A DNA stretch of 64,000 nt from an uncultured Chloroflexia bacterium (GCA_963833225.1 CAWHXD010000017.1:192001-256000), one strand, 5' to 3'. Shown: positions 1-64,000, numbered from the stretch's first letter. Made by a program: numbers and translations. The notes: generated by a model not told the origin, from the letters alone.

Positions 1-310
1 CGGTGGATGTCGGCGTGCGGCCGGAGAAGATCCGGCTGCACCAGCGACGGGGAGCCGATGCCGGGTCGACACAACCACCTCAGCGGGGTGGTGCGTCGAC
101 ACGTCCTACATCGGCGTCAGCACCCAGTACATCGTGGAGACCGCGCGGCGGAGCGCCGGGTGATGGTCTACGAGCAGAACATCGAGCGGGCCACGAAGGC
201 CGAGCTGTGGGCTCGCGGCGACGAGGTCCACGGTCAGCCTGGGCACCCCGAGCACACCTTCGTCGTCGGACGAGTCCAGTGGCGCGGTCGCGCCGACCGA
301 CGCCGCGTGA
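1..310 (+). CDS. Polyamine ABC transporter ATP-binding subunit, C-terminal part (runs off window; frameshifted)
   Basis: Fragments GVRPEKIRL / YIGVSTQYIVET / VMVYEQN spread over frames resemble the PotA C-terminal TOBE region; first gene of a potADBC-like run; end coordinate approximate. Confidence 0.65.
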
Positions 311-336
311 AGCGGGGAACGATCGGAGGAGCGGAG

Positions 337-1620
337 GTGGATCGAGACACCCTGACCACGACACCGGTCAGCCGCCGGCAGGTTCTCGCCGGTTCGGCGC
401 GCTTGGCGGGCTGGCGGTGTTCCTGGCCGCGTGCGGCACCAAGGGCACCGCGGCCACCACGGAGCCGACCGCCGCCCCGCCGGCGCCACGCCGGCCCCCT
501 CGCGGCGCCGGGCCGCGGCGCATCGCGCCGACGGAGGCGCCGATCGCCACGCCCCGCCCGCCAGCCGTCTGCCGAGGTCAACTGGGCCAACTGGACCTAC
601 TACATCGACGTCGATGACAACGACGCCAACCTGCATCCCGACGCTCGACGCGTTCACCGCCAAGTACGGCACCGCGGTCAAGTACAGCGAGGTCATCGAC
701 GACAACGAGGCCTTCTTCGGCACGATCCAGCCGGCGCTCCAGGCGGGTCAGACACCGGCTGGGACATCATCACCCTGACCGACTGGATGGCCTCGCGGCT
801 GATCCGCCTGGGCTGGGTCGAGTCGTTCAACCTGGGCAACATGCCCAACTTCATGGCCAACCTGATGGACAACTACAAGGGCGTCGGCTGGGACCCGGAC
901 GGCACCCACCATGCCCCGTGGCAGTCGGGCATGACCGGCATCGGCTTCGACCGGTCAAGGTGACGGGCGACGTCACGAGCCTCGGCGTGCCTCTTCACCG
1001 CCGACCCACGCTGGAAGGGCAAGACCGGGCTACCTGACCGAGATGCGCGACACGATCGGGCTGACCATGCTCTACCTGGGCCTCGATCCCGCCAACCCCA
1101 CGCGCGATGGCTGCGACCAGGCGGTGGCCGCGCTGCAGCAGGCGAAGTCCGACGGCATCATCCGCGCCTTCAAGGGCAACTCCTATGCCGAGGATCTGCG
1201 CAGCAAGGTCGTCGACTCGTCATGGCCTGGTCGGGCGACATGATCCAGGTGCTGGTCGACACGCGAACAGAAAAGCGGGACATCAAGTTCGTCGTCGCCG
1301 ACGAGGGCGGCATGCTCTGGACGGACAACAACATGATCCCCAAGGGCGCGTCAGCACAAGGGCACGGCCGAGCTGCTGATCGACTGGTACTACCATCCCC
1401 GAGAACGCCGCCGCTGGTCGAGGACTACGTCAACTACATCTGCCCGGTCAAGGGCGCCGACGTCGCGCTCCAGGCGATCGATCCGGAGGTCGCCGAGCAA
1501 CCCGCTGATCTTCCCGACCCGACGACGATCCGGCCAAGCTCCACATCTTCGGCGCGCTGAGCGAGGAGGACGAGGCGTACTTCAACCAGCAGTTCGCGAA
1601 GGTGCCCGGCAGTCGGCTGA
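337..1620 (+). CDS. Spermidine/putrescine ABC transporter substrate-binding lipoprotein (PotD/PotF-like), multiple frameshifts
   Basis: GGAG RBS then GTG; twin-Arg signal SRRQVL and lipobox LAAC; motifs NWANWTYYID, WDIITLTDWM, PWQSGMTGI, MRDTIGL, MAWSGD, GGMLWTDN, YVNYICPV in ORF fragments 7-963, 1043-1243, 1222-1560. Confidence 0.85.
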
Positions 1621-1669
1621 GCCCGACCGGCAACCACGCTCCGTAACCTGAGGGAGTCGGTACCGGCCG

Positions 1670-2703
1670 ATGGGTACGTTGCTGAAGCGACACCACTGGA
1701 TCGCGTCCGCTGGCGCTGCTCGCGCCCGGGCATGCTGTGGCTGCTCGTGTTCTACTCTGTACCCTGCGTTCCAGATGTTCTGTCCAGCTTCTGGGCGGGA
1801 TCCCTCGCGAGAAGGGCTTCGAGTTCTCGCTCGACAACTAGATCAACTACCCGAACGCGCTCGACGCGAGTTCGCCCCGTGGTACGGGCGCTCGATCGAT
1901 GTACGGCGGCGCGGCAACGGTGACCACGTTCCTGATCGCCTACCCGCTCGCCTACACGATCGCGTTCAAGGGCGGCCGCTACAAGAACCTGCTGCTGTTC
2001 CTGGTGGTGGCCCCGTTCTTCACCAGCTTCCTGCTGCGGACCATCAGCTGGAAGATCCTGCTGGGCGACGTGGGGCCGATCCTCGGTCCCGCTCAAGTCG
2101 GCCCGGGCTGCTCGACCGAGGACTTCCAGCATCCTGGCCACACCCGATGGCGGTCATCGCCGGCATCACCTACAACTTCCTGCCGTTCATGACCCTGCCG
2201 ATCTACGTCGCGCTCGAGAAGGTGGACATCCGGCTGGTGGAGGCGGCCAAGGACCTGTACGCCGGGCCCGTGGCGACCTGGTGGGGCGATCGCCGGTTCG
2301 GTCGTCGGCGGCGTGCTGACGGCCGTGCTGGGCCTGGCGTTCGACGCCGAGTGGCCCGTGTTCGCCGTCATCGGCGCAGCCGTCGGGGCGCTGATCGGCG
2401 TGGCTGTTCATCTCCGAGTCGTTCGTCCGGGTGACGTTCCCGCTGTCGCTGTCCGGCGTGTTCGCGGGAGGGCTGCTGACGTTCATCCCGGCGATCGGTG
2501 ACTACATCAACGCCGAGCTGCTGGGCAATCCGGACACGAACATGATCGGCAATGTCATCCAGAACAAGTTCCTGACCCAGAACGACTACCCGATCGCGGC
2601 GGCCCTCGTCTTCATGCTGATGGCCGGCGTGCTGATCGTGGTCGCGATCTACGCCCGGATCCTCGGCACCGAGGAGCTGTCCCCAGCCGCGGCGAGGGTC
2701 TGA
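1670..2703 (+). CDS. Polyamine ABC transporter permease (PotB-like), frameshifted
   Basis: Fragments LIAYPLAY...APFFTSFLLRTISW, YNFLPFMTLPIYVALEK...EAAKDLYA (EAA loop), TFPLSLSGVFAGGLLTFIPAIGDY. Confidence 0.85.
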
Positions 2704-3568
2704 TGGCCGACGGCGCACCCGGCTGCTCGTCGCCACCCGGCCTCGGCGGATCGCTGGGCGCGCCGGGTGCTCGGCCGGCTCGTCGACCGCTGGTCGATGA
2801 TCGCGTACACGCTGCTGGCGGTCATCTACCTGATGCTGCCGGTGCGCGTGATCATCCGTTCAGCTTCAACGACCCGGCCGGCCGCAGCAACTTCATCTGG
2901 CAGCGGGTTCACGCTCAAGTACTGGCTGGAACCCGTTCGGGGTCGCCGGCCTGTTCGACGCCGTGGGCTGAGCCTGGTCATCGCGTCGCTGTCCACGGTG
3001 ATCGCGACCGCGCTCGGCACGCTGGTGGCCATCGCGCTGGAGCGCTACCGGTTCCGCGGCGCGCTGGCGGTCAACTCGCTGATCTTCCTGCCCATGGCGA
3101 CGCCCGAGATCATCATGGGCGCCTCGCTGCTGACGCTGTTCGTGTCGATCGGGTCACCGACCCGTTCTTCCCGCTCAACTTCACGACCATCCTGATCGCG
3201 CACGTCATGTTCAACATCAGCTTCGTCGTGGTCACCGTGCGTGCCCGGCTGGCCGGGTTCCCGCGTCACCTCGAGGAGGCGGCGGCGGACCTGTACGCCA
3301 ACGAGTGGCAGACCTTCTGGAAGGTCACCTTCCCGCTGATCCTGCCGGGGATCATGGCGGCCGCCCTGCTCGCGTTCAGCCTGTCGATCGACGACTTCGT
3401 GATCACCAACTTCACGGCCGGCAAGACGCAGACGTTCCCGATGTACATCTACGCCAAGTCCCGCATCGGGATCCCGGTCCAGGTCAACGTCATCGGGACC
3501 GCGATCTTCCTGATCGCCGTCGGGTGGCGTGGTCCTGACCACGCTCGTCCGCCCGCCGCCGCCGCTGA
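2703..3568 (+). CDS. Polyamine ABC transporter permease (PotC-like), frameshifted
   Basis: FSFNDP, LPMATPEIIMG, AHVMFNISFVVVTVRARL...LEEAAADLYA, FSLSIDDFVIT; end coordinate approximate. Confidence 0.85.
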
Positions 3569-3576
3569 GGACCCGC

Positions 3577-4915
3577 ATGACCACCGAGCCCGCCGAGGAC
3601 CCACGACGGCTGATCCGCCAGCTGCCCCCTCCCCGACCGGTCCGTGATCCCGGCGGTATGGGGCCGGATCACCAACCTCGTCGTCGACCACGGCGAAGGC
3701 TCGTGGCTGGTCACTCGCCGACGGGCGAGCGCTACCTCGACTACACCTCGGGCATCGGCGTCACCAACACCGGACACGCCCATCCGCGCGTGGTGGCCGC
3801 GATCCAGGCGCAGGCGGCGAAGCTGCTCCACGGCCAGCAGAACATCGTCTACCACGAGCCCGGCCTGCGGCTGTACGAGCGGCTCGCGCAGCCTGCTCCC
3901 CGGTGGCCCCTGGAGCGCGTTCCTGTCCAACTCCGGCGCCGAAGCCGTCGAGGCGGCCGTGAAGCTCGCCCGCGTCGCCACCGGGCGGCCCGTGATCATC
4001 GGCTTCCGGTACGCGTTCCACGGCCGGATCGGCAACGCGATGGCGCTCACGGCCGCCAAGGATGTCTACCGGGCCGCATTCGAGCCACTTCCCGGGTCGA
4101 TCTACCACACCGCCTACCCGTACTGCTACCGGGCTGCTGGCGGTGCCCACGACCCATCCGCCTGCACCTGCGACTGGCAGGAGCAGCTCGACCTGCTGTT
4201 CCACCAGATGGTCTACCCGGACAAGGTCGCCGCGATCATCGTGGAGCCGGTGATCGGCGAGGGCGGCTACATCGTGCCTCCGCCCGACTTCCTGCCGCGG
4301 CTGCGCGACCTCACCCGGCGGCACGGGATCCTGCTGATCGCCGATGAGGTCCAGACAGGCTTCGGGCGCACGGGCGAGATGTTCGCCGTTCGCCACTGGG
4401 ACGTGGAGCCGGACATCCTGGTCATGGCCAAGGGCATCGCATCCGGGCTGCCCCTGTCCGGGATTCTCGCCCGCACCGAGCTGATGGAGCGGTTCGCTCC
4501 CGGGACGCATGGCGGCACGTATGGCGGAAACGTGGTCTCGTGCGCGGCAGCCCTGGCCACGCTCGACGTCATCGAGTCCGAGGGGCTGGTTGCCAATGCG
4601 CGCGAACGCGGGGCCCAGTTCCTCGCCGGGCTGCGAGTCCTCGCCGCGACGCATCCGTCCATCGGCGACGTGCGCGGCCTGGGCCTGATGCTCGCGATGG
4701 AGTTCATCACGCCCGGCGAGGGCGACGGCCGGGTCCCCGATGCCGCCCTGACCAAGCGCGTCCAGCAGGAGTGCTTCGCGCGCCGGTTGATGGTGCTGAC
4801 CGCCGGGACGTCGGCGAACGTCGTCCGGATCATCCCGCCCCTCGTCACGACCGCGGACGAGGTGGACCTGGCGCTCGGGATCATCGCCGAGGCACTGGAC
4901 GCCGCCGGGGCGTAG
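3577..4915 (+). CDS. Class III PLP aminotransferase, 4-aminobutyrate aminotransferase-like (frameshifts in 5' part)
   Basis: YLDYTSGIGVTNTGHAHP, NSGAEAVEAAVK, DEVQTGFGRTG, MAKGIASG, HGGTYGGN; follows the polyamine transporter. Confidence 0.88.
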
Positions 4916-4979
4916 GCGGCCGAACCGGGGGCCGTCGGGCGCCGTTCGGCGACCGGGCGACCCGACCCCTGCTCCGACC

Positions 4980-5819
4980 TCAGGCCTCCCGCAGCCGGCG
5001 CAGGACCAGCTCGTGGAGCAGCCCGTTGGAGCCCACGAATGACTGAGCGTCGATCCGCCGCTCGCCGGCCACATCGGTGACCTTGCCGCCGGCCTCCTCG
5101 ATCACGACCACGGGTCCGGCGAGGTCCCAGGGCCTCATTCCCGTCTCGAACATCGCCTCGGCGGCGCCTTCCGCCACGAGCGCGTAGCCCCAGAAGTCGC
5201 CAAAGCCCCGCTCGCGCCAGGCGTCGGCGAGCAGGCGGTCGAAGCCGGGCATCAGGCCACTGGCGACGGTGTCGCGGGCCGATCCATACAGGAGCTGCGC
5301 ATCCTCGAGCGCGCCGACGCGGGAGACGCGGATGCGCCGCTCCGTCCCCTCCCCGCCCCGGTTCCACGCCCCACCGCCTCGGTGCGCATACCAGCGCTCG
5401 CGCATGGCGGGTGCGGAGATCACCCCGACCTGGAGCTCGCCGTCATGCTCGACACCGAGGAGGGTCCCGAACAGCGGCACGCCGCGAATGAAGTTATGGG
5501 TGCCGTCGATGGGGTCGATGAACCAGCGGGTGGGAGCGTCACCGTCCTCGGTCCCGTACTCCTCTCCCACCAGACCGTGGTCCGGGTACCGGGCACGGAT
5601 CCGCTCCCGGATCAGCCGCTCGATGCCCTGGTCGGCGACGGTCACGAAGCTGCGGTCGGGCTTGCGCTCGATGTCGAGGTCGCGCCGGAAGTGGCGGAGC
5701 GCGATCTCGTCGGCCGCGTCGCACAGCTCCAGGGCGAAGGCAAGCCACTCCCGGAGGGTGGTTTCCGGGACACGGGCGCGGGAGGCGGACCACTCCGGTC
5801 CGAAGTCGGGCGATGTCAT
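4980..5819 (-). CDS. hisN: Histidinol-phosphatase, inositol monophosphatase family
   Basis: KPDRSFVTVAD, GEEYG, WFIDPIDGTHNF, RGFGDFWGY, WDLAG. Confidence 0.8.
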   Translation of the reverse strand: MTSPDFGPEWSASRARVPETTLREWLAFALELCDAADEIALRHFRRDLDIERKPDRSFVTVADQGIERLIRERIRARYPDHGLVGEEYGTEDGDAPTRWFIDPIDGTHNFIRGVPLFGTLLGVEHDGELQVGVISAPAMRERWYAHRGGGAWNRGGEGTERRIRVSRVGALEDAQLLYGSARDTVASGLMPGFDRLLADAWRERGFGDFWGYALVAEGAAEAMFETGMRPWDLAGPVVVIEEAGGKVTDVAGERRIDAQSFVGSNGLLHELVLRRLREA

Positions 5820-5834
5820 GGCCCCATCATGCCG

Positions 5835-6842
5835 TCAGTGGCAGGCGCCTGTGCCCTCATCGGCGAATCCCGGCGCCGTGGCCACGAACCGGAACGTCCA
5901 GCCGCCATCGCCAAGGGTCAGCTCCAGCACCCCGAACACGCCGGTGGCGCGGACGACGCTGTTGGCGCGGATGTCGCCGAACGCGCGCGGGCCGCCGCCG
6001 CCGGTCCCGACCACGAACTCCGTGATGCCTCGCGCAGGGTCGGGGGCGGCCGAAGGATCCTGGGCATCGAACCGCTCGTAGTCGTGATCGTGGCCGTTGA
6101 GGACGATGTCGGCGCCGCCCGCGTACAGGGCATCCCAGAACGGCGCGCTGGATCCGTCGTTCCCGTGGTCGCCACTGGAGAAGCGCGGCTGGTGCCACAG
6201 GGCCAGCGTGCACGCGGCGTGGCTCGCCGCGAGGTCGTCCCGAAGCCACCGGAGCTGCGGGGAGTCCGGGCCGCAGCCCCCGGCGACCACGTGGCAATCC
6301 GCATCGAGGACCACGACGTGCCACGAGCCCAGCTCGTCCGAGAAGTACGTCCGGCCATCCCGCGAGGCGGCGCGGCCCAGGTAGTCGCGGAGCGGGGCGC
6401 CGGCGTCGGTGAGATCGTCATGGTTGCCGGTGATGGCATACCGGATGCGGTCCGTCACGCCCGCCCAGGCCGCCCCGAAGCAGTTCCGGAGCTCGTCCGG
6501 GGTGCCGCTGTCGTACGCGGTATCGCCAAGGGTCGCCACGGCGCCGGGGAGCGTCGCGATGAGAGCGCCAACGGCGTCGTCATCCGTCGAGTCGCAGCGT
6601 CCGATGTCGCCCACCGCCAGCAGGACCGGGTCGCCGGCAGCCATGGATGGCTCGGGCGGCGTGGGGGTCGATGTCGGGGCGGCCGCGGAGGGCACCGTGG
6701 CGCTCGAGGCGGGAGCGGCGACGGTGGCCACGGGCGCCATGGTCGCGCCCGTCCCCGCCGGGCCTCCGCACGCGGCGAGGGCGAGGCAGCCGCTCAGCAG
6801 CGCGGCCAGGCGCCGAGAACGGTGGGCGCGTTGGCGGCTCAT
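5835..6842 (-). CDS. Secreted/lipoprotein metallophosphoesterase (calcineurin-like)
   Basis: Lipobox LAAC; GDIG, LGDTAY, GNHD, WHQPRFSSG, GHDHDYERF; TACGAT 6 nt before ATG. Confidence 0.85.
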   Translation of the reverse strand: MSRQRAHRSRRLAALLSGCLALAACGGPAGTGATMAPVATVAAPASSATVPSAAAPTSTPTPPEPSMAAGDPVLLAVGDIGRCDSTDDDAVGALIATLPGAVATLGDTAYDSGTPDELRNCFGAAWAGVTDRIRYAITGNHDDLTDAGAPLRDYLGRAASRDGRTYFSDELGSWHVVVLDADCHVVAGGCGPDSPQLRWLRDDLAASHAACTLALWHQPRFSSGDHGNDGSSAPFWDALYAGGADIVLNGHDHDYERFDAQDPSAAPDPARGITEFVVGTGGGGPRAFGDIRANSVVRATGVFGVLELTLGDGGWTFRFVATAPGFADEGTGACH

Positions 6843-6893
6843 CGGCCCATCGTACGGCGGATCAGGCCGGCGACCCATCGGGCCACCAGCCGA

Positions 6894-7484
6894 TCAGGCC
6901 AGCGGTTCGAATGCCGCCGGGTAGCGGACCGTGCCACGCATGTCGTCGGTCCACGCCGGGAGCAGCCGCGCCATCCATGCCTCGTCCGGCCACGCCGCCG
7001 CCGGGGGCTGCAGGCCGACGTCACGGGCGCTCGAGAACCCGAACCGCGGGTAGTACGTCGGGTGTCCCAGCAGCACGAGCGCGGGCACTCCTCGAGCGAT
7101 CGCAAGGCTCATCGCCGCACCCATCAGGGAAGCCCCGATGCCCTGGAACTGGAGCTCGGGCAGCACCGCCACCGGTCCGATCGCGAGCACGGTATTGACG
7201 AGGACGCCGTCGTCATCCTCGACGCGGCACGGCGAGAGCAGCAGGTGGCCCACGATGACGTCATCGGCGGACGTCCCGGGCGCGCCCACCGCCACCACGG
7301 AGTGCCAGCCCTCCGGCGCCTCGCGCCGGATCAGGTCGACGATGTCCGCCTCCTCGGGCCCCGTGAAGGCGGCGAGGTTGACGCGACGGACCCCCGGCTC
7401 GTCACCGGGGGTCTCGAGGCGGATGCGGACCGGGAAGGGTTCCGGGCCCGGGGTCGCGAACGGCGTGCCGGGGTCGGAGGCCAC
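6894..7484 (-). CDS. GNAT N-acetyltransferase (YhbS-like)
   Basis: IGPVAVLPELQFQGIGASL, LLGHPTYYPRFGF. Confidence 0.85.
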   Translation of the reverse strand: MASDPGTPFATPGPEPFPVRIRLETPGDEPGVRRVNLAAFTGPEEADIVDLIRREAPEGWHSVVAVGAPGTSADDVIVGHLLLSPCRVEDDDGVLVNTVLAIGPVAVLPELQFQGIGASLMGAAMSLAIARGVPALVLLGHPTYYPRFGFSSARDVGLQPPAAAWPDEAWMARLLPAWTDDMRGTVRYPAAFEPLA

Positions 7485-7488
7485 CGGA

Positions 7489-8889
7489 TCAGCCAGCCGC
7501 GGCCTTGAGCGCCTCGGGGATCGGGCGGGAGACGGCGACCGGCTTCACGTACCGGCTGACCATCTCCAGCGAGCCGTTGACCCGCAGCTGGGTGAACAGG
7601 TACGCGACCTTGGCGCCCTGGCTGGCGAGGATCTCGTCCTTGGTGGCGAGGTCCCACAGCTGCCGCTTGAACGGGCCGATGGCCTTCTTGCGGGTGGTGT
7701 ACAGGAACTGCTCCTCGGTCTGGCCGGCCTTGCGCTCGCCGGCGGCGTTCTCGCGGCACCACGACTCGATCTCGGCCGTGAGCGCGGCCGGGAACGCCGG
7801 GTGGTCGTACAGCGCGTTCTGGAACCCCGTCGCGAGGTGGATCTCGGCGGTCTCGACCTCCGGGAACCGGTGGAACAGCTCGTCGGGGAGCGTGGAGGCT
7901 CCGTGCTGGACCGCGCCGGCAAGGCCGCGAGAGCGGGCATGCTCGCCCAGCCTGGCAAGCACGTCGAAGTCCAACTTGACCTCGGCCACGCCACCACCGG
8001 GGAGCGGCACCCCACCGTGGCTGGTGCCGGTCTGAACCGAGACCTTGGACACGCCCTTGGCGCCGGGGGCCAGCTTGCCGAGCACCGCGTCGTACCCGTC
8101 AAGGTACGCCTTGAGCTCCTCGACGCTGGAGTTGGCCTTGCCCACCTCGCCGATCTCACCACCAACGCTGATGGTCACGCCATCGGTCTCGAGCGAGCGG
8201 ATCAGCGCGGTGAGCTCGGCTGCCCGCGTGTAGTTCTCCCGCTGCTCGAGGTCCAGGTTCGGCTGGGAGAGGTCCACGAGGGTGGAGCTGTCGATGTCGA
8301 TGTTGCGGTATCCGGCCTCGACGGCCAGGCGGCAGGCGCGCCGGATCTCCTCGGTCATGGCCTCGGGATCCGCCGCGTACTTCTTGGCGTTGAACTGGTA
8401 GTGGTCACCCTGGAGGAAGACCGGTCCGCTCCAGCCGGCGGCGATGGCGCCCGCGAACGCCGAGGTCGCGAAGTCCATCGGTCGCTGGAAGGTATAGGTC
8501 TGCTCGGAGCGGGCAATCTCGAGCAGGAGCGCCCCGACATCTGCCTTCCTGGCGGTTTCGAAGATCGTGCGCGCCATGTCAAAGGTCTGCGCCCGCAGGT
8601 TGATCGCGGGGACCGTGAAGCCGGAGACGTCGCCCCGGCCGCGGGCCATGTACAGGTCCTGGATGGACGCCGACTGGACGCCCAGGGCCTGGCTGGCCTC
8701 CCAGACGATCCAGCGGGCGGCCTCGGCGGTGGCGTCGTCCGCGGTGAACGCGGCGGTCCAGGCCAGGTCGGCGGCCGCCTCGCTCCGGAGGCGCGTGGCA
8801 TCATCGACGACGAGCTTGTCCTCGGCCACGTGCGCGATCCCGGACAGGTGCGCGAGCAGGTCGGCGGGTGAGGTTGCGACGTAGGGCAT
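7489..8889 (-). CDS. Class II fructose-bisphosphate aldolase family protein (long form)
   Basis: VPAINLR, QGDHYQ, GGEIGEVG, VQTGTSHGG, VQHGASTLP, HLATGFQ metal-binding motifs; RBS GGAG. Confidence 0.8.
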   Translation of the reverse strand: MPYVATSPADLLAHLSGIAHVAEDKLVVDDATRLRSEAAADLAWTAAFTADDATAEAARWIVWEASQALGVQSASIQDLYMARGRGDVSGFTVPAINLRAQTFDMARTIFETARKADVGALLLEIARSEQTYTFQRPMDFATSAFAGAIAAGWSGPVFLQGDHYQFNAKKYAADPEAMTEEIRRACRLAVEAGYRNIDIDSSTLVDLSQPNLDLEQRENYTRAAELTALIRSLETDGVTISVGGEIGEVGKANSSVEELKAYLDGYDAVLGKLAPGAKGVSKVSVQTGTSHGGVPLPGGGVAEVKLDFDVLARLGEHARSRGLAGAVQHGASTLPDELFHRFPEVETAEIHLATGFQNALYDHPAFPAALTAEIESWCRENAAGERKAGQTEEQFLYTTRKKAIGPFKRQLWDLATKDEILASQGAKVAYLFTQLRVNGSLEMVSRYVKPVAVSRPIPEALKAAAG

Positions 8890-9057
8890 CGGGATCTGGC
8901 TCTCCTGTGGCGTGTCCCGTCGATGGTACCGGCGGGCGCGTGCGAGGGACGTGGCGTCCGTTGCCGACGGGCGGCGACCCGACCAGCATGGACGGCCGCA
9001 GAGTTGATGCAGAGGGCGAAACGGCGTGCGTCGCGCGGGCGGGTCCCCCGTCCCTGC

Positions 9058-9114
9058 GGGTCCAGTGGACCTGGTTCAGGGGCCACCTGGACGGCCCGGC
9101 GCGCGGGTCCAGTG
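9058..9114. repeat. REP-like palindromic element, family B copy 1
   Basis: GGGTCCAGTG at 9058 and 9105; GGCCACCTGGACG at 9081 (GTCCAG/CTGGAC dyad); same pattern at 35291-35322. Confidence 0.45.
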
Positions 9115-9159
9115 CGTGGCGCGTGGCAAACCGGGGCGCGCGGCTGGCGCCCCCACCGG

Positions 9160-9636
9160 TCACCTTGGAACGGCTACCACCATCAGGAACGTGATCACCA
9201 CCACCAGCACCGAGAGCGTGATCCCCGTCAGGCGGATCCGGCGCGCGGTGGCCAGCAGCTCCGGGGACGGCGGCTGGCCTGGAGCCGGAGGCTGCGACGT
9301 GAGCGCAACCAGCTTCCGGCTCGCTGGAGCCATGACGGCCATCGACAGCACGACTGCGACGACGTACAGCAGGATGCCCACCTCGAGCCAATGCCCGGTG
9401 GTGCCGAGGTTCGTCCATCCACGAACCAGGATCATTCCGATGCCCGTGACCGCCATGGAGATCGAAACGGGTGTGATCACGGCACGCGCCGCCAGGGCCT
9501 GGCTGCGCGCGTAGAAGTTGGCGTGCTGCGGCTCCTTGGCGACCATCGGCCCCACGACCATGGACACGAAACCCGGCCCGAACGCGACGATCGCCCCGAG
9601 CACGTGCAGGAACAACAGGATGACAAACAGGTCCAA
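9160..9636 (-). CDS. DUF2269-like membrane protein
   Basis: LFLHVLGAIVAFGP start, four hydrophobic segments, C-terminal FLMV. Confidence 0.7.
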   Translation of the reverse strand: MDLFVILLFLHVLGAIVAFGPGFVSMVVGPMVAKEPQHANFYARSQALAARAVITPVSISMAVTGIGMILVRGWTNLGTTGHWLEVGILLYVVAVVLSMAVMAPASRKLVALTSQPPAPGQPPSPELLATARRIRLTGITLSVLVVVITFLMVVAVPR

Positions 9637-9734
9637 CTCGGGTCCCTCTCTTCAGGCAGTTGCGCCTCCCCAGCGCCTGCGGCCGATGCTAGCAGGACGA
9701 CTGGTGTCCGGTGAACCCCTTCGCCCGGGCGGTC

Positions 9735-10493
9735 TCAACCGCGGGATGCCTGTTCCGCGAACGCGGCGGCACGTCGAGCCTGCTCGCGCTCGAACGCCAC
9801 CGGCGCCACTCCAAGGCGGCCCGCCAGGTCAGGAACGACGCCCCAGGCAAAGTGGTCCCACGCGGACGTCCGGGGGTTCCACGTTGCCAGCACGGCCGGG
9901 GGCAGGCGCTGGACGTGACCGTGCGTGTCCACGGCGACGGGTCGAACGTAGTGGGCGGCCTCCACGCGAGCGGCGCCCGTCACCCCCGTCACGGCCAGGA
10001 CGACGCCCACGCGCGATCGCTCGTCCTGGTCTGCGCCGACCGATGGATCGTGCAGTGCATTGAGGACGTCGTCGAGCCCGTCGCCGTCCATCGTCGCGAG
10101 CAGGCCGAAGCCGAGGGCGAGCGCCCGGACCACGATCCGGGCTCGTTCACCGGTCACGCCGTCCGGATGGGCCAGCCCACGAACCAACAGGACCCCGTCC
10201 GACGACGACAGGCAGAGGTCAGCCGGCACGCTCCCCGCCCGATCCCGCCGCCACCCGAGCTCCGTCGCCTCGGGCAGCCAGGCGAAGTCGTCGTCCGCCG
10301 CGACCTTCCCGCTCCGCGCGTCGGGCGCGAGGAGCCCGGCCAGGGTGTCGATCACGCGTTCGTTCGCCCTCGACGAGCGGCCAACGGCCACCAGCGGAAC
10401 CCGGGCCTCGAGGAGGACCGAGAGCAAGGCCAGGAGCTCCGTGTCCAGGACACCGTCACGGAGCAGGGCAACGGGTCCGTGGGGGTCACGCAT
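9735..10493 (-). CDS. Hypothetical protein, degenerate secretion-ATPase (VirB11/CpaF)-like
   Basis: LLRDGVLDTELLALLSVLLEARVPLVAVG and ALALGFGLLATMDGDGLDDV resemble ATPase segments but no GxxxxGK; TATCGT 6 nt before ATG. Confidence 0.5.
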   Translation of the reverse strand: MRDPHGPVALLRDGVLDTELLALLSVLLEARVPLVAVGRSSRANERVIDTLAGLLAPDARSGKVAADDDFAWLPEATELGWRRDRAGSVPADLCLSSSDGVLLVRGLAHPDGVTGERARIVVRALALGFGLLATMDGDGLDDVLNALHDPSVGADQDERSRVGVVLAVTGVTGAARVEAAHYVRPVAVDTHGHVQRLPPAVLATWNPRTSAWDHFAWGVVPDLAGRLGVAPVAFEREQARRAAAFAEQASRG

Positions 10494-10529
10494 CGTGTCA
10501 CGATAGGGCACCCACAAGGAGCGAGCCCC

Positions 10530-10877
10530 ATGAGCATCACCCGTATCGATCCCGGTCACCGATTCTGCGAGGCGGTGGTCCACGGCGACACCATCTACCT
10601 CGCGGGTCACGTTGGCTCGGACCCCTCCGACGGCGTGTACGAACAGACCCGGGACATCCTCGCCCAGATCGACGCCCACCTCGCGGCCGCGGGCTCCGAC
10701 CGCTCGAGGCTGCTGATGGTCAACGTGTGGCTGCCCGACATCGCGACGTTCGACGAGATGAACCGCGCCTGGGACGAGTGGGTCGACCGCGACCACATGC
10801 CGGCGCGGGCAACCGTCGAGGCGCGCCTCGCGTCGCCCGCCTACAAGGTGGAGATCGCCGGGATCGCCGCCGGCTGA
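10530..10877 (+). CDS. RidA/YjgF/UK114 family protein (YoaB-like)
   Basis: AAGGAG RBS; IYLAGHV, FDEMNRAWDEW, PARATVEARLASPAYKVEI. Confidence 0.9.
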   Translation: MSITRIDPGHRFCEAVVHGDTIYLAGHVGSDPSDGVYEQTRDILAQIDAHLAAAGSDRSRLLMVNVWLPDIATFDEMNRAWDEWVDRDHMPARATVEARLASPAYKVEIAGIAAG

Positions 10878-10893
10878 CCCAGCGGCTGGGCGG

Positions 10894-11340
10894 TTACTGC
10901 CAGAAGCCCGCCGCCGAGTAGGCGTACTTGACGCCGTACAGCTTCTTGACCGACGAGCCGTTGATCCGGTCGATCTTGATCCAGTCGGCGCCGCTCGCCC
11001 CACACGCACCCGCCTCGTAGGGATCGCCGGTCACCGTGCCGGCCACGCGGACCTTGGTCAGCTTCACCGCCCGGACAAGGACCTCGTCGGTCATCGTTGG
11101 GCCTTTCCGGATGGCAACGCCCGCGCACACCGCGAGCATCTTGACGGCCGCGACAGGAGTCGGCTCGGGTGCGACGGTGGGCGCGAGGGTGGCGATGGGC
11201 GCCGTGGTTGCCGCGGGCGACTCCGCCGGGGTTGACGCTGACGTTGATGCCGAGGGCGACGCCTCGGGGCCACCGCAACCGGCGAGCACGACCAGGGCGA
11301 GCGTCGCGGCGAGGCCGCCAACCGTGATCCGACGCAACAT
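10894..11340 (-). CDS. Lipoprotein with SH3-like C-terminal domain
   Basis: GGAGG RBS; lipobox LAGC; Pro/Thr linker; VAIRKGPT...WIKI pattern. Confidence 0.6.
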   Translation of the reverse strand: MLRRITVGGLAATLALVVLAGCGGPEASPSASTSASTPAESPAATTAPIATLAPTVAPEPTPVAAVKMLAVCAGVAIRKGPTMTDEVLVRAVKLTKVRVAGTVTGDPYEAGACGASGADWIKIDRINGSSVKKLYGVKYAYSAAGFWQ

Positions 11341-11590
11341 TCCCGGTCCCTCCATTTCCATGCGGTGCCCGCTCAGGATAGGCGGCCTTGACGAATCGCA
11401 CGCGGCCCGCGCGCAATTCCCGCCCTGCGGGCCTGTTCGATCAGACGGTCGGCATCCGCGAAATGTGAGCGTGCGCACGGGCCTTGAAGATCCTGCCTCG
11501 GGACGGGACCCGGCTCCAGGTGGGTCTTCCCCTGAGCTCTCCTGCTCGGCTCGCGGCCCGACACCGCCATCCGTAGGATGGTTGGCATCC

Positions 11591-11960
11591 ATGGACCTCG
11601 CAGTCGCGCTCGGCATCCTGCTCTCGATCGCCGTGGTGTGGGCCACGTTCCTCGTCATCTTCTGGGCGCTGCGGCCGAGAGGCGCCTCCGCCCGCGAGAT
11701 CGTGGTCCTGATTCCCGACGTGCTGCGGCTGCTCCGCTCGGTCGTCGTCGACCGGACAGCCCCGCTTGATGCCCGGCCCGGGCTGATCGGGCTCCTGGCC
11801 TGGATCGTCTCGCCGATCGATCTGATCCCGGGTTCATCCCGGTCATCGGGCCGCCCGTGACCGACAAGGGGCCTGGTGGGGCCCACGCCCAGTCTGGCGT
11901 TGCTGCTCTACGCCGTCCGTAGACACCGTTGGACACGACTTCGAACGAATGGGACGGGCG
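11591..11960 (+). pseudogene. YkvA/DUF1232 membrane protein, disrupted by indels
   Basis: LIPDVLRLLR...LAWIVSPIDLIP then out-of-frame FIPVIG; gene decay or sequencing error; end approximate. Confidence 0.55.
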
Positions 11961-12004
11961 CCTCGACCCGTGTCCGCCCCAGGGGCGGCGCGGCCGTCGT
12001 CGCG

Positions 12005-12445
12005 TCAAGGACGACGATCGTGGCCCTCCGCCTCGGCCTCCAACCCGGAGTGGTGGGTGACCTCCCAGTCCTCGGCGACCCTGCCGTCCTCGATCCTGCT
12101 GATGTTGATGCCGGCGGTGGTCCAGGCCTGTCCGGTCGGCGGGATTCCCATGAACAGCCCCGTGTGATGACCACGGCTGACAAAGCGCGTGGCCACCAGA
12201 TCACCCTCGGCCACCTGCTGGACGACGCTCGCGTGCCGATCTTCGGACGCGGCGAGGATCGCTGCCGCGAAGGCGCGCACGGCCTCAAGGCCGCGCATCT
12301 GGGAGCCGTCGGAGCCGTGGTGGACGTAGTCCGGGGTGTAGATCTCGGGAATGGCGTCGAGGTTGCGCCGGTTGATCACCTCCTCGAACCACTTGCGGGC
12401 GATCGCCTTGCGTTCATCAGCCCCGCGCGTCTCGCTCCGTGCCAT
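12005..12445 (-). CDS. SnoaL-like ester cyclase (NTF2 fold)
   Basis: VAEGDLVATRF, GHHTGLFMGIPPTG, RIEDGRVAEDW. Confidence 0.85.
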   Translation of the reverse strand: MARSETRGADERKAIARKWFEEVINRRNLDAIPEIYTPDYVHHGSDGSQMRGLEAVRAFAAAILAASEDRHASVVQQVAEGDLVATRFVSRGHHTGLFMGIPPTGQAWTTAGINISRIEDGRVAEDWEVTHHSGLEAEAEGHDRRP

Positions 12446-12589
12446 GTGTTGGCCTTTCACCGTGGCCCTCCCGTTCGCATCGTCCGCCCTCGATCCTGAG
12501 TGCTCACCATACGCTCCGGGCGCACGCCCTCGTCTCGCGACCGCTGATGACCGACACGTCCAGCCCGGTGACTGGGTATCGTGGCGTGG

Positions 12590-13171
12590 ATGGTCACCGT
12601 CGACATCGAGCCGCTCTCGAGCGACAACTGGGACGCTCTCGCCGGACTGTTCGCTGCCGGCGGCGATCCGAAGTGGTGCTGGTGCCAGTTCTGGCGGAAG
12701 GCTGGGTCGAACTGGACGAACACGAGCCCGGCCGACAACCGGGCGTCGCTGCAGGCGCTGGTCGGCTCGGACCCCGCGCCCGGCCTGGTGGCGATGCGGG
12801 ACGGGGTGGCCATCGGATGGGTGGGCCTCGGGCCTCGGGAGGACTTCCCGCGACTGGCCCGCTCTCGGACGCTCCCCCAGCTCCCGGGCGAGGCGGTCTG
12901 GTCTGTGAACTGCTTCGTGGTCGCCCGCCGGGAGCGAGGGCGGGGCGTCGGCGATGCGCTGCTGGCGGCTGCGGTCGACTATGCCCGCGAGCACGGGGCA
13001 CGCCTCGTGGAGGGGTTCCCGGTCGAGACCGGCGGCGAGCGGATGCCGTCGGCCGGGGCCTACACGGGGACTCGCGGCATGTTCGAGCGCAATGGCTTTG
13101 ACGCTGCCGCGCCAACCACGTCGAAGGCCCACGGCGGACGCCCTCGCGTGGTCATGCGTCGGGAGCCGTGA
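12590..13171 (+). CDS. GNAT N-acetyltransferase
   Basis: WCWCQFWR, GWVGLGPRE, WSVNCFVV...RGRGVG, VEGFPV; TATCGT 7 nt before ATG. Confidence 0.85.
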   Translation: MVTVDIEPLSSDNWDALAGLFAAGGDPKWCWCQFWRKAGSNWTNTSPADNRASLQALVGSDPAPGLVAMRDGVAIGWVGLGPREDFPRLARSRTLPQLPGEAVWSVNCFVVARRERGRGVGDALLAAAVDYAREHGARLVEGFPVETGGERMPSAGAYTGTRGMFERNGFDAAAPTTSKAHGGRPRVVMRREP

Positions 13172-13190
13172 TCCGGGCCTGCCGGCACCG

Positions 13191-14079
13191 CTAGAACCCG
13201 AACACCTCGGCGCACGGGTTCTCACCGGCCACGATCGGGCGCACGGTGAGCCCGAACGTTGCGCTGGTCTCCGGGTCCTGGGTCCACTGCGTGAGCTGGT
13301 TTGCGTTCTCCAGGGCGTTCCGAAGCGTGGCGGCCTCCTCCCCGTCCACCAGCCCGCACCGGTAGCTGCCGTCCAGGACGGGCCCGCCGAAGGTGGCGAG
13401 AGGGGTCTCGAGCGGCCAGTCGGCGATCGCGCCCGCGACGCCCGACTGCGGCGCCGGTGGCGGGCCGACGAGGATCGCGTAGGCGGTTGGCGTGTAGGGC
13501 TGCTCCGGCCCAAGCTCCGAAGGGATCCTCTCCGGCAGCGAGGCGATCCGGCGCCACAGCTCGGCAAAGGCCACCGGGCTGCCGGGCTCCAGGACCCCGT
13601 CGACCTCCGGGAAACCGGTCAGCGTGACGAGCTGTCCGTCGACGGTCAGCTCCATCCGCCCGGTCATGCCGCCAGGCAGGCCAAGATCGCCCACGAAGTC
13701 GGCCTTGCCCGACAGGAGTCCCAGTCTCTCGAGCCCAGCCGATGACGGCGTCGCGGCCGGCGTCGCTCACCTGTCGGGAGAGGAGCGGCATCACCAGCGG
13801 ACCGGGGAAGATCGCCGGCACCGCGCCCGGAACAAGAAGCTGACCGTCGCCGGTGATCACGGCGGTGGGCCCAAGCGAGAACAGGTTCTGCGGCGGGATC
13901 GCCTGCCAGGTCGTCATGCGCAGCCAGTAGGTGGAGCCGCCGGCGGCTGGCGACGGGGTCACGCCAACCGGCGTTGGCGGTGGCGATGTGGGACCGACGG
14001 GCGTCGGCAGAGGGGCACCGCAGGCGCCCACGAGCATGGCCGACACGAGGAGGGAGAGGAACGGAGTGGGCCAACGCAT
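13191..14079 (-). CDS. Hypothetical lipoprotein (one frameshift near 13735)
   Basis: Lipobox VGAC, Pro-rich linker, GAVPAIFPGPL; ORFs 13222-14079 and 13191-13694 join into one protein. Confidence 0.65.
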
Positions 14080-14187
14080 CGCTAATCCCTCGGCGGTTGA
14101 GTCACAGGTACATCTTCGCGACGCCCGCTGCGTTCGGCGGGTTCCCGTTGCGTCGCGGCTCGGGGTGTGCCTGCCCGCGGGCAGTTG

Positions 14188-14322
14188 CTGCCAACGAGTC
14201 CAAGGACGACTGCACGTCGCCGAACCCGGCAGAAACCCGGGCGAACCGCTGACGGCGAGTCATGGAGCGCGGATTCCGTCAGCAATGCACGGACGAGTAG
14301 TCGTGCTTTGACTGGATGGCAC
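14188..14322. repeat. Long imperfect inverted repeat (REPIN-like), family A copy 1
   Basis: Arms 14188-14218 and 14292-14322 are about 24/31 complementary; inner GCTGACGG/CCGTCAGC dyad; homologous element at 35343-35519. Confidence 0.6.
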
Positions 14323-14332
14323 GCGTTGCGGC

Positions 14333-14362
14333 TTGACGAGCCTTCGGGCGAGAGCGTAGACT
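14333..14362 (+). promoter_or_regulatory. Putative sigma70-type promoter of the ABC-RsgA operon
   Basis: TTGACG-N18-TAGACT. Confidence 0.55.
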
Positions 14363-14418
14363 CCGCGCCGGTCGAGCAGGTCGCTCGGCACGTCCTGCAT
14401 CCGGAGGCGGCAAGCCAG

Positions 14419-14502
14419 ATGGTGAAGAACGCAGCTTCCTACCCGCGAATGCCCTATGGCATCGGCATCGTCTGCGGGAGAGGTGTGCCCACCACAAGGT
14501 AG
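14419..14502 (+). CDS. Putative leader peptide MVKNAASYPRMPYGIGIVCGRGVPTTR (27 aa; alternative start at Met11)
   Basis: GGAGG at 14403-14407; lies between the promoter and a terminator hairpin in a ~350-nt 5' leader. Confidence 0.5.
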   Translation: MVKNAASYPRMPYGIGIVCGRGVPTTR

Positions 14503-14536
14503 GACGCGGGGCGTAGAGCCCCTGGAGCGACCAACC

Positions 14537-14574
14537 GAGCCGTGGGCCACCGGGCCCCCGGCTCTTTCGTTTAT
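14537..14574 (+). terminator. Intrinsic terminator within the operon leader (attenuator)
   Basis: GAGCCGTGGGCC-ACCG-GGCCCCCGGCTC (11/12 bp paired) followed by TTTCGTTTAT, 140 nt before the first gene. Confidence 0.75.
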
Positions 14575-14713
14575 CTGGGCATGCGCAGGCCCCGATGAAC
14601 CCCGAGCCGCGAGGCCCCCCGATTGCCGGGCCCGCGGCTCGTCCCATGCCTGGGACCCGCGATCCGGCTCTCATCCGAGTCAACAACCCCACCACCCATC
14701 GCAGGAGGGTCCC

Positions 14714-15667
14714 GTGACCACCACCCTCGCACCCGAACCGAAGACGACTACTCCGACGTCGAGCCCGCTGCCGGCCGCCAACGCCGACCTCGAGCCCGCC
14801 GCGCGGATCCCGGCCGGTCCGGACACCGAGGGCATCACCCTCGGGCTCCAGGTCCCGGCCGGCCCGCCGGCCCTCCTCGTCGAGCACGTCACCAAGCGCT
14901 TCAACGTCGGCCGGCACAAGCCCCCGGTCCTCGCGATCGATGACGTCTCGCTCCGCCTGGAGCGAGGGGCGATCCACGGGATCCTGGGCGCCAACGGGTC
15001 CGGCAAGTCGACCCTCATCCGCCTCGTCTCGGGGTTGCTGACCCTGGACGAGGGCCGGGTCGAGGTGTTCGGACTCGACCTCGAGCGCGACGAGCTCGCC
15101 GTGAAGCGGCTCATCAACCGGGTGAGCGTCGATGCGGCGTTCTTCAAGAAGTTGAGCCCGATGGAGAACCTGCTGTTCGCCGCCCGCCTCTACGGCCTCG
15201 ATGCCGGTGGGGCGAAGCGAAGGGCAGCGGAGATCCTGGCCAGGCTTGGCATCGCGCACAGCCGCCTCGGTCGCCCGGTGGAGCAGATGAGCCGGGGGAT
15301 GCAGCAGAAGGTCGCCATCGCGCGAGCCCTGCTGACAAGCCCGACCCTGCTGCTCCTCGATGAGCCCACGACGGGCCTCGATCCCCGGAGCAAGCTCGAC
15401 GTCCAGGCGTTCGTCGAGGAGGTCAACGCCTCGCACGAGGCCACGATCGTCCTCACCACGCACGACCTGGAGGAGGCGGAGCGCCTGTCCGATCGGATCA
15501 CGATCCTCGATGGAGGACGCGTGGTCGCCGAGGACACGCCCGACGGCCTCAAGCGGATGGTCGCCGAGCGGCATGGGCAGCTGCCCACGCTCCACGCCGT
15601 GTTCATGACCTACACCGGTCGCTCCCTTGACGAGGACGTCGAGGAGGACGACGACACCGATGCCTGA
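14714..15667 (+). CDS. ABC exporter ATP-binding protein (DrrA-like)
   Basis: AGGAGG RBS, GTG start; GANGSGKST, MSRGMQQK, LLLDEPTTGLDP, LTTHDLEEAE. Confidence 0.92.
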   Translation: MTTTLAPEPKTTTPTSSPLPAANADLEPAARIPAGPDTEGITLGLQVPAGPPALLVEHVTKRFNVGRHKPPVLAIDDVSLRLERGAIHGILGANGSGKSTLIRLVSGLLTLDEGRVEVFGLDLERDELAVKRLINRVSVDAAFFKKLSPMENLLFAARLYGLDAGGAKRRAAEILARLGIAHSRLGRPVEQMSRGMQQKVAIARALLTSPTLLLLDEPTTGLDPRSKLDVQAFVEEVNASHEATIVLTTHDLEEAERLSDRITILDGGRVVAEDTPDGLKRMVAERHGQLPTLHAVFMTYTGRSLDEDVEEDDDTDA

Positions 15668-15682
15668 CCCGAAAGGAACCAC

Positions 15683-15883
15683 GTGATGCAAGAGCTCGAA
15701 TACCGCATAGCGGTGATCCGGGAGCGCGAGGCGCACCTGCGATCGATCCGCAGCCACGAGCTGGCGGCCAGCTCGGAGGCCCGTTCGATCCGGCTCCAGG
15801 TGGGCGAGTCGATCATCCGACTCGGCCGCCGCGTGGCCGGACACCAGCCCGCCACCCGGGGCAACGCCTTGTGGACCGGTTGA
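15683..15883 (+). CDS. Small hypothetical protein (66 aa)
   Basis: AAAGGA RBS; charged helical N-terminus and RLQVGESIIRLGRRVAG segment; flanked by exact 15-bp direct repeats. Confidence 0.6.
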   Translation: MMQELEYRIAVIREREAHLRSIRSHELAASSEARSIRLQVGESIIRLGRRVAGHQPATRGNALWTG

Positions 15884-15968
15884 CACCGGCCCGGGCGGTG
15901 GCCCCATCCCTGCCCGGGACGACTCCGAACGTGGGTCGTCCCGGACGGGGCCCCGAAAGGAACCACCC

Positions 15969-16772
15969 TTGGCTCTGATCGCGCAGGAGCTGAAGGCCTC
16001 GTACGCCTTCGTCGAGCGCAACTTCTTCCTCACCCGCCGGTACTGGGGGTGGGAGCTCGCGTTCCTCGTCTATTCCGTTGCCGGCGCGCTCTCGATCAGC
16101 CTGATCGGCGCCGCGGCGGGTGACGACCGCCTGCTCCTCACGCTCATCGTCGGCGCGGTGTTCTGGAACTACCTGTCCGTCGTCTTCTCCTGGATCGCCG
16201 AGACGATCGCGGTGGAGCGGTGGGAGGGCACCCTCGAGTACACCTTCATGGCCCCGGTCCGGCGCTGGACCCAGCTGCTGGGCTCGTGCGTGTACGCGAT
16301 GGCGTACGGGCTGATCCACACCGCGGCCATCCTCGTCGTGCTCGTGCTGTTCTTCCCGCAGCTCAACGTATCGGGCATGAACCTCGCCACCGCGGGGGTG
16401 TTCATGCTGCTCGGCTCGTTCAGCTTCGTGGGCATCGGCATGATGGCCGCGATGCTGCCGCTGCTGTATGTGGAGCGCGGGGCGCAGATGACGTTCGTGC
16501 TCCAGTCGTGCCTGCTCCTCGTGTCCGGCGTGTACTACCCGGTCGAGGTGCTGCCGGGCTGGATGCAGGTCCTCTCGCACCTTTCGCCCGCGACGTACGT
16601 CCTCTCGGGCGTGCGAGCCGGGCTGCTGGACGGCACGCCCGCCTGGCAGCTGTGGGGCGACATCCTGCCCCTGATCGTGATGGGCATCGTGCTCATCCCG
16701 GCGGGGCTGTGGGCCTTCGGGCGCGCCGAGCGATACGCGAAGCGCACCGGCAAGCTCAAGCGGGTCGGGTGA
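15969..16772 (+). CDS. ABC-2 type exporter permease
   Basis: ERWEGTLEY, SGVYYPVEVLPGWMQVLSHLSPATY; multiple TM segments; TTG start with AAAGGA RBS. Confidence 0.9.
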   Translation: MALIAQELKASYAFVERNFFLTRRYWGWELAFLVYSVAGALSISLIGAAAGDDRLLLTLIVGAVFWNYLSVVFSWIAETIAVERWEGTLEYTFMAPVRRWTQLLGSCVYAMAYGLIHTAAILVVLVLFFPQLNVSGMNLATAGVFMLLGSFSFVGIGMMAAMLPLLYVERGAQMTFVLQSCLLLVSGVYYPVEVLPGWMQVLSHLSPATYVLSGVRAGLLDGTPAWQLWGDILPLIVMGIVLIPAGLWAFGRAERYAKRTGKLKRVG

Positions 16773-17896
16773 CCACGATGGGAACCTCGACGCTGGCCGA
16801 TCTTGGCTGGGACCCGGGCTGGGCCGCCGCCTTCGGGCCGTTCCACGCGGCAGGATGGCGGCCCGCCCGGGTCGCGGCTGCCCACCGCGACGCCTGGATG
16901 CTCGTCACCAGCGATGGTGACCGGGACGCGGTGATCTCGGGGAGGCTCCGCCACGAGGCGCTGGGGCCGGGAGACCTGCCCGCCGTCGGCGACTGGGTCG
17001 CCGTCGCCGGCGGCACCGACCTGGAAGCCACCCCGGGGACCACGGTCATCCATGCCGTCCTCCCCCGCCGCAGCTCCTTCCGCCGCAGCACCGGCGATGA
17101 ACACCGGAGTCCAACCCTCGGCAGCGAGCAGGTGTTCGCCGCGAACGTCGACATCGCGTTCGTGGTCGCGGGGTTGGACGGCGACTTCAACCTCCGTCGC
17201 CTCGAGCGCTACCTCGCGGTGGCCTGGAGCGGCGGCGCCACCCCCGTGATCCTGCTCAACAAGGCGGATCTCGCGGCGGATCTCGACGGGCAGCGCGTGG
17301 CCGCGGAGGCGGTGGCCCCGGGAGTCGAGGTCCGGCCCATGTCGGCGCTCACTGGTGCTGGGGTCTCGGCGTTGGCGTCAGACCACCTTGCGCAGGGCCG
17401 CACGGCCGTCGTCCTTGGCTCCTCGGGCGTCGGCAAGTCCACCCTGGTCAACGCCCTGCTCGGCCACGAGCGGATGCGGATCTCCTCGGTTCGCGAGGAC
17501 GACTCGAGGGGACGCCACACGACCACCCACCGGGAGCTGGTGCGCCTTCCTGGCGGTGCGCTCCTGATCGACACGCCCGGGATCCGGTCACTGGGTGTGG
17601 CTGGCGCCTCGGACGGCATGGACCGCGCGTTCGCGGACATCGCGGCGCTCGCGGCTTCGTGCCGATTCTCGGACTGCCGCCACGATGCCGAGCCCGGCTG
17701 CGCCGTCCAGGCAGCGCTTGCCGACGGAACCCTCCCGCCCGAGCGCTACGCGAGTCACCGCAAGCTGGAACGGGAGGCGGCACACGTCGCCCGATCCGGC
17801 GACGTCCTCGCGCGCGCCGCCGAACGCCGACGCTGGCGGATCATCCAGACCTCGGTCAAGGGGCACATGCAACACAAGTATGGGAGCGAGCGATGA
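16769..17896 (+). CDS. rsgA: Ribosome small subunit-dependent GTPase A family protein
   Basis: PAVGDWV, AANVD, NKAD, GSSGVGKST, GRHTTT, DTPGIR, CRFSDCRHDAEPGC zinc finger; overlaps the permease stop. Confidence 0.92.
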   Translation: MTTMGTSTLADLGWDPGWAAAFGPFHAAGWRPARVAAAHRDAWMLVTSDGDRDAVISGRLRHEALGPGDLPAVGDWVAVAGGTDLEATPGTTVIHAVLPRRSSFRRSTGDEHRSPTLGSEQVFAANVDIAFVVAGLDGDFNLRRLERYLAVAWSGGATPVILLNKADLAADLDGQRVAAEAVAPGVEVRPMSALTGAGVSALASDHLAQGRTAVVLGSSGVGKSTLVNALLGHERMRISSVREDDSRGRHTTTHRELVRLPGGALLIDTPGIRSLGVAGASDGMDRAFADIAALAASCRFSDCRHDAEPGCAVQAALADGTLPPERYASHRKLEREAAHVARSGDVLARAAERRRWRIIQTSVKGHMQHKYGSER

Positions 17897-18951
17897 CCAC
17901 CATCCACGTGCCGGCGGCCCCGGCCATCCCCGGGCTCTCCTTCAGGCCTGCGACCGCGGAGGACTGGGACGCGATCGCCGGCCTCGTCAACGAGGTGCGC
18001 AAGGCTGATGGGATCGACGAGGTCCGGACGGGCGCGAGCCTTGCCAGCGAGTACCCGGAATCGGCGGATTTCGCCTTGGCCCGCGACATGCTCCTCGCCG
18101 AGGTCGACGGACGCCTGGTCGCGTATGCGATCGGACACCGGGTCATCCGTGACGGGATGCCGGTCGGCCAGACCGACGGCGCCGTCCACCCCGCATTCCG
18201 CCGGCGCCGGCTCGGGACAGCGCTCCACCAGGCCGTCGTGGACCGGCTGCGGGCCGAGTTCGCCGCTGACCCCGTTCCGGGCCCGCGCCAGCTGCGCACC
18301 TTCGCCCTCGAGGAGGAGACGGGCTGCCGGGAGCTCCTGGTTGAACAGGGCTTCGTGCCCGTCCGGTACGGCTTCGTGATGCGCCGGTCCCTCACCGGGA
18401 TGCTGCCCGAGCATCCCCTGCCAGAGGGCCTCGAGCTGCGCCCGGTAACGGAGGACCAGCACCGCGCGATCTTCGACGCCAACAACGAGGCGTTCGAGGA
18501 CCACTGGGGTCACCGTCAACCCACCGAGGCCGACTTCACCAGGCACTTCCAGGGTCCGGACATCAACCCGGGCATCTGGTGCGTGGCCTGGGCCGGCAAC
18601 GAGATCGCGGGAGTGGTGATGAACATGATCTCGGCGAGCGAGAACGAAGCGCTGGGCATCCATCGCGGCTGGCTCGACGAGGTCTCGGTTCGCCGCCCGT
18701 GGCGGGGTCGTGGCCTCGGCAAGGCGCTGTGTGCGGCGTCGTTCCGGGTGCTGCGGGACCTTGGCATGGACGAGGCCTGGCTGGGTGTCGACGGGGCGAA
18801 CCCGACCGGGGCGCTCCAGCTGTACGAGGGTCTCGGCTTCCGGGTCCATCACCGGTGGACCGCGTATGGCCGCCCGCTCGACGGACCTGCGCCCGCCGGG
18901 TGGACACCCGACGCGGCCGCGGCACCCGACGCGTCGGCCGGATCCGCGTAG
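17893..18951 (+). CDS. Tandem-domain GNAT acetyltransferase
   Basis: VHPAFRRRRLGT and VRRPWRGRGLGKAL acetyl-CoA motifs, NPTGALQLYEGLGF; ATGA overlap with rsgA. Confidence 0.85.
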   Translation: MTTIHVPAAPAIPGLSFRPATAEDWDAIAGLVNEVRKADGIDEVRTGASLASEYPESADFALARDMLLAEVDGRLVAYAIGHRVIRDGMPVGQTDGAVHPAFRRRRLGTALHQAVVDRLRAEFAADPVPGPRQLRTFALEEETGCRELLVEQGFVPVRYGFVMRRSLTGMLPEHPLPEGLELRPVTEDQHRAIFDANNEAFEDHWGHRQPTEADFTRHFQGPDINPGIWCVAWAGNEIAGVVMNMISASENEALGIHRGWLDEVSVRRPWRGRGLGKALCAASFRVLRDLGMDEAWLGVDGANPTGALQLYEGLGFRVHHRWTAYGRPLDGPAPAGWTPDAAAAPDASAGSA

Positions 18952-18975
18952 GCCGGGCAGCGCGAGGTGGTGCCG

Positions 18976-19557
18976 ATGCCAGTGGCGACCAGGCTGGTCG
19001 ACGAGCGACGCAGCTCGCGGCCGTGATCGCGGCCGCGCTGGTCGTCAGCGGGTGCGGCGGCGGCCCCGCCACGGCGGAGCCTCCGGCGGCGTCGTCATCC
19101 GCGCCGGGATTCGCGATCGCGAGCACCTCCATCGTGCCCGGAGGCGTCATCCCTGCCCGCTTCACCTGCGATGGCGAGGATGCCTCACCCGAGCTCTCGT
19201 GGTCGGAGAGCTCCCGACGCAACGAGCGCGCTGGTGCTGGTCGTCGACGATCCCGACGCCGGGGGGTTCGTGCACTGGATCGTGCTCGACGTGGCGGGGT
19301 CCGCCGAGGGTTCCCTGCCGGAGGGGATCTCGGGCACGCCTGGGGCGCCGCGAGAGGGCATCAACGACTTCGGGGGCGTTGGCTGGAGCGGACCGTGCCC
19401 CCCCTCGGGCGAGCACCACTATCGGTTCACGCTCCGGGCCCTGGCCGCACCACTCTCACTGCCGGGCGCTCCTGGCGGTCGCGACGTGCGCGATGCGCTG
19501 GACCGCTCGACGATCCTCGCGACGGCGGTGCTGGAAGCGACGTACTCCCGGCCCTGA
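18976..19557 (+). CDS. YbhB/YbcL (PEBP/Raf kinase inhibitor-like) lipoprotein, frameshifted
   Basis: VSGC lipobox, FTCDGEDASPELSW, VDDPDAGGFVHW, WSGPCPPSGEHHYRF; start uncertain. Confidence 0.8.
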
Positions 19558-19572
19558 GGCGCGTGCCTGGTC

Positions 19573-19932
19573 CTGCGCGGTACCGCGCGCCGGGTCCGGC
19601 TCGCGGGCCCGCGCGCCGGCTCGGGCACCTGCCTTCCGGATATCACCAGCCGTGATCAAACCGGGCATCCTGGGCAGCGGGCAGCCCACGCCCCGGGCAA
19701 TTCGGGCTGGAGTATCAGCAGTGGTGATGAACCTGGCGATATCGGCTTCGATCCGAGCCTGGATCGGCGGCTGGCGCGCCCGAGGCGCGGGAATGGCGCC
19801 TTTGATCACCGTTGCTGATATTCGGAGGGGCGGGGGTGCAGCCCGTGACGGGCCGGAGGCATGCAGCCCCGTCCGGGCGCGGTACGCCCGGCGAGGGCGC
19901 CCGGTCGTGCAGCTGGCGCGCGGTACGCGCAG
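19573..19932. repeat. Nested inverted-repeat element (MITE/REPIN-like), family C
   Basis: Outer arms CTGCGCGGTACCGCGCGCC / GGCGCGCGGTACGCGCAG; 21-bp AT-richer motif at 19640, 19712 and inverted at 19801. Confidence 0.6.
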
Positions 19933-19948
19933 CGCGGAACCGCGAAGC

Positions 19949-20587
19949 TCAGATCGGCAGCCGGCCCGTGTCGCGCACCAGCTCCATCCACGGTCGCTCG
20001 CGGCCGATCGTCGTCGGCGCGCCGTGACCTGGCAGCACGTGCAACCGGTCCTCGAGCGTGGACAGCCGGGCGATCGACGTCACCATGGCCTCCGCGTCGC
20101 CGCCGGGGAAATCGACCCGGCCCCAGCCGCCGGGGAACAGCGTGTCGCCGCTGAACAGCTCGCCGGTGTCCGACGAGAGGAGGCAGACGGACCCCTCCGT
20201 GTGGCCGGGCGTATGCAGCACCCGCAGCCGGACCTCACCGAACCGGATCTCACCTCCCTCGGCGAGATCGACCGCGGGCACGCACGGCGGGATCTCGAAC
20301 GGCGCGTAGAGCGGCGATGGGGTGATCAGCCGGTAGGCATCGTCGGGGTGAACCGCGATGGGAGCGCCGGTATGTGCCTGGACCGCGGCATTCGCCCCCG
20401 TGTGATCCCAGTGCCCGTGCGTGCTGACGATCAGCTTGAGCGTCCACTCCCGCTCGGCAAGGGCATCCGAGATCCACTCCAGGCACGGGATGGCGGTGTC
20501 GATGGCGATCGCCTCGCGCGAGCGCGGGTCCGCGAGCACGTAGACGTTGGTCGAGAGCGGCCCGACGACCGCGTGCAACTGCTCCAT
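19949..20587 (-). CDS. MBL-fold metallo-hydrolase (glyoxalase II/YcbL-like)
   Basis: THGHWDH, HTPGHTEGS, FSGDTLF, PGHG. Confidence 0.9.
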   Translation of the reverse strand: MEQLHAVVGPLSTNVYVLADPRSREAIAIDTAIPCLEWISDALAEREWTLKLIVSTHGHWDHTGANAAVQAHTGAPIAVHPDDAYRLITPSPLYAPFEIPPCVPAVDLAEGGEIRFGEVRLRVLHTPGHTEGSVCLLSSDTGELFSGDTLFPGGWGRVDFPGGDAEAMVTSIARLSTLEDRLHVLPGHGAPTTIGRERPWMELVRDTGRLPI

Positions 20588-20700
20588 GCCCACGATCTTC
20601 GCACGGGACCGGTCGCGACCGTCTCCCGCCATGGACTCCGGGACGTCCGGCCCTACAGCAGGTTGGCCGGGGCGCGCATGCTGTCGAGGGGGAGGTGACC

Positions 20701-20952
20701 GTGATGAGGACGACGATGCACATCAAGGCACGCATCACCCCGTGGGACGACCCGGCGTTCGTGAAGGCCTTCGAGGAGGCCCGCCACCGGGTCCACGAGG
20801 CTGGTGACGGGATGGATGGTACGGTCGCCGGTGCCCAGGTCCAGCACCTGCTGCGCGAGGCCGGCTACCCCGATGCGCGGGTCGAGGTCGTCCAGTCCGT
20901 GGACGAGAAGCTGGAGAACACGTCGCACTGGGAGGTGCTGCGCGACGGCTAG
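20701..20952 (+). CDS. Small hypothetical protein
   Basis: GGGGAGG RBS; GC3-biased codons; LLREAGYPDARV...HWEVLRDG. Confidence 0.6.
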   Translation: MMRTTMHIKARITPWDDPAFVKAFEEARHRVHEAGDGMDGTVAGAQVQHLLREAGYPDARVEVVQSVDEKLENTSHWEVLRDG

Positions 20953-20988
20953 GCTGCTGGGCCACCGCGGGGTCCGGTGACCGGGGGG

Positions 20989-21432
20989 TCAGCCGGCGGC
21001 CAGCTTGGCCCGGATGCAGTCGAATGTCTGGCCGATCATCTTGTTGGCCGTGCCCTCGATCATGCGGGCGCCCACGGATGCGAGCGTGCCCGAGATCGCC
21101 ACGTCGGCGGACCAGTCCATCGTGGTCGGCCCCTCCGCGGGACCGGAGAGGGCCATGCTCGCCGTCGCGTCCACGGCGGAACCCGGTGCCTGGCCGTGCG
21201 CCTTGAGCACGGCCAGATCCGGCTCCTGCCGCTCGGCGACGGTCATGTCCACGACGAACCGCGCGCTGATGAAGCCCACGCCCACCTTGGCCTTCGCCTT
21301 GAAGTGATCGGCGTCGATGATCTCGATCGACTCGACGCCCGGCCCGCAGCCGCCGACCTGGTCCGGGTCGAGGATGAAGGCCCAGACCCGGTCGCGGGGA
21401 GCGTCGATCTGGACGGTGCCCTTGAACTGCAT
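20989..21432 (-). CDS. coxG: Carbon monoxide dehydrogenase accessory protein G (SRPBCC)
   Basis: APRDRVWAFILDP...CGPGVES, GTLASVGARMI; last gene of cox operon. Confidence 0.85.
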   Translation of the reverse strand: MQFKGTVQIDAPRDRVWAFILDPDQVGGCGPGVESIEIIDADHFKAKAKVGVGFISARFVVDMTVAERQEPDLAVLKAHGQAPGSAVDATASMALSGPAEGPTTMDWSADVAISGTLASVGARMIEGTANKMIGQTFDCIRAKLAAG

Positions 21433-21451
21433 GGAGGTCTCCGAGCGAGGA

Positions 21452-22492
21452 TCAGGATTCGACGGATGCGCCAGCGCCGATGTAGGCCTCCGGCTCCCGC
21501 ATGAACGCGGTCCGGCAGCCCATCCGGCAGAAGGCGTAGACCACGCCATCATGCTCGGCGAGGTGCCGGGCATGCTCCCGGTCGACGGTCATGCCGCAGA
21601 CGGGGTCGACGAGCACGATATCGCCCGGCGCGGGCTCCGTGGTCGCCGTCGCGCCGGCATCGGCGACGGCCAGCGTCGCCGGACCCGGCATCGCCACGAA
21701 CGATGCGCGGCCGTGGCGGACCTGGGCCAGCTCGGCGAGGATCGAGAGCGCCACCTCCTCGGGTGTCTCCGCGCCGATGTCCAGGCCGGCGGGCGCGCGC
21801 AGCGCGGCGATCCGCTCCTCGGGCACCGCCTCGTCGCGCAGCCACGCGCGCAGGACGGCGGCCCGGGTCGGGGACGCGATGAGGCCCACGTAGGACACGT
21901 GGTCCCGGGACAGGAGCCGCTGGACGGCCTCCTCGTCCCAGATCCCCTGGGTGGCCACGACGGCGTACGGGCTGAGCTCCGGGTCGATGATCCGGAGCCC
22001 GGCCTCCTGGCTGACGCGCTCGACGCCGGGGAAGGCCTCCGGATCGGCAACGGGGTCGAACACCGAAACGCGCCAGCCCGTTGCCGCGCCCAGGGACGCC
22101 AGCGCGGCGGCGATCGGCGTCGTGCCGGCGATCCACAGCGACGGGGCGGGGACGTGCGGCTCCACGTAGATCTCCAGCGTGCCCCCGGAATGGCAACTCA
22201 TGACCAGCTCCACGATGCCGTCGCCGCGCCGACCCTCGGACGGCGCGTCCTTGGACAGCCGGAGCAGGCGCGGCTGGCCGTCCTGGAGCGAGCGGAGCGC
22301 CTCGCGGACCACCACGGGCTGGGCGCACGAACCACCCACCCAGCCCTCGATGGTGCCATCGGGGTGGATGATCCCCCGCGATCCCGGCTTGGCCGAGGTC
22401 GGGCGGCGGACCGCGACGACGGTGGCGGTCGCAAAGACCGCCCCGCTCGTCTCCAGCTCCGCCTGCCGGCGGAAAAGCGTGCGACCGGGCAC
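21452..22492 (-). CDS. XdhC/CoxF family Mo-cofactor maturation protein with C-terminal YHS domain
   Basis: ATVV...[51 protein letters not shown]...FCRMGCR. Confidence 0.85.
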
Positions 22493-22496
22493 GGCG

Positions 22497-24873
22497 CTAC
22501 ACCACGCCCTTGTCGTGCAGGATCCGCCACACCTTGTGCGGCGTGATGGGGATGTCGATGTGGGTGACGCCGAGGTGCGACAGCGCGTCCACGACGGCAT
22601 TCGCGATGGCCGGCGGGGCGCCGACGGTCGCCGACTCCCCCACCCCCTTGGTGCCCAGCGGGTGGTGGGGTGACGGGGTGATCGTCTTGCCGGTCTCCCA
22701 GGCGGGCGTCTCCATCGCAGTGGGCAGCAGGTAGTCCATGAACGTCCCGGCAAGGTTGTTGCCGTTGACGTCGTACGGGATCTCCTCGTACAGCGAGGGG
22801 GCCAGGCCCATCGTCAGGCCGCCGTGGATCTGCCCGTCCACGATCATCGGGTTGATGATGTTGCCGCAGTCGTCGATGGCGACGAAGCGCCGGACCTTGA
22901 CCTGCCCGGTCCCCTTGTCGATGTCGACGACGCAGATGTACGACCCGAACGGGAAGGTGAGGTTGGGCGGGTCGTAGTAGTCGGTCGCCTCGAGGCCGGC
23001 CTCCATGCCCGCGGGGAGGTTGGTGTAGGCGGCGAAGGCCAGCTCGGCGATGGTCTTGAACCGGTCCGGCGAGCCCTGCACGGTCCACTTGCCGTTGGTC
23101 CACTCGAGGTCGTCCGCGGAGCACTCGAGCAGGTGCGCGGCGAGGTGGCGGGTCTTCTCGCGGATCTTCCGCGAGGCGATGGCGGTGGCCGCGCCGGCGA
23201 CCGGCGTCGACCGCGATGCGTAGGTGCCGAGGCCATAGGGTGCCGTGTCGGTGTCGCCCTCCTCGACCTTGATCTTGTCCGCCGGGATGCCCAGCTCCTC
23301 GGCCACGATCTGCGCGTACGTGGTCTCGTGGCCCTGGCCCTGGCTCTGGACGCCGAGGCGCAGGATCGCGGAGCCGGTGGGGTGCACCCGGAGCTCGGCC
23401 GAATCGAACATCTTGATGCCGATGATGTCGAAGTCGTGGGACGGCCCGGCCCCGACGATCTCGGTGAACGAGCTGATGCCGATGCCCATGAGCTCGCCGC
23501 GGGCGCGCTTCTCGGCCTGCTCCTTGCGCAGATCGTCGTAGCCGATCGTGTCCAGCGCCTTCTGGAGCGCCGTGTGGTAGTCGCCCGAGTCGTACTCCCA
23601 GCCCGTTGGCGTGTGGTACGGGAACTGGTCCTTGCGGATGAAGTTCTTGAACCGGAACGCCGCCGGGTCCATGCCAGAGGCGCGGGCACGCCTCGTCCAC
23701 CAGGCGCTCGATGGTGTGGACCGCCTCGGTCACCCGGAACGAGCAGCGGTACGCGACGCCGCCGGGCGGCTTGTTGGTGTAGGCGGCGTCCACCTCGACG
23801 AATGCCGTGGGCATGTCGTACGAGCCGGTGATGACGTTGAACAGGCCGGCCGGGAACTTCGATGGGTCCGCGGCGGCGTCCGTGTAGCCGTGGTCGGCAA
23901 GCGTCTTGACCCGCAGGCCGGTCATCTTGCCGTCGTTCATGAGGCCCAGCTCGGCGTGGATGTGGTAGTCCCGCGCGAAGGAGTCGGCCTGGAGGTTCTC
24001 GGAGCGATCCTCGATCCACTTCACCGGCTTGCCGATGGTGAGCGAGGCGACGATCGCGATGACGTAGCCCGGGTACACCGGGACCTTGCCGCCGAACCCG
24101 CCGCCGATGTCGTGGGTCTTGACCCGGATCGACGACTCGGGGATGCCGGAGACCAGGCTGATGACCGTGCGGTAGACGTGCGCCGCCTGGCTGGTCACGT
24201 GGAAGTCGAGGTGGGCCCGAACCGGGTCCCAGTCCGCGATGCAGCCGCAGGTCTCGATCGAGGACACGTGGATGCGCGGGATGTAGACGTCGATCGGGAT
24301 GACCTTGTCCGAGGCGGCGAGGGCCGCGTCGGTGGCAGCTCGGTCGCCGGACTCCCAGTGCCAGATGTGGTTGGTCTGCTTGTCCTGCACCACGGTCCGG
24401 CCGGAGCACCGGCGCATCCGGCTTCGAGGGCCTTGAACGGGTCCACGACCACCGGCAGCGGCTCGTAGTCCACGTACACGGCCGTGATCGCGTCCGCCGC
24501 CTGGTAGCGGGTGTCCGCGATGACCGCGGCAACCTCCTGGGACTGGTACATGACCGTGTCGACCGGCAGCACCATCTGCTTGTCGCCGGCGAGGGTGGGC
24601 ATCCAGTGGAGGCCGGCCTTCTCCAGGTCCTTGCCGGTGATCACGGCCAGGACGCCCGGCATCGCCAGGGCCTCGCTGGCGTCGATGGACTTGATCTTGG
24701 CGTGGGCATACGGGCTGCGGACGATGTCCATCCAGACCATGCCCGGCAGGACGACGTCCTCGATGTACTCGCCCTGGCCCCGGATGAAGCGCGGATCCTC
24801 CACGCGCTTCCTCGAGTGGCCCATGCCCGCTGACCTCGGGGGTCGTGGTGGGCGGCTGCGCGTCCAGCGTCAT
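22497..24873 (-). CDS. coxL: Aerobic CO dehydrogenase large subunit, form I (about 3 frameshifts, probably read error)
   Basis: Diagnostic [10 protein letters not shown] motif; [41 protein letters not shown]; pieces in ORFs 24195-24824, 22198-25398, 22497-23672. Confidence 0.93.
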
Positions 24874-25398
24874 CGTGCGGTCCTCCGGGTCACGCGGACG
24901 CCGCGCGCGGTCCCGGCCGCATCGGCGGCACGGAGCTCGGCGGCACCCTGCTGGATGGCCTTGATGATGTTCACGTAGCCCGGTGCAGCGGCACAGGTTG
25001 CCGGCGATACCCTCCCGGATCTCGGCGTCGGTCGGGTCCTCGATCTGCTCCAGGAGCCAGGCCGACTGCATGATCATGCCGGGGGTGCAGAAGCCGCACT
25101 GGAGGCCGTGCTGGTCCCAGAAGGCCTGCTGGAGCGGGTGCAGCTTGCCGCCCTGCTCCATGCCCTCGATCGTGGTGATCGCCGCGCCGTCCGCCTGGAC
25201 GGCGAGCATCGTGCACGACTTGGCGCTCTCGCCGTTCACGTGGACGGTGCACGCACCGCAGTTGCTCGTGTCGCACCCGGTGTGGGTCCCGGTGAGGCCG
25301 AACACGTCGCGGAGGAGGTGGACAAGCAGGAGCCGCGGCTCCACGTCGGCCTCGCGGGCGGTGCCGTTGACGGTGACGTTGATGTGCTGCGTCGTCAT
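24870..25398 (-). CDS. coxS: CO dehydrogenase small (2Fe-2S) subunit, one frameshift near 24980
   Basis: [27 protein letters not shown]. Confidence 0.9.
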
Positions 25399-25411
25399 CG
25401 TGTCGGTTCCT

Positions 25412-26290
25412 TCAGGACGCCGCGCCGGCGGCGCGGGAGGCGGCCAGGCGCAGGGCCCGGGTCGTGATCTCGCGCACCATCGCGAGCTTGTAGTCGGCCG
25501 GGCCGTGGCTGTCGCCCACGGGGCTCGCCTGCCCGGCCGCTGCCTGGGCGGCGGCCCGGATGGCGTCCTCGTCGGGCACCTTGCCCATCAGCGCCGCCTC
25601 CGCGTCGGTCGCCGCGAAGGCGGCGTCCGCCACGGCGGTGAGGGCGAGCCCCGCGCTCGTGATTCGTCCGTCCTGGCCGAGCACCAGCACGGCGGCCGCG
25701 CCCACTGTCGCGAAGTCGCCGGCACGCCGCTCCAGCTTCACGTAGGCCGAACCCTGGCGGGCAGCGGCATGCGGGAGGCGGACCTCGGTCAGCACCTCGG
25801 TCGGCTCGATCGCCGTCTGGAACGGCCCGTCGAAGAAGCCGCGAGCCGCGAGGACCCGCTCACCGTCCGCGCTGCGGCAGACGAACGAGCCGCCCAGCGC
25901 CAGCGCCACCGCCGGCCAGTCCGCCGACGGGTCCGCGTGCGCGCACGACCCGCCGATGGTTCCCCAGTTGCGCACCTGGCGGTCGCCGATCCCGGACGCG
26001 GCATCGTGGACCACCGCGTGCTCCGCACTCAGTCCCTCGTGCTCCAGGATCCGGCGGTGCGTCGCGCGCCCGCCGATCCGCCAGTCGTCATCGGTACGGA
26101 TGATCCCGTCGAGCCCCCCGACCGCCCGGAGGTCGACCAGCAGGGCCGGCTGGGCCAGACGGAGCTTCATCATCGGCAGCAGGCTGTAGCCACCGGAGAG
26201 GATCTTGGCCTCACCCTCGCGATCCCGCAGGATCCGCAGCGCCTCGTCCAGGTCGCCTGGACGGCAGTAGTCGAACTGGCCGGGAATCAT
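25412..26290 (-). CDS. coxM: CO dehydrogenase medium (FAD) subunit
   Basis: AAGGAGG RBS; [44 protein letters not shown]; M-S-L order. Confidence 0.92.
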
Positions 26291-26447
26291 GCGACGCCTT
26301 GCCTCCTTCTCCGTACGGGCAGCGGGTCCGGGTGGTCGCGCCCGCCCGGCAGGCGGGTGCGGCGCTGATATGGGGACCTACGTCGGGCCGCCGCTCCCGG
26401 ATGCGTCCCGGTGGCGGACGGGTGGCGCGGGGGATTCGCAGGCCCCG

Positions 26448-26499
26448 AGTGTGCGCGTCTGCCCGTTCGGCGTCAACGGGTGATGTGACAGGTGGCACG
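26448..26499 (-). promoter_or_regulatory. Putative coxMSL promoter with adjacent CRP/FNR-like half-matching site
   Basis: Minus strand TTGACG-N17-CACACT (26476-26448); TGTGA-N6-GCACG at 26484-26499. Confidence 0.4.
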
Positions 26500-26527
26500 G
26501 CTCGGCCGGGCCGGATGGCCCGGCTGC

Positions 26528-27382
26528 TCAGCTGGGCGCGGCCACGGCCCAGGTGGCGAGTCCCAGCGAGCCGGCCGGGCGGTTCGCGAGCGTCCAGCCA
26601 CCATCGCGACGGGTGATGTGCTCGGGGAGAATCGCCCGGAAGTGGCTGTCCTTCTCGCTGCCCTCGGCGATGAACAGCTGCCGGCGCAGGAAGGCCGCCA
26701 ATGCCTCCGTCGAGTCGAAGGTCCGCGGGGAGCGCTCCACCACCTCGACCTGCGGGTCCCGGCCACGGGTGCGCAACAGCGGGAGCAGGTCCGTCAGCGC
26801 CGGGAGCGGGACCCGTGACTCGTGATGGACCAGCGGCCAGAACGGGTCCGCGACCGAGGCGGGGCTGGAGCCTGTCAACAGGGCCAGGCATCGCGACCGT
26901 GTCGCGGCCTCCATCGCGTCGAGGAAGGTGCCGATCCCCTCGATGTCGTAGCTCACGTGGGCGATCAGGGACACATCGACCGCGGGCAGAGGCCCCAGGT
27001 CGCCAACCATGTCCGGCCAGCTCCCGGCGATCACCCGCACGTTGTCGATGCCGTGCTCGGCCATTCCCGTCCGGAGCGCGCGCCGCATGCCACCCGACGG
27101 CTCAACGGCCACCACCTCCCGGACGTGGAGCGCGAGGGGCAGCGCGTAGCGTCCCGCTCCGGCCCCGATGTCGAGCCACGTCTCGCGCCTATCCGAGATC
27201 CGGACCAGGGCATCGAGCGCGGGCTCGCCGGTGCGGCGCGGGTCCGCCACGAACAGGTTGGTGACGGGGGCATAGAAATCCGGCGTCTCGGTCTCGCGCA
27301 GCCGCTCTGCCTGCTCGCGGTTCGCGCGGACACGCTCGCCCCAGGCAGCCTCGAGGTCGGCGGCGGTCGGGGTCCCTGTCAT
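26528..27382 (-). CDS. Class I SAM-dependent methyltransferase
   Basis: WLDIGAGAGRY, VAVEPS; ATGA-coupled to the mocA-like gene. Confidence 0.85.
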   Translation of the reverse strand: MTGTPTAADLEAAWGERVRANREQAERLRETETPDFYAPVTNLFVADPRRTGEPALDALVRISDRRETWLDIGAGAGRYALPLALHVREVVAVEPSGGMRRALRTGMAEHGIDNVRVIAGSWPDMVGDLGPLPAVDVSLIAHVSYDIEGIGTFLDAMEAATRSRCLALLTGSSPASVADPFWPLVHHESRVPLPALTDLLPLLRTRGRDPQVEVVERSPRTFDSTEALAAFLRRQLFIAEGSEKDSHFRAILPEHITRRDGGWTLANRPAGSLGLATWAVAAPS

Positions 27383-27996
27383 CGCCCGGCGTCCGAGGAT
27401 GCGGTGGCGGGCGCGGAGCGCAGGGTACCGAGGTCCGCCGGCACGTCCACGTCGGGGTTCGCGCCAGCGACATCGACCGCGAGCACCTGCTCGGGGACCT
27501 GCCGCAACAGCGGTCCGAGACCGCGATCCCCCGACAGCCCGGCCGCCCGTGCCCACGCGCCGCGACGAACGAGGACGGGGTGTGGCGCATCGTCGCTCGC
27601 ATACCGGGCGCGCACGAACAGGGCTGGGTGCTGCCGCGCGGCGTCCACGAGGGCGGTGATGACCTCCGGCCGGATCCGTGGCTGGTCGCCGAGGACGACG
27701 ATCACGGCCTCGGTTGAGGCGTCCAGCGCCGCCTCATCGAGGCCTACCCGCAACGAGCTGGACAGGCCGTCCTGTGGCCGCTCGTTGATCGCGATGCGCT
27801 CGCCCCGCCATTCGATCGCCGCGCGGACCGCCGCATGGGATGCCCCCAGGACGACGACCGCGCCGGTGAGGCCGGCGGCTGCCACCGCGTCCAGCGCGTG
27901 CTGCAGGACCGGACGTCCATCGAGGTCGGCGAGCAGCTTGTTCGATCCGAAGCGCGATGACGATCCGGCCGCGAGCACGACCGCGGTCACCTTCAC
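27379..27996 (-). CDS. mocA: Molybdenum cofactor cytidylyltransferase-like nucleotidyltransferase
   Basis: VLAAGSSSRFGSNKLL, LGDQP, GDRG, DVDVPADL. Confidence 0.8.
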   Translation of the reverse strand: MKVTAVVLAAGSSSRFGSNKLLADLDGRPVLQHALDAVAAAGLTGAVVVLGASHAAVRAAIEWRGERIAINERPQDGLSSSLRVGLDEAALDASTEAVIVVLGDQPRIRPEVITALVDAARQHPALFVRARYASDDAPHPVLVRRGAWARAAGLSGDRGLGPLLRQVPEQVLAVDVAGANPDVDVPADLGTLRSAPATASSDAGR

Positions 27997-29132
27997 TGTG
28001 CCGCGCCCGCTCGCTGTTGCGCGGCCTCGCGCTCCCTGGCCAGCTCCCGCATCGGCCGCCCACCGCCGCCGCGCCGCTCGGCGACGACCTCGGCGAGGAT
28101 CGCGAGCGCCGTTTCGGCCGGCAGCCGCCCGCCGAGGTCAAGGCCGATGGGACCGCGCAACCGGGCCAGGTCCTGCGCCGCGACGCCCGCCTCGAGCAGG
28201 CGCGCGCGCCGGTCCGCCTGCGTCTTGCGCGAGCCGACGGCACCCACGTACCGGCAGCCTCGTGCGAGGGCGGCGACGATGGCCGGCTCGTCGAACTTCA
28301 CGTCGTGCGTCAGGACGGCGACGGCGTCCGACGGCCCGAGACCGATCTCATCGGCCACCTCGTCGGGCCAGCCAACGACCAGCCGGTCGACATCCGGGAA
28401 CCGCGCCTCGGTGGCGAATGCCGCGCGGCCGTCGATCACCACCGTCTCGTAGCCCAGCTCCTTCGCGAGGCGGACCAGGGTCCGGGCGACCTCCACCGCA
28501 CCCACGACCACCAGCCGCGGGCGAGCCGGGTACGCCTCGATGAACAGTTGGGCTCCGGCGATGTCCACGGTCCGCGAGGTCCCGGTCAGCAGGCACGTCC
28601 GGGCCGCGTCGGCGAGCGCCGCATCCGCTGCCGCCGTGCCCAGCGATCCTTCGAGCCTTCCGTCAGCCTGGACCACCAGCGGCCTGGCGGGCTCGCTCCC
28701 CTCCCCCGGTTCGTGCTTGCCGAACGCCGCCGGAGGCGCGTCCGCGGGGAGCCGCGTCACCACTGCCCTGCCCTCGCCCCGCCCGTCTCGCGCGTCGCGG
28801 GCCGCCGCCACGGCCTCGTCGGGCACCGCGGGGCTGATCAGCACGTCGATCGTCCCGCCGCAGGCCAGCCCGACATCCCACGCCTGCTCGTCGCTGATCC
28901 CGTAGCGGATCACGCGCTCGCGTCCACGCTTGCGCGCGGCCAGGATCTCCTCCGCCGCGGCGCCCTCGACGCAACCGCCCGAGACGGACCCCGCGATCCG
29001 CCCGTCGTCGGTCACGAGCAGGACCGCGCCCTCGGGACGCGGCGCGCTGCCGAACGTGCGGATCACGATGGCGCGACCGACGGCGGCGTGCTCCGCGCGC
29101 CATCCGTCGAGCGTCTCGATCAGCTCCTGCAT
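27993..29132 (-). CDS. XdhC/CoxI family maturation protein
   Basis: GSAPRPEGA, GSVSGGCVE, VGLACGGTI, LTHDVKFD, GPIGLDLGG. Confidence 0.88.
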   Translation of the reverse strand: MQELIETLDGWRAEHAAVGRAIVIRTFGSAPRPEGAVLLVTDDGRIAGSVSGGCVEGAAAEEILAARKRGRERVIRYGISDEQAWDVGLACGGTIDVLISPAVPDEAVAAARDARDGRGEGRAVVTRLPADAPPAAFGKHEPGEGSEPARPLVVQADGRLEGSLGTAAADAALADAARTCLLTGTSRTVDIAGAQLFIEAYPARPRLVVVGAVEVARTLVRLAKELGYETVVIDGRAAFATEARFPDVDRLVVGWPDEVADEIGLGPSDAVAVLTHDVKFDEPAIVAALARGCRYVGAVGSRKTQADRRARLLEAGVAAQDLARLRGPIGLDLGGRLPAETALAILAEVVAERRGGGGRPMRELAREREAAQQRAGAAQ

Positions 29133-29173
29133 CGTGTCCTCCGGTGAGCGGTTCCCGTGATTGGGGGCGAAGC

Positions 29174-30559
29174 CTACGTCAGCGGGCGCGCCCGGTCCGT
29201 GGTGACCGTGCCCGCGTCGAGCGTCCGCGGGGCGGTGGCCTCGGGGGCGGTGATCCCGAGCGAGGGTGCGACCGTGGTGGCGTGCGTGACCGCGGCGCCG
29301 CGCCGAGCCGTCCCCCGCGTGCCACCGGCAAGGATGGTCCCCAGCCGCTCCAGGCTCGCGAGCGTCCCCGCCGGCAGGAAGTCGTCGATATACGGGTAGG
29401 CCGCCTTCATCCCCGCGGCCAGTGGCTGGTATCCGGGCGCGGATGCCAGCGGGTTCAGCCACACCAGGCGGTGGCAGTTGCGCCGCAGCCGTGCCGTCTC
29501 GGCGGCGACCAGCCCGGGGTCGCCGCGGTCCCAGCCGTCGCTCACGATGATCACCACGCCGGAGCTCCGCAACGTCCGCCGCGCCCACTTGTGGTTGAAC
29601 TCGCGGAAGCTCTCGCCGATACGGGTCCCGCCGGCCCAGTCGGTCACAGTCTCCGAGACGCGCGCGAGGGCCCGGTCCCGGTCGCGATCCTTCATGATCC
29701 GGGTCACCCGCGTGAGCCGCGTCCCGAACACGAACGACTCCGTGCGCACCTCGTTGGTGCGCGCCAGCGCCTGGGCGAATCGCAGCAGCAGTCGCGAGTG
29801 CCGCTCCATGGACCCGCTGATGTCGCAGATGACCACCAGCTGGCGCGGCTCGCGGATCTGGCGGCGCCAGACCCACTCGGTGAGTTCGCCGGTCGCGAGA
29901 TTGCGCCGGAACATGGCGCGCGGGGCCAGGCGCCGGCCGTGCGGGTGGAGCTCGTGCCGGCGGGTCCGCCGACGCTCCAGTCTCGGGCGAAGCAGGTCCA
30001 CGAACCGCTCCGCGTCGCGCAGCTCCGCGCCCGTCATCCGCTCGAAATCGCGGTGGCGCAGGACCTCACCGCGCGACCAGGCGTCCGGGGAGATCGTCTC
30101 GCCGTCGATCTCGGCGCCACTGTCGTCGGCGTCGGTCGTGAGCTGGACGCCCATGGTCGCAATCTCGGACAGGGTGGCGCCGGTGCCCTCGGCAGCCTCG
30201 TCCGATACGCCGGGCTCCCCTTCCTCGCGATCGGCGTCCGGCGATGATCCCTCCAGGCGTGGCCTGGGCAGCGATCGTCCGCGGCGGCGCCAGAACCGGT
30301 CGAACACGCGGTCGTAGATCTCGCGATCGTCCCGACGACGGACGAACATGGCCGCACCGGCATCGCGGACCTGGGCCTTGACGCCCATGTCGACCAGGGC
30401 CAGGGCCCGGGCGAAGTCGATCGCCGCGACCAGATCCACCGCGAGGCCCGCCGAGCGGAGCGCCCGACCGAACCCCACCGCCTCGGCCAGCAGGCGGCGG
30501 CCATCGACGGCTTCGCCGGTGTCAGCGACGAGGATCGGGGACGCGTCGAGGTCGGCCAT
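29174..30559 (-). CDS. coxE: VWA-domain CO dehydrogenase maturation protein
   Basis: MIDAS DISGSM, FVFGTRLTRVT, WAGGTRIG, SDGWDRGD, WLNPL. Confidence 0.9.
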   Translation of the reverse strand: MADLDASPILVADTGEAVDGRRLLAEAVGFGRALRSAGLAVDLVAAIDFARALALVDMGVKAQVRDAGAAMFVRRRDDREIYDRVFDRFWRRRGRSLPRPRLEGSSPDADREEGEPGVSDEAAEGTGATLSEIATMGVQLTTDADDSGAEIDGETISPDAWSRGEVLRHRDFERMTGAELRDAERFVDLLRPRLERRRTRRHELHPHGRRLAPRAMFRRNLATGELTEWVWRRQIREPRQLVVICDISGSMERHSRLLLRFAQALARTNEVRTESFVFGTRLTRVTRIMKDRDRDRALARVSETVTDWAGGTRIGESFREFNHKWARRTLRSSGVVIIVSDGWDRGDPGLVAAETARLRRNCHRLVWLNPLASAPGYQPLAAGMKAAYPYIDDFLPAGTLASLERLGTILAGGTRGTARRGAAVTHATTVAPSLGITAPEATAPRTLDAGTVTTDRARPLT

Positions 30560-30612
30560 GCGGGCACTGTGCCACGTCTGGGGAACCGGCGTCGCGGGTA
30601 CCCAGGGCTGGG

Positions 30613-31038
30613 TCAGTCCGGCAGCACGCGGAACCCGAGCGCGATCGCATTGGCCCGGATCCGCTCGTCAAGGCTCAGGAAGCTGACGTCACCGACCGCA
30701 TCGCGGACAACGAGCGCCGTGGCGCAGTGGATCGCATCCAGCGACCGGATGGCGTCGTCCGGGAACGGTGCCCTCGCCCGGGCCACGACGGCATCGCCGA
30801 TTGGCTCGACCGACCAGCCTGCGGCGAGCTCCCAGAGCCGCGTCCGCAGGCGTTCGACATCCGCCGTGTCGGCCGGGCGGCGCCGCGCCATGCGGTGAAG
30901 CGCACGGTCACACTCGATCAACGTGAGCGTCGACACGACCACCGGCGCCGGGGGCCGGAGCGCCGGGGCCACCCGCTCGCCGCCGGGCTCCGCGAGCAGC
31001 CAGGCGAGCACCGCGCTCGATTCGGCGTACACCGTCAC
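30613..31038 (-). CDS. VapC-like PIN-domain toxin
   Basis: YAESSAVLAWLLAE, TLIEC, IRSLDAIHCATA, LSLDER. Confidence 0.85.
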   Translation of the reverse strand: MTVYAESSAVLAWLLAEPGGERVAPALRPPAPVVVSTLTLIECDRALHRMARRRPADTADVERLRTRLWELAAGWSVEPIGDAVVARARAPFPDDAIRSLDAIHCATALVVRDAVGDVSFLSLDERIRANAIALGFRVLPD

Positions 31039-31334
31039 CGGTCGCCGCGCTCCCAGTCGATGAGGTCCTGGACGGTCAGTCCCCCGAGATCCAGCTTCGG
31101 CCGAGGCTGGTCGAACACGTCGGTCGGAACCTGGCGCGTGGGCAGCCGCAGACCGTCACGCCGGGCCAGCTCCAGTAGGCCCGGGTGGATCCCGGGCCGC
31201 GTGCCATGGCCCGGTGGCACCAGCTCGGCGACGACGACCCCCCGGTCCGTGACGATCACGACGTCGCCGGCTTCCACCTTGCGGATGTATGAGCTGAGCC
31301 GGTTCTTGAGCTCGCGGATGCCGACGGTCTCCAT
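31035..31334 (-). CDS. Phd/YefM family antitoxin
   Basis: METVGIRELKNRLSSYIRKVEAGDVVIVTDRG; overlaps toxin start; TACATT 7 nt before ATG. Confidence 0.88.
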   Translation of the reverse strand: METVGIRELKNRLSSYIRKVEAGDVVIVTDRGVVVAELVPPGHGTRPGIHPGLLELARRDGLRLPTRQVPTDVFDQPRPKLDLGGLTVQDLIDWERGDR

Positions 31335-31507
31335 GTCCCCCAATGTAGCCACGAGAGGCCACATGGTCAACCCGACGTCAGCCTGGACCCAACACCATGG
31401 CAACCTCGTGATCGCACCGGGATAGGCGTCGCTCACGACCGAAGCTATCGTCGCGGGGCGCAACAGGACGGCTTCAGGACGCCGGCTCGCGTGGCAACGA
31501 CCGCCGG

Positions 31508-32245
31508 TCAGTCGAGGATCAGCCTCGCGCGCTGGAAGCGGGCCAGGGCAGCCCCGAGCAGGAGGAAATCGGCCACGACGAGGAACAAGGCCGCTACGAC
31601 CCCGATCGTTGCCCAGTCGAGACCGCTCAGCGTCTCGAACAGCTGCCGCCGGATGTCCTGCGGCAGGACCCCCATGACGAGCGCGGGGATGAGCACAACC
31701 GCGAAGATCGCAAGGTTCATGTTCTGCGCCGCCTGGCGCACGGTCGGTGCCCGCAGCGCCACCAGTGCTCCTCCACATGCCACGAACGAGGCGCCGAGGA
31801 GCCCGAAGCCGCCGAGCAGCACGATCGCGAGGGGGTCATACATGAGGAGGCCGTTGCCTGCGTTTGTCACGTTCACCGTGATGAGACCCAGCAGGGCGCT
31901 CACCACCATGAAGCCCCAGCCGTACGCCACCGCGGCCACGACCTTGCCGACCAGGATCGCTCGATCGGAGAGCCGACTCGCAAGCAGGGTTTCAAGCGTG
32001 TGGCGCTCCCGCTCTCCCGCGATCCCATCGGCGATGACGCCGCTCGCGAGCAACAACGGGACCCAGGCAAAGGGGAGGATGGCCACCGGCTCGCGCACGA
32101 GGTCCGGCCCGATCTGGAGCGGTAGGAAGACCCCGAAGATGACCAGCGAGAACGCCAGCCCGCGGAGCGACTTCTTGAGGCTTCCCGACGCGAAGAGGAG
32201 ACCGCGAAGATCCTTCCAGACGATGGTGAGGGCGTCCGCGATCAC
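31508..32245 (-). CDS. ABC-2 type exporter permease
   Basis: IAGERERHTLETLLAS...ILVGKV; multiple TM segments. Confidence 0.85.
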   Translation of the reverse strand: MIADALTIVWKDLRGLLFASGSLKKSLRGLAFSLVIFGVFLPLQIGPDLVREPVAILPFAWVPLLLASGVIADGIAGERERHTLETLLASRLSDRAILVGKVVAAVAYGWGFMVVSALLGLITVNVTNAGNGLLMYDPLAIVLLGGFGLLGASFVACGGALVALRAPTVRQAAQNMNLAIFAVVLIPALVMGVLPQDIRRQLFETLSGLDWATIGVVAALFLVVADFLLLGAALARFQRARLILD

Positions 32246-33174
32246 GCCTCACCCCCGACGAGCGTCATGAAGGCTTCCTCGAGGTCCGCGCTTCCTTTGC
32301 GCACCTCGTCGATGGCCACGCCCTCCTCGACCAGCAGGGCGACCACGGGCGCGGTGTCGACGCCGTCGCGCAGCCGCAGCGTGAGCTTCCCGTCATCGAG
32401 CTCGACCGATGCTGCGGCCGGCTGGGCATGCACGAGGGCTGCGATCCTCGCGTCGATCCCTCGTCCCGTGATCTCCATCCGCCCCGATCCGGCACGCGAC
32501 CGCAGCTCGTCCGGCCGGCCCACGGCGAGCAGCCCGCCGCGGTTGATCACCCCAACGAGGTCGCAGAGCTTCTCGGCCTCGGCCAGGTTGTGCGTCGTCA
32601 GGAACACGGTCACGCCTTCGCGCCGCGCCAAGGCCGTCAGGTCCTCGCGCAGTGCCGCAGCAGCGATTGGGTCGAGCCCCGCGGTCGGTTCGTCGAGGAA
32701 CACGAGGGCCGGCCGATGGAGCAGCGTCCGGGCCACGGCGAGCTTCTGCTTCATGCCGCGGCTCCAAGCGCCCACGATCTCGCGCCTGCGCTCCCACAGG
32801 TCCAGCCCGGTCAGGAGCTCCCTGACGCGTGCCTGGCGCTCAACGCTCGAGAGGCGCCACACCCGCGCGTAGAAGTCGAGGTTGTCCTGGGCAGTCATCC
32901 GCTCGTACAGCCCGGGGTGTTCGAGCAGAGCGCCACAACGTTCGCGGATCGCGCCCGCGTCGGTCCTGGTGTCGTGGCCGAGCACATCGGCGATCCCCGC
33001 GGTCGGTTCGAGCAGGCCCAGGAGCAGCCGGATCGTCGTCGTCTTGCCCGAGCCATTGGGGCCAAGGAAGCCGAAGATCACGCCCGTGGGCACGTCGAGC
33101 GACAGCCCGTCCACGGCGCGGAGCACGCCAAAGTCGCGGGTCAGGTCACGCGTATGGATGGCGAGATCGGGCAC
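32242..33174 (-). CDS. ABC exporter ATP-binding protein
   Basis: GPNGSGKTT, WSRGMKQK, FLDEPTAGLDP, LTTHNL; GGAGAGG RBS. Confidence 0.9.
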   Translation of the reverse strand: MPDLAIHTRDLTRDFGVLRAVDGLSLDVPTGVIFGFLGPNGSGKTTTIRLLLGLLEPTAGIADVLGHDTRTDAGAIRERCGALLEHPGLYERMTAQDNLDFYARVWRLSSVERQARVRELLTGLDLWERRREIVGAWSRGMKQKLAVARTLLHRPALVFLDEPTAGLDPIAAAALREDLTALARREGVTVFLTTHNLAEAEKLCDLVGVINRGGLLAVGRPDELRSRAGSGRMEITGRGIDARIAALVHAQPAAASVELDDGKLTLRLRDGVDTAPVVALLVEEGVAIDEVRKGSADLEEAFMTLVGGEA

Positions 33175-33420
33175 GTAGTCCCTCTCCTGCGCGGCGTATC
33201 TGGGGAGTCGTCCAATTCTAGTCGCCCGCTGGGCCGGCCCGTCTGTATGCCGCCACCCGCCACGATGGCACGATCGTGACCGCGTTCCGACGGCAGTGGG
33301 CGTGCGGCCATTCGGTCCGAACAGGCCCCCATCGGGCAGCATCTGGTGCGCCACCGGACCGAGGAAGCCGAGCCAGTCAAGAGCCGTCGCGCGCGAGCGC
33401 AGGCAGCGCGTGCGCGCGAC

Positions 33421-33450
33421 GTCCGCGAGCGTGCGCCGATGCAACGTGAC
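33421..33450 (+). repeat. 30-bp cassette-boundary site, copy 1
   Basis: GTCCGCGAGCGT-GCGCCG-ATGCAACGTGAC. Confidence 0.7.
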
Positions 33451-33504
33451 GGGGTCGGGAGCGGACGGTGCGATACTGCCGAAACCCAACCCTCAGGAGG
33501 CAAC

Positions 33505-33747
33505 GTGACTGAGACAGCCACACCGAAGCCGGCTGCGCCTGGCTTCGTCGTCCTGCGTCAGGTCGGCGGGGACCGCTGGCAAATGCTGGGCGAGGTCCGT
33601 CGAAGGCAAGGGCTTCCCGCCAGAGCCGCCCGAACGCAGGCGATCCTTGATGCGACGAACGGCGAGGCGAAGGCCGGCGAGGTTTACGCGGCCGTCCTTC
33701 GCAGCGAGTGGCGGATCGCCATGGACTGGGTGCCCCCGAAGGCCTAG
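33505..33747 (+). CDS. Small hypothetical protein (80 aa)
   Basis: AGGAGG RBS, GTG start; sole gene between sites 1 and 2. Confidence 0.65.
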   Translation: MTETATPKPAAPGFVVLRQVGGDRWQMLGEVRRRQGLPARAARTQAILDATNGEAKAGEVYAAVLRSEWRIAMDWVPPKA

Positions 33748-33762
33748 GCACAGGACCGCGGG

Positions 33763-33792
33763 GTCCGCGAGCGTCCGGCAGTGTCACCTGAT
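33763..33792 (+). repeat. 30-bp cassette-boundary site, copy 2
   Basis: GTCCGCGAGCGT-CCGGCA-GTGTCACCTGAT. Confidence 0.75.
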
Positions 33793-33820
33793 CGAAGGGC
33801 GGTCGTTCTGTGGTGCCGCG

Positions 33821-34012
33821 CTACCGGTAGCCGCCCTTGCCGTCCTTGCGAGCGAGCTCGACCCGCCGGAGCTGCGCTGGGTCGAGGTCGGCCTGTCGCT
33901 TGCCGTCGATGTCGGGCGGCGGTGCGTCGGTTGGAGGTGACTGCGGCAGCAGGCTCGCGATCGTGCCGACAACCCGCTTGAGCGCGGCCACCGCGGGCGT
34001 GATGAGCGACAT
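33821..34012 (-). CDS. Small hypothetical protein (63 aa)
   Basis: GGAG RBS; MSLITPAVAALKRVV...KDGKGGYR. Confidence 0.45.
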   Translation of the reverse strand: MSLITPAVAALKRVVGTIASLLPQSPPTDAPPPDIDGKRQADLDPAQLRRVELARKDGKGGYR

Positions 34013-34147
34013 CAGGGACTCTCCATAAGGGCGCATCCGCACCCGAGCGCATCATGCTCGGCAAGGGAAGCCCGGTCAATCGAGCAGCCGCCACACCCCG
34101 GACGGCCAGTCGGTTCGGGGGGCTCGGCTTCCAAACGCGTGATTCGC

Positions 34148-34669
34148 TCAGGGCGCAAGCGCGGCGCGCACCCGCTCCGGATACTTCTTCTCCGCGGCCG
34201 TCGCATTGCCTCCGAACGTCCCGCCCGGCACGACGACCTCCACGAGCAGGTTCTGCACGCCGACCCACTCCGAGTGCACAACGCCGTCCCAGCTGACGGT
34301 GCCGCGCGGACCCTGGATGCTCATTCCGCCGAACCCGGGCTGCATCGCCATGCGCTCGGCGGGGGTTGGGTAGACCAACACGACCCCGATGGCTCTCCCG
34401 ATCCCCTTGGCCGTGGTGGTGGTTCCGCGATAGACGAGCTCCGGAAAGACGCCCATGTCGCGATCGTCGGTGGTCGCCACGAGCGAAAGACCGGGATCCA
34501 AGGTCTGGAGTCGGCCCTCGATGTCGGCGAGCGCAAGTGGGGCTGCGGCGGGCGTCGGCTCCGGGGCGACGGATGCCACGCTCGCAGCCGGCGGGGGCAC
34601 GGGAGGCGTCGATGCACACGCCGCGAACACCGCCGCCGATGCTGCCAGGGCGAGAAGCCGCTTCATCAT
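34148..34669 (-). CDS. Hypothetical lipoprotein
   Basis: MKRLLALAASAAVFAAC lipobox, Pro/Ala linker. Confidence 0.65.
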   Translation of the reverse strand: MMKRLLALAASAAVFAACASTPPVPPPAASVASVAPEPTPAAAPLALADIEGRLQTLDPGLSLVATTDDRDMGVFPELVYRGTTTTAKGIGRAIGVVLVYPTPAERMAMQPGFGGMSIQGPRGTVSWDGVVHSEWVGVQNLLVEVVVPGGTFGGNATAAEKKYPERVRAALAP

Positions 34670-34779
34670 GTCCCGAAATCGCTCATTGCTGGAGCCATCT
34701 TCGGCTCCGGGACACGCCAGTCAAGAGCGAGCGGGCACGCGTCCCTGCCCCGAGGCCCTCGACCGCTCCCGCTGCGCCG

Positions 34780-35136
34780 CTACTTCGCTGCCCAGCCGGA
34801 CAGGGGCTCTGGTGGCGCGGCGAACCCCCCACTCGCGAGGATGTCAACGCCGAGGACATCGCGGCACCATTCGACATACCAGCGGTCGTAATCCGAGTTC
34901 TCCGGATCGAATACGCGGCTGCCCATCAGCTTCAGGTCCTCGGGCTCGATGTCGTAGGTATTGACCCGAAGGTCGAGGCCGCTTGAGAGATGGCTGGCCC
35001 ACATCGCATGCGCCTTCAGCCGAAACCTCGCGTTGAGGGCCTCGTACTCGACCCGGTGTTCTTCAAGCTCGGTGGCCAGTCGCCGGGCTCGGTCCATCGT
35101 TCCCGGGAGGATGGGCTTGGCGGCTCCAAACAGCAT
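34780..35136 (-). CDS. Hypothetical protein
   Basis: AAGGAGG RBS; MLFGAAKPILPG...DRWYVEWCRDVLGVD. Confidence 0.65.
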   Translation of the reverse strand: MLFGAAKPILPGTMDRARRLATELEEHRVEYEALNARFRLKAHAMWASHLSSGLDLRVNTYDIEPEDLKLMGSRVFDPENSDYDRWYVEWCRDVLGVDILASGGFAAPPEPLSGWAAK

Positions 35137-35290
35137 GGTCGCGCCTCCTTCCGACTTGATGGGCAACGAACGCGGGCGTGATGACCGACATCGAGGGACC
35201 TCCCTCACGGGCGAATCGGCGCCCGAGCCCCATCATCCTCGGCTTGGTTGGCGCGGGTCAATCGACCCTGCGGAACCACGGTGCCCGCCG

Positions 35291-35322
35291 GGGTCCAGTG
35301 CCGCCCGGCGGCCCCCTGGACG
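35291..35322. repeat. REP-like palindromic element, family B copy 2
   Basis: GGGTCCAGTG...GGCCCCCTGGACG, matches 9058-9093. Confidence 0.45.
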
Positions 35323-35342
35323 CGCGGTGCCACAACCGGTTC

Positions 35343-35519
35343 CCGCCAGGGAGTCAGAGCACGACTGTTCGTCGCGGGCTCTGTCCCCGGCGACATCGGA
35401 TCTGCTGTCGGTCAGCCACCAGACGACTACGTGTCAACCGGGCAGGCCGACACGGGCCCCGACCTGGGCGTCGACGCCGCCGGGCCGGGACGAGCAGTCG
35501 TCCTGTGACTGGCTGGCAG
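35343..35519. repeat. Long imperfect inverted repeat (REPIN-like), family A copy 2
   Basis: Arms 35343-35373 and 35489-35519; right arm 26/31 identical to 14292-14322. Confidence 0.65.
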
Positions 35520-35632
35520 GAATCGCCCGATGCGGAAACAGGCCGGTCTTAGGGCCTGTAGCCGATTGATCCCGCACGAACTACCACGTTTGTGCCATTC
35601 AAGTTGACGCTCCCGGCTGTCAGGCTGCCCTC

Positions 35633-36482
35633 ATGGGCGCGGTGACCGAGCTGACGGACGAGGAGTGGGGGCTGGTCAAGCACTTGTTCGACCCGCCCAC
35701 GCATCGCGGCGTCAAGGGCACGATCCCGCGACGCGACATCGTGGACGCGATCCTGTGGGTCGCCCGGACCGGCTGCCAGTGGCGGCACCTGCCCGACGGG
35801 TTCCCGGACTGGCAGGCCGTGTGGAGCCAGTGGCGTCGGTGGCGGGACAACGGCACCTGGGCAGCCGCGATGCGCGTGCTCGCGCGGGAGATCCGGCTCC
35901 GGCACAAGCGCACGGCGGACCCGACGATGGTCATGATCGACGGCCAGACGGTGAAGGGCGGGCGCGGCGGGCCAACGTTCGACGAGGCCGGCGGGCGCGG
36001 CGGCTACACGCGCGGCGCCAAGCGCACGATCCTGATCGAGATCCTCGGGCTGCCGCTTCGCGGTGTCGGTCAAATCGGCCAAGCCGCACGATGTCCAGTC
36101 GGCGCGGCGGATCCTCAAGGACCAGCTGGACGCGCCCCCAGCCCAGCAGCCGAAGCTACCTGGCCTCCAGGCCATCGTCGCCGACCGTGGCTACACGGGC
36201 CTCGCCGCGCTGGCCAACACCCACGGCCTCAACCTCGACATCAAGCGGCCGCCCCCCGCCCCGATGCTGCCGCCCGCGAAGCCCGGCGGGAAGCCGAGGA
36301 AGGGCAAGCGCACCTTCACCCCGATCCGTCCGCTCTACAAGGTCGAGAACGCCTTTGCCCGGCTCGGGATGTGGCGCCAGCTGTCTCGGTGCTATGAGCA
36401 GACGGCGCTCGGCGCGCAGACCTGGCTCGAGGTCGCCTGCGTCGCTTACCTGTGCGGGAGGCTGCGCGTCGAGCCGACGTAG
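35633..36482 (+). CDS. IS5 family transposase (frameshift near 36058)
   Basis: LTDEEW, AILWVARTGCQWRHLP, DDE triad in IDGQTVK / ADRGY / VENAFARL. Confidence 0.9.
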
Positions 36483-36970
36483 GCGCCCATCAGGCGCGTC
36501 GTAGCCTGGACGAGAACGCCCCAGAGGAACGTAATCGGCAGAGCGGCGATCACGGCGGCCGCGCCGTAGAACACCAGCCCGTAGAGGCCAAGCACGGCGA
36601 CCGCACCCACCACTTCGAGCGGACCGCTGACCCCGACCCGAAGTTCCGCCGGCTGACTCGCGAGCATGGTTGCGACATAGGCGAGAGCACCGAGTGGGAG
36701 CCCGATGAGGATCGCGGCGATCGATCCACCGAAGGCGGTCCAGCGATCGCCCGGGGCAACGCCGGGACCGAGCAGCCATCCGACAACCAGCGCGACGGGC
36801 ACCGCGACGACCACGATGGGCCCGGCATCTGGCGTGGACGTGACGGGCATGCCGAGGAGCAGCGCAAAGAGGGGTGCGAACAGCACGGCGGCCGGTATCC
36901 CCCACAGGGCACCGACCACGTGTGCGTTGGTCCTCGGTGACACCGCTAATGTGATACTCACAGGTAGCAC
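36446..36970 (-). CDS. Passenger integral membrane protein inside the IS5
   Basis: About five hydrophobic segments; TTGACA-N17-CATTGT promoter at 36997-36969 inside the right IS end; exact start uncertain. Confidence 0.55.
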   Translation of the reverse strand: MLPVSITLAVSPRTNAHVVGALWGIPAAVLFAPLFALLLGMPVTSTPDAGPIVVVAVPVALVVGWLLGPGVAPGDRWTAFGGSIAAILIGLPLGALAYVATMLASQPAELRVGVSGPLEVVGAVAVLGLYGLVFYGAAAVIAALPITFLWGVLVQATTRLMGAYVGSTRSLPHR

Positions 36971-37133
36971 AATGGTTCAAGGGCCTCGACTTGTCAAGCG
37001 GGTGGCGTAATCGGCTACAGGCTCTGAGTGACTCCCCCTTCGCCGGTAGCCATCGCCCCATCAAGCACGCGATCGGGAGGCTCGATGGGTCGCTGAAGCT
37101 CTGCTGACGCCGGTCGAGCCGCATGGCGGCATC

Positions 37134-37163
37134 GTCCGCGAGGGTGCGCCAATGACACCTGAC
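37134..37163 (+). repeat. 30-bp cassette-boundary site, copy 3
   Basis: GTCCGCGAGGGT-GCGCCA-ATGACACCTGAC. Confidence 0.8.
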
Positions 37164-37201
37164 CCTCAGCACCGCCGACCCAGCTCGCAGGCCTGTGCAG
37201 G

Positions 37202-37720
37202 TCACATCGCCGAGGGGGTGCCGACGCGTTCGAGGACGGCCTCGACCTGCGGCAAGGCAGCGAGGTACTGGCGGTCGGCCAACTGCTTGAGCGCCACGAA
37301 CAGAGCGGTCGCGACGACATCGGCAAGGACGAACGCGGCAAGACTGGCGACGGTGCCCAACAGGAGCAGCGGCGCGGCCAGCACCAGCCCGAGGCTGATC
37401 GCGATCGGCCAGTCCCACTTGCTCGCGGGTGTGGTCGCGCGACCGACAAGCCGCGTACCTGTGCCCTGCGGGACGAGCTCACCTCGGACTTCGAGGGCGA
37501 GCGGGTACTGCGTGTGGATCCGCCCGGGCTCACTGTGCGCGTCGATCAGGAGGTCGAGCCTCCGCCCCCCGACCGACCCGCGCACGAGCCAAAACGACCA
37601 GGTGGCATGCCCCGCGTCCTCGTAGCGCTCCTCGGCGATGGCGCGCCCGATCGCGGCCGCGACCGCGTCTGGTGGCACGTCCCACCTGGCACTGACCGAG
37701 CGACTGATGAGCGATCTCAC
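37202..37720 (-). CDS. Hypothetical membrane protein
   Basis: GGGGAG RBS; soluble N-terminal part, two C-terminal TM segments; sole gene between sites 3 and 4. Confidence 0.6.
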   Translation of the reverse strand: MRSLISRSVSARWDVPPDAVAAAIGRAIAEERYEDAGHATWSFWLVRGSVGGRRLDLLIDAHSEPGRIHTQYPLALEVRGELVPQGTGTRLVGRATTPASKWDWPIAISLGLVLAAPLLLLGTVASLAAFVLADVVATALFVALKQLADRQYLAALPQVEAVLERVGTPSAM

Positions 37721-37807
37721 AGCGGACCTCGCGCTCTCCCCGCTCTCATCGTCCGAGCGACCTTCGCCCTGGTCAAGGTGCCGTTCGTACCGAGACGTGG
37801 CGGCCCG

Positions 37808-37837
37808 ATCTGCGAGGGTGCGCCAATGTCACCCGGC
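37808..37837 (+). repeat. 30-bp cassette-boundary site, copy 4
   Basis: ATCTGCGAGGGT-GCGCCA-ATGTCACCCGGC. Confidence 0.75.
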
Positions 37838-37840
37838 AGA

Positions 37841-38035
37841 TCAGCAGCGCGACAGAGCGAGGATTGCCGTGCCGGAGGCCAGGGCGACAGCGGACCACAG
37901 GCCGACCGACGCCCATGGCAGGACGGCGAACATCGGCGTCAGGAGTGCCCACGCTGTGTAGGCAAGGCCTACACCAGCAACAGCAATCAGGCTGCCACCG
38001 GCGACGCTGCCGACAACACGCGCCAAGGTCCTCAT
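37841..38035 (-). CDS. Small two-TM membrane protein (64 aa)
   Basis: AGGA RBS; hydrophobic; stop 3 nt from site 4. Confidence 0.45.
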   Translation of the reverse strand: MRTLARVVGSVAGGSLIAVAGVGLAYTAWALLTPMFAVLPWASVGLWSAVALASGTAILALSRC

Positions 38036-38388
38036 CGATTGTCCTGGACGATCGCCGCGGCCCATACGGGTCGCCTGGGTCGCAATGCGTCCGCGCAATG
38101 TCCCCTGATGCAGGTGGGGATCACCTGGGCAGAGGGGCATCCCACCATCGAAGCGCGAGGGCACGCTGGACTTCGCGCGGATCGCCCGCGAGCAGGTCTC
38201 GAAGGACCTCAGTCTGGTTGGCGAACGCCCGTGCAATCTCAAGGGCGTCAGCCGCGCTCCGGGCCTGCGACAGCGATCTGCCGGAGCGCCTTCGGGCCGG
38301 AGAAGGAGCGCTCGTCGGTGTCGCCGGTCGATTGACCGTGCCCTGGTTGTCCTTGGAGGCTCACGGGCAGATAGTACGCACTGGCAAT

Positions 38389-38418
38389 CTCCGCGAGCGT
38401 GTGTCAACCACACCTGGT
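38389..38418 (+). repeat. 30-bp cassette-boundary site, copy 5
   Basis: CTCCGCGAGCGT-GTGTCA-ACCACACCTGGT. Confidence 0.65.
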
Positions 38419-38474
38419 GACCAGCTAGGGGCGGACGCGCTTGGATGAGCCGCAAAGCCCGTCCGCGTTAGGAG

Positions 38475-38783
38475 CTACGGACTTGCGCTCGGTCCCGGCT
38501 CGGCGCGCAGGCACAACTTGCCTTCGGGGGTGCCGAACTCGGCGTCGGATCCAGTCGGGCACGTGGCGTCCCTGCCCACCCAGGAGAGAACAACGTGGGT
38601 GTGTGGGCCGGAGCAGTCGGCGTTCCCGATCTGCTGGTGGTCGCCATCCGCCGACCCGTCGAAGTTCACGCACGCGCCGTCAGGGAAGCCGTCAGCCACG
38701 TCGTCGCGCTGTCGGCATGCCCCGATGGAAGCCGCGACCAGGAGCGTCCCCAGCAAGAACGGCAAAACGCGCAGTGATGTCAA
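38475..38783 (-). CDS. Small Cys-rich lipoprotein
   Basis: IGAC lipobox; GACV...DCSGPH...CPTG...LCL four-Cys pattern; start uncertain. Confidence 0.55.
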   Translation of the reverse strand: MTSLRVLPFLLGTLLVAASIGACRQRDDVADGFPDGACVNFDGSADGDHQQIGNADCSGPHTHVVLSWVGRDATCPTGSDAEFGTPEGKLCLRAEPGPSASP

Positions 38784-38947
38784 TCGAAGGCACTGAGCCC
38801 GATCGACATGACCCCTGCCCACGCGATATAGGCAAGCGCGAGGACGAGCACTCCCGCCAGGATCTGCCTTCCAGTCAATCGAGACACAGTCGGGTTCCTC
38901 GTGCGCAGCTGCCGCTGCGTATGCTCGTCACGATAGATGAGGCTTTG

Positions 38948-38977
38948 GTCCGCGAGCGTTTGCAGATGTCACCCGAG
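38948..38977 (+). repeat. 30-bp cassette-boundary site, copy 6 (contains the stop codon of the upstream minus-strand gene)
   Basis: GTCCGCGAGCGT-TTGCAG-ATGTCACCCGAG; TCA at 38969-38971 is the TGA of ORF 38969-39532. Confidence 0.78.
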
Positions 38978-39532
38978 ACGGGCGAACGGCACCGGCTCCC
39001 GACCGCCGACCAGGTCCGCAAGCGCGGCGACGACAGTGCGCATCGACGTGTCGGCTAGGTAGCAGTCATAGCCGTCGGCGATGCACTCGAATGTGGAGTC
39101 ATGGAAGCCGAGGATGAAATGGCGCAAGCGCTCGAACCGCTCAGGCCGATGCAGGGGATGCACCCGGTTGGCCGCCTCCAGCTCCCGGATCCACGCGCTG
39201 CCCATCACCTCAGCCGCACCGTAGTGCCCTGCGTCCGCCAGGCCGCTCGACCAGAGCGCGTGCCCGTGAAGGGCCTCATCGTTCAGGCCACCGAGCACAG
39301 CCCCGCGACAGTCGAGCCACTCAACGATGCCGATCTCGCCTTGGTTCGGTTCCTCGGGAGGCAGAGCGGTGAGCGGCCCGAGCTTGAGGGCGGTAGCGGC
39401 GAGCCCGAACGCCAGGAACGTCCGAAACTCGGACTGAATCAGCACCGGCTCGGGCGCACCCGAATCCCAGCCGAGACCGATATCGATCGGATGGACCTGC
39501 TCGCCAGTGGTTTGGTCGTGTCCGAAACGCAC
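38969..39532 (-). CDS. Conserved hypothetical protein
   Basis: GGAGG RBS; GAPEP, NDEALHGH, HFILGFHDSTFECIA look like a real conserved family. Confidence 0.7.
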   Translation of the reverse strand: MRFGHDQTTGEQVHPIDIGLGWDSGAPEPVLIQSEFRTFLAFGLAATALKLGPLTALPPEEPNQGEIGIVEWLDCRGAVLGGLNDEALHGHALWSSGLADAGHYGAAEVMGSAWIRELEAANRVHPLHRPERFERLRHFILGFHDSTFECIADGYDCYLADTSMRTVVAALADLVGGREPVPFARLG

Positions 39533-39643
39533 ACTGCCTCCGATCGCCGCTCTCGGATAGGCCGGCTCGTCGAGCAGCGAAGTATCGACCGATTGTGAGG
39601 GAAATGGAGGACCCGGGGTCCGGACAAGTCACGCCAGGTTCTC

Positions 39644-39673
39644 GTCCGCGAGTGTCATCTCCCCCGACCGCGC
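39644..39673 (+). repeat. Terminal half-site (left arm only) of the cassette array
   Basis: GTCCGCGAGTGT-CATCTC-CCCCGACCGCGC, 37 nt from the coxD stop. Confidence 0.6.
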
Positions 39674-39710
39674 AACCGCGATCCGTGCCCGTGCGGCAGA
39701 AGCGCCGGGG

Positions 39711-40673
39711 TCAGACCCCGCTCGCGCCCGCCTCGGCGAGGTACTGCCGCGCGGCGGCGCCTCGGACCTGCCGGATGTCCTCCTCGTACTTGAGGACCAC
39801 GCCCAGGGTCTCGTCCACGAGATCCGGGTCAAGCTCGGTCGCGCCCAGGGAGAGCAGCGCTCCGGCCCAATCGAGCGTCTCGGCAACCCCCGGGACCTTG
39901 GTCAGATCGGCCGTGCGCAGGCGGTGGACAAAGGCGACGACCTCGTGGGCGAGGCGCGCGGGGACGTCCGGCACCCGGGTGGAGACGATCTCGAACTCCT
40001 TGTTTGCGGTCGGGTAGTCGATCCAGTGGTAGAGGCAGCGCCGCTTGAGGGCGTCGTGCACCTCGCGGGTCCGGTTCGACGTCAGGATCACGCGCGGGGC
40101 CTTCGTGGCCCGGATGGTGCCGATCTCGGGAACCGTGACCTGGAAGTCGGACAGGATCTCCAGCAGGTAGGCCTCGAACTCCTCGTCCGCGCGGTCGATC
40201 TCGTCGATGAGCAGGACTGGCGGCGTGCCCTCGTGGTCCTCGAGCGCCTGGAGGAGCGGGCGCTTGAGCAGGAACTCCGGGCCGAAGATGTCGTGCGCCG
40301 ACGCCTTCGCGATGTCGCCGCGAGCCTCGAGGAGGCGGATCTCCAGCATCTGCCGCGGGTAGTTCCACTCGTAGACCGCGGTGTTGACGTCGAGACCCTC
40401 GTAGCACTGGAGGCGGATCAGGCGCGCGCCCAGGCTGGAGGCCAGGACCTTCGCGAGCTCCGTCTTGCCCACGCCGGCCTCCCCCTCAAGAAGTAGCGGG
40501 CGGCCAAGCTCCAGGGCCAGGAAGACGGTGGTCGCGAGCGAGCGCTCGGCGATGTACCCGTGGCTGCGGAAGGCGTTCGCGATGCCCTCGATGGATCGGG
40601 TCGCCTCGGGGCGGTCCTCGCGGGCGGCGGACCGGGTGGCGGCGGAGGTCACGGGAGTGGGCTGATCAACCAT
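39711..40673 (-). CDS. coxD: MoxR-family AAA+ ATPase
   Basis: LEGEAGVGKTE, RLQCYEGLD, LLIDEIDRAD, TSNRTREVHDALKRRC, PGVAETLDW. Confidence 0.92.
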   Translation of the reverse strand: MVDQPTPVTSAATRSAAREDRPEATRSIEGIANAFRSHGYIAERSLATTVFLALELGRPLLLEGEAGVGKTELAKVLASSLGARLIRLQCYEGLDVNTAVYEWNYPRQMLEIRLLEARGDIAKASAHDIFGPEFLLKRPLLQALEDHEGTPPVLLIDEIDRADEEFEAYLLEILSDFQVTVPEIGTIRATKAPRVILTSNRTREVHDALKRRCLYHWIDYPTANKEFEIVSTRVPDVPARLAHEVVAFVHRLRTADLTKVPGVAETLDWAGALLSLGATELDPDLVDETLGVVLKYEEDIRQVRGAAARQYLAEAGASGV

Positions 40674-40721
40674 GGGGGCCGATCCTACACCGATCCGGCG
40701 GTCCGTCCGCCCGCGGGCGCC

Positions 40722-41771
40722 TCATCCGTCGGGGGCGTCAAGGTCCCGGGCATACGCCGGGAACCGGAAGCGCTGGCTCCGGTTGAGGATCCCGCCGTGC
40801 GCGAGCCGGGCCACGGTCGCAGCGGTGGCCGGCTGGCCCGCGGCCAGGCGCGGCAGGAGGAGATCGGCGGCGGTGGCCATGGAGAACGCGCCGCAGCTCG
40901 GCAGGCCGATCACGACGGTCGGGCCCACCACCGCCATCCAGAGCATGGAACCCGGGTGGGCTGGCACGCCGCGGCGGACGATCCTGCCGCCCAGGCCGTC
41001 GATGGCGGCGAAGAATGGATCGGCCGGGTCGGTGCTCGCGCCACCCGCGGCCAGGACGATGTCGGCGCGGCCGTCGGCGCTGGTCGTGAACGCCGCCAGA
41101 GCTTCGGACACGGCGGCATCGGCATCCTCGACATACCGGATCTCGCCGAGGATCGCCCGCATCCCGGCGGCCTTGGAGCTGATCGCGGCCTCGAACCGCC
41201 GCCGCACGGCGGGCGCCACGTCGCCCTTCACGATCACGGCCATGCGAACACCGCGATAGGCGCGCACCCGCACGATCGGATCGCCGCGACGGGCGATGGC
41301 CTCACCCGCAGCGAGAACGTCCTCGGGGACCACGTGCGGGGCGATCTTGACGCTCGCGACCAGGTCCCCCGGCTCCACGGGCTGGCCGTCGATCACCGTG
41401 AACACCTCGAGCGGATCGATCCGGTTGATCCGTTCCAGTGCCGCCAGGCGGATGTCCACGATCCCGGCCCCGGCCGCCACGAGATCGACCCGGGATTGCG
41501 CCGGCCCGCGCACGACGAGCTCCGGCCGACCCCGAGTGACGGCCGCGGCCAGCCGGATGGCGGCCTCGTCCTCGTGGACGTCCAACGCGTCGGCCACGAT
41601 GACCCTGGCCGCCGGGCCTGCGGGCGCCGCGCCGATCGCCGCGAGGTGGGCGGGGGTGAGCCGCGTTCCCTTGGCAATTCGTCCACCCGCGACGGCAAGG
41701 TCACGGGTGAGGATGGCGCCCAGCAGGTTCGTGGACGGCGTGCGGCCCGGGACGATCTGCTCGAGCCGCAC
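40722..41771 (-). CDS. Molybdopterin-binding (MoeA-like) protein
   Basis: DVHEDEAA, INRIDPLEVFT, GGASTDPAD, GVPAHPGSMLW, IGLPSC. Confidence 0.7.
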   Translation of the reverse strand: MRLEQIVPGRTPSTNLLGAILTRDLAVAGGRIAKGTRLTPAHLAAIGAAPAGPAARVIVADALDVHEDEAAIRLAAAVTRGRPELVVRGPAQSRVDLVAAGAGIVDIRLAALERINRIDPLEVFTVIDGQPVEPGDLVASVKIAPHVVPEDVLAAGEAIARRGDPIVRVRAYRGVRMAVIVKGDVAPAVRRRFEAAISSKAAGMRAILGEIRYVEDADAAVSEALAAFTTSADGRADIVLAAGGASTDPADPFFAAIDGLGGRIVRRGVPAHPGSMLWMAVVGPTVVIGLPSCGAFSMATAADLLLPRLAAGQPATAATVARLAHGGILNRSQRFRFPAYARDLDAPDG

Positions 41772-41796
41772 CCGCCGGTTCCGTGGACCGCGCCGC

Positions 41797-42657
41797 TCAG
41801 CCCAGGCGGGCCAGCGCGGCCTCGATCGCGCGCCGCGTGTACACGACGGCCATGGCCGCGCGGTACTCGCTCCCCGCGTGGATGTCCGAGTTGATCTCGA
41901 CCTCGACGGTCACGTGCTGCGCCGCGGCGGCGATCGCGTCCGCCGACCCGTCGCTGCCGACGAGGGCGGACTCCACCTCCGGCGCCCGGTACGCGTGCTC
42001 GTGGACACCGGTCACGCCGATGCCCGCCCGCGCGATGCGCTTGTCGGCGCCCATGATGACCACGGCGGCCACGCCGACCATGGCGTAGCCGGAAGCCGGC
42101 TGTTCAAGCGTCGCGTACGCCGAGCCCGCGTTGTCGAGCGGCGCCGGGAGGATCACCTCCGTCAGCAGCTCGTCATGGCGCATGGCCGTGGCGAAGGCCC
42201 CCTCGAAGAACCCGTCGGCCATCACCGTCCGGGTCCCCGCGGCGGACCGGAGCACGAGCTCCGCATCCAGCGCGAGCAGCGCGGCCGGCAGGTCCGAGGC
42301 CGGGTCCGCGTGGGCGACGGAGCCCCCCACGGTGCCGCGGTTGCGGACCTGGACATCGCCGATCCCGGGCAGCATGTCCTTGAGCACGCCATAGTGCCGG
42401 GCCGGCGAGTCCATGAGCTCCGCGTAGGTCGTCAGCGCGCCAACCGACAGCCGGCCGTCGTCGAGCGTCCGCACGCCGCGAAGCTCCGGGATCCGCCCGA
42501 TGTCCACCAGCGTGGCTGGGTGCGCGAGCCGCAGCTTCATCAGCGGCAGCAGGCTCATGCCGCCCGCGATCACCTTCGCGCCACCATCCGATGCAAGCAT
42601 CCGCAGCGCCTCGTCGAGGCTGCCCGCCCGCGTGTAGCTGAACGCCGCCGGGATCAT
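41797..42657 (-). CDS. Xanthine dehydrogenase family FAD subunit (CoxM-like, form II cluster)
   Basis: IAGGMSLLPLMKLRLA, QVRNRGTVGGS, HADPASD. Confidence 0.9.
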   Translation of the reverse strand: MIPAAFSYTRAGSLDEALRMLASDGGAKVIAGGMSLLPLMKLRLAHPATLVDIGRIPELRGVRTLDDGRLSVGALTTYAELMDSPARHYGVLKDMLPGIGDVQVRNRGTVGGSVAHADPASDLPAALLALDAELVLRSAAGTRTVMADGFFEGAFATAMRHDELLTEVILPAPLDNAGSAYATLEQPASGYAMVGVAAVVIMGADKRIARAGIGVTGVHEHAYRAPEVESALVGSDGSADAIAAAAQHVTVEVEINSDIHAGSEYRAAMAVVYTRRAIEAALARLG

Positions 42658-45056
42658 GCCTGGCCTCCCTTCGCGCTCTGGATGGCGCCCCACACCTTCT
42701 GCGCCGTGTACGGCATGTCGAGATGCCGGATGCCCAGCGGGCTGAGCGCGTCGATGACGGCGTTCGCCACGGCCGCCGTGCTCGCGATGCACCCCGCCTC
42801 GCCGACGCCCTTGACACCCAGCGGGTTGACCGGCGACGGCGTGATGGTCTCGTCCAGCTCGAAGGCCGGCAGCCACGAGGCCCGCGGGAGCGCGTAGTCC
42901 AGCATGGAGCCGCTGAGCAGCTGGCCGTCGTCGCTGTAGACGGCGCCCTCCCAGAGCGCCTGGCCGATGCCCTGGGCGATGCCTCCGTGGAGCTGGCCGT
43001 CCACGATCATCGGGTTGATCTTCTTGCCGACATCGTCAACCGCCACGTAGCGGACGAGGTCCACGTGGCCGGTCTCCTCGTCCACCTCCACGAGCGCGAT
43101 GTGCGTCCCGAACGGGAACGTGCAGTTGGGGGTGTCGTGGTACGCGGTCTCGTCGAGGTACGGCTCCATCCCCTCCGGGGTGTCGAAGGCCAGGTCGAGC
43201 GCGAACGCGATCTCCTGGATCGTCTTCACCTTGTCGGGCGAGCCCTTGACCCGGTACTCGGCGCCATCGACCTCGATGTCCTCCGGGTTCGCCTCCAGCA
43301 TGTGCGCCGCGTACCGCCGGGCCTTGTCGCGGATCTTGGCGGCCGCCTTGAGAGCGGCCCCGGTCCCGACATTGGACGTCCGCGACCCGTACGAGCCGTA
43401 GCCAAACGGCGTGCCCTGGGTGTCGCTGTGCTGGACGACGATGTCGTCCATCGGGATGCCCAGCTCGTGGCTGATGATCTGGGCGTAGGTGGTCTCGTGG
43501 CCCTGGCCCTGCGGCTGGGTGCCCATGGTGACGACGACCTTGCCGGTGAGGTGGACCTTGATGTTGGACGACTCCCACATCGCCGCGCCCCAGCCCTCGC
43601 CGACGGCCCCGATCCACTTCGATGGCGCGACGCCGCAGACCTCGATGTACGTAGAGAGGCCGATGCCGAACAGCTTGCCTCGCGCCTTTGCCTCGGCCCG
43701 TTTCGCGGCGACGTCCGCGTAGCCCGCCATCGCGAGCGCCTTGTCCAGCGCCGGCTCGTAGTTGCCCGAGTCGATGTACAGCTTGGAGCCGTTGACGGCG
43801 GTCAGGAGCCCCGATGGGTTGTCGTACGGGAAGCTGTCGGGTGGCAGGAAGTTCCGCCGCCGGATCTCCGCGGCGTCGATCCCCAGCTCGTCGGCGACGA
43901 GGTCCATCGCCCGCTCCACGACGTAGGTCGCCTCCGGACGGCCGGCGCCACGGTACGCGTCCACGAACGTGGTGTTGGTGTAGACGCCGGTGACCTCGCA
44001 ATGGACGTTCGGGATCTTGTACGGCCCCGAGAGGATGCGGCCATACAGCGTCGTCGGGATGCCGGGGCCGATCGTGGACAGGCGGCCGCCGAGGTTGGCG
44101 TAGGTCTTGACGCGCAGCCCCTGGACCTCGCCGGTCTTGGTCGCGGCGGCCTCCAGGTACGTGATGTGGTCGCGGCCGTGGATCGTGCTCTGGTAGTTCT
44201 CGCGCCGGCTCTCGACCCACTTGACGGGGCGCCCGCCGATCGCCTTGCTGGCCCACATGACGAGCGCCATGTCCGCGTAGCAGAAGATCTTGGTGCCGAA
44301 GGCCCCACCGACGTCGGGGCTGATGCAGCGCACCTTATGCTCGGGGATGCCGGTCACGAAGGCCGTCAGCAGCAGCCGCTGGATGTGCGGCGTCTGGCTG
44401 GACATCCAGACCGTGTACTCATCCGTGCCCGGGTTGTACCAACCGATGTCACCCCGGACCTCCATCGGGTTGGGGATCAGTCGCTGGTTCACGACGCGCT
44501 GCCGGACGATGACCTCGGCCGCGTCGAAGGCGGCATCGGTGCCGCTCTTGTCGCCGACGGCCCACTCGAACACGACGTTGTTGGGCGCGTTCTCGTGCAG
44601 CTGGGGGGCGCCGGGCTGGGTGGCCTTCTCGGCATCCACCACGGCCGGGAGCGGCTCCCACTCCACCCGGATCAGCTCCAGGGCGTCCACGGCCTGCTCC
44701 GGCGTCTCCGCGACCACCGCGGCCACGCCCTCGCCGGTCCACTTGACCGAGTCCGTGGCGAGCACCCGGGGCATGTTGACGTTGTTCGTGATGCCGCTCG
44801 CCCCGCCTGCCGGCCAGGCCATCGGGAGCGGGTTGTACGGGATGTCGGCGCCGACGAACACGGCCAGGACGCCGGGGGCCGTCTTCGCGGCCGAGATGTC
44901 GATCGACCGGATGTTCGCGTGCGCGTATGGACTGCGCAGGATCGACATGTGGACCATGCCGGGCATGCTGATGTCATCGAGATAGCGACCCTGGCCCGTG
45001 ATGAACCGGGGATCTTCGACCCGCTTGACGGGTGCGCCGAGGACGTCGGTGGTCAC
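42654..45056 (-). CDS. Xanthine dehydrogenase family molybdopterin subunit, form II CoxL-like
   Basis: AYRGAGRPE motif, [29 protein letters not shown]; S-L-M order. Confidence 0.92.
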   Translation of the reverse strand: MTTDVLGAPVKRVEDPRFITGQGRYLDDISMPGMVHMSILRSPYAHANIRSIDISAAKTAPGVLAVFVGADIPYNPLPMAWPAGGASGITNNVNMPRVLATDSVKWTGEGVAAVVAETPEQAVDALELIRVEWEPLPAVVDAEKATQPGAPQLHENAPNNVVFEWAVGDKSGTDAAFDAAEVIVRQRVVNQRLIPNPMEVRGDIGWYNPGTDEYTVWMSSQTPHIQRLLLTAFVTGIPEHKVRCISPDVGGAFGTKIFCYADMALVMWASKAIGGRPVKWVESRRENYQSTIHGRDHITYLEAAATKTGEVQGLRVKTYANLGGRLSTIGPGIPTTLYGRILSGPYKIPNVHCEVTGVYTNTTFVDAYRGAGRPEATYVVERAMDLVADELGIDAAEIRRRNFLPPDSFPYDNPSGLLTAVNGSKLYIDSGNYEPALDKALAMAGYADVAAKRAEAKARGKLFGIGLSTYIEVCGVAPSKWIGAVGEGWGAAMWESSNIKVHLTGKVVVTMGTQPQGQGHETTYAQIISHELGIPMDDIVVQHSDTQGTPFGYGSYGSRTSNVGTGAALKAAAKIRDKARRYAAHMLEANPEDIEVDGAEYRVKGSPDKVKTIQEIAFALDLAFDTPEGMEPYLDETAYHDTPNCTFPFGTHIALVEVDEETGHVDLVRYVAVDDVGKKINPMIVDGQLHGGIAQGIGQALWEGAVYSDDGQLLSGSMLDYALPRASWLPAFELDETITPSPVNPLGVKGVGEAGCIASTAAVANAVIDALSPLGIRHLDMPYTAQKVWGAIQSAKGGQA

Positions 45057-45067
45057 GTCGCGCCTCC

Positions 45068-45565
45068 TCAGGCCGTGGCGACGGGGGTGGCCCCGTCACG
45101 CATGGCCCGGGCCGCCTCGCGGACCGCGACCACGATGTTGTGGTAGCCGGTGCAGCGGCAGATGTTGCCCTCGATCGCGTGCCGGATCTCGGTGTCGGTG
45201 GGATCGGCATTGCGCGCGAGCAGGTCGGCCGCGGCCATGATCATCCCGGGCGTGCAGAACCCGCACTGGAGGCCATGCTTCTCCCAGAACGCGTTCTGGA
45301 GGGGGTGCAGGGCGCCGACGTCACCCATCCCCTCGATGGTGGTGACGCTCGAGCCGTCCGCCTGGACGGCGAGCATCGTGCAGCTCTTCACGGCCCGGCC
45401 ATCCAGGTGCACCGTGCACGCCCCGCACTGGCTCGTGTCGCAGCCCACGTGGGTGCCGGTGAGCCCCAGGTCCTCCCGCAGGACCTGGACGAGGAGCCTG
45501 CGGGGCTCGACATCGACCTCCCGTGGTTCACCGTTCACCTCGAGGGCGACGTGCAGCTCGGTCAC
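45068..45565 (-). CDS. 2Fe-2S subunit (CoxS-like, form II cluster)
   Basis: GAGGAGG RBS; [28 protein letters not shown]. Confidence 0.92.
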
Positions 45566-45781
45566 CGGGACGACCTCCTCGCCGACATCGGCGGTCTGGG
45601 CGCCGGGTCGTGGACCCGGCGGGTGCGCAGGACCTGTGGCCCACTCCGACCGGGCCAACTGGCTCCCGGAGCGAGGCTCCCCGATGGTGGCAGGATCGAG
45701 GGCTCGGCGCAACCCGGGACTTCGGTGGGTCCTGGTGAGGGGGCCACGGGGCGGGGCGGGCCGATCGGGCGGACACCCGCC

Positions 45782-45895
45782 CAACTCACCCTGTGCATCG
45801 GATCCGGGCCTGCGCCGCACGCTCGCGACACGCAGCGCGGGTTCGGACGCATCGGCCTGCGGCCCAGACAGCATTCCGATGCGTCCCGTGAGTTG
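45782..45895. repeat. Imperfect inverted-repeat element, family D
   Basis: CAACTCAC-N5-GCATCGGA ... TCCGATGC-N5-GTGAGTTG; internal GGACGCATCGG (45845) perfectly complementary to CCGATGCGTCC (45876). Confidence 0.55.
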
Positions 45896-45954
45896 CGGCC
45901 CGGCCAGGGGCGGCACGTAAGCCGCCGGTAAGCGGCGACCGCTACAACTCGGAC

Positions 45955-46827
45955 ATGTCACCGCTCGCGCGCATTCCGCTCCTCCCGGGCACGCTCAACG
46001 AGCGGGTGGCGGAGCTGGTCAGGACCACCCGGACGGCCATCGGCTGGAGCCAGGACGAGCTCGCCGATCGCGCACTCACGTCGCAGACCAAGATCTGGCG
46101 GATCGAACACACCCTCGCCGGCGCGGCTGATCTCGAGACCCTTGATCGAGTGCTCACGCAGCTCGGCCTGAGGGTCACCCTCGAGATCGAGGGCCGCCAC
46201 CTGGCGCAGCGAGTTGAACAGCGCGACATCGTCCACGCCTTGCTGGTGGGGGCGCTTGCGTCGCGGCTGCGCCGTGCCGGCTGGCTGGTCGCGTCCGAGG
46301 TGGCCACCGGATCCCGCGCACCAACCGGCTGGATCGACCTGCTCGCCTTCCGGGAGGCAGACGCGGCGCTCCTGATGTCCAAGGTGAAGGCGGCCATCCC
46401 GGACGTCGGCGGCCTGCAGCGCCAGGTCCGGTTCTACGAGCGCGAGGCTGTGTGGGCGGCGCGGCGCGAGGGCTGGCAGCCCGCAACCACCGCGAGCCTC
46501 GTCGCGTGCCTGGACTCCGCCGAGGTCGCGGATGTCCTCACTCGGAACCGGTCGCTGCTGGCAGCGGAGTTCCCGGGGAATCCCGTGGGACTCGAGGCGT
46601 GGCTGCTCTCCCCAAACGCCCCCAGGCCACGGCCCCGGACGATGGCCGCCATCGATCTGGCTCATCGTCGTCGCCCGGGACTCCGGCGAACCGCGCTCAC
46701 GGGCCGTCGTTCGGCGCCTGTCTATGGCGACTACGCTGCCGCAGCGCGCTCCCTCATCCGGCCGGTGCCACGTCGCGCAGGGCGGCCTCATAGGCGTCCG
46801 CCATCAGGCGGATCTCGGCCTCGGTGA
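45955..46827 (+). CDS. XRE-type HTH protein with C-terminal PD-(D/E)XK-like domain
   Basis: [26 protein letters not shown]; GWLVASEV...GWIDLLAF...LLMSKVK. Confidence 0.65.
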
Positions 46828-48013
46828 TCACGAACGCCGGCGAGACGTGCAGCGCGACGCCGCGCAGGTTCCGGGTCAGCACGCCGTGGTGCCTGGCCGC
46901 GCCCACGACCTTGTCGACGATCCCGGGGTCGGCGGCACGCGCCTCGGCGGAAAGCTCGACCGCGGCGGTGAGCCCGACGGTCCGGACCTCGGACACGAGC
47001 GGTGCCGCGAGGAGCCGGCCCATCTCGCGCTCGAGCACGGGCTCGAGGCTGCGCACGCGGCCCACGAGGTCGTCGCGCTCCATGAGATCGAGGTTGGCCA
47101 TGCCCGCGGCACACGCCGTCGCATGCCCGGAGTAGGTGTAGCCGTGGCGGAAGACGGCGCCCGGGATGGGGTCGTCCCAGAACGGCGCGCGGACCCGCGG
47201 ACCCGCGATCACGCCGCCCAGCGGCACGTAGCCGGAGGTGATGCCCTTGGCGAACGTGATCATGTCGGGCTCGATGCCGTAGCGCGTGCTCCCCCACCAC
47301 TGCCCGGTCCGGCCGAACCCGGTGACGATCTCGTCGGCGATGAGCAGGATGTCGTGCCGCCGGCACAGCGCCTGGACCTCGTCGAAGTACCCGTCGCGTG
47401 GCGGGATCACGCCACCCGCCCCGACCACGGGCTCCGCGTAGAACGCGGCGATCTCACCGCTCCGGGCCTCGAACAGCGCCGCGAGCGCCTCGAGATCGTG
47501 GGTCCCGACCACCACGATGTCACCGACGAGCGGCCCGTAGCCGGCCTTGTTGGACGGGATCCCGGCGAGCGACGTGCCAAACGCGGCCATGCCGTGGTAG
47601 CTGTGCTCGCGCGACACCATGACCTGCTTCTCCGGCCGGCCCATGACATCCCAGTACCGCCGGGCGAGCTTGGCCGCGGTGTCCACGGCCTCGGAACCGC
47701 CGCTGGTGAAGAACACGACGGCGTTGTCCATCGGCGCCATCGCGGCGATCCGGGCCGCCAGCTCCACGGTGGGCTCGGTCGTGTAGGCCCCGAACGACGA
47801 ATAGGCGCTCAGCTTCCGGAGCTGGGCGGCAACGGCATCGGCGATCTCCACCCGCCCGAACCCGGCGTTCGCGTACCACAGCCCCGCGGTCGCATCGAGG
47901 TAGCGGTTGCCGGCCACGTCGGTCACCCAGACCCCGTCGCCGTCACGGATCACGAGCTCTGCGTCCTTGACGACATGCATGTCGGCGAAGCCGTGCCAGA
48001 AGGAAGTGCTCAA
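46754..48013 (-). CDS. Class III PLP aminotransferase (omega-amine/putrescine-pyruvate type)
   Basis: YLDATAGLW, TSGGSEAVDTA, SYHG, DEIVTGFGRTG, FAKGITSGY, HGYTYSGH. Confidence 0.9.
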   Translation of the reverse strand: MSTSFWHGFADMHVVKDAELVIRDGDGVWVTDVAGNRYLDATAGLWYANAGFGRVEIADAVAAQLRKLSAYSSFGAYTTEPTVELAARIAAMAPMDNAVVFFTSGGSEAVDTAAKLARRYWDVMGRPEKQVMVSREHSYHGMAAFGTSLAGIPSNKAGYGPLVGDIVVVGTHDLEALAALFEARSGEIAAFYAEPVVGAGGVIPPRDGYFDEVQALCRRHDILLIADEIVTGFGRTGQWWGSTRYGIEPDMITFAKGITSGYVPLGGVIAGPRVRAPFWDDPIPGAVFRHGYTYSGHATACAAGMANLDLMERDDLVGRVRSLEPVLEREMGRLLAAPLVSEVRTVGLTAAVELSAEARAADPGIVDKVVGAARHHGVLTRNLRGVALHVSPAFVITEAEIRLMADAYEAALRDVAPAG

Positions 48014-49080
48014 TTCGGGCTCCTCGGGGTGCGCTTGGCGGGCGATTTGGCGGGCGATTTGGCGGGCGATTTGGCGGGCGCGCCGGCCAGGCCGGGCGGG
48101 ATCGATCCGTGGGTCAGGATCCGCCTGTCGAGGCCGGCATCAACAGCCTCGCGTGCCGGCATGCCGGCGAGCGTCGCGGCCCGGGTCAGGGCCTCGAGGG
48201 CGATCTTCGCATCGGCGGGCGCAAGGTCCGCCAGCGACGAAGCGTTGGCCAGGCCCACCCGGGCCAGCCCGCGTCCGTTGGAGGAAGCGGCGTACTGGGC
48301 CGCCCAGACGAGCTCCGGGGCTTGGTCCAGCTGCTCCCTGCCATCACCCGCCCGCAGGGCCGCGCAGATGATCCCGCGCTCCGTCGGCGCGGCGCGCACC
48401 AGGTGCCAGTTGTCGGGACCGGCGATCAGGTCAAACAGGAATGACGCGTAGGGAGCTCCCAGGATCGCTTCCGCCCCAGCCTCCGCCGCCGACCCGCCGG
48501 TGATCGCGAGCATGACGTGCATCTCGCCGGCGCGCGCCAGGAGCTGCCGGTGCGCCTCGAGGAACGCCGCCCTCGCGGATTCGTCGGCGCCAATCGCGAC
48601 CGCGGACGGCTCGAGCACCTGGACCACCGGGCAGCCGGCCTCGGCGAGGGCTTGGAGCTCGCCCGCAAGTAGGCCGGCGAGCTCGCTCGCGCGGAGGAAT
48701 ACGGCCGCGGCGCCGGCCGCGGCATCCGCCTCGATGGACGCCAGGGTCAACGGACCTGCCACGGCCTGCGCCACCGGCACATCCGTCAGCTCCGCGGCGG
48801 CCCGCCAGGTCCGGACGGCCAGGCCGTCCCGGCCGGTGTCGCCGGCGTGCAGCGCCTCGAGGACGGCTCGGGCCGGATCCGCCCATCGCACGGAGCCATC
48901 GGTGATCAGCCCCATTCCAGCCTGGGCCTGCGCGGCGATCGCCTCCGCGACAACCTGGTCCACGGCCCTCGAGAGCGCCGCGGTCGGCACCCGCCCGGCC
49001 TCCGCGTCCGCTTCGAGCGTGTCGAGTCGGACGCCATCGGTCGTCTCGCGGGGCCACGGCCCCAGAAGCATGGCGAACAT
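48010..49080 (-). CDS. MetE/URO-D barrel-like protein lacking Zn ligands
   Basis: QAQAGMGLITDGSVRW, VAGPLTLA, LAEAGCPVVQVLEP resemble cobalamin-independent methionine synthase barrels; TAGCAT 7 nt before ATG. Confidence 0.6.
   Translation of the reverse strand: MFAMLLGPWPRETTDGVRLDTLEADAEAGRVPTAALSRAVDQVVAEAIAAQAQAGMGLITDGSVRWADPARAVLEALHAGDTGRDGLAVRTWRAAAELTDVPVAQAVAGPLTLASIEADAAAGAAAVFLRASELAGLLAGELQALAEAGCPVVQVLEPSAVAIGADESARAAFLEAHRQLLARAGEMHVMLAITGGSAAEAGAEAILGAPYASFLFDLIAGPDNWHLVRAAPTERGIICAALRAGDGREQLDQAPELVWAAQYAASSNGRGLARVGLANASSLADLAPADAKIALEALTRAATLAGMPAREAVDAGLDRRILTHGSIPPGLAGAPAKSPAKSPAKSPAKRTPRSPN
48035..48080. repeat. 12-bp tandem repeat, 3.8 copies (encodes SPAK repeats)
   Basis: TTGGCGGGCGAT x3 plus TTGGCGGGCG. 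Confidence 0.9.
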
Positions 49081-49273
49081 GTGACAGATGCTACCGGGCC
49101 GGCCCATCTGCCGGGCATCGCGAGGCGAACCGGAGACGATGGAAGCCCTGCTCCTCCCCTCCGGGTCGCTCGCCTTCTCGGAGCTCGGCGGGGTGGCGCC
49201 CGCGCCGATCAGCCGTCCCACGGCCCCCGCGTATGATCAAGGCGCGAACAACGATTCCACCAGGGAGGGTCGC

Positions 49274-49891
49274 TTGCGGGAATCAGAGGACGGTCGTGCC
49301 CAGCGCCGGGCGGAGGACGTTGACCTCCTGGCGCGGATCGTCGCCAGGGACGAGCGGGCAGTGGAAGCCCTCTATGCCCGGTACTCCGGCCCGCTGTACT
49401 CGCTCGCCTACCAGGTCACCGGCGCCGAACGCTTCGCCCAGGACGTGGTCCAGGAGGTGTTCGTCGCCCTGTGGCGTGACGCGTCCCGGTTCGATCCGGC
49501 GAAGGGAGCGGTGGCTCCCTGGCTGTTCTCGCTCGCTCGTCACAAGGCGATCGACCTCGTCCGCCGCGAGGCGAACATCCGCAAGCGGACCGCCGACGTG
49601 GATCTCGAGCTCCATGAAGCGGAGGACGACGTTGACCAGGAGACCTGGCTCAGCTTCCGCCGCGAGCGGGTCCGGGCCGCGATCGAGCAGCTGACGCCTG
49701 ACCAGCGCGAGGCCCTCGAGCTCGCCTTCTTCGGTGGCCTCACCCACGTCGAGGTCTCCGCCAAGCTGGGCATCCCGCTGGGAACGGCCAAGACCCGGAT
49801 CCGCAGCGCGCTCCTGCGCCTGCGCGACATCCTCGGCGACTCCGTCTCCGAGCTGCCGGCCTCACAGGGCCTCCAGGGCGCCGACGCATGA
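49274..49891 (+). CDS. ECF sigma factor (SigK-like)
   Basis: GGGAGG RBS, TTG start; AQDVVQEVF, WLFSLARHKAID, LGIPLGTAKTRIR. Confidence 0.9.
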   Translation: MRESEDGRAQRRAEDVDLLARIVARDERAVEALYARYSGPLYSLAYQVTGAERFAQDVVQEVFVALWRDASRFDPAKGAVAPWLFSLARHKAIDLVRREANIRKRTADVDLELHEAEDDVDQETWLSFRRERVRAAIEQLTPDQREALELAFFGGLTHVEVSAKLGIPLGTAKTRIRSALLRLRDILGDSVSELPASQGLQGADA

Positions 49892-50136
49892 TCCACGACG
49901 ATGCCGCGTTGATGCTCGCCGCCGGGTCCGTCCTCGGGGACCTGGCGCCTGACGAGCGTGCGGCGTATCAAGGGCACCGGGACAGCTGCGTCGAGTGTCG
50001 CCAGGTCGAGCGGGAGCTGGACCAGGTGATGACCGATCTCTCCCTGGCCGCCCCGGAACGCGTGCCGCCGCCCGGGCTACTGGATGACGTCCGGCGAGCG
50101 CTGGCTGCGGAGCGGCAACGGCCGGTGACCCGCTGA
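49888..50136 (+). CDS. Short zf-HC2 (ZAS) anti-sigma factor
   Basis: ATGA overlap with sigma; HRDSCVEC (HxxxCxxC), PPPGL. Confidence 0.75.
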   Translation: MIHDDAALMLAAGSVLGDLAPDERAAYQGHRDSCVECRQVERELDQVMTDLSLAAPERVPPPGLLDDVRRALAAERQRPVTR

Positions 50137-50164
50137 CCTCCCGGCGGCGAGCTGTCGGCCCGCC

Positions 50165-51385
50165 TCAGGACCAGACGGCGGTGCCCAGCACCCACAGCCA
50201 CGCATCCAGGGCACCCAGCGCGAGCACCCCGACCAGCTGGATCGCCGCGTGGCCCCTCGTGCCGAACAGCGGCACGGTCGTCCCGGGCGCGGTTCCCGGC
50301 CGTCGCCAGAGCGAGCGGAGCGTGGGCACGCGCCCCGGCGCGAACAGGAGCCCGAGCCACAGGCCCGTCACCAGCCCACCGATGTGGGCCCAGTTGTCCA
50401 CGATGCCGCTCATCGCGAACCCCAGGATCAGGTTCAGGATCACGAGGCCCACGAACTGGCCCATGAATGCCCGTGCGCCGCGGTCGAGCACCGGCCGGTG
50501 GATGTACAGCCCGGAGATCATCAGGCCGAACAGGCCGAACAGCGCTCCGGACGCACCCACGCCCCCGGTCGCGCTGCCGAACGCGAATGTCGCCAGGGAC
50601 CCGCCGGCGGCCGCCGCGATGTAGACGAGCAGGAACGGGATGCGTCCGTACAGGCGCTCGGTGAACGGGCCGGCGAGATACAGCAGGTACATGTTGAACA
50701 GCAGGTGGAGCGGCATCTGGGTCAGCGGGGCATGGACCAGGGTCACGGTCCACAGGCGCCAGATCTCGCCGCCCGCGAGGGCCGGCTTGTCGAGCGCCAG
50801 CAGGTCACGCAGGCTGTTGCCCACCGGGCTCAGGCTGGGATCGGCGATCAGCGAGGTGATCACGGTGACGATCAGGATCCCGATCGCCAGCGACGGGCCA
50901 GTGTCACCGCGGGCGCGGGCGAAGTACTTGCCGGAGGCGCCCTTGTCACCGATCTCCTTGGCCAGCCAGCCCAGGCGCGACGCGATCTCGGCCTTGTCGT
51001 CGGACGGGGCCCGCCGGTCCGCTTCGCGGTAGGCGTTGAGCGCACCGCGCAGGTCGCCGGCGCGAACCCGCGCCGCGGCCACGTTCCGCCAGGCGGCGTA
51101 CGTGTGGTCGTTCTCGGGCAGCTGGGTGGCGGCCTCCCACTCGCCGAGCGCCTGGGCATCCTCGTTGAGCCGGTAGAGCGCCTCACCCAGGCCCAGCAGG
51201 GCGGCGGCCGTGATCGACGTGTCGTTGAACCCGATGACCCGCTGGTAGACGCGGGCGGCGTCGAGGAAGTCCGCCGACGCCATCAGGTCGGCGGCGTGGG
51301 TGAGGGCGGCGACGGCCGCCTCGCGGGAGAGCGGCCCTGACTGGTCCAGGAGGCCGCGCCTGTCGTAGCTGGGTTGATCGGTCAC
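50165..51385 (-). CDS. Rhomboid intramembrane serine protease with N-terminal TPR-like region
   Basis: WRLWT, HLLFNM, GASG, WAHIGG; helical repeats in first ~160 aa. Confidence 0.88.
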   Translation of the reverse strand: MTDQPSYDRRGLLDQSGPLSREAAVAALTHAADLMASADFLDAARVYQRVIGFNDTSITAAALLGLGEALYRLNEDAQALGEWEAATQLPENDHTYAAWRNVAAARVRAGDLRGALNAYREADRRAPSDDKAEIASRLGWLAKEIGDKGASGKYFARARGDTGPSLAIGILIVTVITSLIADPSLSPVGNSLRDLLALDKPALAGGEIWRLWTVTLVHAPLTQMPLHLLFNMYLLYLAGPFTERLYGRIPFLLVYIAAAAGGSLATFAFGSATGGVGASGALFGLFGLMISGLYIHRPVLDRGARAFMGQFVGLVILNLILGFAMSGIVDNWAHIGGLVTGLWLGLLFAPGRVPTLRSLWRRPGTAPGTTVPLFGTRGHAAIQLVGVLALGALDAWLWVLGTAVWS

Positions 51386-51438
51386 GAGCGCGAGAGTACC
51401 GGACGGGGCCTCTCGCGGCTCGCGGCTAGACTCTGGTC

Positions 51439-52143
51439 ATGTGCGGACGGTTCACCCAGCAGCGCCCCACGTCCGAGATCGCGCGGATCTTCGAGGCCGA
51501 GGACCTCGTCGACGATCCGGGCGGGCGGTTCAACGTGGCACCGACCGACGAGGCGGCCGTCGTCGTGCAGCGTGACGACCAGCGGGCCGTCGTCGCCTAC
51601 CGGTGGGGCCTGCAGCCGGCGTGGGCGGACCCCAAGCGCGCGTCAAAGGCGTTCAACGCCCGGGCCGAGACCCTGGCCACCAGCGGCCTCTTCCGCGATG
51701 CCTACCGCAAGCGACGCTGCCTTGTCCCGGTTGACGGCTTCTACGAGTGGCTCCGCGAGGGGTCGCGTCGCGTCCCGATGTGGATCCACGATCCTGCGAA
51801 GCGGCCGCTCGCGCTGGCCGGGCTGTGGACCGGGCGCAAGGACGAGGAGTCCGGCGAGTGGCTGCGCACCTTCACGATCATCACCACCTCGCCCAACGCG
51901 TTCATGGCCGACATCCACAACCGGATGCCGGTGGTAATCGCGCCCGGAGACTGGCCAACCTGGCTGGACCCCGAGCCCCGCGACCCGGGCGAGCTCCGGG
52001 CGCTGCTCGAGCCACGCGACAACCTGCCGCTCGCGGCGTTCGCCGTCTCAACCCTGGTGAACAACGTGCGCAACGACGGGCCGACCCTCATCCTGCCGGC
52101 CGAACCCGAGGCGGACCAGGAGTCCGCCTCGACGCTGTTCTAG
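51439..52143 (+). CDS. SOS response-associated peptidase (SRAP/YedK/HMCES family)
   Basis: MCGRF, FNVAPT, NARAET, DGFYEW, IHNRMPV. Confidence 0.93.
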   Translation: MCGRFTQQRPTSEIARIFEAEDLVDDPGGRFNVAPTDEAAVVVQRDDQRAVVAYRWGLQPAWADPKRASKAFNARAETLATSGLFRDAYRKRRCLVPVDGFYEWLREGSRRVPMWIHDPAKRPLALAGLWTGRKDEESGEWLRTFTIITTSPNAFMADIHNRMPVVIAPGDWPTWLDPEPRDPGELRALLEPRDNLPLAAFAVSTLVNNVRNDGPTLILPAEPEADQESASTLF

Positions 52144-52382
52144 GCCCGAAGCCGGTCTGGTGTCGCCGGCGAGGCCTGGGTTCGATCGGCAGCCGGCTGA
52201 GCCAGGTGCCGGCGCACGATCGACCCGACTCCCGGATCAGATCCGACCAGCACGAATGCGGCGAGCGCCAGCCCGAGGATGATGCCCAGGAAGGCGGGGA
52301 ATCCGGTCGCCATGGAGAGGAGGTTCCAGCCCCACCCAGCGGCGAGGAACCAGAGAACGGCCGTGACGCTTCGCAGGAGCAT
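52140..52382 (-). CDS. Small two-TM membrane protein
   Basis: Hydrophobic 80 aa; TAGCCT 6 nt before ATG. Confidence 0.55.
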   Translation of the reverse strand: MLLRSVTAVLWFLAAGWGWNLLSMATGFPAFLGIILGLALAAFVLVGSDPGVGSIVRRHLAQPAADRTQASPATPDRLRA

Positions 52383-52469
52383 GCATCAAGGCTATGCGTC
52401 CGCTTGCCCGGAGCCAGATCCCAGCGGTACCAGTCCCCAGACGCCAGTCGTCATGGTCGCGCACGGTCG

Positions 52470-53927
52470 CTACTCGACGAGCCCGACTCCCTTGAGATGG
52501 AACAGGTTGTCCGGGTTGTAGTTGATCGTGAACGACGCGCCAGAGCCATTCACCTGGAAGTTGTAGCAGATGACCTGCGTGGACAGGACGGTGCTGGAGC
52601 TGCCGTTGAACTTCACGGAGCCGCTCGCCGCGTAGATGGTTCCGGTCACGTCCAGCGTGGAGCCCTCGCCGTTGAGGTCGATGTCGTCCCCGCCACCCGC
52701 GGCGGCATCCCGATCCACGAAGATAACCATTCCCTCGTAGAGCCCGGACTCGATGGGCCGGAGAGCCAGCGTGGAGCCGTCTCCGCCGTTGAGGTGGATC
52801 GGGCCGTATCCGCCGCCCGCCGCATCCGTGGTGTTGTAGATGAGCACGCCGCCGGTCGGGTCGGTTCCCGTGTTGTCGCCCGAGGCCTTGGTGATGAGCG
52901 CGCCGTGGTCGCCGCCGGTGCTTCGAATCTCGATGCCGCCGCCGCCGATCCAGTAGAGGCCGGGCTCCATGTAGACGGTTGCCCGGGTCACCTCGAGGCC
53001 GCCCGGGTAGTTGCCAGGGAAGATCCGGTAGGTCTTGCCGCCCATCGTCGGCTTGCTGAACGAGCAGACCGCGGGAGCGCCGTCCGTGGCCGGGCTCGAG
53101 CCACCGGGACAGCCGTTGGGAATCGGACCCGGGATGGCATCGATCGGCTGGACCGCCGCCGGCATGCCCGGCTTGTCGGGCACGGCGAGGTCGCGCAGCG
53201 GGTCACCCGAGACGAGCACGCCGCTCGGGGCCGAGGTGCAGTTGTTCACGGCTCCACCGCTCGTCTGGATCTGTCCCACGACGTCGCACTGCGGAGCGGT
53301 CAACACCCCGTTGCCGCTGAGCAGGACCGCATCGGTCGGGCAATCGGAGTCGATGTGGACCGTCCCATCGGAGGTCACATTCGTGCCCGGCGCCCCGTTG
53401 ATCTTGTTCGTCCCGCAGCCGTGCGGATCGAGGGCCAGCAGCGAGTACGGCAGGGCGATATCGCCACCGTTCTTGGCGACGCCCATGGCGCCCGTCTGCT
53501 GCTCAGTGATTCCGAGGACGCCGAGGAAGATCGAGGGACGCGTCGACCCGATCGTCACCTCGATGTGCCCGGGGAGACCGGCTTTCGTCGAGGGCGCGAC
53601 CGGCGGGAGATCCACCCGGACGGTCCGCGCGTCCTGGCCGTCGAGATAGCCATGCTCCGCCGCCACCTCGCAGGCCGTGTCGATCGCGGCCAGGCCCGAG
53701 TGTGGCGTCGAGCAGCCGCCGTGGAACGTGTACCCGGCACCCACGATGTAGCGCGCGCCCGCGAGCGCTGCCGCGTCCGACGCATTCTGTTCGGTGCGCC
53801 GATCGAGCAGGTTCTGGCCCACGTCAAAGACGAGTGCGGCGACGACGCAGAGCGCGACGAGCCCGCCGGCCACGAGGACGAGGATCTGGCCCTGCTCGTT
53901 GGAGCGTCGGTCAGTTGTTGATGACAA
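52470..53927 (-). CDS. TadG-like pilus tip/pseudopilin protein
   Basis: EQGQILVLVA processing motif, DVGQ...QNASDAAALAGA, large Gly/Cys-rich extracellular domain. Confidence 0.8.
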   Translation of the reverse strand: MSSTTDRRSNEQGQILVLVAGGLVALCVVAALVFDVGQNLLDRRTEQNASDAAALAGARYIVGAGYTFHGGCSTPHSGLAAIDTACEVAAEHGYLDGQDARTVRVDLPPVAPSTKAGLPGHIEVTIGSTRPSIFLGVLGITEQQTGAMGVAKNGGDIALPYSLLALDPHGCGTNKINGAPGTNVTSDGTVHIDSDCPTDAVLLSGNGVLTAPQCDVVGQIQTSGGAVNNCTSAPSGVLVSGDPLRDLAVPDKPGMPAAVQPIDAIPGPIPNGCPGGSSPATDGAPAVCSFSKPTMGGKTYRIFPGNYPGGLEVTRATVYMEPGLYWIGGGGIEIRSTGGDHGALITKASGDNTGTDPTGGVLIYNTTDAAGGGYGPIHLNGGDGSTLALRPIESGLYEGMVIFVDRDAAAGGGDDIDLNGEGSTLDVTGTIYAASGSVKFNGSSSTVLSTQVICYNFQVNGSGASFTINYNPDNLFHLKGVGLVE

Positions 53928-54387
53928 GGGTCGACGCTCCTTTCACCGAGACGGGCGGGATGGGCACCAGCGGGATGGCCGATGTGAAGGCGTACGTCAC
54001 CTCGACGGTCACGGTCGTTCCGCGGTCGTTGTCGGGGACGGCTGGCGGCGTCCCCCACGTCGGCGTGATCGTGAGCATTGACGGATCGTCGATCCCGATG
54101 ACGCCAATCGCGTAGTTGCGGACGACCGCGATCACCGCGGTTCCGCTCGGGTCGTTGGGCGGCCCGGTTGGCGACAGCGACGCCGCGCCGTGGACGATCG
54201 CGTACCGGGCCCCTTCGCGCGCCGCGTTGTTGAGGATCTGCACGTAGTAGACGTAGCGACCGAAGTCGATGATCGCGAACAGGAGCAGGAAGAACAGCGG
54301 CGCGACGATGGAGAACTCGACAAGGGCCTGGCCACGACTCCTCGAGCCGGGCGGGCGAGATCCAGCCGCATGCACAGCGCGCATCAC
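53911..54387 (-). CDS. TadE family pseudopilin
   Basis: RGQALVEFSIV, NAAREGARYA. Confidence 0.88.
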   Translation of the reverse strand: MMRAVHAAGSRPPGSRSRGQALVEFSIVAPLFFLLLFAIIDFGRYVYYVQILNNAAREGARYAIVHGAASLSPTGPPNDPSGTAVIAVVRNYAIGVIGIDDPSMLTITPTWGTPPAVPDNDRGTTVTVEVTYAFTSAIPLVPIPPVSVKGASTLVINN

Positions 54388-54974
54388 GGCCCCACCGGCT
54401 GGAGGTCAGAGATCCGGAAGTAGCTGTCTCGATTGGCCTGGATCACCGCGGGAAGCGGCGGGATCGCGAGGATGAGGTGGAACTGGTAGCTCACCCGGAC
54501 GTGCACCGTGCAGGGCGGCTCGGTTGTGGCGATGGAGCAGTCGACGCCGTCGGTGACGCCTCCTGAGGTCCCGCAGTCGGTGGAGGCGCCGTTGCGTTCC
54601 AGCGTGCACGTGATCGTCGGGTTGGTGCAGGTCGTGTTGTTGACCGGGTCGGTCGTCTCGTAGTCCTGGAGGTGGCTGCCAGCCACCGACGTGCAGGCGC
54701 GGCGCTCCATCTCGCCGATCGTCACCGGGATGTTGACAGGCGACCAGTTCGTTGCCGCGAAGGCGCCGTAGTCCGCAGCCTCGCGCGCGGCGGACTCGAC
54801 CGCAACGACGCTGTTGTAGAGCCGCCCGAGATCGGCGATCCCAACGAGGAGCAGCAGCAGGATCGGGAAGACCAGCGCGAACTCGACGACGCTCTGGCCA
54901 GCGCGCCGGAGGAATGGCGCGCGCGGTGCGGAGAACAGCATGGGCACCCGGCTGTCCCCGGCGGCAGCGGACAC
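54384..54974 (-). CDS. TadE family pseudopilin
   Basis: AGQSVVEFALV, SAAREAADY; start uncertain. Confidence 0.85.
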   Translation of the reverse strand: MSAAAGDSRVPMLFSAPRAPFLRRAGQSVVEFALVFPILLLLLVGIADLGRLYNSVVAVESAAREAADYGAFAATNWSPVNIPVTIGEMERRACTSVAGSHLQDYETTDPVNNTTCTNPTITCTLERNGASTDCGTSGGVTDGVDCSIATTEPPCTVHVRVSYQFHLILAIPPLPAVIQANRDSYFRISDLQPVGP

Positions 54975-55042
54975 CTAGCGTAGGGCGCCGTCCTTGCGGC
55001 CAACCTTGCCAGATGGCCCATAGGTCCTGGTACGTGGTGACA

Positions 55043-55687
55043 TCAGGCAACGCTGCCGCCGACGCCACCAAGGGCCGCCTGAAACGCCTCGCCGGACCCG
55101 GTCCCTGCGTCCAGGCGAGCCGCGAAGGCCCCCACGAACTCGGCGAACGCCCCCTCGCCACCGGCCGGCGTCGCGAGCACGGTGGTACCGGTGGGCAGCC
55201 CATCAGGCGGCGCGGCCTGTTCCGGGACCAGCACCACCAGGGAGGCCCCCGCGAATGCGGCTCCGTCCACGCACGCCGGGATCACTTCGGGCGGGACGTC
55301 GTCCGTGACCACGAGGACGCGGTACGACGTGAGGTACGACAGGCCGAGGGCGACATCGGCGGGCTGGAGCCGGGGCGCCGGGCTCAACGAGGCGGCGGAT
55401 CCCGCAGGCCCTGGCTCGACGTCGACAACGTCGGCTGGCCCCGGGTCGGGCGTCGGGCGCTGGACGGACGTCGGTTGCGCCGGATCGCGAAGCACGGCCA
55501 CGTGGCCGACGCCAGCCCGTGAGAGCCCGATCAGGAGGGCATCACCCATCGCGTCGTCGCCGATCCGGCCGACCAACTCCACGGACGAGCCGGCGATGGC
55601 GGCGGCGGCGGCAATGGCACAGGTCAGCCCCGCGGGTCCGGCCGGGTCGAAGGGACGCCATGCCGGTGAGCCGACGATGACGATCAT
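55043..55687 (-). CDS. Short degenerate PfkB-like protein
   Basis: VELVGRIGDDAMGDALL...AGVGH; lacks GAGD; TAGGCT 6 nt before ATG. Confidence 0.55.
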   Translation of the reverse strand: MIVIVGSPAWRPFDPAGPAGLTCAIAAAAAIAGSSVELVGRIGDDAMGDALLIGLSRAGVGHVAVLRDPAQPTSVQRPTPDPGPADVVDVEPGPAGSAASLSPAPRLQPADVALGLSYLTSYRVLVVTDDVPPEVIPACVDGAAFAGASLVVLVPEQAAPPDGLPTGTTVLATPAGGEGAFAEFVGAFAARLDAGTGSGEAFQAALGGVGGSVA

Positions 55688-55744
55688 CGGTCCAGCCTAG
55701 CGCGCCCTGCCCGCCGGCGCGACGCGGATCGAGCCCCTCAGGCC

Positions 55745-56515
55745 CTAGTTGTCGTCGTGGGTGGGGCCCGGGGAAGGGCTGCCGCTCGGCCGAGGCGTCG
55801 ACGTCTCGTCCTCATGGTCGTCCGTCGGCTCCGGGGTCGGCTTGGCCGTGGGCTTGGAGGTTGGCCGCGGTGTCGACGCGGAGGCTCCGCCCGATCCCTT
55901 GCCGCTGCCGGCATCCCCGGGCTCCTGCGTCTCGCCGGGATCTGGCGTCTCCGGGGAGGCCGAGATCGGGGGCTCGAGCTGTCCGTCGGGTGAAGGGGTT
56001 GGCAGCTCGAACGTCACCTGGGGTGTCTCGGTCGGTTCAGGAGCCGCCGACTCCGGCGTCGGCGTCGGTCCCGGCTGGGTCGGGGCAGGAGAGGGCGAGC
56101 TGTGGTCATCAAAGATACCCAGGGCCCCGGCGCCAACGACCCCGGACCCTCCCGCGACAACCGCCACGAGCAGGACCAGCGCGAAGGACTGGGCGCGGAC
56201 GGCAACCGGGAACCCACCCCCGAACGCGACCCGGAACGAGTCCCGCAGGGACCGGAGGAACCCGGCCATCTCGCGGTGTCGCAGCGCGCTCCCGGCCGCG
56301 ATGACCGGAGCCGGGACCGGCTCCGTGGCAATCGCGCCCATCACCCTGTCCGCAAATCCGGCTGACGGGGCCGCTCCCCCGCGTGCGGCCACGCTTTCGA
56401 TGTCCCGCGCGAGACGCGTCTCCGCGGCCAGCTGCTCGGGATTGATCCCGGGAACGCCGTCCAGCTCATCGGGGCCGAACGGCCGCGGGCGCTCGTTGGG
56501 GCGGTTGCCGGTCAT
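55745..56515 (-). CDS. Putative membrane anti-sigma factor
   Basis: Coupled to ECF sigma; PSAGFADRVM, one TM, Pro/Ser/Thr-rich tail. Confidence 0.65.
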   Translation of the reverse strand: MTGNRPNERPRPFGPDELDGVPGINPEQLAAETRLARDIESVAARGGAAPSAGFADRVMGAIATEPVPAPVIAAGSALRHREMAGFLRSLRDSFRVAFGGGFPVAVRAQSFALVLLVAVVAGGSGVVGAGALGIFDDHSSPSPAPTQPGPTPTPESAAPEPTETPQVTFELPTPSPDGQLEPPISASPETPDPGETQEPGDAGSGKGSGGASASTPRPTSKPTAKPTPEPTDDHEDETSTPRPSGSPSPGPTHDDN

Positions 56516-57144
56516 CGGTCCGACTCCTCGAGGACGCGGCGCAGTCGCCCCAGGCCCCGATGCAGATGGGTCTTCACGGTGCCGAGTGGCCGTCCGGTCG
56601 CCTCGGCGATCTCCTGGAGGCTCCGCTCAGCGAAGAATCGCAGCGCAACGACCTCTCGATACGGCTCGTCGAGGGAGGCGACGGCCGCCCGGATCTGGGC
56701 ATGGCGCTCGGTGCGCAGGAGCGTGTGTGCCGGATCCACCGCGTCGCCGACGCCCATGGTCCGGAAGCGCTCCTGGTTGGGTTGATCCGCCTCGGCCGCC
56801 AGCGGGTCAAGCCAGGCGACCTGCTTGCGGGTCTGGGCCCGACGGACGGCAAGCCGGACCGCGATGCGGCTCAGCCAGGCCCCAAACGCGCCGTCGGCGC
56901 GCCAGGTCCCGAGCGAGCGATACGCGATCACGAATGCCTCCTGTGCCACGTCCTCGGCTTCGCCACGATCGCCCAGCACGCGTGCGCACGACGCGACAAC
57001 CGAAGCCCCTTCGCGATCCACGAGGATCCGGAAGGCGTTGCGGTCACCGGCGAGCACCGCGTCGACGATCGTTCGGTCATCGAATGTGGCTCCGGTGTCC
57101 AGGTTGCTGGTCACGATCCGGTCTGCCAGGGCTGCGAGCTCCAT
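56512..57144 (-). CDS. ECF sigma factor (SigW-like)
   Basis: EAEDVAQEAF, WLSRIA, EIAEATGRPLGTVKTHLHR. Confidence 0.9.
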   Translation of the reverse strand: MELAALADRIVTSNLDTGATFDDRTIVDAVLAGDRNAFRILVDREGASVVASCARVLGDRGEAEDVAQEAFVIAYRSLGTWRADGAFGAWLSRIAVRLAVRRAQTRKQVAWLDPLAAEADQPNQERFRTMGVGDAVDPAHTLLRTERHAQIRAAVASLDEPYREVVALRFFAERSLQEIAEATGRPLGTVKTHLHRGLGRLRRVLEESDR

Positions 57145-57269
57145 CCTGCGGGTTGTCGAGTCTGCCCGACGGCTCGGCTCGGCAAGGACCGATCCGACAC
57201 CCGAGATGGTCGCGCATCGGATCGGCACTCACCGCGGACGGAGGTTACAGGGATCCTGGCCGGATCGGA

Positions 57270-57806
57270 TCAGTCATCGCTGCCGGGGTCGCCGCCATGA
57301 TCACCGCCGCCACTGTGGTCGCCGTCGCCGTCCTGGGAGCCACTGTCATGGCCACCCTCGTCGCCGGGACCGCTGTGCTCGCCCTGGTCGTTGTCGTCGC
57401 CCTGGTCGTTGTCGTCGCCCTGGTCGTTGTCGTCGCCCTGGTCGCCCGCGCTGGGCCCGCTGTTGTCACGGGCTCCGCCCTTGTCGCTGGCGCTGCCCTC
57501 GTCCACCTTCGCCTTGGCGTGGTCGTCGGTGGCGTCGGGGGTTGCGTCGTCCGCCTCGGGCGATTCGGTGGCCTCGGCCGTCGCCGTCGCCTCGGGCGAC
57601 TCGGTGGCCTCGGCCGTCGCCGTCGCCTCGGGCGACTCGGTGGCCTCGGGCGACTCGGTGGCCTCGTCCGTGGCCGAGACGGGCGCGGTGTCCGCGCTCC
57701 GTCCGCCGGCGACGAAGCTGCTGGTGGCGAAGGCCGCGCCGGCGACCAGGAACAGGGTCACCGCGGCGGTACCCGCCGAGCGGATGATCGTCTCTTTCGA
57801 GCGCAT
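57270..57806 (-). CDS. Secreted acidic low-complexity repeat protein
   Basis: Signal peptide ending AAFA; ATESPE/ATAEATESPE and DQGDDN repeats; His/Asp/Gly-rich tail. Confidence 0.7.
   Translation of the reverse strand: MRSKETIIRSAGTAAVTLFLVAGAAFATSSFVAGGRSADTAPVSATDEATESPEATESPEATATAEATESPEATATAEATESPEADDATPDATDDHAKAKVDEGSASDKGGARDNSGPSAGDQGDDNDQGDDNDQGDDNDQGEHSGPGDEGGHDSGSQDGDGDHSGGGDHGGDPGSDD
57381..57666. repeat. Intragenic tandem repeats (18-bp and 36-bp units)
   Basis: GCCCTGGTCGTTGTCGTC x3.5 at 57381-57444; GCCTCGGGCGACTCGGTG-based units at 57553-57666. Confidence 0.85.
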
Positions 57807-57958
57807 GGGTGGTTTGCTCCAAGATGGCTCGGCATCCCTCGCTGGTGCCGCTTCATCTCTCCAGAGGCGTCCGCGAGCCGGAAGGTTTCGGGCCGGCCCA
57901 CGTTCGTGGGTCCCCGGCCCGGTGCCTGGCCCACCCTCCGCGGCACCCCCGACCCTGC

Positions 57959-59362
57959 CTACCCCTCGGGGGCGTCCTCGGCGGCAGCGCCCGGCACGTC
58001 ATCCCGGACCACGTCGACCGGGCCGATCGCCGCCGCCTCGAGGTCCGCGCCAAACTGGTCGTGGTCGCCGACAAGCACGACGGCCGCGGCCTCGGGCCGG
58101 ATGTGGGCACGCGCGACCCGGAGCACGTCGCCGGCAGTCACCGCCTCGATCGACGACCGGTAGCGATCCAGCTCGTCGTCCGGCAGGCCATGGACAAACA
58201 GCCCGGCCAGGGATCCGGCCACGGGACCCGGGGTCTCGAACCGGAGCGGGAACACGCCGATCAGGTAGTTCCTGGCGGCTCGCAGCTCGTCGTCCGTGAC
58301 CGGCACCTCCCGGATCCGGTCCAGCTCGACCAGGAACTCGCGGAGCGCCGGAACGGTGACCTCGGTGTTCACCGCCGCGCGGGCCGAGAACGGGCCGTGT
58401 CCTCGACGCATGTCGAAGCCGGCGCTGGCGCCGTAGGTGTATCCCTTGTCCTCGCGGAGGTTCATGTTCAGGCGCGAGTTGAACAGGCCGCCCAGGATGG
58501 CGCTCATGACGACGACCGCGTGGTAGTCAGCGTGCAGGCGGGGCAGTCCCCGGTGTCCGATCCGGATCTCGGATTGCACCGAGCCCGGTCGGTGGATGAC
58601 ACGCACGAACCGCGCATCGACCGCGCCGGCATCGTCGATGGGTCCCGCGGTCGCGGCATCCGGTCCGGTCCAGCTGCCGAACATCGACTCGGCTGCCCGG
58701 GCAACCGCGGCGGGATCCAGGTCACCCGCGACGACGAGCGCGCCGCGCGACGGCACGCAGGCTCGCCCGTGCACCGTTCGCAGCTCGGTCGGGGTCAGCC
58801 CGGCCACGGTGTCCGTCCCCCCGCCCGCCGGACGATGGTAGGGACTGCCGGACGCGTAGACCGCGGCGCTGAACGCCTGGTCGGCACGCCGCCGGGGGTC
58901 CGACTTGACCTGGAGCAGGTCGGTGAGGCGCTCGTCGCGGAGACGATCGACCTCGGTCCCGGGAAAGGCCGGGCGACGCACGACCTCCGCCAGCAGCTCG
59001 AGGGCAGGCTCGAGACGGTTGGCGGGAACATCCACTCCCGCGGAGAGCGCATCCCAGCCCGCCTCGGCATGGATGGAGGCACCGAGGCGCTCGGCGGCCT
59101 CGGTCAGCGCGATGGCATCACGCACCTCGGTGCCCTCGGTGAGCGCGCGGGCCGCCAGCACCGTGGCTCCGCCGGCGGCGGCCGGCTCATCGGATGCGCC
59201 GGCCCGGAACGAGAGCGAGACGGCCACCAGCTCGCGCCCGGGCATCGGGGTGACGACCACCTTGAGCCCGTTGGCGAGCGAGGACCGGAACGTGTGCGGG
59301 AACTCGAAGGGACGCGGCTCGCCAGGAACGGGCCGGACCCCGGGGGATCGCTGCCCGCTCAT
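57959..59362 (-). CDS. M16 peptidase family, non-catalytic-type subunit
   Basis: LANGLKV, LGGLFNSRLNMNLREDKGYTYGA; no HxxEH. Confidence 0.88.
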   Translation of the reverse strand: MSGQRSPGVRPVPGEPRPFEFPHTFRSSLANGLKVVVTPMPGRELVAVSLSFRAGASDEPAAAGGATVLAARALTEGTEVRDAIALTEAAERLGASIHAEAGWDALSAGVDVPANRLEPALELLAEVVRRPAFPGTEVDRLRDERLTDLLQVKSDPRRRADQAFSAAVYASGSPYHRPAGGGTDTVAGLTPTELRTVHGRACVPSRGALVVAGDLDPAAVARAAESMFGSWTGPDAATAGPIDDAGAVDARFVRVIHRPGSVQSEIRIGHRGLPRLHADYHAVVVMSAILGGLFNSRLNMNLREDKGYTYGASAGFDMRRGHGPFSARAAVNTEVTVPALREFLVELDRIREVPVTDDELRAARNYLIGVFPLRFETPGPVAGSLAGLFVHGLPDDELDRYRSSIEAVTAGDVLRVARAHIRPEAAAVVLVGDHDQFGADLEAAAIGPVDVVRDDVPGAAAEDAPEG

Positions 59363-60674
59363 GCCGCCGCCTCGCCGGGTGCGTCGCCGGTGGCGTCGCC
59401 GGTGGTCGCCGGCACGTAGGTCAGCACCACCCGGTTGTCGGCACGGAACACGGCGCGGGCGGCGTCCCGGATCTGGTCCGCCGTCACCGCGAGGTAGCGT
59501 GGTAGCAGGGTGTTGATGAGGTCCGGGTCGTCGAACAGGCCCGCGTATTCGGCGAGCCGCCGGGCGCGCTCCTCGACGCGGGCAAGCGAGCCCAGCTCGT
59601 CGGCCTCGATGAGGGCCTTTGCGCGGGCGACCTCGTCCTCGCTGGGCGCCTCCGAGGCGAGCTTCTCAAGCTCCTCGTGGAACGCCGCCTCGACCGCCGC
59701 CGGATCCACGCCCGGCCGGACGGTGGCGATGCCCAGGAACACGGACCCCCCCGACGAAGCCCCAGCTCCCGCAGTCGACCTCCTGCGCAAGCCGATCCTC
59801 ACGGACGAGGCGCTTGTGGAGACGGCTCCCCTTGCCGCCTGCCAGCAGCTGCGCCGCAATGTCGAGCGGATCCAGCGCCGGATCCCCATACGCCGGCGCC
59901 CGGTAGGCGACGAAGATCCGGGTCAGCGGGACCCGGTCCTCCACGGTCTCGCGCTGCTCCTCGCCCAGGAGCGCGGGGAGCGGCGTGGTCCGGCAGCGAC
60001 GGGATCGCCGGGTTCGCCGGGATCGGTCCGAAGTAGCGGTCCGCCCACGCCCGGACCTGGGCGCGCTCGCAGTCCCCCACCACGGCGATCGTGGCGTTGT
60101 TCGGCGCGTAGTAGGTCCGGAAGAACGCGGAGACATCCTCCAGGGAGGCCGCGTCGAGGTCCGCCATCGAGCCGATGGTCGGGTGGTGGTACGGGTGATC
60201 CTCGGGGTAGAGGTGGGCGAACACCTTCTCCTGCCACGACCCGTACGGCCGGTTGTCGTAGCTCCACCGCTTCTCGTTCTTGACGACCTCGCGCTGGTTG
60301 TCGAGGTTCTCCTGCGACAGTGCGTCGAGGAGCGTGGCCATCCGGTCCGCCTCCAGCCACAGCGCGAGCTCCAGCTGGTGGGAGGGCAGCGTCTCGTAGT
60401 AGTTGGTGCGGTCCAGCCAGGTCGTGCCGTTGAGCGTGCCGCCGGCTGCCTGGACCAGCGCCATGTGCTCCGCCTTGGCCACGTTCGCCGACCCCTGGAA
60501 CATCACGTGCTCGAACAGGTGGGCGAACCCGGTCTTGCCGGGGACCTCGTGCTTGGAGCCGACGTTGTACCAGACGTGGACGGCGACGACGGGCGCGAGA
60601 TGGTCCTCGGCGACGATCAGGCGCAGGCCGTTGGGCAGGCGCTCGTCGGAGAACTCGATCACGGGAACGGGCAT
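59359..60674 (-). CDS. M16 zinc peptidase, catalytic subunit (frameshifted)
   Basis: GFAHLFEHVMF (HxxEH), NGTTWLDRTNY, VVKNEKR, HPYHHPTIGS. Confidence 0.88.
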
Positions 60675-60855
60675 ACGGAACGGGTCCTCGGGCGGTGACG
60701 GGTCGCGGGCTAGTGTAGGGCGGGTGGCCGATCCGGGGCCCGGGACGGTCCGCCCCGGGGCCGTCGGCGTGACCTTCGGTCCGCACCGTCGACGGCCGGA
60801 CGTGCCAGCATGATCGAGACGGGCCGCGCTGCCGGCCCGGCACAGGGAGGGTCCG

Positions 60856-61635
60856 ATGGGATCGGGTCGTGGACCGTCGTCGGGGGCGCTCATCGGCGGC
60901 ATCGTGCTGCTGATCGTCGGTGTGGCGTTCCTGCTCCGGAATGCGGGGATCATCCGTGTGGACTGGGGGGTCCTGTGGCCGGCGCTGGTGATCGCGATGG
61001 GGGTCGTGCTGATCGTGGGAGCGCTCCGACGGGGTGGTGGCGGGCCCGGCGACACCAACGTGAGCATCCCGATGGACGGAACGGCGCGCCTTGACCTCGC
61101 CCTGCGCCTGGGGGCCGGCCAGTACCGGCTCCGGGCCGGGGCCGCGGGCCTCGTGGACGTGGCGGCCAGCGGGCCGACCATCGACCACCGCGTCGAGCGA
61201 TCCGGCGACCTTGCCCGGGTCCGCCTCGCGACCGCCATCGACTCCTGGAGCTGGGGGCGGATGGCCGGCGGGACCGACTGGCGGATCGGGGTCACGCCCG
61301 GGGTGCCGGTCCGGCTCGATGTCCAGGCCGGCGCCGGCACGTTCGAGCTGGATCTCGAGGGCGTCATGACCAGCGGGGTCACGTGCGGGATCGGGGCGGC
61401 GGACCTGCGGATCGTGCTTCCGCGGCCCCGGGGCGAGGTCCCGGTCCGGGTCGAGGGTGGAGCTGCCCAGTTCACCTTCGAGATCCCGGCGGGTGTCGAG
61501 GCCAGGGTCACGACGACCGGGCTGGTCACGACGAGCGGCATCAACCAGACAGCGGGCTACGCGACCGCTGCCGATCGCGTGACGGTTGCGGTGACCGGTG
61601 GCGCGGCGGCCGTGCGGGTGATCCAGCGAGCCTGA
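60856..61635 (+). CDS. LiaF/DUF5668-like membrane protein with C-terminal beta-repeat domain
   Basis: GGGAGG RBS; GIVLLIVGVAFLL...LWPALVIAMG; GAG-x-LDL repeats. Confidence 0.65.
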   Translation: MGSGRGPSSGALIGGIVLLIVGVAFLLRNAGIIRVDWGVLWPALVIAMGVVLIVGALRRGGGGPGDTNVSIPMDGTARLDLALRLGAGQYRLRAGAAGLVDVAASGPTIDHRVERSGDLARVRLATAIDSWSWGRMAGGTDWRIGVTPGVPVRLDVQAGAGTFELDLEGVMTSGVTCGIGAADLRIVLPRPRGEVPVRVEGGAAQFTFEIPAGVEARVTTTGLVTTSGINQTAGYATAADRVTVAVTGGAAAVRVIQRA

Positions 61636-61678
61636 GGCGCCTCGCGGTTCCCTTGGATCGGGTGCCGGAACGGCGCGG

Positions 61679-62110
61679 CTAGATGGGCAGCAGCACCGCG
61701 ATGACGGTCGGGATGATCGCGAGCAGGAAGGCATCGCGCACGAGGACGGCCGTGGTCCGTCGGTCGAGCTCCCGCTGAACCGGGTCGACGACCGGCTCAC
61801 GGCTCGCCTCGCCGTCACCGAAGTTCGACAGCCCGGCCATCGCGAACGCGACGCAGAACCGGCGGCGGGCCTGGAGCCAGGCGACGCCGGCACCCCACAA
61901 CGGCAGGAACAGCAGGAGGCGCGTCAGGGCGGGCGCGCCGGCCGCCACGAGGATGGCGAGCAGGGCGACCGCCGCCGCGATCGCCGCGATGGCCGACCGT
62001 CGCCGCCGCCGGATCTCCCACGGACCGATGTTGCACGCTCCCGCGACATAGCCATGGTCGGGCTCGGGAGCCGGCGTGATGGGAGCGGCGAAGCGGGTCG
62101 GGTCGGACAT
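61679..62110 (-). CDS. Hypothetical membrane protein
   Basis: GACNIGPWEIRRRR, QARRRFCV; three TM segments. Confidence 0.65.
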   Translation of the reverse strand: MSDPTRFAAPITPAPEPDHGYVAGACNIGPWEIRRRRRSAIAAIAAAVALLAILVAAGAPALTRLLLFLPLWGAGVAWLQARRRFCVAFAMAGLSNFGDGEASREPVVDPVQRELDRRTTAVLVRDAFLLAIIPTVIAVLLPI

Positions 62111-62221
62111 CGAGGCACCAGGTGGCGGCGCGGGGTGACGCGCTCACCTGATCTTCGCAGGTCGCGGCGTGGCGGATGCCTGCGACGCACGCCCGAGCAC
62201 TCGCGGGTAGACTCCCGCTCC

Positions 62222-62859
62222 GTGAGAACCACATCGCACCGCCTTGGCGTCCGGGCTCGTGGGCGCCGTGCTTGCCCTGCTCGTGGCGGCACCCGCCCTG
62301 GCCCATGCCGATCTCGTCGCGTCCACCCCCGAGGACGGCGAGGTGCTGGCGGTCCCGCCCACGGCGGTCGAGCTCACGTTCAGCGAGGGCCTGGACGCCG
62401 GCAAGAGCTCCTTCAGGCTCATCGGCCCGGACGGCGATGTCGGAACCGGCAAGGCTCCCAAGGACGGCGCCACCACGATGGCGCTCGAGGGTCTGGCCCT
62501 GGGTCCCGGTGACTACAGGATCAAGTGGACCTCGGTTGCCGAGGACGGACACATCGAGCGGGGCTCGCTCGCGTTCACGGTGTCGTCACCGACCCCGGAG
62601 CCCGCAACGCCGACGCCGGTCCCGACAACTGCGCCACCGCGGCGTCGCGACCACGCCCACGGCGGCGCCCGCGACCGAGTCTTCGGCACCCCCGCCGCCG
62701 ACAACCGCACTGCCGAGTGACACCTCCGCCTCACCCGCCACGGACAGCGGCGACCCCGCATCGGTCTCCGGGACCGACGTCCTGATCCCCATCGTGGCGG
62801 GGCTCGTCCTCGTGGCCGGCGTGGGGGTCTTCGTCCTCCGTCGCAGTCGCCGGGCCTGA
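62222..62859 (+). CDS. copC: CopC-family copper-binding protein with C-terminal TM anchor (frameshifted)
   Basis: ALAHADLVASTP, LTFSE, WTSVAEDGH; Pro/Thr linker and TM-RRSRR tail in the adjacent frame. Confidence 0.8.
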
Positions 62860-62896
62860 AGCCGGTGACCGGGCCCAGGCGGGCGTGGGCCACGGC

Positions 62897-64000
62897 ATGA
62901 CCAGGCGCCTGGCCGGCGTGATCCTCGCCGCGGCCGTGATGCTCGGCGCACCGGTCGTCGCGCTCGCCCATGGCCTCTCGCCGCTCTACGAGAGCCCGCT
63001 GCCACTGGCCGTGTACCTCGCCGGCGCCGCAGCCACGGTCGCGCTGTCGTTCGTGTTCGTCCTGGCCCGCGACCTGCGGGCGGCGCCCGTGCAGGCGGGG
63101 CGCCCCGCACCGGTCCCGGTCACCGTGCGGTACGGGCTGCGCACCATCGGCGTCTTCGGCTGGGTATGGATCCTCGCCCAGGGCATCGCCGGGGGCTCGT
63201 CGGATGCCTCCGTGGCCGGGCTCTTCCTGTGGGTGTACGGCTGGGTTGGCGTGGCGATCCTCTCGGCGCTCGTGTTCCCGGTGTGGGAGTGGCTCGACCC
63301 GTTCACGACGATCCATGACCTGATCGCCGCCGTCCTGCGCCGGCTCGGCCTGCGGGGCGGCACGCCCGCGCCCCTGCCCGGGTGGGCGCGACTGTGGCCC
63401 GCGGTCGCCGGGCTCGTGTTCCTCGTCTGGCTGGAGCTCGTGGCGGTGCCCGGCAATGACGGGCTGACGGTGGTCGTCGCCGGCTACACGGTGCTCACGC
63501 TCGCGCTCATGGCCCAGTTCGGACGCGACCCATGGCGCGCGTACGGCGACACGTTCAGCGTGTGGTTCCGGACGCTCAACCGGCTGGCAGCGACCGGCGT
63601 CCCGCCGTCGCCGGGACCGGAGGCCTCAGACACGGCCACCGACCACCACGGCGTGCTTCGCCGGCCGTTTGCCTCCGGGGTGATCGACGCTCGCTGGGAG
63701 GTGCCGCGCATCATCCTGGTGGCCGTGGCCACGGGGTCCATCCTGTTCGACGGCCTGTCACAGACCGTGCCCTTCGCGACGGTCTTCGGGGCCCCGACGC
63801 TGGTGCCGAAGACCCTGCTCCTGCTCGCGTTCCTCGCGATCATCGCGCTGGCCGCGCTGGTTGTGGCGAAGTCGGTCAGCCCGGGAGCGATCGGGGCCGG
63901 CCTGCTGCCGATCGCGGTCGGCTACCTGGTCGCCCATTACCTGACCTACCTGCTGATCGACGGGCAGCGGATCGTGATCGCCATCTCCGACCCCCTCCAG
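62897..64000 (+). CDS. Polytopic membrane protein, runs off window end
   Basis: AHGLSPLYESPLPLAVYLAGAAATVALSF, WVYGWVG, GDTFSVWF, PIAVGYLVAHYLTY; open frame to 64000. Confidence 0.7.
   Translation, partial: MTRRLAGVILAAAVMLGAPVVALAHGLSPLYESPLPLAVYLAGAAATVALSFVFVLARDLRAAPVQAGRPAPVPVTVRYGLRTIGVFGWVWILAQGIAGGSSDASVAGLFLWVYGWVGVAILSALVFPVWEWLDPFTTIHDLIAAVLRRLGLRGGTPAPLPGWARLWPAVAGLVFLVWLELVAVPGNDGLTVVVAGYTVLTLALMAQFGRDPWRAYGDTFSVWFRTLNRLAATGVPPSPGPEASDTATDHHGVLRRPFASGVIDARWEVPRIILVAVATGSILFDGLSQTVPFATVFGAPTLVPKTLLLLAFLAIIALAALVVAKSVSPGAIGAGLLPIAVGYLVAHYLTYLLIDGQRIVIAISDPLQ

Follow-up and report, generated by a model that had tools for sequence, protein, structure and literature searches.

A gene-cassette array between candidate serine recombinase attachment sites in an uncultured Chloroflexia bacterium

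The locus and its genes

The DNA discussed here, which we call the window, is a 64,000-nucleotide stretch from an uncultured Chloroflexia bacterium (GCA_963833225.1 CAWHXD010000017.1:192001-256000). It holds an 8.3-kb insertion (31373..39707) at a place where three relatives have only 31-41 bp. The conserved flanks, both on the minus strand, are a block of coxE (VWA_CoxE), a PIN toxin and a Phd antitoxin (29174..31334) and, on the other side, coxD, a MoxR-type AAA gene (39711..40673). The first-pass annotation had taken the toxin–antitoxin pair for cargo of the array. The PIN/Phd pair is kept beside coxE in relatives without the array, which makes it flank; the array itself sits between coxD and this pair. 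Another relative, G008, carries four sites at the same cox locus, with different cassettes, and the genome of the window has two further array loci elsewhere. Where relatives have the locus without an array, the empty site bears no resemblance to an attB.

The left part of the insertion consists of an ABC-2 permease gene (31508-32245) and an ATPase gene (32242-33444), with no site on its left side. Small genes follow, in either orientation, between same-strand sites. A plus-strand gene of 80 aa (33505..33747), with AGGAGG 8 nt 5' of its GTG, matches no family. Three minus-strand genes come next: one of 63 aa (33821..34012), whose 5' end is duplicated at 35169-35210, a putative lipoprotein gene of 173 aa (34148..34669) and one of 118 aa (34780..35136), the latter two also without a family match. 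A contig from another sample has a site-like sequence before 34740, near the 118-aa gene. An IS5/IS4-type insertion sequence (DUF4096 + DDE_Tnp_1, frameshifted) lies at 35549..37026 on the plus strand; it is missing from a paralogous copy of its cassette on contig C7. The remaining cassette genes are all on the minus strand, encoding a 172-aa protein (37202..37720), a 64-aa membrane protein with two TM segments (37841..38035), a lipoprotein with a 95% identical paralogue in the C7 array (38475..38822) and a 187-aa protein (38969..39532). Neither PF00589 nor PF00239 has a match within the coordinates of the window. The initial description of a cassette-type array without an integrase thus stands.

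A family of directly repeated sites

Six copies of a site of ~30 bp, all on the plus strand, lie at gene boundaries between coxE and coxD, as first reported: 33421..33450, 33763..33792, 37134..37163, 37808..37837, 38389..38418 and 38948..38977. They form one repeat family (D1), with spacings of 342, 3371, 674, 581 and 559, and all six were also recovered by a position weight matrix (PWM). Four of them match the 30-mer proposed earlier with at most three mismatches (three in the first, an attL-type site in the sense set out below), and 100 shuffles gave no match. One stop codon, at 38969, reads TCA within the sixth site, which thereby holds the end of the next gene; another, at 37841, is 3 nt past the fourth. 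Both degenerate copies described at the outset are present, on the plus strand. The variant at 38089..38110 has lost 9 bp internally, and the terminal one at 39644..39669 passes directly from the left arm to TGTCAT, which brings the distal block 10 bp nearer. A tentatively identified, decayed plus-strand site at 35237..35266 marks the point where homology to the paralogous C7 array begins.

A PWM scan of the whole genome (3.89 Mb) gave 11 matches scoring at least 25.3, the next best being 18.6. They fall in three clusters only: six in the window, three at C7:465-469 kb and two at the end of C15. The sites are therefore not scattered. From position 2 onward the fifth window site is identical to one of the C7 sites, the left flank of which differs. 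All six window sites carry TC at positions 2-3.

Beyond this genome, the site family (core AGYGTGCGSSAATGTCAC) was detected in 91/401 family genomes by a pattern that undercounts genera other than that of the window; a reversed control pattern gave 6 matches. Arrays also occur in MAGs labelled Limnocylindria, Chloroflexi, Dormibacterota and Thermoanaerobaculia. The sites almost always stand in same-strand arrays, with a median spacing of 723 bp and 4 to 19 sites in relatives from the genus, and a minority-strand site appears in only 1 of 107 loci (L079). No opposite-strand (attR-type) site was found within an array. IS elements build up in the arrays, and one element of the IS110 family is inserted 10 bp from a site.

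The enzyme next to the arrays

In relatives, which are soil bacteria, arrays of this kind end at a module of two genes, one for a rolling-circle Rep (PF23343) and the other for a large serine recombinase (LSR) of ~470 aa with Resolvase, Recombinase and Zn_ribbon_recom domains. At least one site lies upstream of rep, on its strand, in 11/11 Rep+LSR loci with Rep-side sequence, a count that leaves out three loci cut by contig ends and one degenerate locus. Variable cargo of 54 to 2766 bp separates this site from rep, and a matching attR (P-TC-B') lies just past the LSR gene. The LSR matches the NCBIfam models for CcrA/B/C weakly, far below their cut-offs.

Neither the LSR nor the Rep of this module was found in the genome of the window, the assembly of which is 86% complete; the array of the window is thus an orphan. 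It has company. The LSR was detected in 28/401 family genomes and the sites in 91/401, so most arrays are without the enzyme. Sites occur in 12/28 genomes with the LSR and 79/373 others (Fisher p 0.017, the relatives not being independent).

The first-pass annotation had suggested a quite different enzyme. It saw in the repeats two partly symmetric arms of ~12 bp around a variable 6-bp spacer, which would make them core sites of the dif/pdif class. On this reading XerC/XerD, or some other tyrosine recombinase, would act on them in trans. The ~30-bp direct repeats do bound modules, as in pdif modules, and two Xer-like genes lie on the same contig (C17:46044 and C17:89453). The proposed geometry found no support, however. 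Positions 13-15 are conserved, variation (C or G) being confined to positions 16-17, and the site lacks both a pair of symmetric 12-bp arms flanking a free spacer and a dyad whose halves stand 6-8 bp apart. What is likely the dif (C8:75830) does not resemble the site and is present in a single copy here; it occurs once each in 9/32 genomes of the genus and never more. A recombinase beside the arrays was indeed found, a serine one, in the 11/11 relatives' loci with sufficient sequence. PF00589 matches in five genomes (G000, G017, G001, G010 and G008) are on other contigs or far from the arrays, and the lone array-adjacent tyrosine recombinase (the L038 type) belongs to a multicopy element seen in 0/31 genomes of the window's genus. 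We consider a tyrosine recombinase very improbable.

Geometry of the sites

If the TC at positions 2-3 is taken as the centre, a choice made post hoc after the data had been seen, the site acquires a familiar architecture. TC is present in 72/102 array sites and the T at position 2 in 93/102. The conserved block at positions 18-26 then corresponds to half-site positions 16-24. One study of LSRs (PMC3783163) places the distal ZD motif of an attP half-site at positions 16-24 and that of attB 5 bp nearer the centre, with the proximal (RD) motif in the same place in both types. When the blocks are mirrored in the array sites, the proximal one peaks at shift 0 (z 6.2) and the distal one at +5 bp (z 9.8); there are additional peaks that we cannot explain, at +10 (z 7.3) and, for the proximal block, at +4 (z 5.7). 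Array sites thus share with LSR sites a common central dinucleotide and the P/B offsets of the half-site motifs, both relative to this post hoc centre. In six aligned attR the TC is invariant (6/6) and the B' arm is shifted by 5 bp in 5/6; LSR-proximal sites, read in motif orientation, have the reverse complement GA at positions 2-3 in 12/14 cases. Two sites on the right of the orphan C7 array have a 5-bp-shifted, attB-type right arm. Judged from sequence, the geometry fits a hybrid LSR attL, with a B-type left arm, a central TC and a P-type right arm. Neither IMG/VR nor the 401 family genomes yielded the predicted attP.

Folding 102 sites with their flanks gave no shared hairpin (mean z -0.2). 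No dominant dyad and no Rfam match turned up either, and the early statement that the sites are not attC is borne out. The lack of a hairpin bears on the possibility that the sites serve the rolling-circle Rep as double-strand origins, with signals for nicking and termination. If Rep started at one site and stopped at the next copy on the same strand, a cassette would come free as a single-stranded circle, leaving the LSR to integrate only the Rep-LSR element. Rep, with its HUH-type motif, adjoins the arrays in 11/11 loci, on the same strand and 54 to 2766 bp downstream, which is the usual placement of an origin relative to rep, and the site is asymmetric and strictly polar. An origin would have no use for the inverted copy of the motif at the LSR end, where the invariant TC and 5-bp-shifted outer arm complete an LSR attL/attR pattern; the absence of a hairpin also speaks against it, as does the genome of the window, in which no Rep was found. 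We give replication origins a small but real chance.

The P arm overlaps what appears to be an extended -10 promoter driving the LSR gene, and some of the motif's conservation may therefore be regulatory. Could the sites be regulatory altogether, a promoter or operator (an (S)AATGT -10-like element plus a site bound by some conserved factor) that goes along with horizontally acquired genes, the breakpoints arising as a by-product when short repeats recombine? In the LSR-proximal copy, TGnTAATGT is followed after 6-7 nt by ATG/GTG, as expected of an extended -10 and a leaderless mRNA. Array sites contain the related (C/G)AATGT, and YGT returns every 10 bp (positions 1-2, 11-12 and 21-22), as is typical where proteins bind in tandem. 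Yet cassette genes run in both orientations relative to the sites (a recurrent hydrolase-cyclase cassette family is on the minus strand five times and on the plus strand four), and the distance from site to start codon varies, with no period-3 or fixed-frame relation. Modules common to different species run exactly from site to site, and the left arm has the mirrored blocks expected of a recombination site. A purely regulatory role strikes us as quite unlikely.

Cassettes shared between genomes

Different species share single cassettes that are 88-98% identical but stand between unrelated neighbours. The 172-aa cassette of the window recurs from site to site at 88% identity on a metagenome contig (L166), between different neighbours, and one cassette of the cox-locus array of G008 is found in the C7 array of the window's genome. 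Of 145 BLAST HSP ends, 25 lie at a site in both loci, although sites make up only 1.1% of the sequence. The site-associated HSP starts (15/15) fall at site offsets -3 to 11 and the ends (10/10) at offsets 23 to 31. Differences in gene content between relatives at the coxD-coxE locus break at the sites, as the original proposal predicted. Two related loci, L039 and L040, have their flanks and Rep-LSR in common at 84% identity and differ in their cassettes. These are variable arrays of single-gene cassettes with one site each, as in integrons, and sharing from site to site between species suggests that the cassettes are mobile.

Presence and absence of cassettes can be read from assembled contigs, among which no excised circle was seen. 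One public contig joins 38949 to 39646, the 7 ambiguous letters of the junction being the shared left arm, and so lacks exactly one cassette, the 696-bp one of the 187-aa gene. Another joins 33757, just before the second site, to 35244, within the possible decayed site, skipping 1486 bp. Both joints could also come from homologous recombination or slippage between repeats.

Might the arrays instead be scars of Rep-LSR elements that entered the same hot spots time after time and then decayed, so that the cassettes are leftover cargo never mobilised singly? The variable cargo between attL and rep would supply such remnants, sites in the genome of the window are decayed or shortened, and the gathering of IS elements is in keeping with a graveyard. 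Single cassettes shared between unrelated neighbours, and a cassette present or absent with its junction in a site, are at odds with it; no fragments of Rep or LSR were found among the array ORFs, nor attR-type sites inside arrays. On this evidence accumulation of scars alone is distinctly unlikely.

How the arrays may work

We think it probable, with considerable room for doubt, that the window contains an orphan, recombinase-less array of LSR attachment sites with small gene cassettes. Each site would consist of a weakly conserved, host-type (B) left arm, a TC crossover at positions 2-3 and a strongly conserved P' right arm. An LSR supplied in trans would cut at the TC. If two direct sites recombined, the cassette between them would leave as a circle with one hybrid site, and an attB-type site at the end of an array would take up this circle or a Rep-LSR element with its cargo. 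Arrays might thus be built and reshuffled in the manner of integrons, by a different chemistry and with different sites. Movement of the cassettes by the LSR is our inference. According to PMC3783163, canonical LSRs recombine attP with attB and not attL with attL, so an array of attL-type sites needs either a non-canonical reaction or a history that we cannot explain. With no such enzyme found in this genome and with shortening or decay in several sites, the array of the window is probably inactive at present.

Relation to known systems

The arrays resemble integrons in several respects. The cassettes are small, mostly of a single gene and of unrelated function, each with one commonly oriented site; close relatives keep the platform and differ in what the array holds (here L039/L040); and many arrays have no recombinase, like the orphan arrays of integrons (CALINs). 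Even the IS110-family element beside a site has its counterpart, for IS1111-attC elements target attC in integrons. The differences are as clear. There is no IntI here, the associated enzyme being a serine and not a tyrosine recombinase. The sites are of a duplex type, ~30-45 bp long, conserved in primary sequence and without a hairpin, whereas attC are folded and span 57-141 bp. Genes lie in either orientation, and the platform includes a rolling-circle Rep.

Tandem accretion by LSRs at one locus, with direct-repeat att sites between units, is known from the staphylococcal and enterococcal SCC, psiSCC and composite islands of CcrAB/CcrC, in which units without a recombinase are thought to be moved in trans. 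These units are tens of kb long and insert at the 3' end of rlmH (orfX). Here the units have a median length of 723 bp, there are several loci per genome, the site lies outside any conserved gene and a Rep gene accompanies the LSR. An SCC-type cassette chromosome was itself considered and rejected: the arrays are not at the 3' end of rlmH, and the scores with the Ccr models are far below cut-off. The serine integrases of phages and AICEs (A118/LI, Bxb1, phiC31) have the same Resolvase, Recombinase and zinc ribbon domains, a central dinucleotide, a P distal motif at 16-24 with that of B 5 bp nearer the centre, and an integrase gene that abuts one att. They leave one attL and one attR per element, unidirectionally; here up to 20 tandem attL-type sites stand with one attR, an arrangement that does not follow from the canonical attP x attB rule.

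Other systems share the pattern of direct repeats. In the pdif modules of Acinetobacter plasmids, small genes are bounded by ~28-bp sites and XerC/XerD are encoded elsewhere; pdif sites resemble dif and alternate in orientation, unlike the present sites, which differ from the dif of their genome and all point the same way. In the tandem ssrA islands of Dehalococcoides and the tycheposons of Prochlorococcus, repeated site-specific integration, in some cases involving serine recombinases, yields a hypervariable island with cargo among direct att repeats. Each such repeat copies the 3' end of a tRNA or tmRNA gene, and a unit spans kilobases; the present site is free-standing, and the units it bounds hold one gene each. 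In the literature searched we found no account of LSR-bounded arrays of single-gene cassettes.

A serine integron?

All this leads us to a wider idea, which we put forward tentatively and at somewhat less than even odds. An LSR and a rolling-circle Rep would form the platform of a 'serine integron', in which single-gene cassettes are stored between tandem attL-type sites and exchanged as circles with one hybrid site. The exchange would take place among soil Actinomycetota and, provided that the MAGs are labelled correctly, would extend to Chloroflexota and other phyla. If true, it would offer a natural catalogue of LSR attachment sites, and the integron principle would have been invented twice, by independent mechanisms.

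A cassette array between two cox genes

The array sits in a 3.89-Mb assembly (71% GC, 86% complete), in a window that covers 192001–256000 of contig C17, with coxE (VWA_CoxE, 29174–30559) as its left flank and coxD (MoxR-type AAA, 39711–40673) as its right. Six copies of a site of about 30 bp begin at 33421, 33763, 37134, 37808, 38389 and 38948, all on the plus strand, and two shortened copies are present at 38089 and 39644. The first-pass annotation had reported all of these from the sequence, and we confirm their coordinates and strand. Four of the six match the pattern proposed there with at most three mismatches (there were none in 100 shuffles), and repeat family D1 takes in all six. A position weight matrix (PWM) built from the six gave 11 matches scoring at least 25.3 in the whole genome, the next best reaching 18.6. 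These strong matches fall in just three clusters (the window, contig C7 at 465–469 kb and the start of contig C15), so the even scatter that the earlier annotation had itself held to be fatal to a cassette reading is not what the genome contains.

A PIN toxin and Phd/YefM antitoxin pair (30613–31334) adjoins coxE and is followed by genes for an ABC-2 permease and an ATPase. Of the small genes bounded by the sites, most are encoded on the minus strand and one on the plus, and the nine cassette proteins tested matched no Pfam, PHROGs or NCBIfam family. One cassette is interrupted by an IS5/IS4-type element (35549–37026) that is missing from the cassette's paralogue on C7; the DUF4096 N-terminal part and the DDE_Tnp_1 part of this element occupy two frames, which suggests that it is frameshifted. 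An ORF within the insertion (36446–36970, minus strand) may be spurious. The start of a small gene, its 5′ end together with the ribosome-binding region, is duplicated at 33990–34031 and 35169–35210 (78–88% identical), and the second copy opens just a short overlapping ORF ahead of a 118-aa gene. A weak match to the Rfam Chloroflexus-1 RNA at 35476–35616 on the minus strand (24.6 bits; gathering score 181.5) is most likely chance. On C7, a 1.39-kb IS110-family element (about 464.0–465.4 kb) lies exactly 10 bp after an array site, between that site and the lipoprotein cassette belonging to it. Integron attC sites are targeted comparably by elements of the IS1111 group.

Sixteen fetched loci from the genus have both cox genes. 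The coxD–coxE interval measures 6–34 bp in five of them, 443–918 bp in seven, and 1240, 1907 and 3982 bp in three others; in relative G008, the sole carrier of sites among the 16, it is 3213 bp long and holds four. In the window genome it is 9151 bp. Three relatives (G013, G432 and G430) have 31–41 bp where the window has 8,335 bp (31373–39707), and the corresponding stretch of G008 is 2.36 kb long, its cassettes bearing no relation to those of the window. The empty positions in relatives bear no resemblance to the repeat. The toxin–antitoxin pair, kept between coxE and coxD in all four of these relatives and absent from five whose cox genes abut, represents an earlier insertion into this hot spot. 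It had been taken for cassette cargo; because G013, G432 and G430 keep it without the 8.3-kb insert, it belongs to the flank.

Cassettes as modules

Single cassettes turn up in other arrays, cut at the sites. A cassette in the cox array of G008 shares 90% identity across 501 bp with one of the C7 array, the homology ending at sites. The window's lipoprotein cassette has a C7 paralogue at 95% identity; the two are identical rightward from site position 2, and their left flanks differ. The 172-aa cassette of the window recurs on a metagenome contig from site to site (37144 to 37836, 88% identity) among unrelated neighbours. When all loci were compared (HSPs ≥200 bp, ≥80% identity), 25 of the 145 HSP ends fell at a site in both partners, and sites make up 1.1% of the DNA. 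Measured from the site, the starts of site-bounded HSPs span offsets −3 to 11 and the ends offsets 23 to 31, and several such modules are 90–98% identical between different species. Recurrent cargo, its names assigned by reading the sequences and not by family search, comprises alpha/beta-hydrolase–adenylate-cyclase, peptidase-like and cupin-like families and IS256-type transposases, which point either way with respect to the sites.

Variants within populations come from Logan contigs of six sequencing runs holding 6–13% of the sampled words; because this share is low and the data are contigs only, the evidence is limited to bridges within a single contig, with depth, habitat and uncovered parts left unused. 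One contig joins 38949 to 39646 and omits the 696-bp cassette, the seven letters that fit both sides of the joint being the common start of site 38948 and the partial site 39644. In another, 33757 is followed directly by 35244. Just before 34740, a contig that reaches this point carries a site-like sequence absent from the window, and contigs covering coxD part from the window at 39729/39730. A joint of 36429 to 38647 was disregarded, one of its sides being 21 letters only. The joints fit recombination at the sites equally well whether the exchange was site-specific or repeat-mediated.

A widespread family of sites

Within the genus, same-strand arrays above the PWM threshold comprise 19 sites in G017, 9 in G001, 6 and 1 in G010 and 4 in G008. 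A 24-mer pattern allowing up to three mismatches matched 91 of the 401 family genomes (a tally that takes in the unpublished G121) and 20 of 49 genera; its reversed control had six matches. Scanning one genome per species for the exact pattern returned at least 119 stretches, about as many as the chance matches expected over the whole collection, so meaning attaches to arrays of three to eight sites and not to single matches in distant taxa. Among the matches listed, such arrays occur in metagenome-assembled genomes (MAGs) labelled Gaiellaceae, Actinomycetes, Acidimicrobiia, Limnocylindria, Chloroflexi, Dormibacterota, Propionibacteriaceae and Thermoanaerobaculia.

Across 116 loci, at least one site was present in 113 and three or more in 48, with a median spacing of 723 bp (interquartile range 488–1294). 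Polarity is strict: the minority strand carried a site in one of 107 scanned loci. The logo of 102 sites has near-invariant T2, A8, G9, G11, T12, C14, G15 and A18–C25, with C or G at positions 16–17 and a weak leftward extension to −16. The 20-site array of G017 (locus L022, contig C6) is directly followed, at 3014–5808, by genes for an FtsK/SpoIIIE-family protein (875 aa) and an HTH_17 protein of excisionase type, an AICE-like transfer module.

Readings of the site set aside

Folding the 102 sites gave a mean z of −0.2, which removes an attC-like hairpin or terminator and bears out the earlier judgement that these are not attC. A known RNA family was dropped after three sub-threshold Rfam matches, none of them at the site; coding sequence, because the flanks have neither a period-3 signal nor a fixed frame; and global dyad symmetry, there being several weak centres and none dominant.

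The first-pass annotation had placed the sites in the tyrosine-recombinase, dif-like class, and this part of its interpretation is not supported. A likely chromosomal dif (contig C8, 75830–75857; 28 bp, single copy), with one match each, at three mismatches or fewer, in 9 of 32 genus genomes, is unlike the array site, and no tyrosine recombinase lies near the arrays in five genomes. One array elsewhere (locus L038, on contig C2 of G311) is abutted by a 310-aa Xer-like tyrosine recombinase (7352–8281). Recombinases of this type occur in 46 of the 401 genomes and on many small contigs of other genomes, in up to five copies per genome, often at contig ends and 67–81% identical across genera, and they behave like a mobile element of their own. 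Being multicopy and absent from all 31 genomes sampled in the window's genus, the L038-type enzyme is not required and was rejected as the array's recombinase.

A Rep and a serine recombinase beside relatives' arrays

No gene family is common to most array flanks: when 10,239 ORFs from about 105 loci were clustered, none occurred in more than 12 loci. Only a phmmer search of the loci's ORFs with the window genome's own recombinases brought a two-gene module to light. A serine recombinase of about 470 aa lies 1.4–3.6 kb past the right end of four arrays, always with a protein of about 250 aa. The former has Resolvase, Recombinase and Zn_ribbon_recom domains and is therefore a large serine recombinase (LSR); the latter matches PF23343, a rolling-circle Rep of the ORF2/G2P type. 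The LSR is present in 28 of the 401 family genomes. All 11 Rep-LSR loci with Rep-side sequence have the same layout, namely 1 to 11 same-strand sites, rep on that same strand and a convergent LSR gene; three more are truncated by contig ends and one is degenerate. Distant LSRs (35–42% identity) without Rep have no such arrays.

In two species of one genus (loci L039 and L040), both flanks and the Rep-LSR module are about 84% identical and the cassettes between them differ, as in a resident platform whose array turns over. The six extended loci contain no second site within 20 kb past the module, and a candidate half-site at the start of rep homology was abandoned, that boundary being the start of the rep coding region. 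G311 has a second Rep-LSR copy (locus L173, contig C3, 8191–9608) in which TGA stops break the LSR gene and the flanking sites are intact. In IMG/VR, a single-protein query found no relatives of the LSR and an alignment query only integrases 28–38% identical. Neither the LSR nor the Rep of the array-linked family was found in the 86% of the window genome that is assembled. An array served in trans is the part of the first-pass interpretation that is supported.

Half-site geometry

An inverted copy of the motif lies about 20–35 nt upstream of the LSR start codon in all 14 loci. Read in motif orientation, 12 of these 14 copies have GA at positions 2–3, where array sites have TC, so that both kinds of site bear TC, on one strand or the other, equally far from the conserved arm. 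TC is invariant in six aligned LSR ends. Five of the six have an outer arm in which the proximal block AGYGTG recurs at equal distance and is followed by the distal block (A-Y-S-TCAC), here shifted 5 bp towards the centre.

We examined the 102 array sites with the centre between T2 and C3, a position set after the TC/GA relation had been seen, and the LSR-type geometry emerged only when proximal and distal blocks were tested separately. The distal block of the right arm occupies half-site positions 16–24. In the left arm the mirrored proximal block peaks at shift 0 (z 6.2) and the mirrored distal block at shift +5 (z 9.8, with z 2.2 at shift 0). The distal block also peaks at +10 and the proximal block at +4, both unexplained, and in the window's own shortened sites the shift is 9 and 10 bp, not 5. 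According to PMC3783163, attP half-sites have the zinc-ribbon-domain motif at positions 16–24, attB half-sites have it 5 bp closer to the centre, and the recombinase-domain motif lies at the same place in attP and attB half-sites. The array site has this published architecture, and the sites are probably LSR-type attachment sites.

On this reading the array sites would be attL-type hybrids (B-TC-P′) and the LSR-proximal site attR (P-TC-B′). To the right of the orphan array on C7 are two site copies with a 5-bp-shifted, attB-like right arm, which is what a Rep-LSR element would leave on excision. In addition, the sequence of the P arm resembles an extended −10 promoter from which a leaderless LSR mRNA would start, and the motif may therefore serve regulation as well.

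A proposed mechanism and its weak point

Most simply, the LSR would cut at TC. Two direct sites would recombine to give a circle with one hybrid site, and such circles, or a Rep-LSR element with its cargo (54–2766 bp between attL and rep), would integrate at the array's end, in a site of attB type. Canonical LSRs, again according to PMC3783163, recombine attP with attB only and attL with attR only when a directionality factor is present, and they align attL with attL antiparallel. By these rules a run of attL-type sites is not the product of a textbook integrase. Either the enzyme is permissive, or the array has another history, or Rep is involved. Permissiveness of this kind has been ascribed to LSRs of the transposon and Ccr types. 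The predicted attP has no match in IMG/VR or in the 401 family genomes. The full explanation we favour, with moderate confidence, is that the array in the window is an orphan belonging to an LSR-driven cassette system.

Place among known systems and meaning

The arrays stand with cassette arrays made by site-specific recombination on one side and with LSR attachment sites on the other. They are functionally like integron arrays, and in the window genome like CALINs, but neither of the two testable features that define integrons is found in them. Enzyme and site type group the array with LSR systems, among which the SCC/ECC composite islands are the nearest precedent for tandem, partly recombinase-less units; those units run to tens of kilobases and are inserted at rlmH, unlike the arrays here. 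In the full-text literature searched (main texts, outside subscription journals) we found no description of LSR-bounded arrays of single-gene cassettes, and there is a fair chance that this is a distinct gene-capture system.

To our knowledge, integrons are the only well-understood system so far that stockpiles single-gene cassettes, and the integron surveys we know of report them missing from Actinobacteria. If Rep moves the cassettes instead of the LSR, the arrays would represent a form of gene shuffling by rolling circle that is new. If the arrays are LSR-built, an LSR would be acting on tandem attL-type sites, beyond strict attP × attB, which would bear on the control of directionality; the sets of LSRs and attachment sites, with their many natural variants, would be useful for genome engineering. 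LSR-built arrays would also account for hypervariable islands of orphan genes and give a handle on mobile adaptive genes in MAGs. High-GC soil bacteria would then own a separate cassette economy, its site carried by 91 of 401 genomes in the one family sampled.
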